Origin: a virus
Direction: 5' to 3' (one strand)
IMG/VR virus record: IMGVR_UViG_3300049186_000017
Location: 1 to 41,655 of that record
DNA length: 41,655 nt
Positions within the stretch are counted from its first letter, which is position 1. Each line of letters starts with the position of its first letter. A program made the translations under genes and the position numbers. The notes under the pieces are model-generated. The model saw only the letters and a list, made by a program, of their open reading frames with translations. It had not been told where the DNA came from and did not search any database. Shown here one piece after another: positions 1 through 41,655 of this stretch.

Positions 1-127
1 CGACATAGCGCGCGCGTTGATCAAGCGATGCGAAGGGAGGTGATGAGATGAACCACGTCCGTGGCTTCCACGGCCACATGCGCCCGCCGCGGCGCGACAC
101 CCGCAAGAGCGGCACGCATCCGGTCGA
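1..127. repeat. 127-bp exact terminal overlap, copy 1 (identical to 41529..41655); circular-contig signature, unique genome length 41528 bp
   Basis: Compared base by base: 1..127 equals 41529..41655. Genes continue cleanly across the junction (41314..41571 ends at window position 43; the ORF at 48..185 restarts at 41577). Confidence 0.9.
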
Positions 128-185
128 TTGGATCTTGCTCGTCTGGCTCGGCTCGACCGCGGTGCTGCTGTGGTGCATCCGATGA
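48..185 (+). CDS. small hypothetical protein, 45 aa, hydrophobic C-terminal helix (WILLVWLGSTAVLLWCI)
   Basis: Below the track's 60-aa cutoff; translated by hand. ATG 48 lies 7 nt after GGAGG (36..40). Stop TGA 183..185 overlaps the next ATG (ATGA). A partial second copy is at 41577..41655. Confidence 0.4.
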   Translation: MNHVRGFHGHMRPPRRDTRKSGTHPVDWILLVWLGSTAVLLWCIR

Positions 186-418
186 TTGCGCGCGTCACCC
201 TGCCCTCCGGCCGCACCGTGATCGACACCGGCAAGCTGTACATCGGGATCGCGGCCGACGAGTACCGCCCGCCCGAGCAAGGCGAGCACGCGCGCATCTT
301 TCAGAGGTTGCTCACGACGCCGCTGCCGCCGCGCGAGTGGCATCCGACGCCGCCCGTCATCGACCTCAAACCGTCGCTGCGCAAGCGCGTGGCGCAGTTG
401 CTGCGGAGCTTTCGATGA
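182..418 (+). CDS. hypothetical early protein (78 aa)
   Basis: Frame of track ORF 128..418. ATG 182 forms an ATGA overlap with the upstream stop, and its own stop overlaps ATG 415 (ATGA). An alternative TTG start is at 128. Confidence 0.55.
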   Translation: MIARVTLPSGRTVIDTGKLYIGIAADEYRPPEQGEHARIFQRLLTTPLPPREWHPTPPVIDLKPSLRKRVAQLLRSFR

Positions 419-1245
419 GCGCCGTCCTCGATCAAGCGCCGGCATGCATCGTTCGCGACATGCCGGCCGAGCGCTACCACGCCGCCGCCGGCGTTTCCAA
501 CTCGATGCTGTCGGCACTCCGCCGCTCGCCGCGTCACTGCTGGTCGCTGTACCTCGACCCCGAGCGCCCGCCGGCTGCCGCGTCCACCGCCGCGCAACTG
601 TTCGGCACCCTGGCGCATTCGTTCGTGCTGGAGCCCGACAAGGCCCACCGCTACGTGTGCAAGCCCGAGGGGCACGACGGCCGCACGAAAGACGGCAAAG
701 CGTGGCTTGCTGCCAATGCCGGATCGATCTGTGTCGGCGCTGACGACTGGCAGGCCGCTACCGAAGCACGCCGCGCCGTGCTGGCGGTACCCGAGCTGCG
801 CCATGCCCTGAGCAGCGGCGCACCGGAGGTGTCCGTTTTCTGGACCGACGAGCGCACCGGGCTGCAGTGCCGCGCGCGCATCGACTGGCTGCACACCTTG
901 CCCGACGGGCGCGCCATCGTGCTCGACCTCAAGACATGCCCCGACGCCGGGCCCCTGGAGTTCGGCCGCTCGGTGTGGGCGTATGGCTACCATCGCCAGG
1001 CCGCGCACTACACGCACGGGCTGCAGGCCAACGGCATCGAGGTCGCCGCGTTCCTGTTCGCCGCCGTGAGCAACGCGCACCCGTTCATCGCGGTGCCGTA
1101 CCTGCTCGACGACGACGCCACGCGCCGCGGCGCTGACGAAGTGCGCGAACTGCTCGACCTCTACAACGAGTGCCAGCGCACGAACACATGGCCCGCCTAC
1201 GGCGACGGCGTGCAAGTGCTTTCCCTGCCCGCTTGGGCAAAGTGA
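415..1245 (+). CDS. PD-(D/E)XK family exonuclease (RecE/Cas4-like, DUF3799-type), partner of RecT
   Basis: C-terminal 277 aa of track ORF 61..1245. Motifs RIDWL...VLDLKT (D...D-x-K) and QAAHY (QxxxY). Sits directly upstream of recT. The 118-aa Arg/Ala-rich N-terminal extension looks non-coding. Confidence 0.85.
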   Translation: MSAVLDQAPACIVRDMPAERYHAAAGVSNSMLSALRRSPRHCWSLYLDPERPPAAASTAAQLFGTLAHSFVLEPDKAHRYVCKPEGHDGRTKDGKAWLAANAGSICVGADDWQAATEARRAVLAVPELRHALSSGAPEVSVFWTDERTGLQCRARIDWLHTLPDGRAIVLDLKTCPDAGPLEFGRSVWAYGYHRQAAHYTHGLQANGIEVAAFLFAAVSNAHPFIAVPYLLDDDATRRGADEVRELLDLYNECQRTNTWPAYGDGVQVLSLPAWAK

Positions 1246-1270
1246 TCACCCCCCGAAAGGAACCTGACCA

Positions 1271-2104
1271 ATGACCACCGACGTGCTAGACCAACCCGCT
1301 GCCGAGACCGGCACTGACCTCTTGGTGCACGGCACACCGCGCGACACGGCCGTGATGCCCGGCTTCAACTCGCAGCAGTCCTGGGAGCTGGCGCAGCGCA
1401 TCGGCAAGGCATTCGCCGCGTCGACGCTGGTGCCCGAACAGTACCGCGGCAACCTGGCGAACTGCATCGTCGCGCTCGAGATGGCCAACCGCATGGGCGC
1501 GTCGCCGCTCATGGTGATGCAGAACCTCTACATCGTGCACGGCAATCCGGGCTGGTCGTCGAAGTTCCTGATTGCCAGCTTCAACCAGTGCGGCCGGTTC
1601 TCGGCGCTGCGCTACGAGTGGACGAAAGACCGCACCGGCTGCCGCGCGTGGGCGATCGAGAAAGCCACCGGCGAGCGCATCGAGGGCCCGCAGGTCACGC
1701 TGGCGATGGCCAAGGATGAAGGCTGGTCGACGAAGAATGGCAGCAAGTGGAAGACGATGCCCGAGCTGATGCTGATGTACCGCTCGGCCGCGTTCCTGAT
1801 CCGCACCTACGCGCCCGAGATCAGCATGGGCCTACGCACCGACGACGAGATCATCGACATGGGGCCGGCCGATGTCGTGACGACACCGCGCCAGGCGAAG
1901 GCCGCGGAAATCGGTGCGCTGCTCACGGGCAAGCCCACCGGCCTGGCGCACTGGCGCGAGCGCATCGAGAACGCGGTCGACATGGACGGCGCGCTCGTCG
2001 AGCTCGACGCTGCGCGCGATTACCTCAACGCTGCGGAACAGGCCGAGCTGCGCACCTTCTACGCCGAGCGCTGGGAAGCTGCCGCCAACCCGTCGACGAA
2101 CTGA
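1271..2104 (+). CDS. recT: RecT-family single-strand annealing recombinase
   Basis: 277 aa with typical RecT core (LVPEQYRGNLANCIVALEMANRMGASPLMVMQNLYIVHGNPGWSS...KWKTMPELMLMYRSAAFLIRTYAPE). AAGGAA RBS upstream. Confidence 0.93.
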   Translation: MTTDVLDQPAAETGTDLLVHGTPRDTAVMPGFNSQQSWELAQRIGKAFAASTLVPEQYRGNLANCIVALEMANRMGASPLMVMQNLYIVHGNPGWSSKFLIASFNQCGRFSALRYEWTKDRTGCRAWAIEKATGERIEGPQVTLAMAKDEGWSTKNGSKWKTMPELMLMYRSAAFLIRTYAPEISMGLRTDDEIIDMGPADVVTTPRQAKAAEIGALLTGKPTGLAHWRERIENAVDMDGALVELDAARDYLNAAEQAELRTFYAERWEAAANPSTN

Positions 2105-2129
2105 TTTCAACGGGCGCGCGTCAGCGGGG

Positions 2130-2203
2130 TCTCCTCCTCCTCCCTCCCTCCCCAACTTCCCGCTTTCCGGCCACACGGCCCGCCCTCTTTCTTTCACACC
2201 ACA
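2130..2203 (+). promoter_or_regulatory. C-rich, G-poor polypyrimidine tract in the recT-downstream gap (rut-like / possible Rho-dependent attenuator)
   Basis: tctcctcctcctccctccctccccaacttcccgctttccgg... is about five-sixths pyrimidine with very few G, in a genome that is otherwise G-rich on both strands. It sits in one of the few large gaps (112 nt) of this operon. Confidence 0.3.
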
Positions 2204-2216
2204 TCGGAAAGCCGCG

Positions 2217-2399
2217 ATGACATTCGAGATCGAGACCCAAGATCGCGCACCCGATGAGGGGCTACCACCGTTGCGCTGGTGTCCGTACTGTGGTTTCACG
2301 ATGGTCAAGTTGCACAAGAGTGTCCCGCGTTGCATGCGATGCCGAGCCGTGTTCTTCGTTCAGTTCAGTCGCTACATGCGTGCAGCGAGAAAACCATGA
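2217..2399 (+). CDS. small Zn-ribbon-like protein (60 aa; CPYC...CMRC)
   Basis: Distal part of track ORF 1914..2399. ATG 2217 follows GGAAAG. Two CxxC pairs. Confidence 0.6.
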   Translation: MTFEIETQDRAPDEGLPPLRWCPYCGFTMVKLHKSVPRCMRCRAVFFVQFSRYMRAARKP

Positions 2400-2473
2400 G
2401 CGCCAGGGCTTGGTTCAGGCGGCTGGTGGTCGCGATCTTCGATGCACTCGCGTGCGCCAGGAGATGGAGATGA
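2396..2473 (+). CDS. 25-codon bridging micro-ORF (MSARAWFRRLVVAIFDALACARRWR)
   Basis: ATG 2396 overlaps the upstream stop (ATGA), and its own TGA 2471..2473 overlaps ATG 2470 of the next gene (ATGA). It may exist only for translational coupling. Confidence 0.3.
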   Translation: MSARAWFRRLVVAIFDALACARRWR

Positions 2474-2781
2474 ACGACGACGACTTGTCCCCAATCGCAC
2501 AGCAGTGGTTTGAGCAATGCGAACACTTGTCCGCGCAATTGGCCGAATGGCGCGAACGTGCAGAGCGGGCCGAGCAGGACCAGAAGCGGGCAGAACGCTT
2601 GCTTCGCGAAGCCTACGAGCTGGAGTGCTTGCGTATCAGCGTGCGGCTGCGAGTCGATGGCCATGAAAAGGTCGTCGTTCAATTCGCCCAAAGGCACAAC
2701 GTCTGGCTTGACGAGGTTACGAAGGCGCTTACCGCAGCAGACGAAATAGCCAACGCAGCTAGCGCACAGGAGGCAGCATGA
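2470..2781 (+). CDS. hypothetical coiled-coil protein (103 aa)
   Basis: Distal part of track ORF 2254..2781. AGGAG at 2459..2463 is 6 nt upstream of ATG 2470 (ATG 2464 is too close to the RBS). Confidence 0.6.
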   Translation: MNDDDLSPIAQQWFEQCEHLSAQLAEWRERAERAEQDQKRAERLLREAYELECLRISVRLRVDGHEKVVVQFAQRHNVWLDEVTKALTAADEIANAASAQEAA

Positions 2782-2999
2782 CCGAGAAACACACACCGAT
2801 CGAGTCCAGGCTTGACGATGCCGGCAAGCCGATTTGTGTGATGTGCGACAAGCGCCTCAAGGCAGCAGCACGCTCGCTTTGGTGGAATTACGGACCAGCC
2901 GTCCAGAACTATGGGTGGCAGGGCAACAACGTGTTTTGCAGTCAGAAGTGCGCCGCCCAGTGGGGCATCATCAAGGCAGCGCACGGACTAGACCCATGA
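2778..2999 (+). CDS. small Cys-rich (Zn-binding-like) protein, 73 aa
   Basis: Track ORF. ATGA overlaps at both ends. CVMC...CSQKC motif. Confidence 0.65.
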   Translation: MTEKHTPIESRLDDAGKPICVMCDKRLKAAARSLWWNYGPAVQNYGWQGNNVFCSQKCAAQWGIIKAAHGLDP

Positions 3000-3454
3000 C
3001 CGAATCCAACACCGGGAGGGCAACCGTGGATAAGGTACGCGAGGCGCTGGCCGAGCTGGTTCGGCTAAAGGACCTGATTGACTCGATTCCTGACACTTGG
3101 CAAGTCAGCGAGATTGATCGGCACGAAACACACGGCCCCCGTTACCGTGAATACGTCCGCCGCAAGCCTCTTGCTTGGGCCGCTGCTCGCGCCCTCCTGG
3201 CAGCACCCGCAGAACCTGTGGCGCCCTTGCGCGTGCTTCAAGTGGCCTATGCCGCTCTGTGCGAGGAACAGGCCGCGTACCCCGACGAACTGGCACACGT
3301 CGAGCAAGCCATCAAGGAATTGCAGCCGTATGTCGGCAAGGTCGATCCAATGAAGGTTTGGGCCAAGGTAGAAGCGCCGCCTCCCGACTCTTTGGATTCG
3401 ACCGAGCGCGCTGGCGAGGAGCCGCAGACGCCACTTCAGGAGACCGAGCGTTGA
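2996..3454 (+). CDS. hypothetical early protein (152 aa)
   Basis: Distal part of track ORF 2834..3454. ATG 2996 overlaps the preceding stop (ATGA). Confidence 0.65.
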   Translation: MTESNTGRATVDKVREALAELVRLKDLIDSIPDTWQVSEIDRHETHGPRYREYVRRKPLAWAAARALLAAPAEPVAPLRVLQVAYAALCEEQAAYPDELAHVEQAIKELQPYVGKVDPMKVWAKVEAPPPDSLDSTERAGEEPQTPLQETER

Positions 3455-3972
3455 AGCTGGCATACGCTGATCCGCCATACATCGGATGCGCACACCTCTA
3501 CCCGGAGAAGACCGAGGTGGATCACATTGCGCTGGTTGATCGCCTGGAGTCTGAATTCGATGGCTGGGTGCTGCACGCTTCCGCCACAGCTGAAAGCATG
3601 GCCGTTCTTGCTCCGTTGGCCCTCAAGACTGGCGCACGTTGGATGACATGGGTTAAGGGCTTCGCTGCTTTCAAGAAGAACGTCAGCGTCGCCTACGCAT
3701 GGGAACCAGTGCTTGTGAAGGCAGCACGCAAGCCGGTCGTTTCAAAGCGACTGGTGATGCGCGATTGGGTGCTGGAGTCGATCACGCTCAAGCGTGGCCT
3801 GACCGGCGCGAAGCCTGAGGCCGTATGTCACTGGGCATTTGAGGTAATCGGCGCCAGACCCGACGATGAACTGCATGACCTATTCCCAGGCACGGGAGCA
3901 GTCTCGCGCGCATGGAAGACTTGGCGAGGAAAGTTCACACTGCCTGCCGAGCCGGAGTTGGCATGCCTGTAG
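3451..3972 (+). CDS. orphan DNA methyltransferase, beta-class order (N-terminal DPPY motif IV, C-terminal FPGTG motif I); N6-adenine or N4-cytosine
   Basis: TTG 3451 overlaps the upstream TGA (TTGA) and gives MKLAYADPPYIG... The C-terminus has DLFPGTGAV. No restriction endonuclease partner is nearby. Confidence 0.78.
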   Translation: MKLAYADPPYIGCAHLYPEKTEVDHIALVDRLESEFDGWVLHASATAESMAVLAPLALKTGARWMTWVKGFAAFKKNVSVAYAWEPVLVKAARKPVVSKRLVMRDWVLESITLKRGLTGAKPEAVCHWAFEVIGARPDDELHDLFPGTGAVSRAWKTWRGKFTLPAEPELACL

Positions 3973-4175
3973 CACCGCGATGCGCCCAATGCTTCGATCG
4001 TGGATGGTTGATCGTCGCCGGCCGATCTGAGGCATGCGACTGGCACACAGGCGGATGTCGGATGGACAGCGAGCGCAAGTCAGAAGCAGCGGTCCAGAAC
4101 GCATCCGAAGCGCTCCGCGCAAATTCCCAAAACCAGCAGACCCAACAGGCGATCAAAGGGGAGAGCAATGGGTAG
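3963..4175 (+). CDS. small Cys-rich hypothetical protein (70 aa)
   Basis: Frame of track ORF 3912..4175. ATG 3963 lies 10 nt before the methyltransferase stop. CAQC...CDWHTGGC. Confidence 0.5.
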   Translation: MPVAPRCAQCFDRGWLIVAGRSEACDWHTGGCRMDSERKSEAAVQNASEALRANSQNQQTQQAIKGESNG

Positions 4176-4395
4176 CATCATCGGCGCGATTCACGACGAC
4201 ATCGAGGAATACAAAGAACTCTGTGCTCGCTATAACGAGACAGTCCGCCTAAAACCAACCGCGCAAGGCATAGGCCTGCCGGACTGTTATGGGCCGCACG
4301 CATCGCTGCTAAAAGCGAGACTTCGCGAGGACTGGGCAAAGGCGGTTGCTGACACGGATCCCTATCCGAAGCGCAAGAAAGCAGGAACCCCATGA
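4168..4395 (+). CDS. hypothetical protein (75 aa)
   Basis: Track ORF with an 8-nt overlap upstream and an ATGA overlap downstream. Confidence 0.6.
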   Translation: MGSIIGAIHDDIEEYKELCARYNETVRLKPTAQGIGLPDCYGPHASLLKARLREDWAKAVADTDPYPKRKKAGTP

Positions 4396-4772
4396 CCCCA
4401 GCCGATAAGGCCAAGCAGTTGGCCGAGTGCGCTCGCGGTGAACTTGTTGTGGCGCTGCATACGCTGGCGAGCCACTTCGAGAACTCCCTCTATGCGTTCC
4501 GCGACGATGCGGAGGCGCGGAAGAAGGCCGAAGGTGACATCGCGCATGCAATGAAGATCGCGGCGAAGCACAACTACAACGGCCCCGGTTGCGCACAGGT
4601 AGAAGCGCCGGCCGAGCCTGTGGCGTGGGCGATCCGAAGCAAGAGCGCCAACTTCCTCGGCCTGTATGCCAACGAAGGCCACGCGCGCACGATGTTTGAG
4701 GCGAAGACCCTGCCGCCAGACGCCGAGCTGCTGCCGCTCTATGCCGCCCTACCGGCCGCGCCTGAGTCCTGA
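4392..4772 (+). CDS. hypothetical protein (126 aa)
   Basis: Track ORF with an ATGA overlap to the preceding gene. Confidence 0.65.
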   Translation: MTPADKAKQLAECARGELVVALHTLASHFENSLYAFRDDAEARKKAEGDIAHAMKIAAKHNYNGPGCAQVEAPAEPVAWAIRSKSANFLGLYANEGHARTMFEAKTLPPDAELLPLYAALPAAPES

Positions 4773-4775
4773 TCC

Positions 4776-4982
4776 ATGAGCAACGACATGCAGCCATTCG
4801 ATCAGTCGATGTACGACCTGCAGCTCGACATCAGCAAGCGATGGGCAGCCGAGGTGCATCGGCTTCGATCGGAGAACGCCGCGCTTCGCAAGACCATCGA
4901 CAACTTCCCGAGCGACATGTCGACGCTGCAGGACCGCGTCTCGATGCTGGAAGCGATGCTGCAACGCTCCCCGCCGAACTGA
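4776..4982 (+). CDS. hypothetical coiled-coil protein (68 aa)
   Basis: Track ORF. Heptad-like sequence (RLRSENAALRKTIDNF...LQDRVSMLEAMLQ). Confidence 0.6.
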   Translation: MSNDMQPFDQSMYDLQLDISKRWAAEVHRLRSENAALRKTIDNFPSDMSTLQDRVSMLEAMLQRSPPN

Positions 4983-4992
4983 TGGGGGCCGG

Positions 4993-5394
4993 GTGCTGAC
5001 AGACCGCATCAACGCCAAAGCCGCGGCGGCCATCCTCGGCCTGAGCGTGCGCGCCGTGTACGCGCTGGGCGAGGCTGGCGAGCTGACGGTCTACCGCCCG
5101 AGCCTGGGCCGGCGTACGGTACGCTTCGACCGTGCGGAGGTGGAGGCGCGCGCATGTCGATCTACCGCGACAAGAAAACCGGACGCTGGCGGTTCGAGTT
5201 CGACCACTACATCGAAGGCGAGCGCGTTCGCCGGCGTCAGCTTCTCCCAGCCGGGTTCTCCCGATCCGAAGCCGAAGCGTTCGACCGCAAAGAAAGCGCG
5301 GCCCTATGGTCGATCGCGCACGGACTCACCGCGCCTCGGCGCCTCGTTGACGAAGCTGTCGCTTGTTACCTCCGAGAGCGGGCCCCGCAACTGA
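4993..5394 (+). CDS. xis: excisionase-like / MerR-type HTH protein, with a C-terminal tail read out of frame across the integrase start
   Basis: GTG start. The N-terminal ~55 aa (AAAILGLSVRAVYALGEAGELTVYRPSLGRRTVRFDRAEVEA) match the excisionase-family HTH pattern. The ORF has no stop until 5394, 241 nt into int. Confidence 0.6.
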   Translation: MLTDRINAKAAAAILGLSVRAVYALGEAGELTVYRPSLGRRTVRFDRAEVEARACRSTATRKPDAGGSSSTTTSKASAFAGVSFSQPGSPDPKPKRSTAKKARPYGRSRTDSPRLGASLTKLSLVTSESGPRN

Positions 5395-6137
5395 AGCACG
5401 GCGCCAACGTGGCGCGCGAGCTGGAGAACTTCCGCGAATGGTGGACCGGCAGAGCCATCGACGACCTGCCCAGCATCTGCACCGACTACGCGACCGATCA
5501 GCACGGTGCGCTGAAGCCGGCGACGATCCGCAACCGCATCGCCTACCTTCGCGCAGCCTGTCGGTGGGCCTGGAAGCGCCACGCGATGGCCGACAGCGAC
5601 CCGGCGGCCCGGGTGGTGGTGCCGACGGTGCGCAACGCCCGCGAGGTGATCGTGAGCCGCGCCGAAATGCTCGGCCTGGCCAGCCTGTGCGGCCACAGGG
5701 GCGTGCGCGCCACGATCCGGTGCCTGTGGTACTCCGGGCTGCGGCTGGGCGAGCTGCGGGCCGCTGCGCGCGCGCCAGGCCTGTTCGTGCTGCAGGACAC
5801 GAAGAACAGCGCCCCGCGCATCGTGCCCATTCACCCGCGCATCAGGGCCGCCGCGCTCGTGCCGGTGCCGCCGCACGGCACGCTGCACTACTGGTGGCGG
5901 CTGGCGCGTCAGCTGATGGGGCTCGAACACGTCACCCTGCACGACCTGCGCCACAGCGCCGCCAGCGAGATGATCGCCACCGGTGCCAGCCTGGGCGACG
6001 TCGGCGCGGTGCTGGGGCACAAATCACCGGCGTCGACCAAGCGATACGCCCACTGGCAGACCGATCGGCTCGCCGAAGTCGTCGGCCGGATGGGTCGGAA
6101 GTCCCCCACCACCCTCAACCACCCGAAGGCGGCATGA
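5154..6137 (+). CDS. int: tyrosine recombinase / phage integrase
   Basis: 327 aa. Arm-binding-type N-terminus (YRDKKTGRWRFEF). The C-terminal catalytic region has HDLRHSAAS...LGHKSPASTKRYAH. Confidence 0.95.
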   Translation: MSIYRDKKTGRWRFEFDHYIEGERVRRRQLLPAGFSRSEAEAFDRKESAALWSIAHGLTAPRRLVDEAVACYLRERAPQLKHGANVARELENFREWWTGRAIDDLPSICTDYATDQHGALKPATIRNRIAYLRAACRWAWKRHAMADSDPAARVVVPTVRNAREVIVSRAEMLGLASLCGHRGVRATIRCLWYSGLRLGELRAAARAPGLFVLQDTKNSAPRIVPIHPRIRAAALVPVPPHGTLHYWWRLARQLMGLEHVTLHDLRHSAASEMIATGASLGDVGAVLGHKSPASTKRYAHWQTDRLAEVVGRMGRKSPTTLNHPKAA

Positions 6138-6152
6138 ACCCAATTTCTCCTA

Positions 6153-6199
6153 TGGAGGCGCGAGCCGGAGTCGAACCGGCCTCAACGGATTTGCAATCC
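6153..6199 (-). other. attP core: 3' 47 nt of a tRNA-Cys(GCA) gene (anticodon loop to CCA end); not a complete tRNA
   Basis: The minus strand reads GGATTGCAAATCCGTTGAGGCCGGTTCGACTCCGGCTCGCGCCTCCA. This gives a TTGCAAA anticodon loop, a GCCGG/CCGGC T-stem with TTCGACT loop, and acceptor 3' strand plus TCCA. It closely resembles E. coli tRNA-Cys. No matching 5' acceptor or D-arm lies upstream. It starts 16 nt after the int stop. Confidence 0.8.
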
Positions 6200-6327
6200 C
6201 GGCATGCGCAGCGTGCACAGGGCGCGCGCTCCACGTGGAACAGCGCGCATCCTGGGCATGATGCGCCGCAACCGCACCGCGTTCGCCAAGATTTCCCCCA
6301 CCGACAAACCCGCTATCCTGAGGCCCC

Positions 6328-6423
6328 ATGGACCTGCTCTACGCCCTTGTCGCTGCCGGCCTGATCGTCTGGGTCTTCTGGCCCCGCAAGGACGTCGACG
6401 ACGAAGACCCGCGGATCTGGTGA
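6328..6423 (+). CDS. possible 31-aa single-TMD peptide (MDLLYALVAAGLIVWVFWPRKDVDDEDPRIW)
   Basis: Hand-translated. GAGG lies 4 nt upstream of the ATG. It is convergent with the last late gene (1-nt gap between stops) and sits just inside attP, a typical moron location. Weak evidence. Confidence 0.3.
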   Translation: MDLLYALVAAGLIVWVFWPRKDVDDEDPRIW

Positions 6424-6424
6424 T

Positions 6425-6610
6425 TCAGGCCACGCGCCTGATCGGTTCCATGGCTCGGTCGAGCAAGTGCTTGGCCCTGGCGCACTGCGTTTCGATGGCA
6501 TCCCTCAAGGTGCCGATGGGCGTCTTCAGGTCTGGCGCATAGCGCGACCGCGGCTTTTCGGCGAGCATCTGCTGCTGCACCGCCTTGGTCGTCAGATGCG
6601 ACCTGGCCAT
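6425..6610 (-). CDS. hypothetical protein (61 aa), last gene of the late operon
   Basis: Distal part of track ORF 6425..6883. ATG 6610 shares 1 nt with the upstream TGA (TGATG). Confidence 0.5.
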   Translation of the reverse strand: MARSHLTTKAVQQQMLAEKPRSRYAPDLKTPIGTLRDAIETQCARAKHLLDRAMEPIRRVA

Positions 6611-7233
6611 CACTGCCTCTTGCACAGCGCGACCCGCACGGGATCGCCCTCGTTCACCTGAGCCCCGGGCCACGTGCCGTAAACGCTCGACGTCGTCTCG
6701 ATCGACCGCACGGTGGCAAAGCACGTCATCGGCCGGCCCTGGTAGGTGGTCTGCACCGTGCCGCAGACCTTGGTGCGCTTCTTCGTCACCGGGTCCAGGC
6801 AGTACGCCGGCCGCACGCCATCCGCGTCGGGGGCGATGATCCAGACCGCCGGCGGGACGATCGCCGTCAGCTTGTCGTCGCACGCCTTCACGTCCGCCTT
6901 GACGACGTTGATCGTGCGCATCTTGGCCAGCGCGCCGAGGTCACGCGCCGCGACAGCCGAGGCAGCAGCGGCCACCTGCGCGGCCGTCAGCCGGGTACTG
7001 TCGAGCAGCGCGAACACGGTGTGCCAGTCGCCATAGGGGTCGGCGTCGCGCTCGAACCAGGCGATGCACAGCTTCAGCGGCGCGGCCTGCACGTCGACCA
7101 CCGCATTGGCCGGTGGCTGCGTCAGGACCGGCCGGTCTGTCACCTGCGCGTGCGCGTTCTTCGCGATCAGCACGCCGATCGCCAGCAGGCAGACCGCCAC
7201 CATGGCCAAGAGGTAGGCCGCGATGCGCTTCAC
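6610..7233 (-). CDS. secreted Cys-rich protein of unknown function (207 aa)
   Basis: GTG start in a GTGA overlap. N-terminal signal peptide (MKRIAAYLLAMVAVCLLAIGVLIAKNAHA/QV). Several Cys residues in the predicted mature part. Confidence 0.7.
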   Translation of the reverse strand: MKRIAAYLLAMVAVCLLAIGVLIAKNAHAQVTDRPVLTQPPANAVVDVQAAPLKLCIAWFERDADPYGDWHTVFALLDSTRLTAAQVAAAASAVAARDLGALAKMRTINVVKADVKACDDKLTAIVPPAVWIIAPDADGVRPAYCLDPVTKKRTKVCGTVQTTYQGRPMTCFATVRSIETTSSVYGTWPGAQVNEGDPVRVALCKRQ

Positions 7234-7442
7234 GTTGCCGCCTTCGCGCGCGCGATGTGCTCGTCGAAACTGGCGATGCGCGTGTCGAGCCCAGCCAGGG
7301 CAGCGCCGACTTCGTCATCCGACACCGGCTCGCCACCCATGGCGCGCTGGTACAGCGGCGTCAGCGTCGACACGGCTTGCATGGCCGCGGCGCCGGTGGT
7401 CGCGAAGTCGTTGATCAGCGTGATGATTTGCAGCGGTGTCAT
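7230..7442 (-). CDS. hypothetical protein (70 aa)
   Basis: Distal part of track ORF 7230..7790. ATGA overlap with the upstream lipoprotein gene. Confidence 0.55.
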   Translation of the reverse strand: MTPLQIITLINDFATTGAAAMQAVSTLTPLYQRAMGGEPVSDDEVGAALAGLDTRIASFDEHIARAKAAT

Positions 7443-7762
7443 TTCTTCTCCTGTTCGCGCAGTTGGCGCTCGAGCTCCAGTAACTGGGGCTGCAGGTTGT
7501 TGATCAACTGTTGCGGGTCGCAAGCCGGCAGCTTGCACAGCAGCAACGCTTCGCGCGTGTCGCTGATCGACTGGCGCGCCTTCTTGGCCCGGTAGCTGGC
7601 CTGCACCGCCTGCTCGGGCGTGATGCGGCCGCGCATGAGTGCTTGGTCCATCACCTGCACGTACGCCTCGACCGTGCGCGTCGCGGTGACAAGCGAAAGG
7701 TTCGGGTCGAACGTGGTGCAGGCTGCGAACAACAGCGCCGCGATGACGATCAGGCGTTTCAT
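7439..7762 (-). CDS. lipoprotein with C-terminal coiled coil (107 aa); candidate outer-membrane spanin component
   Basis: Distal part of track ORF 7439..8101. MKRLIVIAALLFAAC lipobox. ATGA overlap with the endolysin stop. C-terminal LQPQLLELERQLREQEKK. Confidence 0.72.
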   Translation of the reverse strand: MKRLIVIAALLFAACTTFDPNLSLVTATRTVEAYVQVMDQALMRGRITPEQAVQASYRAKKARQSISDTREALLLCKLPACDPQQLINNLQPQLLELERQLREQEKK

Positions 7763-8214
7763 CCGAGACCTTTCGTGTAGCTGACCCCATCGGGTCGAAA
7801 GTGAGCCGTCAGAACCTCGTTGCGCGGCCGTGGCGCGAACGAGATGTGCACCCAGCCGCCCTCTTGGATGAGCTGGTCGAACTTGATGCGGTCCATGTGC
7901 GCGACGATGAACTGCGACAGCCGGCTCGGCGGGCCGTACCTTGGAGCCACGAAGTCGCAGGCGTGGCCGTCCATGTGCTGCGAGTTGTGGGCGCCCCTCA
8001 CCGCTTGATTGAGCGCCGGGCAGCGATATCCGCTCTTGATGAGCACCGGCGCGCCGAGGAGATCGCGCACCGCCTGCATGCCCGGGATCAGCACATTGCA
8101 CAGCGTGGCCAGCACCGAAGCGTTCGGCGTGTTGTCGATGCCGAGCCGTGCAGCGGTGTCGCTCACGATGAACTCGGAGAGGTAGAAGTCCTTGGTGACG
8201 AGAACTTCGCTCAT
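7759..8214 (-). CDS. endolysin, peptidase M15 family (L-Ala-D-Glu / D-Ala-D-Ala peptidase-like)
   Basis: 151 aa. SGYRCPALNQAV..SQHMDGHACDF zinc-ligand pattern typical of Peptidase_M15_3 endolysins. Confidence 0.9.
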   Translation of the reverse strand: MSEVLVTKDFYLSEFIVSDTAARLGIDNTPNASVLATLCNVLIPGMQAVRDLLGAPVLIKSGYRCPALNQAVRGAHNSQHMDGHACDFVAPRYGPPSRLSQFIVAHMDRIKFDQLIQEGGWVHISFAPRPRNEVLTAHFRPDGVSYTKGLG

Positions 8215-8417
8215 TTCTTCAGGCTTTCCCGGAAGCGGTCCATCGTGATCTGCCCCGCCATCCAGTTCTCCATCTTGTGGAGGCGCGCACGCACGCGCTC
8301 GAGCTCGGCCGTGATCAGGTCCAACCGCTGCAGCACGAGCCGCACAGCCAGCCCCGCCATGCCGACCACGAAGGCGATGACGACGCCCGCCACCACGGCG
8401 GCGGTCGGGTCGTTCAC
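8211..8417 (-). CDS. N-terminal-TMD plus coiled-coil protein (68 aa); candidate inner-membrane spanin or holin regulator
   Basis: Frame of track ORF 8211..8441. GTG 8417 forms a GTGA overlap with the holin stop (alternative GTG at 8441). TMD AAVVAGVVIAFVVGMAGLAV followed by LITAELERVRARL. Confidence 0.6.
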   Translation of the reverse strand: MNDPTAAVVAGVVIAFVVGMAGLAVRLVLQRLDLITAELERVRARLHKMENWMAGQITMDRFRESLKK

Positions 8418-8587
8418 GCTTCGGAATCCGGCACGAGCCACTGCACGATGAAGGTCACGACCACCGACAGCGAGCTCGCCGCTTCGACAGGCACATCGAC
8501 CTTCGCGAACTGCTTCGAGGCCCAGACGATCAGGCCAACGATGGCGCCGGCAACCACGCCGGAAGCGACTTTGTTCGTGGGGATCAT
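8414..8587 (-). CDS. putative holin, 57 aa, two TMDs
   Basis: Distal part of track ORF 8414..8758. AGGAGA RBS 5 nt upstream of ATG 8587. Sequence MIPTNKVASGVVAGAIVGLIVWASK...LSVVVTFIVQWLV. Confidence 0.65.
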   Translation of the reverse strand: MIPTNKVASGVVAGAIVGLIVWASKQFAKVDVPVEAASSLSVVVTFIVQWLVPDSEA

Positions 8588-8865
8588 GGCTTTCTCCTGA
8601 CTTGCTCGACCTCGAATTCCACTTTCAGCAATCGCTCGTTGGCGCGGATGGCTTCGAGCGCGCGGATGCGGTGTTCCGTCGTCGCGGTGTTGACCGCTGT
8701 CTGCTGCAGCGCCGACTCGATCGAGCTCAGCCGATTGAGGATCGAATTCATCCCCCACGCCAGGATCGGAGGTGCTGCGATCAGCACTCCGTTGGCGATC
8801 AGGCGCAGCACCGCGCTGTTCGCAAGCGCCTCGATGCGCGGTTCAGTCGTGCGTGTTATGTCCAT
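8584..8865 (-). CDS. single-TMD coiled-coil membrane protein (93 aa)
   Basis: Track ORF. TMD LIANGVLIAAPPILAWG followed by a heptad-like C-terminus. Same architecture as 8211..8417. Confidence 0.6.
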   Translation of the reverse strand: MDITRTTEPRIEALANSAVLRLIANGVLIAAPPILAWGMNSILNRLSSIESALQQTAVNTATTEHRIRALEAIRANERLLKVEFEVEQVRRKP

Positions 8866-9190
8866 GCAGCATCCAGACAGCGATGATGTAGATCGCCCAA
8901 GCGGCGGCCCAAAAGAACGGCAGACCCGTGTACGCCTCGCACAGCCCGGCGCCGCGCTCTTTCACGGGCCACCAGTTCCATGCCATCTGACAGCCGAAGA
9001 CCTGCAGCCCTTCTTCCAGTCCGATCAAGCAGACGAACCAGCGCGCTTTGAAGCGCGGCCCCCGGTGCGACCAGAACAGCAGGCCGACCACCAGCCCCTG
9101 CACCGCCATCGCGCTCGCCCACTTGTGCGGGAAGGGGTAGTACCCCACGAACGCGATCGCCGTCAGGACCAGCAGCCACACCGTGCTCAC
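8843..9190 (-). CDS. polytopic membrane protein (115 aa, 3-4 TMDs); holin- or antiholin-like
   Basis: Track ORF. GTG start in a GTGA overlap. Hydrophobic segments at about 4-20, 27-40 and 90-108. Confidence 0.62.
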   Translation of the reverse strand: MSTVWLLVLTAIAFVGYYPFPHKWASAMAVQGLVVGLLFWSHRGPRFKARWFVCLIGLEEGLQVFGCQMAWNWWPVKERGAGLCEAYTGLPFFWAAAWAIYIIAVWMLHGHNTHD

Positions 9191-9354
9191 TTCGGCTTTG
9201 CGGGTGGCGGCGGATTGCCGGCCAGTGGCGCAGGCGGCGGGTTGCCGGCGAGGTTCGGGAACGGCGGGCCCATTTGCATGGCCCAGTCCTCCAGCGCTTC
9301 GACGCGCGCCTCCAAGGCCTCGAACACACTACGCCGCACGAATGCCCATTTCAT
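9187..9354 (-). CDS. 55-aa protein with tandem LAGNPPP(A/P) repeats
   Basis: Below the track cutoff; hand-translated as MKWAFVRRSVFEALEARVEALEDWAMQMGPPFPNLAGNPPPAPLAGNPPPPAKPK. AAGGAA RBS between the tailspike stop (9370) and ATG 9354. The stop overlaps the next GTG. Confidence 0.45.
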   Translation of the reverse strand: MKWAFVRRSVFEALEARVEALEDWAMQMGPPFPNLAGNPPPAPLAGNPPPPAKPK

Positions 9355-9369
9355 CGTTCGTTCCTTTCG

Positions 9370-11733
9370 TCAGATCGGGCCGACGTTGTTGACGTCGCTG
9401 GTGATTGCGCCGAGGTTGTGCAAGTTGGTTGCTACGCGGCGCGTGTTGCCTTGCAGAATCGCGTTCGTCGGCGCGTTGTTCCAGAGGCGAATCGGGGTGT
9501 CTGCTGCGTTGGCGCTCTGGAAGTAGCACCCCAGCACGATCAGGATCTGCTTTGTCGGCGTCGCATTGAAGTTCGTCCGAATCGATCCGACCGTCACCGG
9601 CACGTTGAAGAACTCGCACGACTCGAAGCGGTTGAGGAACGTGCCAACCGTGGAAATGTTGTAGGTGAACAGGTCATAGCGCACGCCGTAGGCGCGGAGC
9701 GTGATGTCTGTCCCGCCGATCTCGTTGGTCCAGCCCGAGCCGAACCCGCTGATAGTCCCGCCTCGGATGGTGATTTGCGAACCGTTCGCCAACGACGAGG
9801 CGTTGACGATGTAGTCGGACGCCGAGCCGTTGCGCGACGTGAAATGGTTGTCGACCAGCTCGATCGCGGCGGCAAGGAATGTGCTGTACGTCGGCGAGCC
9901 GCACGCGATCACGCTTTCCTCGACCCGAAGCCTGGACACGCTGCCGCGCATCACATGGGTCCCACCCTGCATCCTGCGCAGCGTGTAGCTACAGCTCGCG
10001 GGCGCGGCGAAGAAGTTGACCCAGCCAGAATCTGCGTTGAAAGTCGAGTTCGTGAACAGCGGCGACTCGATCAACAAGTTGCTGATCGTGGTCGGCCCCG
10101 TGCCGTCGACGACAATTCCGCCATCGCCCGAACTGCTGTTGACGATGTCGTCCCCCGAAAGGCCGCGGATCGTCAGCGAGGCGTGACCGCCCTGGCTTGA
10201 GAGCGCGGTGCGCGCCTTCTGCACATAGCAGTCCTCCACCAGCGCATCGGCGTTCGTGCCCGTGCCACCCAGCGAGATGCCGATCGGCATGTACCCGGAG
10301 CCGCCATACACGCGGCATCGCACGACGTTGCACTTGCCTCGCAGGCTGTTGCCGATCGCATGCGCGATCATTCCGCGCACCCGGCCAGAGGTTTGCCCCG
10401 CGTTGCCGGCGATGTTGTAGCCGACGCAGTCGACCCAATCCACGTTGTGCGTGTTCTCGGCCCAGAACCCCGCGTTGAACTCTGTCGTCGAGTCGTCGCA
10501 GTTGTTGGTGTTGCTCGCGATGCAGCGGTGCCCGGCAATCAAGTCCGACTTGGTGGCCCCATCGCTCTCGGCAACGAAGCCGATGCGGCGCACGTCGTTG
10601 GCCCAGCAACCGCGCCAGGTCGATCGCGTGCAGCCGCCAACGTAGAAGCCATCGGCCGGATTGCCGCCGACTCCCGTGGTGTGATACCGCACCGTGTTCG
10701 CGCGGCAGCGGTCCCACAACAGGTTGTCGCCGTTGTAGGCGGTGAACCCCATGTTCACGCAGTTGAGGGCAACGCAGTCGCGGAACGTGAGGTTTGAAAA
10801 CCCGTTGCTTCCGAAGCCGGTGCTTTTTAGGTTCGCGTCGACCGTCAGCCCCGAGATCGTCACGCCGCTCGCACCGACGTAGACCACGCCGAACGCGTTG
10901 GTCGGAATCACCGACGCATTGCCTTGCTTGATGGTGGCGCCATAGCCGATGACAGGAACGCGCACCGTCCAATGGCCCGTATAGAGGTACGTCCCCGGCG
11001 GGATCAGCAGCGGTTTGCCGGCCGCGAATGCCGCCGCCTCTGCCAAGTCAAGCGCCGACGTGTCGTTGCTGACACCATCGCCCGTCGCATTGAACGGCGC
11101 ATCCTTGACGCTCAGGCCATCGCGCAGCTTGGCGCCGATCGTCCCGGCAGCGTAGGCAAGCGCCGAGCTGTAGCCGATCTGCCCCGCGGCCTTGGTGGCG
11201 TTGTTGGTTGTCGCCAGGTCGGTGGCCAGTGCTCCCGCGGTGCCGGCAGCCGCAAGCAGCAACGCGGGCGCGCCGGTTGGCCCAAAGCCGAGGTAGTAGC
11301 CGGCGCGCTCGGATGCCGGCGGCAATGCGTCGACCGACTCGCCGTTCGGCACGCGCAGCGTCAGCGGCAGTGTTTTCCCGCCGGCCGTCAAGTCCTGCAG
11401 CGCTTGCCACAGCCGATCGAAATCGCGGTTGACGACCGCGGCCAGCAAGTCGCCGTTGCCCTGGTAGTCGGTGTTTCGCTCGAGCGACGTGTCGCGGTAC
11501 AGCGTGACGATCGTGCTGCTGGCAGGAGCGCTCAGGAAGTCGACACTGCCGGCGCTTTCACCCAAGCCGGTGATCGTGAAGTCGACGCCGCTCTGATAGA
11601 TCGTCGTGACGCCGGCGAGCGTGCCTTGCACGACCAAGTCGTCGGCGTCGTTGATCGTGAAGCTGTACGGGAAGCTCGTCGTGGCGCCGTTTGCCACGCT
11701 GCTGGTGATCGGAGTCTCGGCGGAGACTGTCAT
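9370..11733 (-). CDS. tailspike / tail fiber: T7 gp17-like N-terminal particle-binding domain plus pectate-lyase-type beta-helix (depolymerase-like)
   Basis: 787 aa from ATG 11733 (the track ORF extends to 12021 through terL and that part is rejected). N-terminus TSFPYSFTI..DDLVV...YRDTSLERNTDYQGNGDLLAAVVNRDFDRLWQALQDL. Then FNATGDGVSNDTSALDLAEAAAFAAGKPLLIPPGTYLY and repetitive Gly/Asn/Cys-rich beta-helix rungs. Confidence 0.88.
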   Translation of the reverse strand: MTVSAETPITSSVANGATTSFPYSFTINDADDLVVQGTLAGVTTIYQSGVDFTITGLGESAGSVDFLSAPASSTIVTLYRDTSLERNTDYQGNGDLLAAVVNRDFDRLWQALQDLTAGGKTLPLTLRVPNGESVDALPPASERAGYYLGFGPTGAPALLLAAAGTAGALATDLATTNNATKAAGQIGYSSALAYAAGTIGAKLRDGLSVKDAPFNATGDGVSNDTSALDLAEAAAFAAGKPLLIPPGTYLYTGHWTVRVPVIGYGATIKQGNASVIPTNAFGVVYVGASGVTISGLTVDANLKSTGFGSNGFSNLTFRDCVALNCVNMGFTAYNGDNLLWDRCRANTVRYHTTGVGGNPADGFYVGGCTRSTWRGCWANDVRRIGFVAESDGATKSDLIAGHRCIASNTNNCDDSTTEFNAGFWAENTHNVDWVDCVGYNIAGNAGQTSGRVRGMIAHAIGNSLRGKCNVVRCRVYGGSGYMPIGISLGGTGTNADALVEDCYVQKARTALSSQGGHASLTIRGLSGDDIVNSSSGDGGIVVDGTGPTTISNLLIESPLFTNSTFNADSGWVNFFAAPASCSYTLRRMQGGTHVMRGSVSRLRVEESVIACGSPTYSTFLAAAIELVDNHFTSRNGSASDYIVNASSLANGSQITIRGGTISGFGSGWTNEIGGTDITLRAYGVRYDLFTYNISTVGTFLNRFESCEFFNVPVTVGSIRTNFNATPTKQILIVLGCYFQSANAADTPIRLWNNAPTNAILQGNTRRVATNLHNLGAITSDVNNVGPI

Positions 11734-11764
11734 CGGGCGCCCTTTCGACGGGGCACCCTTGGCA

Positions 11765-13420
11765 CTACTGTGTGACCACCTCGAAAACGCCGGATGCCGG
11801 GCGCCAATGCTGGGGCTCGCGTGCCGCAGAAATCTCTGCGCGCCGGCCGATCCGCTCGGGGGTTTCCGACACCGCGCCGGCGGTCGCATCGAGGTAATCG
11901 TCGGGCTGGTTGGCCACCGTCGGCACCCATCCGCGCATCTGATCGGGCAGCGGCCCGGCCGCCACGCTCGAGTGCATCCACAGCATCTCATTGGCCTGCA
12001 GCAGCGGCTCGATCGACTCAAGAATGCGCTTGTTCTTGTTGCCGGTCTCGGTCAGGTCCTTCACGCCGCAGGTGATGCGCCGCTGCTTCAGCGCTGCCTT
12101 GAGCGTGGCCGGCGCGAACTTGCCGATCCCGTTGGTCTCGATCGTCACGCGCGGCAGCGCGAACTGCTCGACGATGTCGCAGATCTGCGCAACCTGGCCG
12201 CCGGTGATCAGCTTGCCGTCGTCGGCGAACTCGGCCACATCGCCCGTCAGCGGCAGCACGCGGTGCAGGTAGCGGCGGCCGCTGTCATCCTGCAGGCACA
12301 CCGCGAAGGCCGAGACGTCGCTGTGCAGGTCGCCGCTGGCCGGGTCCCAGCGCGCGGCCGCGCCGACGATGCGCGCATGACCCAGCGTCATCACCGTCTC
12401 GCCGTTGGCGGTGCGCAGCCGCGGCTCGACGTCATACACCTCGATGCGGTCGGGATCGAGCCGCACCTCGTGCAGCGGCTTGGCCTCCAGCATGTACTGC
12501 GAGTCCCACGCGTTGAGCGTGCGGGTCTCTTTGCGCCGGCGCTCGATCTCCTTGCGGCTGAAGCGATCGGGCCACGCGCAGCACGCATAGATGTCGAGCA
12601 CCGCGCCGGGCGGCTTGTCGAAGATCACCGCGCAGCCCTTGCCGCGCAGCTCGAGCTCGTAGTCGACGCCCTCGACCAGCGTGCGCGCGAAGGTGTGGAT
12701 GCCGACGAGCACGTACAGCCCATCGGGCCCCGGCTGAAAGCCGATCTCGTAGCGCTTGCGCTCCTTGGTGTCATCGAAGCGCGCGGCGTGATCGAACAAG
12801 GGAATCTTCAGCACGGCCGCACCTCCGGTGATGCGCTCGGGATAGATGGAGTCGTGCGTGTGCGGCGTGCCGATGTACGTCTTCTGCGCACCGGGCACCG
12901 CGATGTGCGTCGACTCGCTGATGCGCTGGCGCAGCTTCAGCCGCGCCTCGGGCGTCTCGATGTTGCCCGGCACCTCGATGTCGTCGAAGTCCACGGCATC
13001 GGCGCGCGAGCCGGTGGCGTTCGAGGTCACGCCGACCGCGCGCATGCTGGCGTTGCGGGCGTCGCGCGCGCCGTTCACCCAGAATCGTTTGGTGCCCGGC
13101 CGCTTCGGCAGCAGGCCAACGCACCACGGGTGATTGCGCAGCACGTTGAGCACGTCCGCGGTCAGCATGCCCGCCGTCGGGCCGTCGGCCGACCACACGA
13201 GCGAGCGATGCGTGCGGTCGCGCCACAGGCGCCACGCCTTGAGCAGCGCGTACAGCGTCGATTTGGCGGCGCCGCGGAACACCATCAGCACGCGCTCTGG
13301 TTCCTTGCAGTCGACCAGCCACACGCAGATGGCCAGGTGCAACGGCGGGACCGTCCAGCCCTGGATCTCGGCCCAGCGCAGGACGAAGGCGACGAAGCTT
13401 CGGGCGTCAGCGCTTGCCAC
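11765..13420 (-). CDS. terL: terminase large subunit
   Basis: 551 aa, GTG start. ATPase-like FRGAAKST and nuclease-half features. Sits immediately downstream of a small-terminase-sized gene. Confidence 0.92.
   Translation of the reverse strand: MASADARSFVAFVLRWAEIQGWTVPPLHLAICVWLVDCKEPERVLMVFRGAAKSTLYALLKAWRLWRDRTHRSLVWSADGPTAGMLTADVLNVLRNHPWCVGLLPKRPGTKRFWVNGARDARNASMRAVGVTSNATGSRADAVDFDDIEVPGNIETPEARLKLRQRISESTHIAVPGAQKTYIGTPHTHDSIYPERITGGAAVLKIPLFDHAARFDDTKERKRYEIGFQPGPDGLYVLVGIHTFARTLVEGVDYELELRGKGCAVIFDKPPGAVLDIYACCAWPDRFSRKEIERRRKETRTLNAWDSQYMLEAKPLHEVRLDPDRIEVYDVEPRLRTANGETVMTLGHARIVGAAARWDPASGDLHSDVSAFAVCLQDDSGRRYLHRVLPLTGDVAEFADDGKLITGGQVAQICDIVEQFALPRVTIETNGIGKFAPATLKAALKQRRITCGVKDLTETGNKNKRILESIEPLLQANEMLWMHSSVAAGPLPDQMRGWVPTVANQPDDYLDATAGAVSETPERIGRRAEISAAREPQHWRPASGVFEVVTQ
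11825..11840 (-). promoter_or_regulatory. late-unit motif copy 1 (minus strand CGCAGAGATTTCTGCG), 91 nt upstream of the tailspike ATG, inside the terL 3' end
   Basis: One of three identical copies (also 25914..25929 and 35440..35454). 6-bp arms with a 4-nt centre. Confidence 0.45.
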
Positions 13421-13760
13421 GGCGCGACGCGCGCGTCAGCACTTCGCTCGCGGCCTGCTCGTACCTGGCGATTTCGGCCTCGACCGCTTCGCCCTCATCC
13501 TTCGGCTCGGCGTCCGGCTGGTCCGGCACGATCGCGCCGCCGGTGATCGGGTTTTCCAGCAGGCGCCGCACCTGCATCGTCAGCGCCACCGTCTGCACCG
13601 CCAGGCTGCGGCACCACTTCGCATCGCCGCGCTCATCGCGCGTGAGCTCGTTCGGCTTCTTGCCCGAGCCCACCCAGTTGTCGGGGTCGGCGTCCGAAAG
13701 CGCCACCTCGAGCAGCTTGTCGTGCAGCGTCGTCAGCTTGTCGATTTGGTTCGGTGTCAT
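13407..13760 (-). CDS. terS: putative terminase small subunit (117 aa)
   Basis: Distal part of track ORF 13407..14024. ATGA overlap upstream and a 14-nt overlap with terL. Called on position and size; the acidic C-terminus is typical. Confidence 0.65.
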   Translation of the reverse strand: MTPNQIDKLTTLHDKLLEVALSDADPDNWVGSGKKPNELTRDERGDAKWCRSLAVQTVALTMQVRRLLENPITGGAIVPDQPDAEPKDEGEAVEAEIARYEQAASEVLTRASRRGKR

Positions 13761-16282
13761 TGCCCCGCCATCCTTCCAAAGTCCGGCGCGCGCTCGGGCG
13801 CCATCTCGCCCGTCGGCCACCAGTAGCCCTGCCCCCAGTCCTTCATTGCGCGCTTCTGCACGCGGCCGAGGTAGCCGGGGTTGGCCGCCTCCTGCATGTC
13901 GTGCAGCACCGCGCGTTCCCATGCGCCCTTGACGTACCAGATGCCGGTGAACGGCAACTGCGAGTTGACCCACTTCAACGCCTCGGCGCCGGCGTGCGTC
14001 TCCTTGCCCTTGGCCAGCTCCCACGCGTTGACGAACAGCAGGTCGCCAGCGAAGCCCGCCGCAGCGCCGGCGGCCGGGCCCAGGATGGCGCCGACGCCTT
14101 GCTCGACGTTGCCGCCGTGCTGCTCGGTGGGGTCCTTGAACAGCAGGTCGCCGAGGTAGCCGAGCCCGCCGCCCTGCGCCTCGGCGCGCGCCCAGAACTT
14201 CGCTTCGGTCATGTCGTAGGGGTCCTTGCCCTGCACCAGCGCCTTGATCTGCAGCACCACCGAGCCAAGCAGCATCAGCGACACGTTGAGCGCCGCCAGC
14301 CCGGCGATCTGGTTCACGCGCGCGCCGGCCGCCGACTCAGCGCCGAAGCCTGTTGGCGCGCCCTCCAGGCCCTGCGGCGTCTCGAAGATTCGGCGCCAGT
14401 GCCGCGTCATCATCGCGATGGGAAAGCTCTTGAACTGCGCGATCGAGCGCATCGCCTCGCCCTTCAGCGTGCCCGCCGGCAGGCCGCCCGCGGTGGCAAT
14501 CGCACGGGTGGCCAGGTCCGGGTTGACGACGGCGAACTGCGCCTCATCCGAGACGAACGCGAGCCACTTGGTCGCCGCGCTCTGCGCGTTGTCGGCGCCG
14601 GTCTCGATCACGCCCTGACGGGTCAGGTAGGCCAGGCCGTCGCGCTCGGTCGCCTTCGAGCTGGTGATGGTCTGCCAGTCAGCCTCGCTGATGTCGTGGC
14701 GCTGCATCAAGTAGCGATCCCACTCGTCGAGCTCGCCCCAGCCCTTGCCCAGCTTCTTGGCGAAGTTCTGCATCATGGTCGCCGAGAACGCGGCGCGCAG
14801 GCCGTCGGTCCACGCGTTCATCAGGGAGAGCTTCATCACCGACGCGGCGACGCGGCCGGTCAGGCTGTGCGTCATGTTGTCGCCGGTCCAGCGGTTGAGC
14901 GTGTTCGACAGCGACTCGGCGATCACGCCGTGCGAGCGCAGAAACTGGCGCTGATCCTTCGAGAACTGGCGGCCGACGTTGGCCACCATGTCGAAGTACG
15001 GCAGCCGGTTGTAGTGCAGCGTGGTGGCGATCGTGCCCACGTCAGTGATCGACGACAGCACCGCGCCACCGAGCTTGGCCGCGGTCTGAATGTTGCGCGC
15101 GTCCTGACCGATGCGGCCGACGGTGCGGTTCTCCGGCGTGCCGACCACACCCGTGGCGATGTCCCAGTACGCCTGCGGCGTGTTGCCGGCGGCGCGGTTG
15201 GCCATCGTGCCGACGCCGTCGGCGCGCTCGGCCGTGTCGCTCTGCACGCGGAACCACTGCTCTGGGTTCGGGCCGTGGCGCTCGACCAGCGCGACATCGC
15301 GCGCCATCTTGCCGATGTGGCCGAGCATCGCGTCGTACAGCGAGCCCTCGCCGAACGCCTCCATGTAGGCCATCCACGCGTCGCCGTCCTTGAAGTGCAA
15401 CACGCGGTGGTCGCTGCCGCGGTTGGACCGCGCACCGGTGCCCTTGAACGCGCCCGGCTCTGTCTTGTTGGCGCCGTCGCTGGCGATCGTCTCGTGCGCG
15501 CCGTTGAGCACCTGGCGCAGCTCGGCCTCGTTCATCAGCGTGCCGTCGGCGCGCACGTACTGCTCGCGGTCGAGCAGCGGCAGCACCGTGTCGGCCCAGC
15601 GCGCCGGCCCCGCCTCGCGCACGCGCCACGTGTCGTGCGCCTGGCTCAAGTAGCCGTAACCCAGCTTGCCAATGTTGCCGCCTGCGGCGTTGAAGCGCAC
15701 GCGCATCGCCTCGATCGTGTCGAGCCACGCCTGCGCCGCTTGCTTGGCCGCGCTGTTCCCCGTGGAACCGTCGGCCTTGCGGAACACCTCGCGCACGATG
15801 TCGGCCGTCATGGCCGGGTTGTCGTGGTCGAACAGCGCCATCATTGCGCGCTTGACGACGCCCGTGCCGTCCTTCGACTCGGCGGCGCTGATCAGCGCGT
15901 CGAGCCCCGACAGCGCCTCGTCTCGCACCGCGCTGCCGAACTTGTGCGTTTGCTCGATCGAGCGCACCAGCCCCTGCGACCGCGACAGCTTGTTGGCCTT
16001 CATCGCATCGCGGATCTCGACCTCGCGCTCGGCGGCGCGCAGCACCTGCAGGCCGGCGCGGTGCTCCTTCAGCGCGGCCTCCGCTTGAATGTCGGCCATC
16101 ACCGCAGCCGACGCGCGCGACACCCGCTCATCGCGCGACAATGCAGCCCACGCGCGCCGGTCCTGCCGGGCCAGCTCGCGCATCTTGGCCTCGATGGTGG
16201 TCTCGATCAGCTTCAGGCGTTCGTCGCTGATCTGCCGGCCCGCTGCCGCGGCGCGAATCGCTGTTGCACATCGGGGGTCCAT
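13757..16282 (-). CDS. internal virion / ejection protein (841 aa; T7 gp16-like position)
   Basis: Track ORF. GAGGA RBS 5 nt upstream. Large Ala/Gly-rich protein with C-terminal hydrophobic segments, last of a run of three large proteins after the tail-tube genes. Confidence 0.82.
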   Translation of the reverse strand: MDPRCATAIRAAAAGRQISDERLKLIETTIEAKMRELARQDRRAWAALSRDERVSRASAAVMADIQAEAALKEHRAGLQVLRAAEREVEIRDAMKANKLSRSQGLVRSIEQTHKFGSAVRDEALSGLDALISAAESKDGTGVVKRAMMALFDHDNPAMTADIVREVFRKADGSTGNSAAKQAAQAWLDTIEAMRVRFNAAGGNIGKLGYGYLSQAHDTWRVREAGPARWADTVLPLLDREQYVRADGTLMNEAELRQVLNGAHETIASDGANKTEPGAFKGTGARSNRGSDHRVLHFKDGDAWMAYMEAFGEGSLYDAMLGHIGKMARDVALVERHGPNPEQWFRVQSDTAERADGVGTMANRAAGNTPQAYWDIATGVVGTPENRTVGRIGQDARNIQTAAKLGGAVLSSITDVGTIATTLHYNRLPYFDMVANVGRQFSKDQRQFLRSHGVIAESLSNTLNRWTGDNMTHSLTGRVAASVMKLSLMNAWTDGLRAAFSATMMQNFAKKLGKGWGELDEWDRYLMQRHDISEADWQTITSSKATERDGLAYLTRQGVIETGADNAQSAATKWLAFVSDEAQFAVVNPDLATRAIATAGGLPAGTLKGEAMRSIAQFKSFPIAMMTRHWRRIFETPQGLEGAPTGFGAESAAGARVNQIAGLAALNVSLMLLGSVVLQIKALVQGKDPYDMTEAKFWARAEAQGGGLGYLGDLLFKDPTEQHGGNVEQGVGAILGPAAGAAAGFAGDLLFVNAWELAKGKETHAGAEALKWVNSQLPFTGIWYVKGAWERAVLHDMQEAANPGYLGRVQKRAMKDWGQGYWWPTGEMAPERAPDFGRMAGQ

Positions 16283-16448
16283 GCTCGTCCTCTACGTCTG
16301 CGCGCTGCTGCTGATCGTGCCGCTGGCCGGGCTGCTGGTCACGGGCTCGTGGCGTGGCGCCTGGCGGTACGCGCGCGACTGGTCCCGCGTCATGGCGTTG
16401 ACGGTGGCGATCGGGCTGGTGGTCTTCTTCATGCTGCCGACACCATGA
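16281..16448 (+). CDS. alternative antisense 55-aa two-TMD ORF in the same gap
   Basis: MLVLYVCALLLIVPLAGLLVTGSWRGAWRYARDWSRVMALTVAIGLVVFFMLPTP. Shares third-codon positions with the minus-strand ORF, so high GC3 does not discriminate. No clear promoter. May be a shadow frame. Confidence 0.3.
   Translation: MLVLYVCALLLIVPLAGLLVTGSWRGAWRYARDWSRVMALTVAIGLVVFFMLPTP
16292..16432 (-). CDS. possible 46-aa hydrophilic ORF filling the gap between internal virion genes
   Basis: Hand-translated as MKKTTSPIATVNAMTRDQSRAYRQAPRHEPVTSSPASGTISSSAQT. ATG 16432 forms an ATGA overlap with the upstream stop. Its TAG overlaps the RBS of the 841-aa gene. GC3 is near maximal. It competes with the antisense ORF 16281..16448. 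Confidence 0.45.
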   Translation of the reverse strand: MKKTTSPIATVNAMTRDQSRAYRQAPRHEPVTSSPASGTISSSAQT

Positions 16449-18429
16449 GCGCGCACTCGCTGGCCACGCGCACGAGGTCGGCGTCGACCAGTCCCAGCGC
16501 GTCGGCCGTGCCCTCCTGAGCCTCGCGCTTCGCGGCGGCCATGAACTCGGCGGCGGTGCGGCCGTCATCGACCTTCAGCTCGGGCATGGTCTGCTCGATC
16601 GCCGCAACGCGGTCGAGCACCGAGCGCGCCACCGGGTCGGTCGGCTTGGGCGCCGCGGCTGGTTCCGGCGTCACCACCGAATGCACGCGCGCCGCCTCCA
16701 CCACGTCGGCCGCCACGTCCACCGGCTGCTGATTCGGCCGCGCGGCACTGGTGCGGTCGAAGTCCGCGAGCAGCCCCTCGGCGCGCTTGGCGTCGCCGCC
16801 CATCTCGGCCAGGCCCACCACGAGGTTGCGCACCTCCGGCGCCAAGCCAGCGCGATCGAGGAACGCCTGCGGCGCGTCGCCGCTGTCGGTCAGGTCGCGA
16901 TACGCCTGCGCGGCGCGCTGCGCGGCGTCGCTCTTGGCGCGCGGCTCGGGCTCGGTGCGCACCTTGGCGTCATCCAGCGCCGTGCTCAACAGCCGGTCCT
17001 CGTAGTGCTTCAGGTAGGCATCGAGCGCGGTGGCGTTGCCCTTGGCGGCCTCGGGATCGACGCCGAGCACGCGCAGCCGGCGCTCCAGCGCGTCGACGCG
17101 GTAGGCGGTCTCGGCCTGCGCCGCCTCGTGCGCCGCGCGCTGCGCGTGCTGCTCGAGCGTCAGCACCGGGTCGCCGGCGATGGCCCGCTTCACGAGGTCG
17201 ACGAACGCCGCGGAGTCGGCGCCCTGGTCGCGCGGCAGGTAGCCCTCATCGGCGGCGCGCGTGGCCAAGTCGTCGCGCGTGGCGCCGCCCTTGCGGAAGA
17301 TGCCGGCCGGGTTGCTGCGCACGCCGCTCGGCTCGCCGGTGATGTCGAGCTTTTCGGCCAGGTCGAGCCCGCCGTTGGCCTTGATCCAGGCCAGGAAGTT
17401 GGAGCGCGGCGGCTCGGGCATCGGCTCGGGCTTGAAGCCGCTGCGCTGCACGAACTGCTGCAGCGTCTCGATCGGCTGGCCGACCTCGGTTTTCACGTCG
17501 GCGGCGCGCGCCTCGTCGGCGGCCCGCTTCAGCGTCAGGTTGTGCACCATCGCCGCGTCGACGGTCTCGTGCGTCTGCACCACCTCGTGCGCCGGCTCGG
17601 CCACGGGCTCGCGCGGCGCTTCGGCCGGCTTGCCCAGCTTCACGCGCGGCGGCGCGCGCAGCGAGGCCACGCCGAAGGCCCACGGCGCGACGACGGACAC
17701 CGCCAGCCCCACCGGGTCGAGCGGATCGTGCTGCGCCGCCAAGTCCTTGTAGCCGGCGCCGGCCAAGATGTCCTTGGTCAGCTGCTGCTGCGCCGCGAAG
17801 GTCGCCGGCCCTGACAGCAGGCCAAGCCCGCCCACCTTGGCCAGGTTGCTCGGCGTGAAGCCCTTCGCCAGCGGCGCCACCGGCACCGCAGCGCCGGCGA
17901 TGTTGACCACCCCGGTCAGCGCGCCCACGCGGTGCGCCGTCGCGTCGTCGACGCCCTGGCGCTGCAGCCGGTCGGTTTCGGTCAGGCCCTCGTCGGCGGC
18001 GAAGGGCACGATGCCGGCCGGCCCCATCGTCGTCACGTAGCCGATCGCCTTGCCGAGCCCGCGCACGCCCTGGAAAACGACGTTCTCGGCGGTGCCGGCC
18101 GTCGCCGGGTCGGGCGAATAGTGCTCCGACACGTCGCGCAGCGAGCGGCTGAATTCGTTCTTGCCGGTCACGCCGGCCAGCGCCTGCGCATCGGCGCGCT
18201 CGCGGTCGGCGCGCGTCATGCCGGGCCAGCGCGGCGCGTCGCGCAGCGCCACCAGGCCGCGGCCCGCCACAGTGGCCACTTCGCCGGCGCCGGCCAGCAC
18301 TTCAGCCGCGGCGGCCGGCAGCGCGCGCAGCGGCGAGCTCCAGCCGTTCCACTTCGGCGGCGCCTTCTTCGGCTCGGGCGGCAGGTCGGCCAGCGCCTTG
18401 ATCTGGTCCGTGTTGTCGAAGTCCATCAC
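16429..18429 (-). CDS. internal virion / ejection protein (666 aa)
   Basis: Track ORF. GTG 18429 (GTGA overlap) or ATG 18426. Hydrophobic Gly/Ala-rich central region typical of ejected core proteins. Confidence 0.82.
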   Translation of the reverse strand: MMDFDNTDQIKALADLPPEPKKAPPKWNGWSSPLRALPAAAAEVLAGAGEVATVAGRGLVALRDAPRWPGMTRADRERADAQALAGVTGKNEFSRSLRDVSEHYSPDPATAGTAENVVFQGVRGLGKAIGYVTTMGPAGIVPFAADEGLTETDRLQRQGVDDATAHRVGALTGVVNIAGAAVPVAPLAKGFTPSNLAKVGGLGLLSGPATFAAQQQLTKDILAGAGYKDLAAQHDPLDPVGLAVSVVAPWAFGVASLRAPPRVKLGKPAEAPREPVAEPAHEVVQTHETVDAAMVHNLTLKRAADEARAADVKTEVGQPIETLQQFVQRSGFKPEPMPEPPRSNFLAWIKANGGLDLAEKLDITGEPSGVRSNPAGIFRKGGATRDDLATRAADEGYLPRDQGADSAAFVDLVKRAIAGDPVLTLEQHAQRAAHEAAQAETAYRVDALERRLRVLGVDPEAAKGNATALDAYLKHYEDRLLSTALDDAKVRTEPEPRAKSDAAQRAAQAYRDLTDSGDAPQAFLDRAGLAPEVRNLVVGLAEMGGDAKRAEGLLADFDRTSAARPNQQPVDVAADVVEAARVHSVVTPEPAAAPKPTDPVARSVLDRVAAIEQTMPELKVDDGRTAAEFMAAAKREAQEGTADALGLVDADLVRVASECALMVSAA

Positions 18430-20474
18430 CGCACCTTGACGATGATCGGCTGCCCCTGCGCGTTGACCACCGGCCGGCCGTCGACCAGCACCGCGAATTC
18501 GCCGGGGCGTGCGGGCATCAACTGCTGGCCCGGCAGCTTGGCCACGAAATCGGCGAGCGGCACCTGCACACCGCCGGCGCGCACCACACCGCCGGGCGCC
18601 TGCTGCGCCAGCTCGTCGGCCGTCACGCTGCGCAGGCGCTTCTGCAGCGCGTCTTCATCGAGCCCAGCGGGCAGCGGAATCTTGCGGCCGTTGTGCTCGA
18701 CCAGCGCGCCGCCCACCGCCAGGCGCACCGCGCGCTCCATGTCGGCGTTGGACAGCCGGCCGCCCTGCTCGGCCGCGATGCCGTGCATGATCAGCTCCGC
18801 CGCCTGCGTCACCCGCCCGCTGGTCTCGCGGCTGCCGAACACCCCATCCAACTCGGCCGCGGCGTGCGCGCGCCACGCGCTGGCCTTGACGTCGGGCGCC
18901 TTGTCGCCCTTGGTGCTGGTGCCGTCGGCCTTCGCCTGCTGGCCCTTCAGGATCAGCTCCGAGGTCAGCCGGCCCTGCGTCGTCATCGCGCTCTGGTAGC
19001 CCATCGCCAGCGCCAGCGCCTTGTCCTTCGGGTCCATCTGCTCGGCCAGGCCGCGCGCCGCCTGCGGCCCCACGGCGCCGGCGATTGACGCCAGCCACTG
19101 CGCCCGTTCCTTCGGCTGCAGCGCGTCCAAGTTGCGCTTGAGCGTGTCGGCCTCCTGCGGGTACAGCGGCGACTCCGGGCGGCCGGACCACAGCGACACC
19201 TCGCTCGCCTGTTGCGCACGCGCCTGCAGCCCCTCGACGACGCCCGGCAGCCCGGCGGTGAAGTCCAGCTTCGCCGGCTGAAAACCGGTCTGCCGCGCCG
19301 CATACGCCGCGAGACCGCCGTCGCGGTGGATGTCGGCTTGCGCGCCGCGCAGCACCTTCTCCACCTGATCGCGCCGCTTGTCCCATTCGGGGTTGCGGCC
19401 ATTGGCGGCGATGTGCGCATCGATGGCCTGCAGGTCGGCCTGCTGGCGCGCGAGCGACTTCGACGCCTGGCCACCGTTCTGCGCCGCCTGCTGCGCCGCC
19501 GAGGCGACGACCGCCTGATACGGCGTGCCGCGGGTGGCTTCCAACTGCTCGGCCACGTAGGCGGGGTCCAGCGCCGTGCCCTTGTCGGCCAGCGTCTGCA
19601 GCGCGTTGGCCGCGTGCTCGGCGCGCGTCAATTGCCGCTCGCGCAGGCGCTCGGCGCGCTCGGCCTTGCGCTCGGCGTCGTTGGCGATGCGCTGGCGCTC
19701 GACCGCGATGCGCTGCAGTTGCGACTCGGCGGTCGGCGGGTCGATGTCCGGCAGGGCCCCGATGAACTGCTCGGCGCGGTCCAGCGCAGCCGGGTTGCCC
19801 AGCGCACCGTTGACCGCCGAGCGCGCCGCGGTGCCCTGCGTGCGCTCTTTCCAGGTCTGGTGCAGCTTGGACACCCGGTCGGGCGTCATGTCCGACCAGG
19901 GCCCCATCTGCTCGATCGTGGCGCGCGCCATCTCGTTGGCCTTGACCGGGTCGTCGCGGTACAGACGCTCGAAGTACTCCAGCGACGTGCCGATCGATGC
20001 CGTCACGTCCTGCCGGTCACGGCGCTCGACCGCCACGCGCACGCCATTGCCCAGGCGCAGCGCCGTGCGACCCAGCCGCGGGCCGACGATCTCGCGCGTC
20101 TCGGGGCGCACCTGCGATAGCGCGCCGTCGACGATCTCTTTCGAGCGCGTCTTGAACTCGGGCTCGGCCGCGTCGCGCTCGAGCGTGCGATTCATCACCC
20201 GCATCGACACGTCGTCGTGCAGGTCCTTCAGTTGATCCTCGACCTCGTGCAGCGCCGCCGCCTCACGCGCGCGCTGCGCTGCCTCGGCCTGCGCCTCTTG
20301 CCGGCGGCGCTCCTCGTCCTGGTAGCGCGTCTCGTCGGCGCGCAACTGCATCGCCGCCTGCGCGCCCTCGCGGCCGAGGTTGGTCAGCGCGCGCCCGGTC
20401 TGCTCGAAGCCGGACACCACCGGCGCGCGGCCGGGCGTCACGTTGCCGAAGTTGCCCAGCGGAATCGTCGCCAT
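18426..20474 (-). CDS. internal virion protein (682 aa; T7 gp15-like position)
   Basis: Frame of track ORF 18426..20495 (TTG start). ATG 20474 lies 1 nt after the upstream stop and gives MATIPLGNFGNV... Long coiled-coil, Ala/Gln/Arg-rich. Confidence 0.82.
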   Translation of the reverse strand: MATIPLGNFGNVTPGRAPVVSGFEQTGRALTNLGREGAQAAMQLRADETRYQDEERRRQEAQAEAAQRAREAAALHEVEDQLKDLHDDVSMRVMNRTLERDAAEPEFKTRSKEIVDGALSQVRPETREIVGPRLGRTALRLGNGVRVAVERRDRQDVTASIGTSLEYFERLYRDDPVKANEMARATIEQMGPWSDMTPDRVSKLHQTWKERTQGTAARSAVNGALGNPAALDRAEQFIGALPDIDPPTAESQLQRIAVERQRIANDAERKAERAERLRERQLTRAEHAANALQTLADKGTALDPAYVAEQLEATRGTPYQAVVASAAQQAAQNGGQASKSLARQQADLQAIDAHIAANGRNPEWDKRRDQVEKVLRGAQADIHRDGGLAAYAARQTGFQPAKLDFTAGLPGVVEGLQARAQQASEVSLWSGRPESPLYPQEADTLKRNLDALQPKERAQWLASIAGAVGPQAARGLAEQMDPKDKALALAMGYQSAMTTQGRLTSELILKGQQAKADGTSTKGDKAPDVKASAWRAHAAAELDGVFGSRETSGRVTQAAELIMHGIAAEQGGRLSNADMERAVRLAVGGALVEHNGRKIPLPAGLDEDALQKRLRSVTADELAQQAPGGVVRAGGVQVPLADFVAKLPGQQLMPARPGEFAVLVDGRPVVNAQGQPIIVKVR

Positions 20475-20475
20475 G

Positions 20476-21000
20476 TCAGTAGTCCATCCAGCCAATGCCG
20501 CTTTGAGACCCGCCGCCGCCGCTGCGCCAACTGCGGTCGCTCACCGGCGCTGGCGCTTGCGTGCCGCTGAAGCCGGGCCCGTTGCTGCGCCAGCCCGACG
20601 ACCGTGCATACCCGGCGCCGAACTGCAGCAGCGAGCCATAGGCGCCCACGTTGCCCGCGCGCGCCGCGTCAGCGCCGCCGCGCCGCAGCGCATCCGCGCG
20701 CCGCTTGCCGGTGAGGATCGTGATGTACTCGTCGCGCGCCACGTCCTCGCGCACCTGGCGCTCGGCATCCAGCGCCGAGCCCTCGCCGACCTTGACACCG
20801 GACGCCGCGATCGCCGCCAGCGTGCTGCCGTGCTGGCGCTCGCCGGCGCGCCGGATCGCCGCTGCATCGAGCCGCGCGTTGGATTCCTCCATGCCGGCTT
20901 GGGCCGCGGCTTCTGCCTTCGCCGCGCGGCCGCCGCCGGCCTGGCCGATGCCGCTCATGACGGCCGAGCCGGCGAGCATGATGGTCGTCGCGTCACACAT
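20476..21000 (-). CDS. small internal virion protein (174 aa; T7 gp14-like position)
   Basis: Track ORF. Gly-rich hydrophobic N-terminus MCDATTIMLAGSAVMSGIGQAGGG. Confidence 0.72.
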   Translation of the reverse strand: MCDATTIMLAGSAVMSGIGQAGGGRAAKAEAAAQAGMEESNARLDAAAIRRAGERQHGSTLAAIAASGVKVGEGSALDAERQVREDVARDEYITILTGKRRADALRRGGADAARAGNVGAYGSLLQFGAGYARSSGWRSNGPGFSGTQAPAPVSDRSWRSGGGGSQSGIGWMDY

Positions 21001-21442
21001 GGGGGCGCCTCCAGATGAACTGCCGGAACTGGTAGCCGGGGCCGGTCAGCTCCTTGAACACCGTAAAGCCCAGCGCCTCGACGAACCGCACCATCTCGGC
21101 GTTGCGCGCGTGCACGAGGTTGGTCAGCACGGGGTATTCACTGCGCATGCGCTTGATGACGCGGCGCGCCAGCCAGCCCACGGCGCTGCGCTCGGCCTCC
21201 GACAGCACCTCGGTGGACAGCATCCACGGGATGCCGATCTCGTGGCCCGGCATCGGACGGCAGCCGAAGGTGAAGACCTGGCGGCCGCGCCACAGCCCTT
21301 CTTCCGACCAGCCTTCGAGCGCGCCCTCGATCAGCGACTGCTCGTCGGCGCCGGCCGCCTCTAGTTCCTCGCGATCGGCCGCGCGCAGGTGCGCCATGCA
21401 GTGCCACATCGCATCGATCGTCAGCGGTCGTGTCGTCAGCAT
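20993..21442 (-). CDS. T7 gp13-like small virion-assembly protein (149 aa)
   Basis: Distal part of track ORF 20993..22075 (MLTTRPLTIDAMWH...). Sits between the gp12-like and gp14-like genes. The assignment rests on synteny and size. Confidence 0.6.
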   Translation of the reverse strand: MLTTRPLTIDAMWHCMAHLRAADREELEAAGADEQSLIEGALEGWSEEGLWRGRQVFTFGCRPMPGHEIGIPWMLSTEVLSEAERSAVGWLARRVIKRMRSEYPVLTNLVHARNAEMVRFVEALGFTVFKELTGPGYQFRQFIWRRPHV

Positions 21443-23673
21443 CAGCCGTTCACCGTGTGTTTGCGCATCACCGCCAGCAGGTGCATCGGCAGCGCTTGGT
21501 CTTGAATCACCGTCAGCTCGGCCTCGCCGCGCGCCCATCCCAGCTTGGAGGTGCGCACCAGGCCCGTCAGCGGTTCCGGTGGCTGGTCGAGCACGTTCTG
21601 CCCGAAGTGGCGAAACGCGATCTCCTGCTCGTTGCCCTCGGCGTCGGCCACCTTGGCGCCGACGGTTTCGAGAAACCGCATCGTCATCTCGCCGGTGCGC
21701 GCGGCGTTGCCCTGTGCGGAGCCTTCGCCCGTGCCGAGTTCCGGCGTCAGCAGGGTGCCTTCGCTGCGGAAGTGCAGGCCGATGAGCGCGCGCTTGGCGG
21801 TGCGCGGCAGCGTCACGTTGTTGGAGCCGTCGACGGTGAGCGCGCCCATCTCGGAGCCGTCGGCCACCACGCGCACCGTCTTGCCGGCCAGGTGCGGCAC
21901 GTTGAAGACAGATTGCCCCGCCGCGTTGTCGAACACCTTGCCGCAGTCGACGGTGCAGCCGTACACCACGCCATCGCTGTCGTCGGGGTGCAGGCGCTCC
22001 AGCGAGCTGTCGAAGCGCTCCAGATAGCGCACGCTCGAGCCGTTGATCGTTCGACGCACGATCGCCCACACCCACTCACGGTCCAGGTACGGCGCCGCCG
22101 CCACCCACTCGACGAAGCCATCGGTGCTGTGCACGGCCCAGCCGATCACGCTCGGGCTCTGGTCCCGATCGATCGTGCAGGACGCGAAGCCGCCATTGGT
22201 CAGCGCCGCCCACAGCATCAGCTCGGGCTCTTGCTGGTAGGCCAGCGCCGCGATGCCGCCGCCTTGCTTCGAGATGTGGTCGGCCAGCGCCGTGATGTCG
22301 GGCGCCGAGTAGCCGTCGAAGTCGTAGCGGTATCCCAGTGCGCGAATCTTGCGGCCGGCGCGCTGCACGAACATCACCTCGCGCCCGATCTGCACCGGCC
22401 GCACCTGCGCACTGCCGTGGTTGCTTTCCGGCACCACCCGCACGTTGGTCGGCGTGATCGGCTTTTCGACGCCGCCGCGCATGCTGTACTCGCCCGACTG
22501 CGTCAGCACGACGAGATCCTTGCCGGCCGACACGTAGACGATGGCGCTGGCCTCGTCGCTGTCGATGGTGAACGAGAACGCCTGATCGTCGACGGTGCCA
22601 AGCTCGAAGTCGAGCGGTTCGCCGATGCGCGAGCCCCACACAGTGCGCGGAAACTTGGTGGTGCCGGCTGCGATCAGCCGCTGCTGGTGGACGGTGCCCG
22701 TGCGCGGGTAGCCGAGCGCCGCCGTCCACACGAAATGCTCCAGCGACCATGACAGCGCCGGTGCAGCGGTGGTGCCGGCCAGTTCGCGCACGACGGTGCC
22801 ATTGACGTTCAGCGCATCCGTGAAGGCGGTCAACCGCACCAGGCCGCCATTGACGCGCACCATGGCCGGCACGTCGGTCGAGCGGAAGCCGTTCGTCGAC
22901 AGCGTGAGCGTGATCGCGGCGCCGATCGGGCCCGCAGCGCTGGGCGTGAGCGCGGCTTGCGGCGAGCCCTCCAGCGTCCACTGGCTGACCGGCACCGTGG
23001 TCGACGGGAAAACCCGCGTGATCTCGACCGTCACGACCGTGCTGCTGCTGAAGCCGGTAATCACCGCGATGCCGGAGTCGTACAGGATGCCGCGGCCGAC
23101 ATCGCCAGCCAGGAACACGGCGCCCGATGCGGTGGCCGTGCGCCCGGTGCCGACCGTGGCCGCGCTCAGCGTCAGGCTGACGGCCGGCAGGAACCCGACC
23201 TCGGCGAACGGCTTGGTCGTGAACGGCGCATCGCTGATCACCCACGTCCCAGAGCCCAAGCGCTGCAGCCGCTGGATCGGCACGCTGGCGTGAAACAGGT
23301 ACATCGTCGACTCGGATTGCGCCCAGTCGACAGAGGCCAGCATCGCCGACGTGTATTGCGTCGTGAGCTGCACGCCCGCATAGGTGCCGTCCATGTTGTA
23401 GACGCGCACGGTGAGGTTGCCGAACTCCAGCATCCATGCCTGATCGCGGCCTTGAATGAACGGCACCAGGATCGACGCGCCGGCCGTGGCCGACAGTGCC
23501 GCGGCCACATACAGCGAACCATCGCGGCGCTTCAGGCCGCCGGTGATCACCGGGTGGCAGTTGCGCGCGCGCTTGAGTGCCTGCTGATAGCGATCAATGT
23601 CCGAGCGCCCGAGCACGCGCGGGCTGACCTCGCCGCCGGTGAAACTGGTCTGGTTGAGGGTGACGCGCGGCAC
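21442..23673 (-). CDS. tail tubular protein B (T7 gp12-like nozzle), 743 aa
   Basis: GTG start. N-terminus LNQTSFTGGEVSPRVLGRSDIDRYQQALKRARNCHPVITGGLKRRDG matches the conserved opening of podovirus gp12-like proteins. Size and position fit. Confidence 0.8.
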   Translation of the reverse strand: MPRVTLNQTSFTGGEVSPRVLGRSDIDRYQQALKRARNCHPVITGGLKRRDGSLYVAAALSATAGASILVPFIQGRDQAWMLEFGNLTVRVYNMDGTYAGVQLTTQYTSAMLASVDWAQSESTMYLFHASVPIQRLQRLGSGTWVISDAPFTTKPFAEVGFLPAVSLTLSAATVGTGRTATASGAVFLAGDVGRGILYDSGIAVITGFSSSTVVTVEITRVFPSTTVPVSQWTLEGSPQAALTPSAAGPIGAAITLTLSTNGFRSTDVPAMVRVNGGLVRLTAFTDALNVNGTVVRELAGTTAAPALSWSLEHFVWTAALGYPRTGTVHQQRLIAAGTTKFPRTVWGSRIGEPLDFELGTVDDQAFSFTIDSDEASAIVYVSAGKDLVVLTQSGEYSMRGGVEKPITPTNVRVVPESNHGSAQVRPVQIGREVMFVQRAGRKIRALGYRYDFDGYSAPDITALADHISKQGGGIAALAYQQEPELMLWAALTNGGFASCTIDRDQSPSVIGWAVHSTDGFVEWVAAAPYLDREWVWAIVRRTINGSSVRYLERFDSSLERLHPDDSDGVVYGCTVDCGKVFDNAAGQSVFNVPHLAGKTVRVVADGSEMGALTVDGSNNVTLPRTAKRALIGLHFRSEGTLLTPELGTGEGSAQGNAARTGEMTMRFLETVGAKVADAEGNEQEIAFRHFGQNVLDQPPEPLTGLVRTSKLGWARGEAELTVIQDQALPMHLLAVMRKHTVNG

Positions 23674-23674
23674 A

Positions 23675-24274
23675 TCAGCCCCGCTTCGTCGACCACGCGC
23701 TCGAACCGATGAACCGCGACGCGAGCAGCGGGTTGTCGCCCAACGTCTCCGGCGTGTCGTCCTGGCCGTCGACGCCGCGCGTCACGCGCAGCACGTCGCG
23801 CAGCACGGACTCGACGACCTGTTCCATCGTGGTCGACTGCGTGATCGGGTAGGCGAACAGCGCTTTCATGACCGAGGTCATGGCCCACACGAGGCCAGGG
23901 TCCCAACTGCCGACGTTGTCGTTCTTGAAGACGTAGCGCAGCAGCAGCGGGTTGTCGTCGCACAGCAGCTTGCGGCCCTCGATGCGGAACTCGCCCTCGG
24001 CGTCGCGCTCGCCGATCGACAGCACCTTCAGGAAGTCGGCCGGCAGCGTGAACTGATAGCCCCAGTCGAAGGCTGGCGCGGTGGCGTCGGGTGACAGCGT
24101 CACGCGCTTAATGGCGCAGTTCCACGGGTGCCGGCGCAGCACGTAGTCGCGCGCCGGCTCGAACAGGTTGGACGCCATTCGCGCGCGGTCGCTGCTGTCG
24201 TCGAACGAGCTGATCGGGTTGTCCCCGAGCAGCAGCAGCGCGTTGGAGCAGATCGAGACAGCGGTTTGCGGCAT
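23675..24274 (-). CDS. tail tubular protein A / adaptor (T7 gp11-like), 199 aa
   Basis: Track ORF. N-terminus ICSNALLLLGDNPISSFDDSSDRARMASNLFEPARDYVLRRHPWNCA is the pattern seen in gp11-like proteins. Lies directly upstream of the gp12-like gene. Confidence 0.75.
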   Translation of the reverse strand: MPQTAVSICSNALLLLGDNPISSFDDSSDRARMASNLFEPARDYVLRRHPWNCAIKRVTLSPDATAPAFDWGYQFTLPADFLKVLSIGERDAEGEFRIEGRKLLCDDNPLLLRYVFKNDNVGSWDPGLVWAMTSVMKALFAYPITQSTTMEQVVESVLRDVLRVTRGVDGQDDTPETLGDNPLLASRFIGSSAWSTKRG

Positions 24275-24289
24275 GCGTGACCCTCAATG

Positions 24290-24320
24290 AAAAACGGGGG
24301 GCCCTGTTGGGAGCCCCCCG
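24290..24320 (-). terminator. rho-independent terminator after the capsid / cement-like gene pair
   Basis: Minus strand: CGGGGGGC-(10-nt loop)-GCCCCCCG followed by TTTTT. A second 7-bp hairpin (CCGCCAG/CTGGCGG) is at 24330..24352. This is one of very few gaps in the late operon. Confidence 0.75.
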
Positions 24321-24362
24321 CTCAAATGACCGCCAGGGAGACAGTCTGGCGGGTACTGCCGA

Positions 24363-24827
24363 TCAGCTCGCGGCCGGCGCGATGTAGTGGATCTCGAACT
24401 CGGCTTGGATGTCGTCGGTCGGGTTGGCGGCGGCCAGCGTGGCGTACACGTCGACGTCGGCCGTCGTCACGTAGCCGTTGACCGCCGACGATTGCGCGCC
24501 GCCGTTGATGTCCTTGACACCGGCCGCGGCCACGTTGAGCGCCGCGGCCAAACCGTCGGCGTCGATCACGGTGCCGCCGCCGGCCGCGCGCGTGCCCACG
24601 TCCATCGTCACCGAGGCGCCGAACGCGCCGTGGTAGACCTTCGACGTGCGCAGGATGCGCGAGCCCTTGGGGATGACACCGATCAGGAACGTGTCGTTCT
24701 GCGCCCACGCAGCCGTTGCCGGCGTGGTGGCCACGAGAACCGACACCTTGCCGTGATCGTAGGGCGCGGCCTTGACCTTCGGCGACGCGGCCAGCGAAGT
24801 GATCTGGCGAGAGTTGAATTCAGCCAT
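24363..24827 (-). CDS. putative capsid cement / decoration protein (154 aa; Bbp16-like position)
   Basis: Track ORF. Beta-rich, directly downstream of the major capsid gene and upstream of a terminator. Functional call is by position. Confidence 0.65.
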   Translation of the reverse strand: MAEFNSRQITSLAASPKVKAAPYDHGKVSVLVATTPATAAWAQNDTFLIGVIPKGSRILRTSKVYHGAFGASVTMDVGTRAAGGGTVIDADGLAAALNVAAAGVKDINGGAQSSAVNGYVTTADVDVYATLAAANPTDDIQAEFEIHYIAPAAS

Positions 24828-24857
24828 GATGGATTTCCTTCGTCAGTTGGCTGCCGC

Positions 24858-25760
24858 TTAGGCGTTGGTGAAGTCGATGGCAACGACCTTTTTCTCGTCC
24901 TGGCGCGTCGCGCCAAGCGAGAGCCAGCCGTAGACCTCGGTCGGGTGACCGCGCTTGTTCTTGTTCTGGTCGACGTCGGTGCGCACATCGATGCCGGTGC
25001 CGAACTGAATGCCCGACTTCGCCCACGCGACCGTCCGGCGATCGGTGCCGCCGCCGGCGCCCGCGTCGAGCTGTTCGTAGGGAATCCAGGTGTAGCCGAG
25101 CCAGTTCTCGGCGACTTGACCGGCTTGCAGCATCTTCGACGCCATGAAGTCGGCCGACGTCAGCGTGGTGTCGGCCAGGATCTGGCGCACCATCGTCGAG
25201 TTGTAGAGGATGAACAGCTCCTCGCCGTTCTGCGCGTCCGCCTCGTTCGAGCGGAACAGCGCCACCGACTGGAGGATCTTGGTCTTGGTGAAGCCGGTGC
25301 CACCCGCCAGGATGATCTGGCCCGACGGCAGCGCCGTGCTCGACACCGTGCCGCCTTCGGTCGTGCGGGTCAGCGAGCCATCGAGCATCGCCCGATAGAT
25401 CGTCTTGTCCTTGCGACGGTTGGCGGCGGCAACCAGCAACTCGCTGTACTTGAAGGTCGGGTCGGCGACGAGCTTGGCCAGGTCGAAGCCATCGACCACC
25501 AGCGGGCCGATGTCGTAGTCGGCCATGTACGCGATCCGCGTCTCGTGGCTGACGTCTTGCGCTTGCTTGTCTTGGTAGCGGCCAGTGACTTCGCGCGCTT
25601 CGACGAGACCGAGGTTGTTGGTCGTGAAGCTGGAGCCCTGGATCATCCCGCGATCCATGACGCGGCCCTGCATGCGCGAGGTCTTCTGCTGCAGGGCGTG
25701 GATGAACGTGTCGTGAAACTGCTGCCGGAAGGCAGTGGTGATGGTCGGTGAGGTGGACAT
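24858..25760 (-). CDS. major capsid protein (300 aa)
   Basis: Track ORF. AAGGAA RBS. Follows the scaffold-like gene. Size and composition fit an HK97-fold capsid protein of BPP-1-like podoviruses. Confidence 0.82.
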   Translation of the reverse strand: MSTSPTITTAFRQQFHDTFIHALQQKTSRMQGRVMDRGMIQGSSFTTNNLGLVEAREVTGRYQDKQAQDVSHETRIAYMADYDIGPLVVDGFDLAKLVADPTFKYSELLVAAANRRKDKTIYRAMLDGSLTRTTEGGTVSSTALPSGQIILAGGTGFTKTKILQSVALFRSNEADAQNGEELFILYNSTMVRQILADTTLTSADFMASKMLQAGQVAENWLGYTWIPYEQLDAGAGGGTDRRTVAWAKSGIQFGTGIDVRTDVDQNKNKRGHPTEVYGWLSLGATRQDEKKVVAIDFTNA

Positions 25761-25913
25761 GATCCGTTTTCCTTGGAACGAATCGCCGCGGGTTGCGGGT
25801 GTCCTTTCGGGCCGCCGATCAGCGGGGCGCTGGGCGCTTGGCGTCTCGCTGGGCTATCCCCGGTATCCGGCTGCCACACCGGGCGGGTTGCGCGCAATGT
25901 GCGGCACCCCGCC

Positions 25914-25929
25914 CGCAGAAATCTCTGCG
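25914..25929 (-). promoter_or_regulatory. late-unit motif copy 2 (CGCAGAGATTTCTGCG), 3 nt after the scaffold stop and 153 nt upstream of the capsid ATG
   Basis: Identical to the copies at 11825..11840 and 35440..35454. Followed by a GGGCGGG...CCCGCCC hairpin. Confidence 0.45.
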
Positions 25930-25931
25930 CT

Positions 25932-26771
25932 TCAGCCCTGCGGGAACTTCTTTGCGTAGAGCGCCTGCACCTTGGCCACGGTGGATGCGTGCTGCGGATC
26001 GGCGTTGTCGAAGTACGCCTTCGATCCCATCAGCGCTTCGAGCGTGTCGGTCTCGGCCGATGTCAACGCGCCCTGCACCGTCTGGTCCTCGTGCAGCTCC
26101 TTGCCGATCGACGCCATCAGGCGCAGGAAGTCGGGGTCGCTGCCGAACTTCGCGTCGACGCGCGCGTGCAGTTCCTTGTCGCTGCCGGCGAACGCATTCA
26201 CCGCGCGATACGCATCGGCCAGGCCGCGGCCGTACTGATCGTCGGTCGGCCACGCTTTGCGCAGCTCGGGCTCGGCGAGCTCCGGGCGGTTGCGCATCGA
26301 CTCGCGCTCGGCCAGTGCTTCGAGCACATAGGAGACCTGCGCGTTCGTCATGCCGCGCGCGTGCGCACCCTTCAGGAATCCCTGGTACAGCGGGTCGGCC
26401 TTGAGCGTTTCGAGCGACAGGCCCTCGGGCACGCTGGGCGCGTAGTCTTGCGGCGTCTTCGGCGGTGCATCACCGGCGCCGAGGCGCTGCTCGAGCGCGC
26501 TGTGGCCCTCGGCCCACTTCGCCATGCTGGCATCGTTGTCGATGCTGCCGTCGGCGGCCTTGACGTGGTACTTCGCCGGGATCGGCGAGGCAGGCGCAGC
26601 GGCCGGCGTTGGGGCAGGCGTAGGTGCAGCCGTGGCGCCCTTTGCCAGCAGCGAGGGTGCAGGGGCTGCAGGTGCTGCCGGCGGGGTCGGTGCCGGGCTC
26701 GGCGCTGCTGGTGCGCTGGCTGCTGGCGCGGGCGCTGCTGCGACGGGATCGGCGGTTGCGGCTTCGGACAT
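25932..26771 (-). CDS. scaffolding protein (279 aa) with Ala/Pro-rich N-terminus
   Basis: Frame of track ORF 25932..26795. AGGAGA lies 7 nt upstream of ATG 26771. Helical acidic C-terminal part. Sits immediately upstream of the capsid gene. Confidence 0.72.
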   Translation of the reverse strand: MSEAATADPVAAAPAPAASAPAAPSPAPTPPAAPAAPAPSLLAKGATAAPTPAPTPAAAPASPIPAKYHVKAADGSIDNDASMAKWAEGHSALEQRLGAGDAPPKTPQDYAPSVPEGLSLETLKADPLYQGFLKGAHARGMTNAQVSYVLEALAERESMRNRPELAEPELRKAWPTDDQYGRGLADAYRAVNAFAGSDKELHARVDAKFGSDPDFLRLMASIGKELHEDQTVQGALTSAETDTLEALMGSKAYFDNADPQHASTVAKVQALYAKKFPQG

Positions 26772-26784
26772 GCACGGTTCTCCT

Positions 26785-27726
26785 TCAATCGGCATCGGCG
26801 GTTGCGCGGCGCTTGCGCAGCTCGCGCTCGATCGAGTCGATGCGGTCCTCGATGGTCTGTTTGGGCTGCGAGCGCAGCAGGCCGCGCTGCGCGTGCAGCA
26901 GCGAGAAATCGCAGCTCAGCGCGGCGATGCCGACGGATTGCAGCGGGGCCGTGGCCACGATCTCGAACGGGCCCGGCGCGGCCTTCGGTGGCAGGCGCAG
27001 GATGGAGCGTTGCGGCGCGTCCTTCGGCTCGCTGCGCGTGGCCGACCCCGGCATCTGGCTGCCGACGAACGGGCCGAACGGGATCACGACCGGCGCGCTT
27101 TCGTAGACGAGGTCGCCCGCGATCGTGCCCGAGCCATTGCCGGCAATCGCCGCGGTGAACGCGAGGTCGGTGCCGACGTTGATCTGCCCGGCCAGGCCAC
27201 CCTGCCCGACGCCTGCGATCACGTTGGTCTGCGTGATCTCATAGGTGCGATACGTGCTCCAGTAGCGCGGGCCGAAGAAGCGCGACCCGAAGTACCGCGG
27301 CCCGAAGTACCGGCCGTCGCCGGGCGCCGTCGGAAAGCCGATCACGATGGACCCGGCCAATGCCCCGACGCCAACACCCGTTGGCAGCAGCAGCGGCGGC
27401 GCAATGAAAAACTCGGTGTCGCTGACGTAGGCCAGGTCGCCCGAGATGGCGCCGATGCCGACGCCGGCGATCGGTGCCACGAACGACACGCCGGCGCCGG
27501 GCGGCACATCACCGGATAGTCCACCGATGCCGGTGCAGGCCAGCACGTTGGTCTGTGCGAAGGTGAACGGGCTCGTGTCGGCCGGCGACGCGAAGAAGCG
27601 CCGGCCGTAGAAACGCTTGCCGAAGTAGCGGCTGCCCCAGTAGTACCCGGCAGCGCCGTTGCTGCCGTGGTGCCCGAAGTAGCGCCCGCCGAAGTAGCGC
27701 GGGGAGAAGTACCGCGCCGCGAACAT
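26785..27726 (-). CDS. RYFG-repeat protein with an internal two-fold duplication (313 aa), unknown function
   Basis: Track ORF. Arg/aromatic/Gly repeats (ARYFSPRYFGGRYFG, SRYFGKRFYGRRFF, GRYFGPRYFGSRFFGPRYW), each followed by a homologous ~50-aa segment (FTFAQTNVLACTGIGGLSGD.. versus YEITQTNVIAGVGQGGLAGQ..). Confidence 0.75.
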   Translation of the reverse strand: MFAARYFSPRYFGGRYFGHHGSNGAAGYYWGSRYFGKRFYGRRFFASPADTSPFTFAQTNVLACTGIGGLSGDVPPGAGVSFVAPIAGVGIGAISGDLAYVSDTEFFIAPPLLLPTGVGVGALAGSIVIGFPTAPGDGRYFGPRYFGSRFFGPRYWSTYRTYEITQTNVIAGVGQGGLAGQINVGTDLAFTAAIAGNGSGTIAGDLVYESAPVVIPFGPFVGSQMPGSATRSEPKDAPQRSILRLPPKAAPGPFEIVATAPLQSVGIAALSCDFSLLHAQRGLLRSQPKQTIEDRIDSIERELRKRRATADAD

Positions 27727-27732
27727 GGTGCG

Positions 27733-28335
27733 TTAGGTCGCGTCGCGCGTGATCGCCGTGCGGTTGCCGTCAGCATCCACCGTCGCGACGATGCGATCCT
27801 TGGTGTCCGCCGGGTCGCGGTAGGTCGCCGTCGTCGTGGCCAGTCCGCTGGCCTTGCCGAACAGCGCCGCGTTCTGCAGGCGCGTCGCCTGGCGGAAGGT
27901 GATCGTGCCGTCGACCTGCTCGTCATGCACCGCATCGACCTCGGCCGCCAGCGCAGTGGCGTAGGCCGTGCCAGCGAACTGCACCGCATCCACCTGCAGG
28001 TTGTCCGACGCCGCGATCAGCGAGTCATAGACGACCGCGTTCAGCACGCAGCACTCCACCTTGACCGGCAGCGCGCCGCTCGGGTGGCAGTAGATCGTCA
28101 GCAAGCCCAGCGTGTCGGTGTCGGTCGCATCGAGCACGATGTAGTAGATGCCGTTGGAGATGTGCGTCGCGCCGCCGGAGTTCTTGTTCGCCAGCGTGGT
28201 CGCCCCGTTCTTGTGGAGCTTCACGTCGGTGTTGGCGATCGTGAGTGCGGTCTCCTCGGTGTTGCCGTCCGTGGAGTCGACGAAGTAGCCGAGCGAGACC
28301 TCCTGAGAGGCCGTGGATTGACGGAGAAAGCGCAT
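27733..28335 (-). CDS. virion-associated beta-rich protein, unknown function (200 aa)
   Basis: Track ORF (MRFLRQSTASQEVSLGYFVDSTDGNTEETALTIANTDVKLHKNGATT...). Tight spacing within the late operon. Confidence 0.72.
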   Translation of the reverse strand: MRFLRQSTASQEVSLGYFVDSTDGNTEETALTIANTDVKLHKNGATTLANKNSGGATHISNGIYYIVLDATDTDTLGLLTIYCHPSGALPVKVECCVLNAVVYDSLIAASDNLQVDAVQFAGTAYATALAAEVDAVHDEQVDGTITFRQATRLQNAALFGKASGLATTTATYRDPADTKDRIVATVDADGNRTAITRDAT

Positions 28336-28344
28336 GGTTGGCCC

Positions 28345-29028
28345 CTACTGTGAAAGTTGATTGAACGCGCGCGGCGCGTTGCCGGCGGCACTCGCGGATG
28401 CGTCCTTGAACGCGAAGCCCAACATCAGCCAGTAGTCCTCGTTGATGTTGTATTTGGGGTGCTCGTTCGTCAGCGGAGAAGCGCTGATCTTTTCCTCAAG
28501 CACGAAGTAGTACGAGTTGCCGCCGAAGTTCGTGCCCAGGCGCTTGGTGTAGCCCGTGCCGACGGTCGGATCGTCGGTCGGGTACACGTGGCCGCAGCCG
28601 ATGTAGAGCCCCGCCGATGCGCCGGTGATCGCGCCGGGGTCCGGGTTGCTCGCCGTCGCGCTCGCCTGCGCGCTAACTGGCGTGCCCATCAAGGCGTTGA
28701 CGGTGTCCACGCCCGTGTACTCGGCGACGCACAGACTGCGGAAGCCGCTCGTCGCTGACTGCACCTGCACCGTCGTCGCGCCGGCGTTGACGTTCTTGGC
28801 GTAGGCCGCAGTGACGCGCAGGCCCATGCTGCCGTGGAAGATGTTCGCGATCGGCGTCCAGGTGTTGCCGTTGTTGTCCGTGAACGTGGACGTTTCGTCG
28901 GTGGTGTTTGAAGACACCGCCACGAGCAGCGAGCCCGCCGCTGCGTTCTGCGCCAGCGCACGCGTCAGCACGGTGCCGACGTTGTTGGCCGGCAGCCAGA
29001 GGTTGTTCGTGACGCCAGCGATTGCCAT
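28345..29028 (-). CDS. beta-sandwich / lectin-like protein, unknown function (227 aa)
   Basis: Track ORF. The ATG shares 1 nt with the upstream TAA. Ser/Thr/Asn/Gly-rich beta-type composition. Confidence 0.72.
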   Translation of the reverse strand: MAIAGVTNNLWLPANNVGTVLTRALAQNAAAGSLLVAVSSNTTDETSTFTDNNGNTWTPIANIFHGSMGLRVTAAYAKNVNAGATTVQVQSATSGFRSLCVAEYTGVDTVNALMGTPVSAQASATASNPDPGAITGASAGLYIGCGHVYPTDDPTVGTGYTKRLGTNFGGNSYYFVLEEKISASPLTNEHPKYNINEDYWLMLGFAFKDASASAAGNAPRAFNQLSQ

Positions 29029-32000
29029 TACACGGTCCTCGGTTTGATCGCCCAGGTCGGGTACTCCGTCATCGGAGCGAGGCAGTCAGACCAGTTGCTG
29101 GCGCCGACCAGCCTGTTGTATGCGGTCAGTGCACCCGGCAAGCCACAGTCCACGGCATACGAAATGGCGGGCAGCATGGTTGACCAATAGCTGTACGCGA
29201 TAGGCCAATTGCCGCCGTTGAGGGCGGCATCCACGCCGGGGTTAGGCACACCTTCGCTCGCCTGATAGATCGCACCCCAACTGGAGTACCAAGGGCCGGT
29301 GCCATTCGTCCAATCGGTGCTATGCGTCGGCGCGTAAGCGATGGTGTAGCGGCCAGCATCGGCGTAGCGATACTCGGCAGAGGAAAGTCCGCCCAACCGG
29401 CCGGTGATGCTGTTGTTGATCCAATTAAGGAATCCGTCGAGGCGCGACAACCGCGTGGCGTTGAAATTGACCTTGGTCTGCTTGATGAACCCCCACGCAA
29501 AAACGTTCCAGTCGTTCTGCCAAATCGCGGCGTTCCAGATCACCGATGGGTTGAGGCCGTTGTTAGGCCAAAATTCATACTGATGCAGCAAGCCCTGCGG
29601 GTTGTTTGCCTGGGCGACGTACTTGGCGTGGTAGTAGTCGACGTTGCTGCTCAGGACGTTCAGGTACTCGGTTTGCAGCGGGTCGCCGTCCGGTGTGACG
29701 AGATAGGCGCAGGTCAGCGTTCGCAGCGCCCAGGCTGCACCTCGCGGGGTATACGAGGCCGTGTCCGTCCGCAGGATGCCCTGAGCAAAGCCGCGGATGT
29801 CGTCGCTGTTGGTGAGATAGTTGGTTGCCGCCGCGAATTGCAAGGTTTCGGCGTGATACTTGCGCCCGGTCAACAGATAGATGAGATAGCCATGCAACGG
29901 GTGATGCGCAATGTCCCAGGCGCAAACTTGCCCGCCCGTAAACGTCGGCGTGTGCTGGTTGAGCGTTGAATCGCCGACACCGGTGACGTCACCCTGCGCA
30001 TCTGCAAGCACTAGGTTCGGGTACTGCGAAATACGGATCGGCCTTCCCTGCGCCGACGAGTCTGGTTTGTTGGTGGCCGACTCACGCCGATGCAACGCAT
30101 AGCGACCGGCCACGTAGCTATGCGCGTTGATGCTGGCCCATGTGCGCGCGTCGTTGCTCGCCGTGAGGTGGAACGCATCCCACAGGGGCATCGGCCCGAT
30201 CCAGGTGGCCTCGCCGCCTCCGGTCATTTCACTCTCGATCACGTCCCCAAACCCATAAGGTGACCATGTGGTCGAAAGGCTGCCGAGCCTCGAGGCGCCT
30301 GTGCTGTTGGTGCGATACGTGGGCACCATCGCGGTCTGCTGCAAATACGCCTTGTTGTGCTCCGGTCGCACCCCAGGGTCGGTGCCGGCCCAGTGCGTCC
30401 AGGCCGTGCCGCTGCCGCTGATGAGCACCATGCGGTTAAACGCGCGCAGATTGATGGCGCCGCTGTAGCGCTGCGAGCCGTTCAGCGTGAGCGTGTACGT
30501 CGCGCTCTTGGCGGCGGGGCCGCTGACCAGGAGGTAGCCATTCTCGATCCATGGCAACACTTCAACGTTGCCCGAGGCGTACAGGCGCACCTCCAGCCAC
30601 GCCACCAGGTGCGGATCGGAGCCCACCGGCTTGCGGTAGCGCCACGACGACATGGCGTTGCCGCTGACCCAGGTTTCAAACGGCAGATCCCAGTCTGTCG
30701 TGGCCCACGATACCGAGCCGAATGTGCCGCATACGATGCTCGCGGTGATGCCGGTGGCCTTGAGGCTGGCTGTGGTGAGCGCGCTGCCGGTGGTGGCGGC
30801 GCCGTTGCGGCGAATCCTGATCGTCTTGGCGACGTTGGCCGTGAGCGTGGTGGAACCCGACACGATTGCGAAGCGCGCCGAGCCATCGGGCCATGTGTTT
30901 TTGACGTCGACCTGCAGTGCGATGTCGCCGCCGATCACCGCGCCGGAGGGCAAGTCGCCCTGCTTGAAGGGCTGGCCGATGGTGAAATCTTTGGTGCCGC
31001 TGGAGGTGGACACCAGATCGAACGACACGATGTCGGTGGTGATGTTGGCGTAGCGGAAGCACCACACGTTGTCGCTGGTGCTGCGCACGTAGGTGATGAG
31101 CTTGAGCGCCGGAAAGTGATTGAAGCGCCCCGAGAGGTTCTTGGAGCCATCGGTCAGCGGGCTGGGCGGCTTGGTGCCGGCCACGGCGTACACCGAGATC
31201 GCAAACGTAGTGGGGTGGATCTCGTAGACGTCGTTGGCCGACCACGAGAACATCAAGAAGCGATCGATGTCGGGCACGTAGACCAGCGAGCAGCCGGGCG
31301 TGGTGTTGCCGAACACGCCGGTGAAGCTGACGGTGGACTCGGCGGCGTTGTTGTTGAGGTCGTAGAGGCGGTGCAGATACGAGCCACCGCCGCCGATGCG
31401 CAGGATGCGGTTGCGCGTGGTGTCCACCGCCATGACGCACGGCACGTCGTAGACTTGCTTGCCGCCCAGGTCGGTCCAGGTGGCGTCGCTCTGGTTCCAG
31501 CGGTAGATGTTGTTCGAACCGTCATACCGTTGGACGTAGACGTTGCCGTTGGCGTCTTGGCACACCGGCATGGCGATCTGGATGCCGCCCCCTGTCGGAT
31601 TTGGAACTGGGGCATATGTGCCCGCAGGGTCCCAATCGTTCGTGGCGAAGTTGAACGCATCCACTGCAGCGGTGTGCGTGCCACCGCTCGCTTCGTACAG
31701 CGACGGCCCGCCGTGCATGAACAGTCGATTGCGCTGCGGGATGAACTGCAGGTTCCACGAGCTATGCCGCGAGCGCGGGCGGCCGTCGGCGTAGTGCGTG
31801 CTCGTGCCGGGCGTGACTCCAGGGGTCGGGTTGCGGCGACAGAGCCACGCCACGATGTTTGCGAGCAGATCGGCCGTCAGGTTCTCGTTGCCGCCGTAGT
31901 CGAGATGGCCCCCGCCCTCCAAGCCGATGCCGCGATCCCACACGTAGCCGCCAGAGAACGACGTGATGAACTGCTTCGCCCCGGCTGAGCCTGGGTTTGC

Positions 32001-32471
32001 ATAGCCCGCCTGCGCGGTCTGCGGTTGCGTGTTCGGGATCTCAAACCACGTGTTGAGCGGCACGCCGGCCAGCCATGAGGGCAAGCCATCCGCGTTGATG
32101 GTGTCAAACGCGAGCGGCGAGCCGAGATTGGAAAGCCCGCCGTTGTTCGTGATGCTGACCGACGACGTGCCGTCGGTGCTGCGGGTGACGGTGAAACTCT
32201 GCGCCGCTGATGAGCCTGCGGAGAACGTGAGCGAGCCAGGGGATACCGAGCCGGCATTTGTCGCCGCTGGTGTCACGATCACTGTGCTGGCCAGCACCCC
32301 GTTGGGCGTGACCGTGAACGTGCCAGGCAGCCCCGTGGTCCCCGAAGTCGGCCCCGACAGCGTGACGCCGTTCGCGGGCCCGGGGCCGGTGTTGATCTGC
32401 GCGTCACCCGAAACCGCGCCTGACCCGACACCGGCGAGCCGAATCGCTCGGGTCAGGTTGAAGCGGCTCAC
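29028..32471 (-). CDS. 1147-aa multidomain protein: N-terminal Ig-like segment, probable beta-propeller, C-terminal Trp/Tyr/Asn-rich helical domain (polysaccharide lyase/hydrolase-like)
   Basis: Track ORF. GTG start in a GTGA overlap. TFTVTPNG...SLTFSAGSSAAQSFTVT is Ig-like. Repeated ~50-aa blades (e.g. NGNVYVQRYDGSNNIYRWNQSDATWTDLGG). C-terminal AWDIAHHPLHGYLIYLLTGRKYHAETLQFAAATNYL. Domain calls are by eye only. Confidence 0.8.
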   Translation of the reverse strand: MSRFNLTRAIRLAGVGSGAVSGDAQINTGPGPANGVTLSGPTSGTTGLPGTFTVTPNGVLASTVIVTPAATNAGSVSPGSLTFSAGSSAAQSFTVTRSTDGTSSVSITNNGGLSNLGSPLAFDTINADGLPSWLAGVPLNTWFEIPNTQPQTAQAGYANPGSAGAKQFITSFSGGYVWDRGIGLEGGGHLDYGGNENLTADLLANIVAWLCRRNPTPGVTPGTSTHYADGRPRSRHSSWNLQFIPQRNRLFMHGGPSLYEASGGTHTAAVDAFNFATNDWDPAGTYAPVPNPTGGGIQIAMPVCQDANGNVYVQRYDGSNNIYRWNQSDATWTDLGGKQVYDVPCVMAVDTTRNRILRIGGGGSYLHRLYDLNNNAAESTVSFTGVFGNTTPGCSLVYVPDIDRFLMFSWSANDVYEIHPTTFAISVYAVAGTKPPSPLTDGSKNLSGRFNHFPALKLITYVRSTSDNVWCFRYANITTDIVSFDLVSTSSGTKDFTIGQPFKQGDLPSGAVIGGDIALQVDVKNTWPDGSARFAIVSGSTTLTANVAKTIRIRRNGAATTGSALTTASLKATGITASIVCGTFGSVSWATTDWDLPFETWVSGNAMSSWRYRKPVGSDPHLVAWLEVRLYASGNVEVLPWIENGYLLVSGPAAKSATYTLTLNGSQRYSGAINLRAFNRMVLISGSGTAWTHWAGTDPGVRPEHNKAYLQQTAMVPTYRTNSTGASRLGSLSTTWSPYGFGDVIESEMTGGGEATWIGPMPLWDAFHLTASNDARTWASINAHSYVAGRYALHRRESATNKPDSSAQGRPIRISQYPNLVLADAQGDVTGVGDSTLNQHTPTFTGGQVCAWDIAHHPLHGYLIYLLTGRKYHAETLQFAAATNYLTNSDDIRGFAQGILRTDTASYTPRGAAWALRTLTCAYLVTPDGDPLQTEYLNVLSSNVDYYHAKYVAQANNPQGLLHQYEFWPNNGLNPSVIWNAAIWQNDWNVFAWGFIKQTKVNFNATRLSRLDGFLNWINNSITGRLGGLSSAEYRYADAGRYTIAYAPTHSTDWTNGTGPWYSSWGAIYQASEGVPNPGVDAALNGGNWPIAYSYWSTMLPAISYAVDCGLPGALTAYNRLVGASNWSDCLAPMTEYPTWAIKPRTV

Positions 32472-32845
32472 TGCAACTGCTGCGAATACTGCAGGCCGCC
32501 AGGGCAGCCCACCGAGGTGGCGGTGCCGGGGATGGTGACGCTCGTGATCTGCAGGTCGCCGGAGCCGACGCCGACGGTGCCGCTGATCACGTTGACGCTG
32601 CCGGACGTGCGCAGCTCGAACTTGGCGATGTCGCCCGGCGTGACGGTGTTGTCGGCGGCGATCGAGTTGGATTGCGCGACCGCAGGGCTCGCCGTGGTGG
32701 CGCCCTGAAACGCCGTCGCAGCGAACGTCAGGCTTGCCAGCTCGGCATCAGCCGCCGTCAGCAGGCGGAACTGGCCCGAGTTCAGCAGCGCCAGGATCGC
32801 ATCGCACGCCGCTTTCTTCGCTAAGTTGGAGTAGCTCAGTGCCAT
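32468..32845 (-). CDS. hypothetical virion-module protein (125 aa)
   Basis: Distal part of track ORF 32468..32941. GGAGG lies 6 nt upstream of ATG 32845. GC3 switches to this frame at the ATG. Confidence 0.7.
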   Translation of the reverse strand: MALSYSNLAKKAACDAILALLNSGQFRLLTAADAELASLTFAATAFQGATTASPAVAQSNSIAADNTVTPGDIAKFELRTSGSVNVISGTVGVGSGDLQITSVTIPGTATSVGCPGGLQYSQQLQ

Positions 32846-32963
32846 CGATGGCCTCCGTCTGGATCGTGAATGGCGCCGTACCGACCACGTTGCCGTCGGC
32901 GTCCTTGAACTCAAGCATCCCGGTGAATTGGCCCTTGCCAAGCCCGCCTTCAGTGAGATTCAT
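32748..32963 (-). CDS. small ORF (71 aa) whose last ~98 nt overlap the next gene out of frame
   Basis: Track ORF. ATG 32963 forms an ATGA overlap with the upstream stop. Only the first ~39 codons show coding-like third positions. Confidence 0.4.
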   Translation of the reverse strand: MNLTEGGLGKGQFTGMLEFKDADGNVVGTAPFTIQTEAIDGTELLQLSEESGVRCDPGAAELGPVPPADGG

Positions 32964-33187
32964 GCCTGTACCTTGTTGATCTGCCCGAGGATGTGGTCGA
33001 GCACCTGCCGGCGCCCGAGGTTGATCAGCGTTTGCCGCTCGCCCTCTTGCCCGCCAGCCACGAACAGCTCGCCGCCGAAGCGCGCCATGAGGTCGACGAG
33101 CACGGCCTCGCCGTCGCGGTACAGCTCGAACGTCGAGCGGTACTGCTGCGGGCTGGCTGCAGCCTCGTCGGCGCGGGTGATCGTCAT
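32960..33187 (-). CDS. Bbp19-like small protein (75 aa)
   Basis: Track ORF. ATGA overlap with the portal stop. Size, position and sequence style recall the Bbp19 family of BPP-1-like phages (from memory, unverified). Confidence 0.65.
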   Translation of the reverse strand: MTITRADEAAASPQQYRSTFELYRDGEAVLVDLMARFGGELFVAGGQEGERQTLINLGRRQVLDHILGQINKVQA

Positions 33188-34779
33188 GCGACCTTCGCTG
33201 CGCGGTTCATCGCCGCCTTCGCGGCCTCTTGCTGCAGCACCATGGCCTGCTCTTGCTGCATGGCCTGCTGCTGCTGCTTCTCGCGCTTGTCACGCAACTT
33301 CGCGACCGCCTTCTCGTCGCGCAGCGCCTTGGCGGGTGCGCCGAGACCATCGGCCATCAGGCGCAGGGAGTTGTCGACGTCAATCAAGTCGGCCGCCTCG
33401 GGGAAGCCGCTCTGCACCATCGCGCCGGCGTTGGCGGCCAGGCGCTCGACGGCGGTGACTTCTTCCAGCTTCTGCGCGCGCGCCAGCGGCGACTGGTAGC
33501 GGATGGTCAGGATGCGGTCGCGCAGCGTGTCGGGCGGTGTGCCAAGCAGCCCGGCGCGGTAGGCCATGCCGAACACGCGCGTGATGGTCGGCGCCAGGTC
33601 TTCGGCCTGGAAGCGCCCGAACAGCGGGCCGAGCAGTTGGCGGATCAGCGCCACCCGCACGTGCACCTCGGTGGCCGTCATCGCAGGGCCATCCTGCGGC
33701 TGCAACTGGTCGGCCATCAGGATGCGGCGGATCTCGGCGCGGAGCTGGTCCGCCTTCGAGAACGTGACGTTGAAGTCGGCGCCGCTGGGCAGCTCCTTGA
33801 TGCTGTCGACCGAGTTGGCGACGATCACGCTGCCGCCCTTGACCTTGACGACGCGCGGGTTCAGCACGCCATCGTCCTCGGCCACGTACACGCCAGCGGC
33901 TGCGCGCGACAGCGCTTGCGATTCGAGCTGCAGCAGGGTGTTCAGCTCGTTGATCGTGGGCAGCGCCGCCGACACCGGGCCGACGGCGTAATCGCTGCCG
34001 GGCAAGGTCATCCAGCGCGGCACGATCGCGGGCATCTCGTGATAGCCCGATTCGCGCACCAGTTGCTTGGTGGCCACCTCGACGTGGCACGAGGCGATCG
34101 GCAGATTCTTGGCCAGCCGCGAGCCCTTGACGTAGTCGGCGCGCGGATAGATCGCCATGACGAACTCGAACTGATCGAGCTTGCCCTGCGCCGCCGCGTC
34201 CTTGACCTTGTCGGAGCACGCGTCGCCGTAGGCGTTCATCGCCTGCTCGGCCGAGAGCTTGAAGCGGCGAATCACCGTGTCGACCAGGCCGCCCGCCTTG
34301 CTGCAGCGGAACTTCACCTGCGCCAGCGGCCACTGCTCGAACGTGAGCGTGTCGCCCTCGGGGATGAACAGGCAGAACCAGCCGGCGGCCACGCTGTCGA
34401 GCACGGCCTCGAACTTCGCCGCGTCGTAGTTGGCCCCGTGGATCTGCTCCCACAGGAACTTGGCCACGCCGTCGAGCCAGCGCCGCTCCTCGTCGGTCTC
34501 GTCGCCCGCATCGAGCGCGAACCAGACGTCGTTGGCCGGCGTCATGCCCGACATGATCGAGCTCGTCAGCAGCCGCACCGCGTCGGCCGCGGTCGAGTCC
34601 ATCTGCTCGGCGCGCTTGTTCTGCGCGGTCTGAGCCGTCATCACGTCGTCGCCGCCGAGGCCCTGCCCGCGCTCCGGGTAGGTGGCCTCGAAGCACCGGC
34701 GCCACACGGATTCGTGCGGCTGGCGCTGCGCCTGCATCTCGCTGTCCCAGCGCAGGATGCGCGCGGCGGTGGTCTCCAT
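33184..34779 (-). CDS. portal protein (T7 gp8-like head-to-tail connector), 531 aa
   Basis: Track ORF. Conserved podovirus portal features (N-terminal RWDSEMQAQRQPHESVWRRCFEATYPERG, C-terminal Gln/Ala-rich tail). Confidence 0.92.
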   Translation of the reverse strand: METTAARILRWDSEMQAQRQPHESVWRRCFEATYPERGQGLGGDDVMTAQTAQNKRAEQMDSTAADAVRLLTSSIMSGMTPANDVWFALDAGDETDEERRWLDGVAKFLWEQIHGANYDAAKFEAVLDSVAAGWFCLFIPEGDTLTFEQWPLAQVKFRCSKAGGLVDTVIRRFKLSAEQAMNAYGDACSDKVKDAAAQGKLDQFEFVMAIYPRADYVKGSRLAKNLPIASCHVEVATKQLVRESGYHEMPAIVPRWMTLPGSDYAVGPVSAALPTINELNTLLQLESQALSRAAAGVYVAEDDGVLNPRVVKVKGGSVIVANSVDSIKELPSGADFNVTFSKADQLRAEIRRILMADQLQPQDGPAMTATEVHVRVALIRQLLGPLFGRFQAEDLAPTITRVFGMAYRAGLLGTPPDTLRDRILTIRYQSPLARAQKLEEVTAVERLAANAGAMVQSGFPEAADLIDVDNSLRLMADGLGAPAKALRDEKAVAKLRDKREKQQQQAMQQEQAMVLQQEAAKAAMNRAAKVA

Positions 34780-34782
34780 CGG

Positions 34783-35199
34783 CTACAGCGCGCTTTCGCG
34801 ACGCGGCGAACCGATCGTGGCGCGGCCTCCGCCGCCGCTCGCCAGCAGGCTGCTGGTCGGTCGAGCTGCGCCAGAGCGGGTGCTGCGACTGAGCAGCGTG
34901 CGCGCGTTGCTCAGGAACGGCGCGTCGACGCTGGTGGTTGCCTCGTCGCCGAACGTGGGCTGCGGCGCGCCGGGCGCACCTGTGGCAAGCAGCGATTTCT
35001 GCTCGCGCCGGCGCCGGTTGTCCGCCGCCACCTTCGCATTGGCCGATTGCGATGCGCGCGACTGCGCCTCCGCAGCGTCGGACTCCGAGCCGCGCAGCGC
35101 GTCTTCGGCGGCGTGGCGCGCCTTGCGTGCCGTGTCAGCAGCGGCAACACCGCCGGCCACGGCCGTGATTCCGGCGATGATCGACACGGGCTCGCACAT
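34783..35199 (-). CDS. small virion protein (138 aa) with Gly/Ala-rich hydrophobic N-terminus
   Basis: Track ORF. MCEPVSIIAGITAVAGGVAAAD resembles the N-terminus of 20476..21000. Confidence 0.68.
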   Translation of the reverse strand: MCEPVSIIAGITAVAGGVAAADTARKARHAAEDALRGSESDAAEAQSRASQSANAKVAADNRRRREQKSLLATGAPGAPQPTFGDEATTSVDAPFLSNARTLLSRSTRSGAARPTSSLLASGGGGRATIGSPRRESAL

Positions 35200-35201
35200 G
35201 G

Positions 35202-35384
35202 TCAGAACTGCCGCGGGCGATCGGGCGGGCAGACCCAGCCCTGGCGCGTCAGCACCGGCGCCGTGATCGTCTTGGGGTCGACGTCGATGTAGTTGGGCAG
35301 CCCCTCCGGCTGCGGCACTGCGGTCTCGGGAATCGGCTGCGGCTGCGCCGGCGCGGCGCCGGGAACCTTGGGGGCTTTGGACAT
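35202..35384 (-). CDS. first late-operon ORF, Pro-rich 60-aa protein
   Basis: Distal part of track ORF 35202..35585. AGGAG lies 5 nt upstream of ATG 35384. Confidence 0.55.
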   Translation of the reverse strand: MSKAPKVPGAAPAQPQPIPETAVPQPEGLPNYIDVDPKTITAPVLTRQGWVCPPDRPRQF

Positions 35385-35439
35385 CGACGCTCCTGCTGTG
35401 CGGGTCTGAAAGACCGGCGCACTATCGGAGCGATGCGGT

Positions 35440-35454
35440 GCAGAAATCTCTGCG
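35440..35454 (-). promoter_or_regulatory. late-unit motif copy 3 (CGCAGAGATTTCTGC), abutting the stop of the HTH gene and 55 nt upstream of the first late ORF
   Basis: Identical 15-mer to the copies at 11826..11840 and 25915..25929. Confidence 0.45.
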
Positions 35455-35739
35455 TCAGGCGGTGGCGCGCAGCACGCGCGACACGCTGGGGGCCACGGTG
35501 CGCGTGGGCACGTCGGTCCACTGCAGGCCCGTGCGATCGCACCACAGCGCGATGAACGCAGCGCCGGTCCAGTGCGCCGGCTCACCGATGGCGCCCTCGT
35601 GCGCCCAGTTTGGCAGCGCCATGCGGTCGATCTCGAGCGCGTCGGCGATCTGCTGCCAGGAGACGCCGAGGGTGCGGAGGTTGCAGGCCATCGCGGGCCA
35701 GTCGATGCGGGTACTGCGGGTCAGGCGCAGCGCCCTCAC
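35455..35739 (-). CDS. HTH DNA-binding protein (94 aa) at the early/late boundary; candidate late-gene regulator
   Basis: Frame of track ORF 35455..36057. GTG 35739 forms a GTGA overlap with the ruvC stop (alternative ATG 35691). LGVSWQQIADALEIDRMALPNW is HTH-like. Confidence 0.58.
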   Translation of the reverse strand: MRALRLTRSTRIDWPAMACNLRTLGVSWQQIADALEIDRMALPNWAHEGAIGEPAHWTGAAFIALWCDRTGLQWTDVPTRTVAPSVSRVLRATA

Positions 35740-36233
35740 GTCAGCTTGCCCTGCCCGTAGTGCGCCAGCAGCGTCGCGTCGGCGCGGTTGTGGTCCTTCA
35801 CGCGCTTGAACTGCGGCGCCTGCCCCGGGTACAGCCGGCAGGCGAGCTCGCGTGCCTCGCCCTTGTCCTTGCCGAGCAGCCCGTAGAAGCGCTTCCACGT
35901 CTGCGGCTGCACGACCTTGATCTCCAGCCGCGCGATGTCGGCCACCGCCTCGACGATGCCGCGCGAGCGCATCATCGAGCCCTGGCTGTGCATGCTGTTC
36001 GTCATCGCCTTGCCGCCGTTGCCGAACGCGCGCGGCCTGACGTCCTCGATCACGCACAGCGCTGCCTCGCCCGGCGGCACGAACTGGCGGATCAGCAGGA
36101 TCAACGCGCGGCCGTCGATGCGCTTGGCGCTCACGCCGCCGGTGATCGGCAGGTCGAGCACCTGGCAGCCACCGTGCGAGTCCACCGCGGCCACAGCGCC
36201 GGTCAGGCCGATGTCGATGCCGAGCGCGATCAT
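35736..36233 (-). CDS. ruvC: RuvC-like Holliday junction resolvase (165 aa)
   Basis: Distal part of track ORF 35736..36545. MIALGIDIGLTGAVAAVD...VIEDV...DHNRADATLLAHYG carries RuvC-fold catalytic acidic residues. Confidence 0.88.
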   Translation of the reverse strand: MIALGIDIGLTGAVAAVDSHGGCQVLDLPITGGVSAKRIDGRALILLIRQFVPPGEAALCVIEDVRPRAFGNGGKAMTNSMHSQGSMMRSRGIVEAVADIARLEIKVVQPQTWKRFYGLLGKDKGEARELACRLYPGQAPQFKRVKDHNRADATLLAHYGQGKLT

Positions 36234-36532
36234 CGCGAGGCCCACGCGTAGACCCCGAGCAGCGCCAGCGTGCCGACGAGCGCGATCAGCACCGCGGCCG
36301 AACGACACAGGGCCGCTCTCAGGTCCATCGCCGGCCGCGGGTCGTGCAACGGTGCATGCGCGAGCTGCAGGTCGCATTGGCTGCCGTAGCAGTCGCCGCT
36401 GCACGGGCCCTTCGACAGGTGGCACCAGATGCGGCGGTTCTGCGTGGGCGGGTCGATCCACACCGGCGCACCGTCGGCGTCGAACGAGGCGAGTTGCCCC
36501 GGCTTGCCGCCGGGTGCATGCACGTAGCTCAT
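36230..36532 (-). CDS. Cys-rich protein with C-terminal TMD (100 aa)
   Basis: Track ORF. GGAGG RBS. C-terminal AAVLIALVGTLALLGVYAW. ATGA overlap with ruvC. Confidence 0.6.
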   Translation of the reverse strand: MSYVHAPGGKPGQLASFDADGAPVWIDPPTQNRRIWCHLSKGPCSGDCYGSQCDLQLAHAPLHDPRPAMDLRAALCRSAAVLIALVGTLALLGVYAWASR

Positions 36533-36566
36533 GTGCGACCTCCAAAACGCGCGCGCGATGGGGTGG

Positions 36567-36929
36567 TCATGGGGTTGCCTCCCGCAACAGTGCGTTCACG
36601 TCATCGTCCGCGAGCCCCTTCGGCGCTTCGGCTTGAGCCTTGCGGCCACGCATCCGCTGCGCCAGCTCGGAGAACTGGTTCGGCACGTGGCGCACGTTCT
36701 TCGCGGCGTGGCGCACCCACTCGGCGGCCCGGTGTTGCCGCGGTGGCTCGCTGCCGCTGTAGCCCAACCGCAGGAACTGCTCGTAGCAGCCCGTGCACCG
36801 AGCACCGAGCCGGGTCAGCACCTCGCGCGACGTCGGCACGCTGCAGTACCGGCACGGCATCGCATCGGCCGGCACGTTGCCCATGCGCTCGGCCACCTCC
36901 TTGCGCACCTCGCTGAACGGCTTGGTCAT
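36567..36929 (-). CDS. Zn-ribbon protein (120 aa; CRYC...CTGC)
   Basis: Distal part of track ORF 36567..36968. ATGA overlap with the DUF1376 gene stop. Confidence 0.62.
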   Translation of the reverse strand: MTKPFSEVRKEVAERMGNVPADAMPCRYCSVPTSREVLTRLGARCTGCYEQFLRLGYSGSEPPRQHRAAEWVRHAAKNVRHVPNQFSELAQRMRGRKAQAEAPKGLADDDVNALLREATP

Positions 36930-37789
36930 CGCATGTCCTTCGCGGCTTTCTCCAGCCAGTTCGACCACGACTGCCGCCAGCCCTTCACGCTGCGGCGCTT
37001 GCCTGCACCACGCCCCGCGACGAAGAACTGCCGGAATTTCTCAGCCTCGCGCAGCGCCTCCTGAGCTTTGAACCCGAGCGCTAGCGCGTCGTTGCCCCAT
37101 GGCTCCGGGAGCTGGAACCCAGCCGCTAGCGCCACAACGGCTTTGCCGTTGAGCACTTCGGCGTTCAAGCCATCGAAGTCGGGTGGCGGGGTTGGCGGGT
37201 CGGCGATTCGCGCCGATCCGCTGTCTTCCTCATCCGAAGGATGAGTAATGGGTATTGGGGAGTGGGTAGTGGGGAGTGGGTACTGGGTAGCCGTGCGAGG
37301 CGTTGCAGTTTCCGTTGCAGGTTGCGTTGCAGGTGCAACGGCACCGGAACGTTGCGTGTGCGTTGCATGCAACGTTCGCAATTCGCCGATCCCGATATTC
37401 CATGGCGGGTGAACTGCAACGGCCGCAAGCTCCGCGAACAGTCGAGCACGCTCCTCGCGGTGCCGTTTCATGCGGGCGTCTTCGTTGGCGCGCTTCTGCT
37501 CGCGCTCCGGCTCGCCGTCTTTGAACTTGCTGATCTCGCGCTCGCACCGCTTGTGCGTCCAACCCGCGTCTGTCGGCGTGAAGAACTCCGAGAGCACCGA
37601 CTTGACGGCTGCGCGCTCGGTCGCCGTGATCGCCCGCGCAAGCCTGCAGCACGCCGCGAGGTCGTTCGGCAGCGGCGCCTCGCGCACGTAGTACAGGTCA
37701 ACGAGCCGGTTGTAGGCGCCCTCCTCAAGCATCGACAGGTGCACGGTGTCGCGTGCCCAGTCTCCGAAGTGGCGCTCGACGTAGTTCAT
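36926..37789 (-). CDS. DUF1376 (YdaU-like) replication initiation / organiser protein (287 aa)
   Basis: MNYVERHFGDWARDTVHLSMLEEGAYNRLVDLYYVREAPLP is the DUF1376 signature. A low-complexity Thr/Pro linker is encoded by the iteron region. ATGA overlap upstream. Confidence 0.82.
   Translation of the reverse strand: MNYVERHFGDWARDTVHLSMLEEGAYNRLVDLYYVREAPLPNDLAACCRLARAITATERAAVKSVLSEFFTPTDAGWTHKRCEREISKFKDGEPEREQKRANEDARMKRHREERARLFAELAAVAVHPPWNIGIGELRTLHATHTQRSGAVAPATQPATETATPRTATQYPLPTTHSPIPITHPSDEEDSGSARIADPPTPPPDFDGLNAEVLNGKAVVALAAGFQLPEPWGNDALALGFKAQEALREAEKFRQFFVAGRGAGKRRSVKGWRQSWSNWLEKAAKDMR
37229..37374. repeat. iteron / inverted-repeat cluster inside the DUF1376 gene: candidate origin of replication
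   Basis: CGTTGCAG x3 at exact 12-nt phasing (37301, 37313, 37325). Further CGTTGC/GCAACG copies include the palindrome CGTTGCATGCAACG (37361..37374). GGGGAGTGGGTA x2 (37257, 37271). Hairpin CTCATCCgaaGGATGAG (37229..37245). Confidence 0.55.
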
Positions 37790-38295
37790 GCCTCGACCCA
37801 CCGATACGTCTTGCCCAGTCGGATCGCCGACACGGTTTGGTGCAGGATGCCGTGCTGCTGCGCGAGCTCGACGTTGGTCGCTGACTCAGGTGCCGCCTTG
37901 ATCGCGCGCACGACCGCAACATCGGTCAGCACGATCCCTTGCGCGCGTTGGCCGGCATGTGCGGCGCGGCGCTTTTGCTCGACGCTGCGCCCCTTCAGGC
38001 GGCCACCCTGCGCCAGCGCATCCCACATCGCACGACGATCGCGCGCGAGCCGCAGGTGCACCGGGCACAGGCAATCCGTCGTGACGCAACCGCGATACGG
38101 CACACCGCGCGGCGCCTCACCAAAAGCGATGTTCCACGCCGCATTGGCGCCGGTCATCGTTCGCTTTTCGCCGCGCGCGTGATCGAACGTGTAGACGCGC
38201 GGTTGCCCGCTTGGGTCGACTGCTCCGAGCCAGTGCCAGCAGCCGGTCACGCGATCGACCTGGCAGCGCCGGCGCAGGTCTTCGACCGTCAGCAT
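37786..38295 (-). CDS. HNH_3-like protein with degenerate active site and C-terminal HTH (169 aa)
   Basis: Distal part of track ORF 37786..38766. TGCWHWLGAV...GQPRVY and RGCVTTDCLCPVHL resemble the HNH_3 scaffold, but Arg sits where the catalytic His is expected. C-terminal NVELAQQHGILHQTVSAIRLG. Confidence 0.6.
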   Translation of the reverse strand: MLTVEDLRRRCQVDRVTGCWHWLGAVDPSGQPRVYTFDHARGEKRTMTGANAAWNIAFGEAPRGVPYRGCVTTDCLCPVHLRLARDRRAMWDALAQGGRLKGRSVEQKRRAAHAGQRAQGIVLTDVAVVRAIKAAPESATNVELAQQHGILHQTVSAIRLGKTYRWVEA

Positions 38296-38462
38296 GCCGC
38301 GCGCAGTCACGAGCGCCCGCCCACGTGTTTGATCGGCATCAAATTTGCCACTACGCCGTTGCCGAACGTGGAGGCGGGGTCGGTTGGCGTAGCCTTGCCG
38401 CAATCTTTTCGCAGAGCCGGAAAAACTGACCACAGGATCTGCACAGCCTGGGGCTCCTCGGT

Positions 38463-38840
38463 TTAAGCGACGGCGCGGGGTGCGGGTCGCTCGAGTTGTT
38501 CGATGCGCTCGGCGATCTTGGCCATGCGCCTGGCTGATTCGATGTACTCGCGGCGCAGCTCGGCCGCCTCGTCTTTCGGTTCCACTGGCACCGGCTCGGC
38601 GTAGCTCAACGCCTCGGCCAAGAACTGCATGCCGGCGTGGCAGCCGCGCTCGCGCGCCAAGCGCATCACGAGCAGCAGCTGTTCCGGCGCCAGCTTCTGC
38701 GGCCGGTCGTCGTTCAGGCAGTCCAGCAGCAGCCGCTGCGCCGCGTCGACGGGCTTCTCCGGCCACAGCTTCGGGCCCACAACCTTGGAGCCGCCACAGG
38801 CCCGCACGCAGGCGATCAGCGCCTCGTTGATCGACTCCAT
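38463..38840 (-). CDS. early protein of unknown function (125 aa), second gene of the rightward-type operon
   Basis: Track ORF. GGAGGG lies 6 nt upstream of the ATG. It occupies the CII-like position, but no recognisable similarity is claimed. Confidence 0.68.
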   Translation of the reverse strand: MESINEALIACVRACGGSKVVGPKLWPEKPVDAAQRLLLDCLNDDRPQKLAPEQLLLVMRLARERGCHAGMQFLAEALSYAEPVPVEPKDEAAELRREYIESARRMAKIAERIEQLERPAPRAVA

Positions 38841-38915
38841 CAGCGGCCCTCCGACGAAGGCCGACGAATCGTTCGTGCGCGTTCGTTGACCCTGGTCACG
38901 ACACTGGCAACCATG

Positions 38916-39116
38916 TCACTCTGTCTTGGCAGTTTCGCGGGGAACGAGGTCGTCGAGGGTCAGGGCGCCGCAACTGAGAGCGACCACGGCTCGCATGTGC
39001 TCGAGCGGCACGCCGCGCACCTTCCACAACGAGATCGCAGCCTTGCCGAGCCCGAAGTGCTCAGCGACGCGGGTCACGCGGCCCTTTTCGGATTCACACC
39101 ACTCAGCGAACGTCAT
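38916..39116 (-). CDS. Cro / YdaS-like HTH regulator (66 aa)
   Basis: Track ORF. VTRVAEHFGLGKAAISLWKVRGVP is an HTH. Divergent from the CI-like gene. The ATG is only ~8 nt from the -10 box (near-leaderless). Confidence 0.78.
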   Translation of the reverse strand: MTFAEWCESEKGRVTRVAEHFGLGKAAISLWKVRGVPLEHMRAVVALSCGALTLDDLVPRETAKTE

Positions 39117-39121
39117 GCGCG

Positions 39122-39167
39122 CAGTTTAAAGCATCGTGAACGAGACGGTCAACGTGATCGTGAACCG
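39122..39167 (-). promoter_or_regulatory. early promoter/operator module P-cro: -35 TTGACC, 16-nt spacer, -10 TTTAAA, with two GTTCAC-type operator sites
   Basis: The minus strand reads CGGTTCACGATCACGTTGACCGTCTCGTTCACGATGCTTTAAACTG. It aligns without gaps to 40387..40432 (33 of 46 identical). Confidence 0.6.
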
Positions 39168-39170
39168 ACG

Positions 39171-39584
39171 ATGTTTAGGCTTGCGGGCATGCCGGATGTG
39201 TCACGGGATGAACGTCGTCGCTCGCGTTTCGCGACCCTGTTCAATGGCACCTTCAAAGGCGACTCGAAGAAGTTCCTGAAGGCCAGCGGGCTGACCAAAG
39301 GCCGCCTGAGCCAGTACAAGAAACCCGGTTTCCCTTTCGGCGAACGCGCCGCGGCCGCGCTGGCCGAGCGCTTGGGGCTGCGGCCCGACTACTTCGACAC
39401 GGACGTCACGCCGGGCCTGAGCCCGTGGGCCGCCGAGCTGGGCGCACTGATGGACGAGCGCGTTCCTGAGCCGGAGCGCGAGGCGGCGTATTTCCAGTGC
39501 GTTGCGGCGATCGAGCAGTACCTGGAGGCGCGCGCAAAGCTGCGATCCGCCAAGCCCAGGAAAGCGCCCGCTCGTAGTCCGTGA
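39171..39584 (+). CDS. CI-like HTH repressor candidate (138 aa)
   Basis: Distal part of track ORF 38637..39584. KKFLKASGLTKGRLSQYKK...FGERAAAALAERLGL is HTH-like. Divergent from the Cro-like gene. No SD before ATG 39171 (alternative ATG 39189). Confidence 0.65.
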   Translation: MFRLAGMPDVSRDERRRSRFATLFNGTFKGDSKKFLKASGLTKGRLSQYKKPGFPFGERAAAALAERLGLRPDYFDTDVTPGLSPWAAELGALMDERVPEPEREAAYFQCVAAIEQYLEARAKLRSAKPRKAPARSP

Positions 39585-39999
39585 ACACCAGGCGCCCCAC
39601 CCCGCTTTGCGACAGCGCCGCGCAATACCGGCGAAAGAACTGCTCCTGCTCGGGCAGCGTCACCAGCGCCGTCGGGTTGGCGATCGTGCGCGGTGGCCGC
39701 AAGACGGCGCCGGCGGCGCGCAGCATCACGTCGACCTCGACGGCCATCGCAGCGCCCCGGTAGTCGGCCACATGCACCAGCGATTCGGTCTCGTCGTGCC
39801 ACGCGCTGACGTCGGCGAACATCACCGGCAGCACGTCGGTCGTGACGATGCCCATCACGCGCAGCAACGACAGGCCGCCGCTGGCCTCGGCTTCAACGAT
39901 CGCCGTCCGATACGTCCATCGCTGCACGGTGCCCCCTTCGGCCCCCTCCCGCGCGAGATCAGTGTACGTTTGACCGAGGTCAATCGTCCGGGCACTCAA
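39406..39999 (-). CDS. 197-aa protein of unknown function, convergent with and overlapping the repressor gene by 179 nt (moron candidate)
   Basis: Track ORF, TTG start, no SD. Third-position GC is high for codons 1 to ~140, then collapses exactly where the plus-strand repressor gene begins to overlap. Confidence 0.5.
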   Translation of the reverse strand: MSARTIDLGQTYTDLAREGAEGGTVQRWTYRTAIVEAEASGGLSLLRVMGIVTTDVLPVMFADVSAWHDETESLVHVADYRGAAMAVEVDVMLRAAGAVLRPPRTIANPTALVTLPEQEQFFRRYCAALSQSGVGRLVFTDYERALSWAWRIAALRAPPGTARSPQRTGNTPPRAPAQERARPSVRPARRPTGSGPA

Positions 40000-40045
40000 A
40001 TGCGGGGGCAGGGTTCACACCATCCGCAATCCGACGGAGGCTGAC

Positions 40046-40330
40046 ATGCGCCGTTCCAAGTTGCCACACCTGATCGCCATGGCCGCCCTCGCCGGCTGCG
40101 CCAGTACCGGCGTCGTGCAGACCGAGCGCGACCTCTACATGATCGGCAAGAAGCACCCGGCGATGAGCTGGGGCACCTCACCCACGCTGAAGGCCGAGGC
40201 TTACGCGGAAGCGAACGAGTTCTGCGCGCGCGACGGCCGCTCGGTCGAGACGGTCAAGCTCGACGAGATCGGCGCCAGCTTCGCGCGCTCGGCCGGCGTC
40301 GAGCTGCAATTCCGCTGCGTGAAGAAGTAG
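40046..40330 (+). CDS. small lipoprotein (94 aa), moron / superinfection-exclusion candidate
   Basis: Track ORF. MRRSKLPHLIAMAALAGC lipobox. GGAGG RBS. Own terminator downstream. Confidence 0.8.
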   Translation: MRRSKLPHLIAMAALAGCASTGVVQTERDLYMIGKKHPAMSWGTSPTLKAEAYAEANEFCARDGRSVETVKLDEIGASFARSAGVELQFRCVKK

Positions 40331-40354
40331 CGACCACCCACCACTGACCCGTCA

Positions 40355-40377
40355 AGCCCGCCGCGTGCGGGCTTTTT
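40355..40377 (+). terminator. rho-independent terminator after the lipoprotein gene
   Basis: AGCCCGC-cgcgt-GCGGGCT followed by TTTT(T). Confidence 0.8.
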
Positions 40378-40386
40378 CACGCCCAT

Positions 40387-40432
40387 CGGTTTACGATTCA
40401 CTTGACTGTGCGGTTCACTGAGCTTTAAACTC
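40387..40432 (+). promoter_or_regulatory. early promoter/operator module for the plus-strand (PL-like) operon: -35 TTGACT, 16-nt spacer, -10 TTTAAA, two operator sites
   Basis: CGGTTTACGATTCACTTGACTGTGCGGTTCACTGAGCTTTAAACTC. Paralogous to 39122..39167 (minus strand). GGTTCAC occupies the same spacer position in both. Confidence 0.6.
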
Positions 40433-40458
40433 TTGTCCATCGAAACGGGAGATATGCC

Positions 40459-40836
40459 TTGAACGACAACCTGCACACCGCCGCGCTGAACGATGTTCTG
40501 CGCGACAGCGACGAGTTCGCCAACTGGCTGATGGGCGAGTGCTTCAAGCAGCCCGACGTCAGCGCCGAGGCAGCGCGCAAGCTGGCCGCTGACCTGTCGA
40601 TCGGCCGCGCGCTGAACGCCGTACCCGCCTGGCGCACTGCCGAGGTCGTGCACGTGATGCTGACCGACGACGACCCCGCGGTGGTGATGGCGGCGCGCGC
40701 GGTGCTGCGCCAGCGCTTCGCCAATGAGTTCTCGGGCCCGGTGATGCAGCGTGTCTGGGCTGCGCAGGACGCGGCCGACGAGCCGGTGCTGATGGATGAC
40801 GACGTCGGCTGCGAGTTCGACGGGGTCGTGCGGTGA
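40459..40836 (+). CDS. first early gene, acidic protein of unknown function (125 aa)
   Basis: Track ORF. TTG start 7 nt after GGGAG (40447..40451). Confidence 0.68.
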   Translation: MNDNLHTAALNDVLRDSDEFANWLMGECFKQPDVSAEAARKLAADLSIGRALNAVPAWRTAEVVHVMLTDDDPAVVMAARAVLRQRFANEFSGPVMQRVWAAQDAADEPVLMDDDVGCEFDGVVR

Positions 40837-41120
40837 GCGCGCGGCCAACACCGGGGCCGTGGGCCGTGGACTCCTTCATTGAGGCCAACGACGGCTACAA
40901 GGTGCGACGCATCCTCGCTCCGAACGGATGCACGCTGGCCGCGATCCAGCACTGCGCAGAGGATGGGCCCAACGCAACGCTGATGGCTGCGGCGCCTGAT
41001 CTGTTGGCTGCGCTGCGCGACCTGATCGCCTTCGGTGACGCTGACGACCGCCACGCCGAGCGTTGGGACGGTGTCACCGATCGCGCTCGCGCCGCCATCG
41101 CAAAGGCAGAAGGCAAATGA
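40833..41120 (+). CDS. Ead/Ea22-like protein (95 aa)
   Basis: GTG start in a GTGA overlap. PGPWAV...NATLMAAAPDLLAALRDL matches the common Ead/Ea22-type motif (GPW...ANA.L.AAAPELLEAL). Confidence 0.68.
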   Translation: MSARPTPGPWAVDSFIEANDGYKVRRILAPNGCTLAAIQHCAEDGPNATLMAAAPDLLAALRDLIAFGDADDRHAERWDGVTDRARAAIAKAEGK

Positions 41121-41317
41121 ACCGCCTGCACACCACCCCGCCCGAGCCGCTGGGCTGCCGCGAGTGGCGCGCGTTCTTCGATCCCGAGGGACCGCAAGGC
41201 ATGGGCAAGACCGAAGCCGCAGCGATCCGCGATCTCGTCATCGAGCGCGTCGAGTCGTGGACAGCGCACCCGGACGACGTGTCGCGCATCGTCGCGGCGC
41301 TGGAAGCGAAGCCATGA
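41117..41317 (+). CDS. hypothetical protein (66 aa)
   Basis: Distal part of track ORF 41063..41317. ATGA overlaps at both ends. Confidence 0.55.
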   Translation: MNRLHTTPPEPLGCREWRAFFDPEGPQGMGKTEAAAIRDLVIERVESWTAHPDDVSRIVAALEAKP

Positions 41318-41571
41318 GCGATTGGCCCTTGGGCACGCGCGCGGCGCACGCGCAGCGAATGCTCGATCACCTGGAGGTCACCACATCGGCCGAGCGTGAG
41401 CTCGCCGCGGCGGCCGCAGACCGCATGAGCGAGCGCGCCGAACTGCTGGCCATGTGCAAACAACTGCTGTTCGCGCTGGCGTCGGTGCAACTGATCGGCG
41501 GCGCCAACGACAAGCGCGCCGCGCTGTGCGACATAGCGCGCGCGTTGATCAAGCGATGCGAAGGGAGGTGA
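41314..41571 (+). CDS. hypothetical protein (85 aa), spans the circular junction
   Basis: Distal part of track ORF 41035..41571. ATGA overlap upstream. The last 43 nt are repeated at 1..43. Confidence 0.58.
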   Translation: MSDWPLGTRAAHAQRMLDHLEVTTSAERELAAAAADRMSERAELLAMCKQLLFALASVQLIGGANDKRAALCDIARALIKRCEGR

Positions 41572-41655
41572 TGAGATGAACCACGTCCGTGGCTTCCACG
41601 GCCACATGCGCCCGCCGCGGCGCGACACCCGCAAGAGCGGCACGCATCCGGTCGA
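41529..41655. repeat. 127-bp exact terminal overlap, copy 2 (identical to 1..127)
   Basis: See copy 1. Confidence 0.9.

Follow-up and report, generated by a model that had tools for sequence, protein, structure and literature searches.

Phage fibre networks that follow the principle of beads on a rope, in which small bead proteins form dimers threaded on an extended 'rope' peptide, are already known from a few solved phages (PMC12609058; PMC10811340). The Felixounavirus myophages Bas63 (collar gp4 and whisker gp5; 9MT4) and Sf14 (9C39) carry a collar-whisker complex, and in Bas63 the collar protein is Ig-like and has an N-terminal rope, around which the whisker dimers wrap (PMC12609058). The Bas63 genes are ordered TerL, portal (gp3), collar (gp4, corresponding to 9mt4_G), whisker (gp5), protease, Dec and capsid. 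Garland proteins occur in the Agrobacterium myophages 7-7-1 (gp014 and gp012; 9RKV) and Milano (gp125 and gp127). The gp014 protein of 7-7-1 has been described as a garland protein (PMC12796354), and the Milano garland proteins share their fold with T4 gp8 and A511 gp105 and are threaded on an extended chain (PMC10811340). The Ralstonia podophage GP4 (8JOU), a podovirus like the phage analyzed here, has a system of Fiber-1, rope and fiber-tail-adaptor. In this system, a 140-aa protein, present as 10 chains in 8JOU, forms dimers that sit as beads on a separate rope protein, which is anchored on an Ig-like collar near the neck (PMC12609058). The genes of this system lie after the capsid and adaptor genes. 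The gp12* neck appendages of phi29-like phages and the depolymerases of podovirus tailspikes are mounted on the collar or tail and degrade polysaccharides, combining a conserved attachment end with an exchangeable catalytic end.

The locus under study lies in a stretch of viral DNA of 41,655 nucleotides (IMG/VR record IMGVR_UViG_3300049186_000017; the window), in which six ORFs, here called genes a to f, are inserted among the head genes (Table 1). All six had been listed in the original prediction and are present, on the minus strand. Their third-position GC content of 0.83-0.92 is like that of the adjoining genes, which supports them as truly coding. The junctions measure -4 nt (portal/Bbp19), -4 (Bbp19/71 aa), -98 (71/125 aa, the overlap of gene a with gene b), -4 (125/1147 aa), -1 (1147/227 aa), +9 (227/200 aa), +6 (200/313 aa) and -11 (313 aa/scaffold). 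A scan of both strands detected no sigma-70-like promoter in the region, and the terminator-like sites found there are all on the opposite strand, with none on the minus strand. The tight junctions and the lack of an internal promoter indicate that the six genes are tightly coupled; the claim that the same overlap syntax runs throughout holds in this sense, but the 4-nt overlap does not recur at every junction. None of the six products (0/6) matched a Pfam family and only the 227-aa protein had a PHROG match, a weak one.

Table 1. Coordinates of the cassette genes, the domains of gene c and other genes of the window
Feature	Position	Strand	Remarks
Block of six ORFs	26785-32963	(-)	between portal/Bbp19-like and scaffold/capsid genes
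Portal gene	33184-34779	(-)	PF12236, E 7e-101; backbone, outside cassette
Bbp19-like gene, 75 aa	32960-33187	(-)	PF25181; backbone, outside cassette
Gene a, 71 aa	32748..32963	(-)	small motif protein
Gene b, 125 aa	32468..32845	(-)	counted from ATG; upstream TTG at 32941 in the ORF list
Gene c, 1147 aa	29028-32471	(-)	giant multidomain protein
Gene c, residues 1-30	32382..32471	(-)	extended N-terminal peptide; conserved motif; candidate 'rope' segment
Gene c, residues 31-125	32097..32381	(-)	Ig-like beta-sandwich; AlphaFold, all-beta
Gene c, residues 130-476	31044..32084	(-)	Kelch-type beta-propeller; PDB profile and Foldseek; poorly modelled
Gene c, residues 480-1147	29031..31034	(-)	beta-sandwich (480-705) and helical domain (706-1147); AlphaFold
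Gene d, 227 aa	28345..29028	(-)	variable protein
Gene e, 200 aa	27733..28335	(-)	short fibre-type protein
Gene f, 313 aa	26785..27726	(-)	pentapeptide-array protein
Scaffold-like gene	25932-26795	(-)	phrog_3742; backbone, outside cassette
Major capsid protein gene	24858-25760	(-)	PF19821; backbone, outside cassette
Tailspike gene, 883 aa	9370-12021		sub-threshold beta-helix matches in Pfam
Integrase gene	5154-6137

Outside the block, the ORF and beta-helix signal of the pectate-lyase tailspike named in the original prediction are present, but its Pfam beta-helix matches are sub-threshold only. The integrase gene marks the phage as temperate. A gp14-like gene (PF24072, E 3e-4) is also present, and the products of three genes downstream of the nozzle gene (841, 666 and 689 aa), which gave no Pfam match, are by their position candidates for internal proteins.

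In YeP4 and Piluca, the nearest cultured phages as judged by the portal (55% and 41% identity, respectively), the gene order is portal, small protein, scaffold and capsid with nothing intervening. The passage from portal to scaffold to capsid, put forward earlier as the usual order, is thus found in both, and the proposed synteny comparison identifies the block, which both phages lack, as a true indel. The portal, scaffold, capsid, adaptor and nozzle proteins of the window match YeP4 and Piluca only, and not the other loci with the cassette. The gene order of the cassette itself recurs with a P22 portal (L008), with a P22 portal and Phage_capsid_3 (L003), with a P22 portal and P22 coat protein (L004 and the P0018 locus) and with an SU10 portal and SU10 capsid (L005, L006 and L019). 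In the lambda-type loci L021 and L022, b and a large protein are encoded between TerL and the portal gene, and in L030 the cassette is located 3' of the capsid gene. Most of the loci examined have the cassette beside the portal gene, in uncultured phages, and no cultured phages carrying b or f were found. At least four unrelated capsid families co-occur with it (Phage_capsid_2, Phage_capsid_3, P22 coat and SU10_MCP). Across loci, identity reaches 65-69% for b, 54-63% for the N-terminus of c, 64-70% for the C-domain of e and 36-44% for the N-terminal part of f, the latter covering about residues 1-200 to 1-218. The cassette core is 65-80% identical among phages whose portals, adaptors and capsids are unrelated, and no shared tail or tailspike proteins are detectable among the phages that bear it. 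The occurrence of the same cassette beside unrelated portals and capsids implies that it is horizontally mobile; judged by these comparisons, the six ORFs form one mobile late-gene cassette that recurs as a unit.

Gene a carries the motif G-[TM]-[LF]-E-[FC]-x-D-x-x-G, which occurs in the ORF directly upstream of b in 11 of the 15 sequences scanned, comprising the window and ten other loci (L003, L004, L005, L008, L009, L014, L015, L019, L025 and L026); BLAST matched gene a to the homologue in L026. Judged by this motif, gene a is a conserved member of the cassette. The most conserved marker, as measured by sequence identity, is gene b, whose family comprises 87 clusters, all of about 125 aa. 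Its AlphaFold model (pLDDT 90.8) consists of a helix (residues 4-20) followed by a beta-sandwich. The top Foldseek match is 9rkv_A, the 7-7-1 gp014 (TM 0.76/0.69, rmsd 2.5 A, prob 1.0), followed by 9mt4_K (Bas63) and 9c39_K (Sf14) with prob 0.97-0.98 and TM about 0.5. No sequence signal was found between b and the whisker proteins and no sequence similarity between b and GP4 Fiber-1; the sole sequence-profile match is to 7-7-1 gp012, a paralogue of gp014 (hhalign E 1.2e-5). Furthermore, phrog_3758, 'virion structural protein', matches 23 of 29 members of the b family. The modelled fold of b is that of the garland and whisker proteins, and b is a predicted bead protein.

The giant protein had been read as an Ig-like domain, a propeller and a helical toroid; Ig-like and helical domains are indeed predicted by AlphaFold and the propeller is of the Kelch type, but the 'toroid' is unmatched to enzyme families. 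Its N-terminal peptide contains the motif F-x-L-x-R-x-x-R-L ... G and is disordered in the monomer model (pLDDT below 50 for residues 1-29), with the Ig-like domain (pLDDT ~88) coming next. The motif was found in the large protein 3' of b-like genes in every locus compared, most clearly in L003-L005, L008, L021, L022 and L025 and weakly in L019 and L020, while L007 lacks both b and the motif. Scored with an HMM of the f repeat unit, the N-peptide reaches a mean of 4.3 bits against -0.1 +/- 2.8 for shuffles, so that it appears to resemble the f units weakly, beyond composition. Residues 1-130 are 53-67% identical among homologues with differing distal domains, and in P0024 the Ig-like domain is present in four copies, plus fn3. 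The propeller matches Keap1 Kelch domains (PDB profile, E 2e-4), Kelch/WD propellers (Foldseek) and Kelch_3 (E 0.02). In P0002, P0006 and P0008 the Kelch module is C-terminal instead of central, the domain order being permuted. Residues 480-1147 are modelled with a pLDDT of mostly 80-95 and are 28-42% identical in nine homologues; no match in PDB or BFVD could be assigned, and Pfam gave none. Neither Pfam nor AlphaFold indicated a beta-helix in the giant protein of the window, and homologues sharing its N-terminus bear a Pel9A-like beta-helix or PF06848 distally. From domain types and homologues, residues 480-1147 are presumed to form a glycan-active catalytic module. Gene c is thus modular, with the N-peptide and Ig-like domain kept and the distal glycan-type domains exchangeable.

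Gene d matches phrog_7114, 'minor tail protein' (E 2.5e-6), and its product is probably lectin-like. BLAST found no homologue of it in other cassette loci, where a gene of 205-241 aa occupies its position; it ends in a Gly/Ser-rich linker and a short tail, the pattern of which recurs there. Gene e has 2277 homologues, in whose alignment an N-domain (1-120) and a C-domain (~70 aa) are conserved, separated by a spacer that varies in length. Other members of the family sit in tail-fibre regions (L027, L028 and L029) and match tail-fiber and virion-structural PHROGs, and by these matches gene e belongs to a family present in tail-fibre loci. Gene f, the candidate for an independent 'rope', contains two R-Y-F-G-x pentapeptide arrays (six and four copies), and Gly-rich beta units come after each array. 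Conservation in its family (69 representative clusters) spans residues 1-220, and its variable, charged C-terminus falls into classes that do not track the head lineage.

The cassette resembles the Bas63/Sf14 system in three respects: the genes occupy the same slot, from the portal to protease or scaffold and capsid; the small bead protein has an N-terminal helix and a beta-sandwich; and the partner protein has an extended peptide at its start and an Ig-like domain next to it (PMC12609058). However, the similarity of b to the whisker is moderate. Unlike in Bas63, the bead gene comes first and the collar-like gene second, and the cassette 'collar' c has ~1000 extra residues (Kelch and sandwich/helical domains). 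Genes a, d, e and f have no Bas63 counterpart, and the cassette phage is a podovirus without a head-completion or tail-terminator ring. The 7-7-1 garland gives the best fold match for b, and in 7-7-1 and Milano, as in the cassette, the bead gene adjoins a fibre or spike gene; the 7-7-1 garland cluster is likewise embedded in a packaging/head block. In those myophages, however, the tail is contractile, with fibres attached to a baseplate, and the garland wraps the distal ends of these fibres, whereas podoviruses have no baseplate, and the 7-7-1 garland gene comes 3' of the fibre gene. Beyond the garland, no protein of the 7-7-1 cluster is similar to c, d, e or f. The bead, rope and Ig-like collar of GP4 have parallels in b, in f and in the Ig-like domain of c, respectively, and the location of the GP4 genes resembles that of the cassette in L030, but no enzyme module is reported for the GP4 collar. 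Like the phi29-type appendages and the tailspikes, the proposed appendage would combine a conserved attachment end with an exchangeable catalytic one, and c homologues with the same N-terminus carry a pectate-lyase-type beta-helix; in contrast, the c of the window lacks such a beta-helix, trimerisation is not indicated, and attachment appears to rely on distinct bead and rope proteins.

We favor the reading, at a probability of roughly 0.55, that the cassette encodes an accessory bead-on-rope appendage that bears an enzyme active on polysaccharides and is probably attached at the neck. Dimers of b would clamp extended rope segments, namely the N-peptide of c and probably also the repeat units of f, and b on these ropes would hold three further parts together as a single complex: the enzyme-bearing c, the variable and lectin-like d, and e as a short fibre. 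By analogy with Bas63, Sf14 and podophage GP4, this complex may sit as an appendage collar at the portal/adaptor neck, where its variable outer parts would bind and cut host exopolysaccharide, capsule or LPS. Both the virion location and the enzyme activity of the cassette proteins are inferred, the latter from domain types and homologues. The domains of c, the loci of the e family and the fold of b support the proposal of an extra module for carbohydrate recognition or degradation, receptor binding or another virion accessory role. Neck mounting has points against it: b is structurally closest to a baseplate-distal garland protein, with the neck whisker match being weaker; homology of the Ig-like domain of c to known collar proteins is not shown; and a core that stays 65-80% identical across unrelated portals, adaptors and capsids gives no account of the docking site.

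The structural matches of b could also mean that the cassette proteins surround the distal parts of the primary tailspikes and modulate or extend their binding, since its best structural match (gp014) and sole profile match (gp012) are both garland proteins of 7-7-1, and such proteins in 7-7-1 and Milano wrap distal domains of long and short fibres (PMC12796354; PMC10811340). The fibre and garland genes of 7-7-1 lie within the packaging/head block, between TerS and TerL/portal, so gene position does not dictate the site of the product. This arrangement is nevertheless unlikely, as no tail or tailspike proteins common to the host phages are detectable despite the conserved core, the conserved partner peptide of b comes from the cassette's own gene c, and in most of the loci examined the neighbour of the cassette is the portal gene rather than the tailspike gene. 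Hoc-like decoration proteins contain Ig-like domains, and that of c may be of this type; depolymerase-bearing head fibres at vertices or hexamer centres, through which the phage would first touch capsule or biofilm in a reversible way, would also suit a cassette inside the head-gene operon. In the siphovirus MW202621, the gene between portal and capsid encodes a 720-aa protein that terminates in the C-domain of e, and 7-7-1 bears capsid fibres of unknown gene origin (PMC12796354), with unassigned structural genes adjoining its garland genes. However, the solved relatives of b are all at the neck or baseplate and none on capsids, and no part of the cassette co-varies with capsid family. Fibres on the capsid are therefore considered quite improbable and are the least favored of the three options of the original prediction.

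A product that never enters the virion would most easily explain the spread over many unrelated phage backgrounds, as docking would be unnecessary: a soluble complex, set free at lysis or produced by the lysogen of this temperate phage, could degrade or modify exopolysaccharide and serve progeny spread or superinfection exclusion. Little weight is given to this possibility, because the genes are translationally coupled inside the portal-to-capsid operon without a promoter-like site of their own, and the known or annotated members of the b and e families are virion or fibre proteins. Phage receptor-binding proteins have conserved docking ends and variable outer domains, and the same pattern in the cassette is typical of such structural proteins. 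The gene directly 3' of the portal gene is often one for a minor head protein that associates with the portal, as with SPP1 gp7 and MuF, and the C-terminal half of f is charged and scaffold-like. The products might accordingly be packaged via portal or scaffold and injected, as MuF-type minor head or T7 core proteins are. This is highly improbable: with no Pfam match for any product there is no Phage_Mu_F match, the phage already has a gp14-like gene and three large candidates for internal proteins, and Kelch propellers, like the beta-helix domains of homologues, would be unlikely cargo for a tail channel.

Beyond the original prediction, the analysis adds that the block is a conserved cassette, mobile across several unrelated head lineages, with a predicted bead of the garland/whisker type as its key component, and that Bas63 offers a solved precedent for the gene slot. 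If the proposed bead-on-rope appendage is real, it would provide the phage with a second, swappable host-surface specificity beside its beta-helix tailspike.

The terminal 127 bases of the window are identical (1-127 and 41529-41655). The sequence, which has a G+C content of 67.6%, thus represents either a complete phage genome of about 41.5 kb, assembled as a circle, or one that carries a terminal repeat of 127 bp. Apart from the six ORFs considered here (genes a to f, together the cassette), it is the genome of a T7-like podovirus, which is temperate since an integrase is present, and its late genes are on the minus strand. The six ORFs, encoding proteins of 71, 125, 1147, 227, 200 and 313 aa, were confirmed on the minus strand at the positions of the original prediction, with the genes for the portal and a Bbp19-like protein upstream and those for a scaffold-like protein and the major capsid protein downstream (see the table). 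From the portal to the scaffold gene, the successive junctions measure -4, -4, -98, -4, -1, +9, +6 and -11 nt, and the third-position GC of the six ORFs (0.83-0.92) is similar to that of the neighbouring genes. Promoter-like sites were found on neither strand of the cassette region, and the terminator-like sites found there are all on the opposite strand. The gp14-like gene is located directly upstream of the portal gene; in T7, gene 14 is located after the tail genes. The 883-aa tailspike ORF is listed from a TTG start and overlaps the end of the terminase gene by ~250 nt (11765-12021), so its true start is probably further downstream. Three large ORFs downstream of the nozzle gene (841, 666 and 689 aa) gave no family match.

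Positions of the cassette genes and of other features of the phage genome
Feature	Position	Strand	Family match or remark
a, 71 aa	32748-32963	-	
b, 125 aa	32468-32845	-	
c, 1147 aa	29028-32471	-	giant protein
d, 227 aa	28345-29028	-	
e, 200 aa	27733-28335	-	
f, 313 aa	26785-27726	-	
Portal, T7-type	33184-34779	-	upstream flank; PF12236, E 7e-101
Bbp19-like, 75 aa		-	upstream flank; PF25181
Scaffold-like		-	downstream flank; phrog_3742
Major capsid protein		-	downstream flank; PF19821
gp14-like (T7 gp14-type internal virion protein)	34783-35199	-	PF24072, E 3e-4; phrog_805
Adaptor	23675-24274		phrog_394
Nozzle	21442-23673		
Terminase, T7-type	11765-13420		
Tailspike ORF, 883 aa	9370-12021	-	beta-helix Pfam matches below curated cut-offs
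Tyrosine integrase	5154-6137	+	PF00589
M15 peptidase endolysin	7759-8214	-	PF08291

By portal, the closest cultured phages are the Yersinia phages YeP4/5/6 (55% identity) and the Alcaligenes phage Piluca (41%). In YeP4 and Piluca the gene order is portal, small protein, scaffold and capsid, with no genes between, and the portal, scaffold, capsid, adaptor and nozzle of the window phage have homologues in these two phages only and none in the other cassette loci. Because the head order of the relatives is uninterrupted and the backbone genes are homologous to theirs, gene order places the six ORFs as an insertion exactly between the Bbp19-like and the scaffold gene. The suspicion that the extra genes of this head module are an indel is thus borne out by synteny, both relatives being devoid of all six ORFs.

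The same run of genes recurs in other phages, namely a small protein, a 125-aa protein, a giant, proteins of ~205-240, ~200-275 and ~295-320 aa, and then scaffold and capsid. Among the loci compared (L numbers), the cassette accompanies a P22-type portal and Phage_capsid_3 in L003, a P22 portal and P22 coat in L004 and in the locus of the c homologue P0018, a P22 portal in L008, and an SU10 portal and SU10 capsid in L005, L006 and L019. In L030 it is located after the capsid gene and before the tail genes, and in the lambda-type loci L021 and L022 a b-like gene and a large protein are encoded between the TerL and portal genes. Across the cassette loci, BLAST identities amount to 65-69% for b, 54-63% for residues 1-130 of c, 64-70% for the last ~70 residues of e (80% for the whole of e in L005) and 36-44% for the N-terminal part of f (~1-200 to 1-218), and d is not conserved. 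Beyond the cassette, nothing else detectable is common to the window and the other cassette phages. Judged by these comparisons, the block qualifies as a conserved, horizontally mobile cassette.

In the available collections the cassette is scarce. Among 50,697 phage records, tblastn detected no counterpart of b, of f or of a divergent b homologue, so that none of these GenBank phages carries b or f; a megablast search with the 21.6-kb right part of the window against the same records was likewise empty, and tblastn with c returned a single weak match, EBPR siphovirus 1 gp39. In 185,579 species genomes, a first scan detected no b and a profile-based rescan only 2 MAG contigs that carry it; prophage copies of the cassette are therefore rare, yet the window phage has an integrase. 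No description of the cassette was found in the literature searched. It has no Pfam model, and its PHROG matches are only remote (b) or weak (d).

The motif of gene a is recognisable in the ORF directly upstream of b in 11 of the 15 sequences scanned, the window included. The window ORF overlaps b by 98 nt (32748-32845, minus strand), its homologues are 51-57 aa long and overlap b by ~20 nt, and the window protein seems to carry a C-terminal extension from a displaced stop codon. The b family comprises 87 clusters, all of ~125 aa and all unnamed. The AlphaFold model of b (pLDDT 90.8) consists of an N-terminal helix (residues 4-20) followed by a beta-sandwich, and its best Foldseek match in the PDB is 9RKV chain A (TM 0.76/0.69, rmsd 2.5 Å, prob 1.0), which is gp014, the garland protein of Agrobacterium phage 7-7-1. 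The next matches, 9MT4_K (Bas63 connector) and 9C39_K (Sf14 neck), have probabilities of 0.97-0.98 with TM scores of only 0.48-0.55. Protein b thus shares with the garland family a length of ~125-145 aa, an N-terminal helix plus a beta-sandwich superposable on a solved member, and a gene beside that of a fibre- or tailspike-type protein, a role for which c is the candidate. At the sequence level, hhalign relates the b profile to gp012 of 7-7-1 (Prob 81%, E 1.2e-5, 34% identity over 103 columns) and gave no signal with gp014 itself, GP4 Fiber-1 or the Bas63 whisker. Furthermore, 23 of 29 b-family members match the 'virion structural protein' phrog_3758 (best E 2.4e-5), the window b reaching only E 0.1. 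Gene b overlaps the start of c by 4 nt, and among the 10 further b-carrying loci examined, a large protein is encoded directly after a b-like gene in 9 (L003, L004, L005, L008, L019-L022 and L025); the exception is L026, where only a 154-aa ORF follows b, beyond a gap. The 7-7-1 protein gp012 (L033, 8334-8765) is a paralogue of gp014 (phmmer E 5e-11) and is nowhere mentioned in the main text of the 7-7-1 structure paper (PMC12796354). Since the garland of phage Milano is thought to be formed by two paralogues, gp125 and gp127, the 7-7-1 garland might by analogy also be mixed, with gp012 next to gp014.

To our knowledge, bead-on-rope fibre networks, in which small b-type dimers are threaded on an extended peptide, have been recognised in only a handful of recently solved virions, as garland, collar-whisker or GP4 Fiber-1. 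In 7-7-1, the long and short tail fibres are encircled in their distal parts by many dimeric copies of gp014 (PMC12796354). The Milano garland proteins have a fold common to T4 gp8 and A511 gp105, connectors that form beads on the extended chain of a partner protein (PMC10811340). The Bas63 whisker has an N-terminal helix and an incomplete sandwich, and its dimers wrap the N-terminal 'rope' of the Ig-like collar protein, the collar being a 12-mer at the adaptor; podophage GP4 has a homologous system of Fiber-1, rope and collar (PMC12609058). The Bas63 gene order is TerL (gp2), portal (gp3), collar (gp4, 9MT4_G), whisker (gp5), protease (gp6), Dec (gp7) and capsid (gp8), so that collar and whisker share with a to f the slot between the portal and the protease or scaffold-capsid genes. 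The long-fibre and garland genes of 7-7-1 are situated far away from the baseplate genes, with TerS on one side and TerL/portal on the other. The GP4 gene for Fiber-1 (8JOU_a, 10 chains) comes after the capsid and adaptor-like genes, a placement comparable to that of the cassette in L030.

Homologues of c are rare, with 24 clusters in 5.8 billion proteins. In the AlphaFold model, residues 1-29 are disordered (pLDDT below 50), 31-125 form an Ig-like domain (pLDDT ~88), 130-478 are a poorly modelled beta region (pLDDT mostly below 60), 480-705 a beta-sandwich and 706-1147 a helical domain (pLDDT mostly 80-95). The 130-478 region is Kelch-like, matching Keap1 Kelch domains by profile (E 2e-4) and designed Kelch proteins by Foldseek (E 1e-5); Kelch_3 reaches E 0.02, under the Pfam cut-off. 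For the C-terminal module, sequence and profile searches of the PDB found only Kelch and no enzyme family, and a Foldseek search of the PDB and BFVD with the full model returned mainly propellers, with no annotated match covering 480-1147. The distal part of c carries conserved H-H-P and R-G-x-x-W motifs. The possibility that c is a beta-helix tailspike depolymerase was rejected, as it has no Beta_helix or pectate-lyase Pfam match and its model consists of propeller, sandwich and helical domain.

The giant proteins are modular. The window protein (29028-32471) has its N-terminus followed by the propeller and the C-terminal sandwich/helical module, and in P0002, P0006 and P0008 the order is permuted to N-terminus, module and propeller. 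Other homologues share only residues 1-125 and differ in their distal domains, which include PF06848 or a Pel9A-like beta-helix (PF22842), the latter in P0014 and P0018 but not in c itself. An N-terminal peptide of the type F-x-L-x-R-x-x-R-L...G is present in the large protein after a b-like gene in all loci compared, even where the remaining sequence is unrelated; seven loci show it most clearly, L019 and L020 only weakly, and L007, which has no b, not at all. L007 is a siphovirus-like contig (GpA terminase, lambda-type portal, Phage_tail_3) with a c homologue (3974-7525) between the terminase and portal genes. Neither an accompanying b gene nor the N-terminal peptide is present there, and the presumed enzyme module would evidently be deployable without the bead system. 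Homology between the Ig-like/N-terminal region of c and collar proteins was not detected; the likeness to the collars of Bas63, Sf14 and GP4 is one of architecture: a disordered N-peptide, which co-occurs with b, followed by an Ig-like domain.

The remaining products are less uniform. Protein d is variable and has a weak 'minor tail protein' PHROG match; its C-terminal linker and tail form a pattern that recurs at the same position in other loci. The e family, with 2277 matches, is conserved in its N- and C-domains, which a spacer of variable length separates, and this large alignment overturned an initial impression that conservation is limited to the C-terminus. Other members are located in tail-fibre regions of siphoviruses and podoviruses, some match tail-fiber PHROGs, and a profile search of the PDB with the family gave no match. 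Residues 3-120 of e are 75% identical to a 207-aa protein (L023, 9001-9354; PP496355, 'Microcystis phage Mvi-Yong1342-1'), encoded after a gene for an 849-aa large structural protein and before the lysis genes. Modules so nearly identical in phages that are otherwise unrelated point to recent exchange of the domain or to a common host group. The last 60 residues (63% identity) recur at the end of a 720-aa protein of a siphovirus (L024, 7021-9183; MW202621), whose gene lies between portal and capsid alongside several more large genes, likewise unannotated; this is a further head module with large additional genes.

The f family is small (69 representative clusters). In protein f, R-Y-F-G-x pentapeptides are arranged in two arrays, and Gly-rich beta units come after each array. 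In the family alignment, the charged C-termini fall into discrete short-motif classes (an acidic run plus LLLL; A-A-G-V-F-D; and a Q-T-Q-A-N-A-E-S-L...P-G-A-D-Q-I-P-P-V type), none of which fits the window C-terminus (…RKRRATADAD). These classes do not track portal or capsid type, and a role of the f C-terminus as lineage-specific adaptor was therefore discarded. An f-unit HMM scores the c N-peptides higher than their own shuffles, at 4.3 bits compared to -0.1 +/- 2.8, 11 of 17 scores being reached by at most 4 of 100 shuffles, although the signal is weak. The reverse search, with a c N-peptide HMM on f, gave repeated low-scoring matches at five fixed positions, with whole-sequence scores no better than those of shuffles. 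A motif common to c N-peptides and f units is thus suggestive only.

A conserved core combined with host-facing variable parts is a hallmark of receptor-binding machinery. Within the cassette, a and b are conserved, as are c at its N-terminus, e in its C-domain and f in its N-terminal part; variation falls on the distal domains of c, on the N-domain or spacer of e, on the f C-terminus and on d in its entirety. This pattern points to a multi-subunit, receptor-binding-type complex built in the same way. In view of its fold, and of the disordered N-peptide plus Ig-like domain with which it is strictly paired, b would form beads on the N-peptide rope of c, in an assembly like those of Bas63, Sf14 and GP4. 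We consider a virion-borne bead-on-rope accessory appendage with a glycan-active head the most probable function of the cassette (probability roughly 0.55). That the cassette is located next to the portal gene in five portal lineages suggests an appendage at the neck, although within this reading the neck specifically is given somewhat less than an even chance.

A garland around distal tail parts would fit the best structural match of b but is unlikely; the 7-7-1 garland wraps baseplate fibres, and the window phage has no baseplate. Fibres on the capsid, to which the neighbouring scaffold and capsid genes might point, and a moron whose products stay outside the virion are each less probable still; the bead-like fold of b and the 'virion structural protein' matches of its family speak against the latter. 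Internal or ejected proteins are highly improbable, since the phage already has a gp14-like gene and the domain types of a to f are implausible cargo. A MuF-type minor head protein or polymorphic toxin was dismissed, since no Pfam match to the six ORFs was found at E <= 0.01, and a threshold of E <= 5 yielded nothing beyond noise.

For the bead-on-rope appendage, the main puzzle is that its core is 65-80% identical, yet it would dock on phages with unrelated connectors, a question that arises directly from the transfer of the unit between unrelated phages. One tentative and rather doubtful answer is that the cassette is a host-range module of the plug-in type, complete in itself: its bead-on-rope appendage, portable and with a polysaccharide-degrading head, could dock on essentially every tailed phage (T7-, P22-, SU10- or lambda-type), attaching to the portal vertex through a generic connector feature instead of a lineage-specific protein, with the RYFG-repeat protein f as a new rope or universal anchor.

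Structures published in 2023-2025 already showed both the assembly principle and the fold of b. The cassette itself, the enzyme-extended collar-like subunit, the RYFG-repeat protein, the presence in podoviruses of several lineages and the horizontal mobility appear to be new. The structural repertoire of phages gains four families without a Pfam or PHROG model, namely a, the c N-terminus, d (weak PHROG match only) and f, and genes between portal and scaffold are not necessarily head-assembly genes, which is a warning for annotation. The cassette would extend the bead-on-rope principle to T7-like, P22-like and SU10-like podoviruses and lambda-type phages, and would tie it to a large exchangeable glycan-active enzyme, suggesting a role in adsorption or depolymerisation. 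If docking is generic, it could provide a natural chassis by which therapeutic phages are given additional depolymerases or new specificities. The whole assembly would move horizontally as a unit between phages with nothing else in common and, if the plug-in reading is true, phages swap whole accessory adsorption organelles, beyond receptor-binding domains alone.

Follow-up and report, generated by a model that had tools for sequence, protein, structure and literature searches.

The stretch of DNA analyzed here, hereafter the window, spans 41,655 nucleotides (IMG/VR record IMGVR_UViG_3300049186_000017) and corresponds to a complete temperate podophage (41.7 kb, 67.6% G+C) whose structural module is T7-like. 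Its left arm carries an integrase gene and an exoVIII/RecT pair, and the genes of its minus strand run from a cro-like gene, which lies opposite a cI-like gene on the plus strand, through a DUF1376 replication gene, a RuvC-like gene, and the gene of a 94-aa HTH protein to a late module of T7-like order: a small ORF, an internal virion protein, the portal, the scaffold, the capsid, tail tubular proteins A and B, internal virion proteins, terL, and a tailspike, past which an endolysin is encoded. A megablast against cultured phages with half of the window gave no match. Between 2000 and 4500, the G+C content falls to 59-62%, against about 67% elsewhere, and no ORF of at least 50 aa in the interval 2105-4775 reaches the GC3 cut-off of 0.80 that marks the other genes of the phage; this low-G+C stretch may be cargo recently acquired beside the integrase.

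The late module is otherwise T7-like, save that ORFs of 1147, 227, 200, and 313 aa lie between the portal and the scaffold (26785-32471, minus strand). Relatives carry other cargo at this place, such as a 64-aa ORF and a 313-aa ORF in locus L124, the latter with an N-terminus that resembles, by eye, a signal peptide, and the portal-scaffold interval appears to be a variable cargo slot within the late operon. The 1147-aa ORF (29028-32471, minus strand) has no PHROG or Pfam match, and the remaining large ORFs of the window fall into structural PHROG families. No large ORF matches an RNA polymerase family, be it in PHROGs (all large ORFs) or in Pfam (the 1147-aa ORF and nine others), and since no RNA polymerase is found in the window, the phage must use the polymerase of its host. 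Promoters of the T7 or N4 polymerase type were likewise discarded as candidates, no phage single-subunit RNA polymerase having been found.

A previous reading of this sequence had pointed to a hairpin motif of 15-16 nt that would occur three times on the minus strand, at the head of late transcription units. An exact search of the whole window with CGCAGAGATTTCTGC retrieves the same three copies, at 35440-35454, 25915-25929, and 11826-11840, on the minus strand only, and none elsewhere; when up to two mismatches are tolerated, dinucleotide-preserving shuffles yield 0.12 matches on average, and none of them reaches the observed count. In its 16-mer form, the motif reads CGCAGAGATTTCTGCG in copies 2 and 3, copy 1 ends in A, and the best further match on the minus strand carries three mismatches. 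Each of the three copies heads a late gene block (table 1). The distances originally proposed hold for copy 1, which abuts the stop of the HTH gene 55 nt before the first late ORF, and for copy 3, which is located within terL, near its 3' end, and precedes the tailspike gene by 91 nt; copy 2 does lie 153 nt before the capsid gene, but it follows the scaffold stop by 2 nt rather than by 3 nt. In the same way, the -10-like hexamers first put forward (TAGTGC, CATTGC, and CATTGG, for copies 1 to 3) are present past the copies, but the hexamers that are conserved in relatives are situated 1-2 nt further upstream (GATAGT, CACATT, and CAGCAT).

Table 1. Features of the putative late regulatory system in the window
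Feature	Position	Strand	Remarks
Candidate late activator, 94 aa, Xre-like HTH	35455..35739	minus	phrog_16553; last gene of the early rightward operon
Late promoter 1 (predicted), dyad CGCAGA-GATT-TCTGCA	35439..35454	minus	adjoins TGA of the 94-aa HTH gene; 55 nt before ATG at 35384
Late promoter 1 (predicted), -10-like hexamer GATAGT	35421..35426	minus	12 nt past dyad; inferred start about 30 nt before ATG 35384
Late promoter 2 (predicted), dyad CGCAGA-GATT-TCTGCG	25914..25929	minus	2 nt after scaffold stop; 153 nt before capsid ATG at 25760
Late promoter 2 (predicted), -10-like hexamer CACATT	25896..25901	minus	12 nt past dyad
Conserved structured leader, capsid mRNA 5' UTR	25761..25895	minus	two helices; promoter 2 would transcribe it
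Late promoter 3 (predicted), dyad CGCAGA-GATT-TCTGCG	11825..11840	minus	within terL 3' end, 58 nt before terL stop; 91 nt before tailspike ATG at 11733
Late promoter 3 (predicted), -10-like hexamer CAGCAT	11807..11812	minus	12 nt past dyad; overlaps conserved terL codons His-Trp

Relatives of the phage were collected by protein searches with its capsid, portal, and terL, which provided 12, 40, and 37 loci, respectively. A locus search of IMG/VR with the single 94-aa sequence gave no matches, and an exact 15-mer scan of IMG/VR, which returned more than 115 contigs with one match each, only reflected the chance background and was set aside as uninformative. The portal loci include prophages of Roseateles, many Enterobacterales, Pseudomonas, Stenotrophomonas, Lysobacter, Burkholderia, Cupriavidus, and others, and the nearest cultured phages are Yersinia phages YeP4-6, Alcaligenes phage Piluca, Acinetobacter phage TPWB-05, and Escherichia coli phage vB_EcoM_APEC. 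In these relatives, a conserved order is observed, in which an HTH homologue is followed by the motif, a small ORF, and the portal, and, further on, the scaffold by the motif and the capsid. In over 80 loci of related prophages and phages, the motif takes the general form of a 16-bp dyad, N6-(G/T)A(A/T)N-N6', located at the start of the late operon, in the gap between scaffold and capsid, and in the 3' end of terL (last ~75 nt), so that the pattern is recovered in related genomes with all three of its positions conserved, as the original prediction would have it. More specifically, a dyad of the form N6-GAWN-N6' is found both after the HTH gene and before the capsid in Roseateles, Enterobacterales, Pseudomonas, Stenotrophomonas, Burkholderia, Cupriavidus, and the cultured Yersinia phage YeP5. 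The first-site dyads overlap or closely follow the end of the HTH gene, and the capsid-gap dyad is kept in most IMG/VR and prophage relatives whose sequence includes the scaffold-capsid gap. The terL dyad (for instance, AGTCGG-GAAT-CCGAAC, GGGCGG-GATT-CCGCCC, or GATGCG-GAAC-CGCATC) is kept although the amino acids that it encodes vary by lineage.

The arms of the dyad vary by lineage (CGCAGA, TGGCGG, GGTCGG, GGTCAG, AGTCAA), and in several genomes the arms of one copy are identical to those of the other. Most commonly, the dyad reads GGTCGG-GAAA/GATT/GAAT-CCGACC, when the Roseateles prophages have TGGCGG-GATT-CCGCCA and the window CGCAGA-GATT-TCTGCG; judging from this comparison, the motif of the window is a lineage-specific version of a widespread element. 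In the two loci whose HTH genes are closest to that of the window (L170 and L172, 62-64% identity), the central G is replaced by T and the arms pair poorly: CGTAGA-TATT-TCAGCA (L170, 1402-1417) and AGTAAA-TATT-TTTCCC (L172, about 519-534) are found in the same register as the window dyad. These degenerate dyads could stem from decay, from faulty assembly of short read-derived contigs, or from another mode of recognition.

The set of sites also differs from one phage to another. In YeP5, three sites are found before the late operon, the capsid gene, and the lysis cassette, the third one not preceding a tail fibre gene. Some of the loci L182-L190 show a fourth matrix-positive site (AGTCGG-GAAC-CCGAAG, 12 nt, GACCAT), about 1.3 kb past the terL stop and beyond the next gene after terL, which means that phages differ in their number of late units. 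No detectable first site was found, despite an HTH homologue, in three Symbiopectobacterium copies and in phage Piluca. Several copies of this prophage type coexist in one symbiont genome of Symbiopectobacterium (L139, L141, L142, L144, and L167), and the three copies in question keep the capsid promoter with no matrix-detectable first promoter. Two loci from Accumulibacter MAGs (L135 and L166) are prophage remnants that have kept the first late promoter and the portal, their early region, including the HTH gene, being replaced by a type I restriction hsdR-like gene; in L166, the small ORF past the promoter has grown into a GGAGRI-type tandem repeat. Since tabulating the HTH gene against the first site is blurred by truncated remnants and by lineage-specific arms that the matrix misses (those of the window included), the tabulation was used for vB_EcoM_APEC only, which has neither the HTH gene nor the motif.

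What ties the dyad to a promoter is first of all its spacing from the downstream hexamer. Among 93 unique CGGGANNCCG sites in the late sense, 60 have nAnnnT at exactly 12 nt, when the other spacings (9-15) account for 2-7 sites each, and none of the 31 antisense sites has it at 12 nt; this test is unbiased, as the hexamer was not imposed on the CGGGANNCCG sites. Every well-matched dyad has an nAnnnT hexamer exactly 12 nt past it, such as GACATT, CACAAT, or GATACT in relatives. A weight matrix covering -44 to -5 gave 77 sense matches against 0 antisense matches in 0.99 Mb and, on the terL loci that stand outside its training set, 22 sense matches against 0 antisense matches in 0.39 Mb. In a collection of 58 sites for which A at -11 and T at -7 were required, 78% have A at -9 and a single one of the 58 has T at -12; that the conservation of A -11 and T -7 is itself real follows from the unbiased spacing test and not from these preselected sites. 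The two bases are the hallmark of sigma-70-family -10 elements. At copy 3, the A and the T of the hexamer sit within conserved terL codons (GAT/CAT TGG), and the conservation of this particular hexamer is for that reason not independent evidence.

By contrast with this recognizable -10, the -35 position is occupied by AGATTT in the window and GGGAWW in relatives, with at most two of six matches to TTGACA. The early promoter-like sites of the same phage differ from the late sites in this respect: two canonical sigma-70-like sites are found in the window, at 39123-39152 (minus strand, 18-bp spacing) and 40402-40431 (plus strand, same spacing), with the shared hexamers TTGACC or TTGACT and TAAACT, and one of these sites closely precedes the cro-like gene. 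Both are probably early promoters, unlike the late ones, which are devoid of a -35 hexamer. The starts inferred from the late hexamers would give plausible leaders, of about 30 nt with an AGGAG (copy 1), about 130 nt (capsid), and about 65 nt (copy 3).

Other sigma factors were also considered. The consensus sequences of sigma-54, sigma-28, sigma-32, and ECF factors, compared by eye with the matrix, were ruled out, the downstream hexamer being sigma-70-like. It is true that the commonest center of the dyad, GGGAAAC, resembles ECF -35 motifs, that the structural module is T7-like, and that the 1147-aa ORF has no family match, from which one might imagine a promoter for a host alternative (ECF-type) sigma reading a GGAAC-like center, or for a phage-encoded polymerase. 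This seems to us very improbable: the hexamer past the dyad shows A -11 with T -7 rather than a CGT-type ECF -10, the center is GATT or TATT in the lineage of the window phage, the arms follow the phage and not the host, the motif is retained in relatives that lack the 1147-aa ORF, and a Pfam RNA polymerase domain is found in no scanned large ORF, the other large ORFs belonging to structural PHROG families.

The genomic context of the capsid copy is informative too. Directly upstream of this copy, many loci from enterobacteria, Burkholderia, Cupriavidus, and Xanthomonadales show a hairpin followed by a T-run, a succession that is, as far as its sequence can be read, that of a terminator-promoter junction. 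This bears on the proposal that the dyad would work as an RNA hairpin (CGCAGA-GAUU-UCUGCG) in read-through transcripts, whether as a boxB/put-like signal for antitermination, as a site of RNase processing, or as a stabilizer of 3' ends, because an intrinsic terminator upstream of the element would leave, in many relatives, little read-through RNA containing it. An RNA hairpin would make sense of the complementarity of the arms, maintained across lineages via changes on both sides, of the fixed orientation of the element and the invariant GA with which its loop starts, of the location of two copies directly past stop codons, of a stability high for its size (-7.3 kcal/mol, z = -4.4, for the isolated hairpin), and perhaps of a 7:2 ratio of G.U (G.T) to A.C among inner-pair mismatches, counted among related sequences; dyad symmetry and compensatory changes are equally expected of an RNA or a DNA hairpin. 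It would, however, leave the rigid 12-nt gap to nAnnnT without any role. Neither is there a terminator for it to act upon after the copies of the window: a terminator scan of 25000-41655 gives none at copies 1 and 2, and no U tract or T run follows any of the three copies, which accordingly do not qualify as intrinsic terminators. Besides, no N-like or Q-like protein was found (PHROG, Pfam), no relevant Rfam match was obtained at gathering or permissive thresholds, and the arms, which in several genomes are identical from copy to copy, vary together with a DNA-binding helix (see below), which points to a sequence-specific recognition of the arms and not to pairing alone. On the whole, a role as an RNA element appears very unlikely, and its boxB/put-like form, which had been offered as the alternative to a promoter, is not supported in view of the upstream terminators, the fixed -10 spacing, and the lack of an N-like protein.

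The protein encoded just upstream of copy 1 had been singled out from the start as the candidate activator. Its family, phrog_16553, bears the label "transcriptional repressor", an uncurated transfer; no Pfam or NCBIfam family matches the protein, and its database homologues are all named hypothetical, when a full profile search (E <= 1e-10) collects at least 662 clusters at 50% identity. In an AlphaFold2 model (pLDDT 92.5), it starts with a short strand at the N-terminus, continues with a three-helix HTH and a long helix, and ends in a C-terminal strand and helix, a fold for which Foldseek only returns weak, generic matches to Xre, cI, and controller proteins (E >= 0.04, TM about 0.45). Among relatives whose sequence includes the upstream flank, most have the HTH gene right before the first promoter, and the two motif-bearing loci without it are truncated remnants beside a type I restriction gene.

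Along with this synteny, it is the co-variation between recognition helix and dyad arms that favors this candidate. Helices of the type ...K-S-T-L-x-G-W-K go with the arms GTCGG or GACGG, GRKTITDY and PRRTVNDW with GGCGG, SKAQVINY with GGTCAG, and DRMALPNW (the helix of the window) and TRGALPNW with CGCAGA and CGTAGA. Over 29 non-identical proteins, the distance between helices correlates with that between arms (Mantel r=0.47, p<2e-4), bearing in mind that shared ancestry can inflate Mantel tests, when the correlation is weak for the rest of the protein (r=0.12); in partial Mantel tests, the helix retains its correlation given the rest (r=0.46, p<2e-4) and the rest loses it given the helix (r=-0.10). 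From this co-variation, which constitutes its main, statistical basis, we infer that the 94-aa protein reads the arms of the dyad.

Reading the arms could also serve to repress. A site centered at about -32.5 overlaps the place where sigma region 4 binds, and a repressor would fit there too; the 94-aa protein would then delay or limit late transcription from an operator laid over the -35 region, in keeping with its PHROG label and with a fold that resembles Xre/cI repressors and the controller proteins of restriction-modification systems, which can repress. We deem this unlikely, as the factor-free promoters are poor (no -35, hardly any T at -12, and matches limited to A -11, A -9, and T -7), which leaves little to repress, and as the PHROG label is an uncurated transfer. 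The gene, moreover, is the last one of the early lytic operon, right before the late genes, and in lambdoid layouts, the region between early and late genes is where late activators or antiterminators sit. It is nonetheless from the weakness of the promoters, and only from it, that we infer activation rather than repression.

We thus regard as probable that the three copies are the upstream halves of late promoters for the host sigma-70 polymerase, which would be silent alone and activated by the 94-aa HTH protein; this protein, encoded just before copy 1, is most likely what switches on the three promoters. The idea of activator-dependent late promoters, already contained in the original prediction, is in this sense backed by the positional conservation of the element, its rigid 12-bp spacing, its strand specificity, the upstream terminators, the synteny of the HTH gene, and the helix-arm co-variation. 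In such a scheme, transcription would start 6-7 nt past the hexamer, placing the dyad at about -40 to -25 with its center near -32.5, at the usual place of the -35, and in the absence of a -35 hexamer, the promoter should therefore be silent on its own. After prophage induction, the 94-aa protein would be made from the last gene of the early operon and would bind, probably as a dimer, the two arms (-40 to -35 and -30 to -25), thereby recruiting or stabilizing the sigma-70 polymerase, which could then use the weak -10. A first unit would express the small ORF, the internal virion protein, and the genes from the portal onwards, a second one the genes from the capsid onwards, via a structured leader, and a third one the tailspike and the lysis genes.

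The centers of the arms being about 10 bp apart, the dimer would lie on one face of the helix, and the major groove at the center of the dyad would face away from it. Speculatively, sigma region 4 may contact the invariant and asymmetric (G/T)A of this center from the other side of the helix, in the manner of lambda cII-dependent promoters, or this (G/T)A could be a residual contact of sigma region 4, aligned with the GA of TTGACA at an 18-bp spacer; such a residual contact would, still speculatively, explain the fixed orientation of the dyad. More broadly, the large family phrog_16553, made of Xre-like proteins of ~80-100 aa, might switch on the late genes in a pan-proteobacterial clade of temperate phages whose virion genes are T7-like, acting from a dyad that lies exactly on the -35, 12 bp from the -10, and either replacing the DNA contact of sigma region 4 or sharing the -35 DNA from the opposite face, a generalization that we put forward as tentative and rather doubtful. 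To our knowledge, such a geometry of activation, with the dyad on the -35, is undescribed for palindrome-binding dimers. If it were true, the specificity for the arms would be reprogrammable via the recognition helix.

With regard to known systems, the elements of the window display what characterizes activator-dependent sigma-70 late promoters, namely a -10 with A -11 and T -7, a poor -35, and a repeated site at a fixed position heading late units. Among these, the closest functional analogue of the putative late promoters is, by comparison of their architectures, the C system of phage Mu. The late promoters of Mu (Plys, PI, PP, and Pmom) show a recognizable -10 and no typical -35, and a 16-bp imperfect dyad overlapping the -35 is bound by C, an HTH activator of the Mor/C family that is small and encoded by the phage, with the host sigma-70 polymerase (PMC2582627; bioRxiv 10.1101/2025.05.02.651988). 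The Mu dyad is centered at -43.5 (PMC2582627), and cryo-EM is available for this system (bioRxiv 10.1101/2025.05.02.651988). In both phages, several late promoters would thus combine a -10 and a 16-bp dyad over the -35 position without any -35 hexamer, but the dyad of the window, at about -32.5, always stands 12 bp from the -10 and is nearer than that of Mu by about one helical turn. The proteins differ as well: that of the window has an Xre-like domain with extra N- and C-terminal elements, no sequence match to the Mor/C family was seen among the Pfam matches of 18 members, and no Mor or C structure was found among the 50 best Foldseek PDB matches.

The controller (C) proteins of restriction-modification systems are small Xre-type HTH dimers (~80 aa) whose palindromic operators adjoin or cover the -35 and which activate via sigma-70. 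Three of them, C.BclI, C.AhdI, and C.EcoT38IS, are among the better structural matches to the model of the 94-aa protein, albeit weak ones (E 0.15-0.4, TM about 0.44), and the resemblance is one of size and fold class only, since the C-box sequence is unrelated to the dyad of the window and controller proteins operate in a restriction-modification operon and not on phage late genes. In lambda, the cII sites of PRE, PI, and PaQ serve lysogeny and consist of direct repeats to which a tetramer binds, with cII and the polymerase occupying opposite faces of the helix. Like a cII site, which reads TTGCN6TTGC (PMC2629481), the window element is made of two blocks of 4-6 bp, about 10 bp apart from center to center, that flank the -35 of a weak promoter. 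With arms at -40 to -35 and -30 to -25, the geometry is nearly that of cII sites; the repeats of the window are, however, inverted and associated with late genes, when those of cII are direct and associated with lysogeny, and no sequence similarity of the 94-aa protein to cII was seen. Antitermination systems such as N/boxB, HK022 put, and Q/qut likewise involve a short hairpin element that recurs in lytic units, and a small regulator gene is found at the lambdoid "Q position". In N/boxB and put, however, the RNA element is upstream of the terminators that are overridden (N-type systems depend on an N-like protein as well), whereas in the relatives of the window phage the terminators are upstream of the element, and unlike in all three systems a -10 hexamer accompanies the window element at a constant spacing; as to Q/qut, the 94-aa protein has no Q family match in Pfam, and no terminator-like site follows the three copies. 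No description of the consensus motif or of the function of the protein family was found in the searchable literature, including that on the nearest cultured phages. The element would on this basis be a new variant within the activator-dependent phage late promoters.

The capsid unit has a further particularity, as its leader of ~130 nt, with homologues in L116-L165, is conserved across Beta- and Gammaproteobacterial prophages. In 24 relatives, compensatory changes are observed at 11 of its 15 predicted pairs, and it comprises two similar modules, each made of a hairpin and then GGA(U/C)A(C)CC. It has no match among Rfam families, and a translational control or processing element is possible.

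From a broader perspective, these observations would provide a testable regulatory logic for a widespread and almost unstudied group of prophages, which includes the inducible Yersinia phages YeP4-6 as well as prophages of Klebsiella, Salmonella, Serratia, Enterobacter, Burkholderia, and Stenotrophomonas, along with a candidate function for a protein family annotated only as "hypothetical" or "repressor". For such genomes, they also suggest a rule for the annotation of late promoters (a dyad, 12 bp, and nAnnnT), and the series of helix and arm specificities could yield orthogonal and compact activator-promoter pairs. The unusual position of the dyad raises the question of how sigma region 4 is accommodated at these promoters and, with a switch of this kind, T7-like virion modules would be expressible without a phage polymerase.
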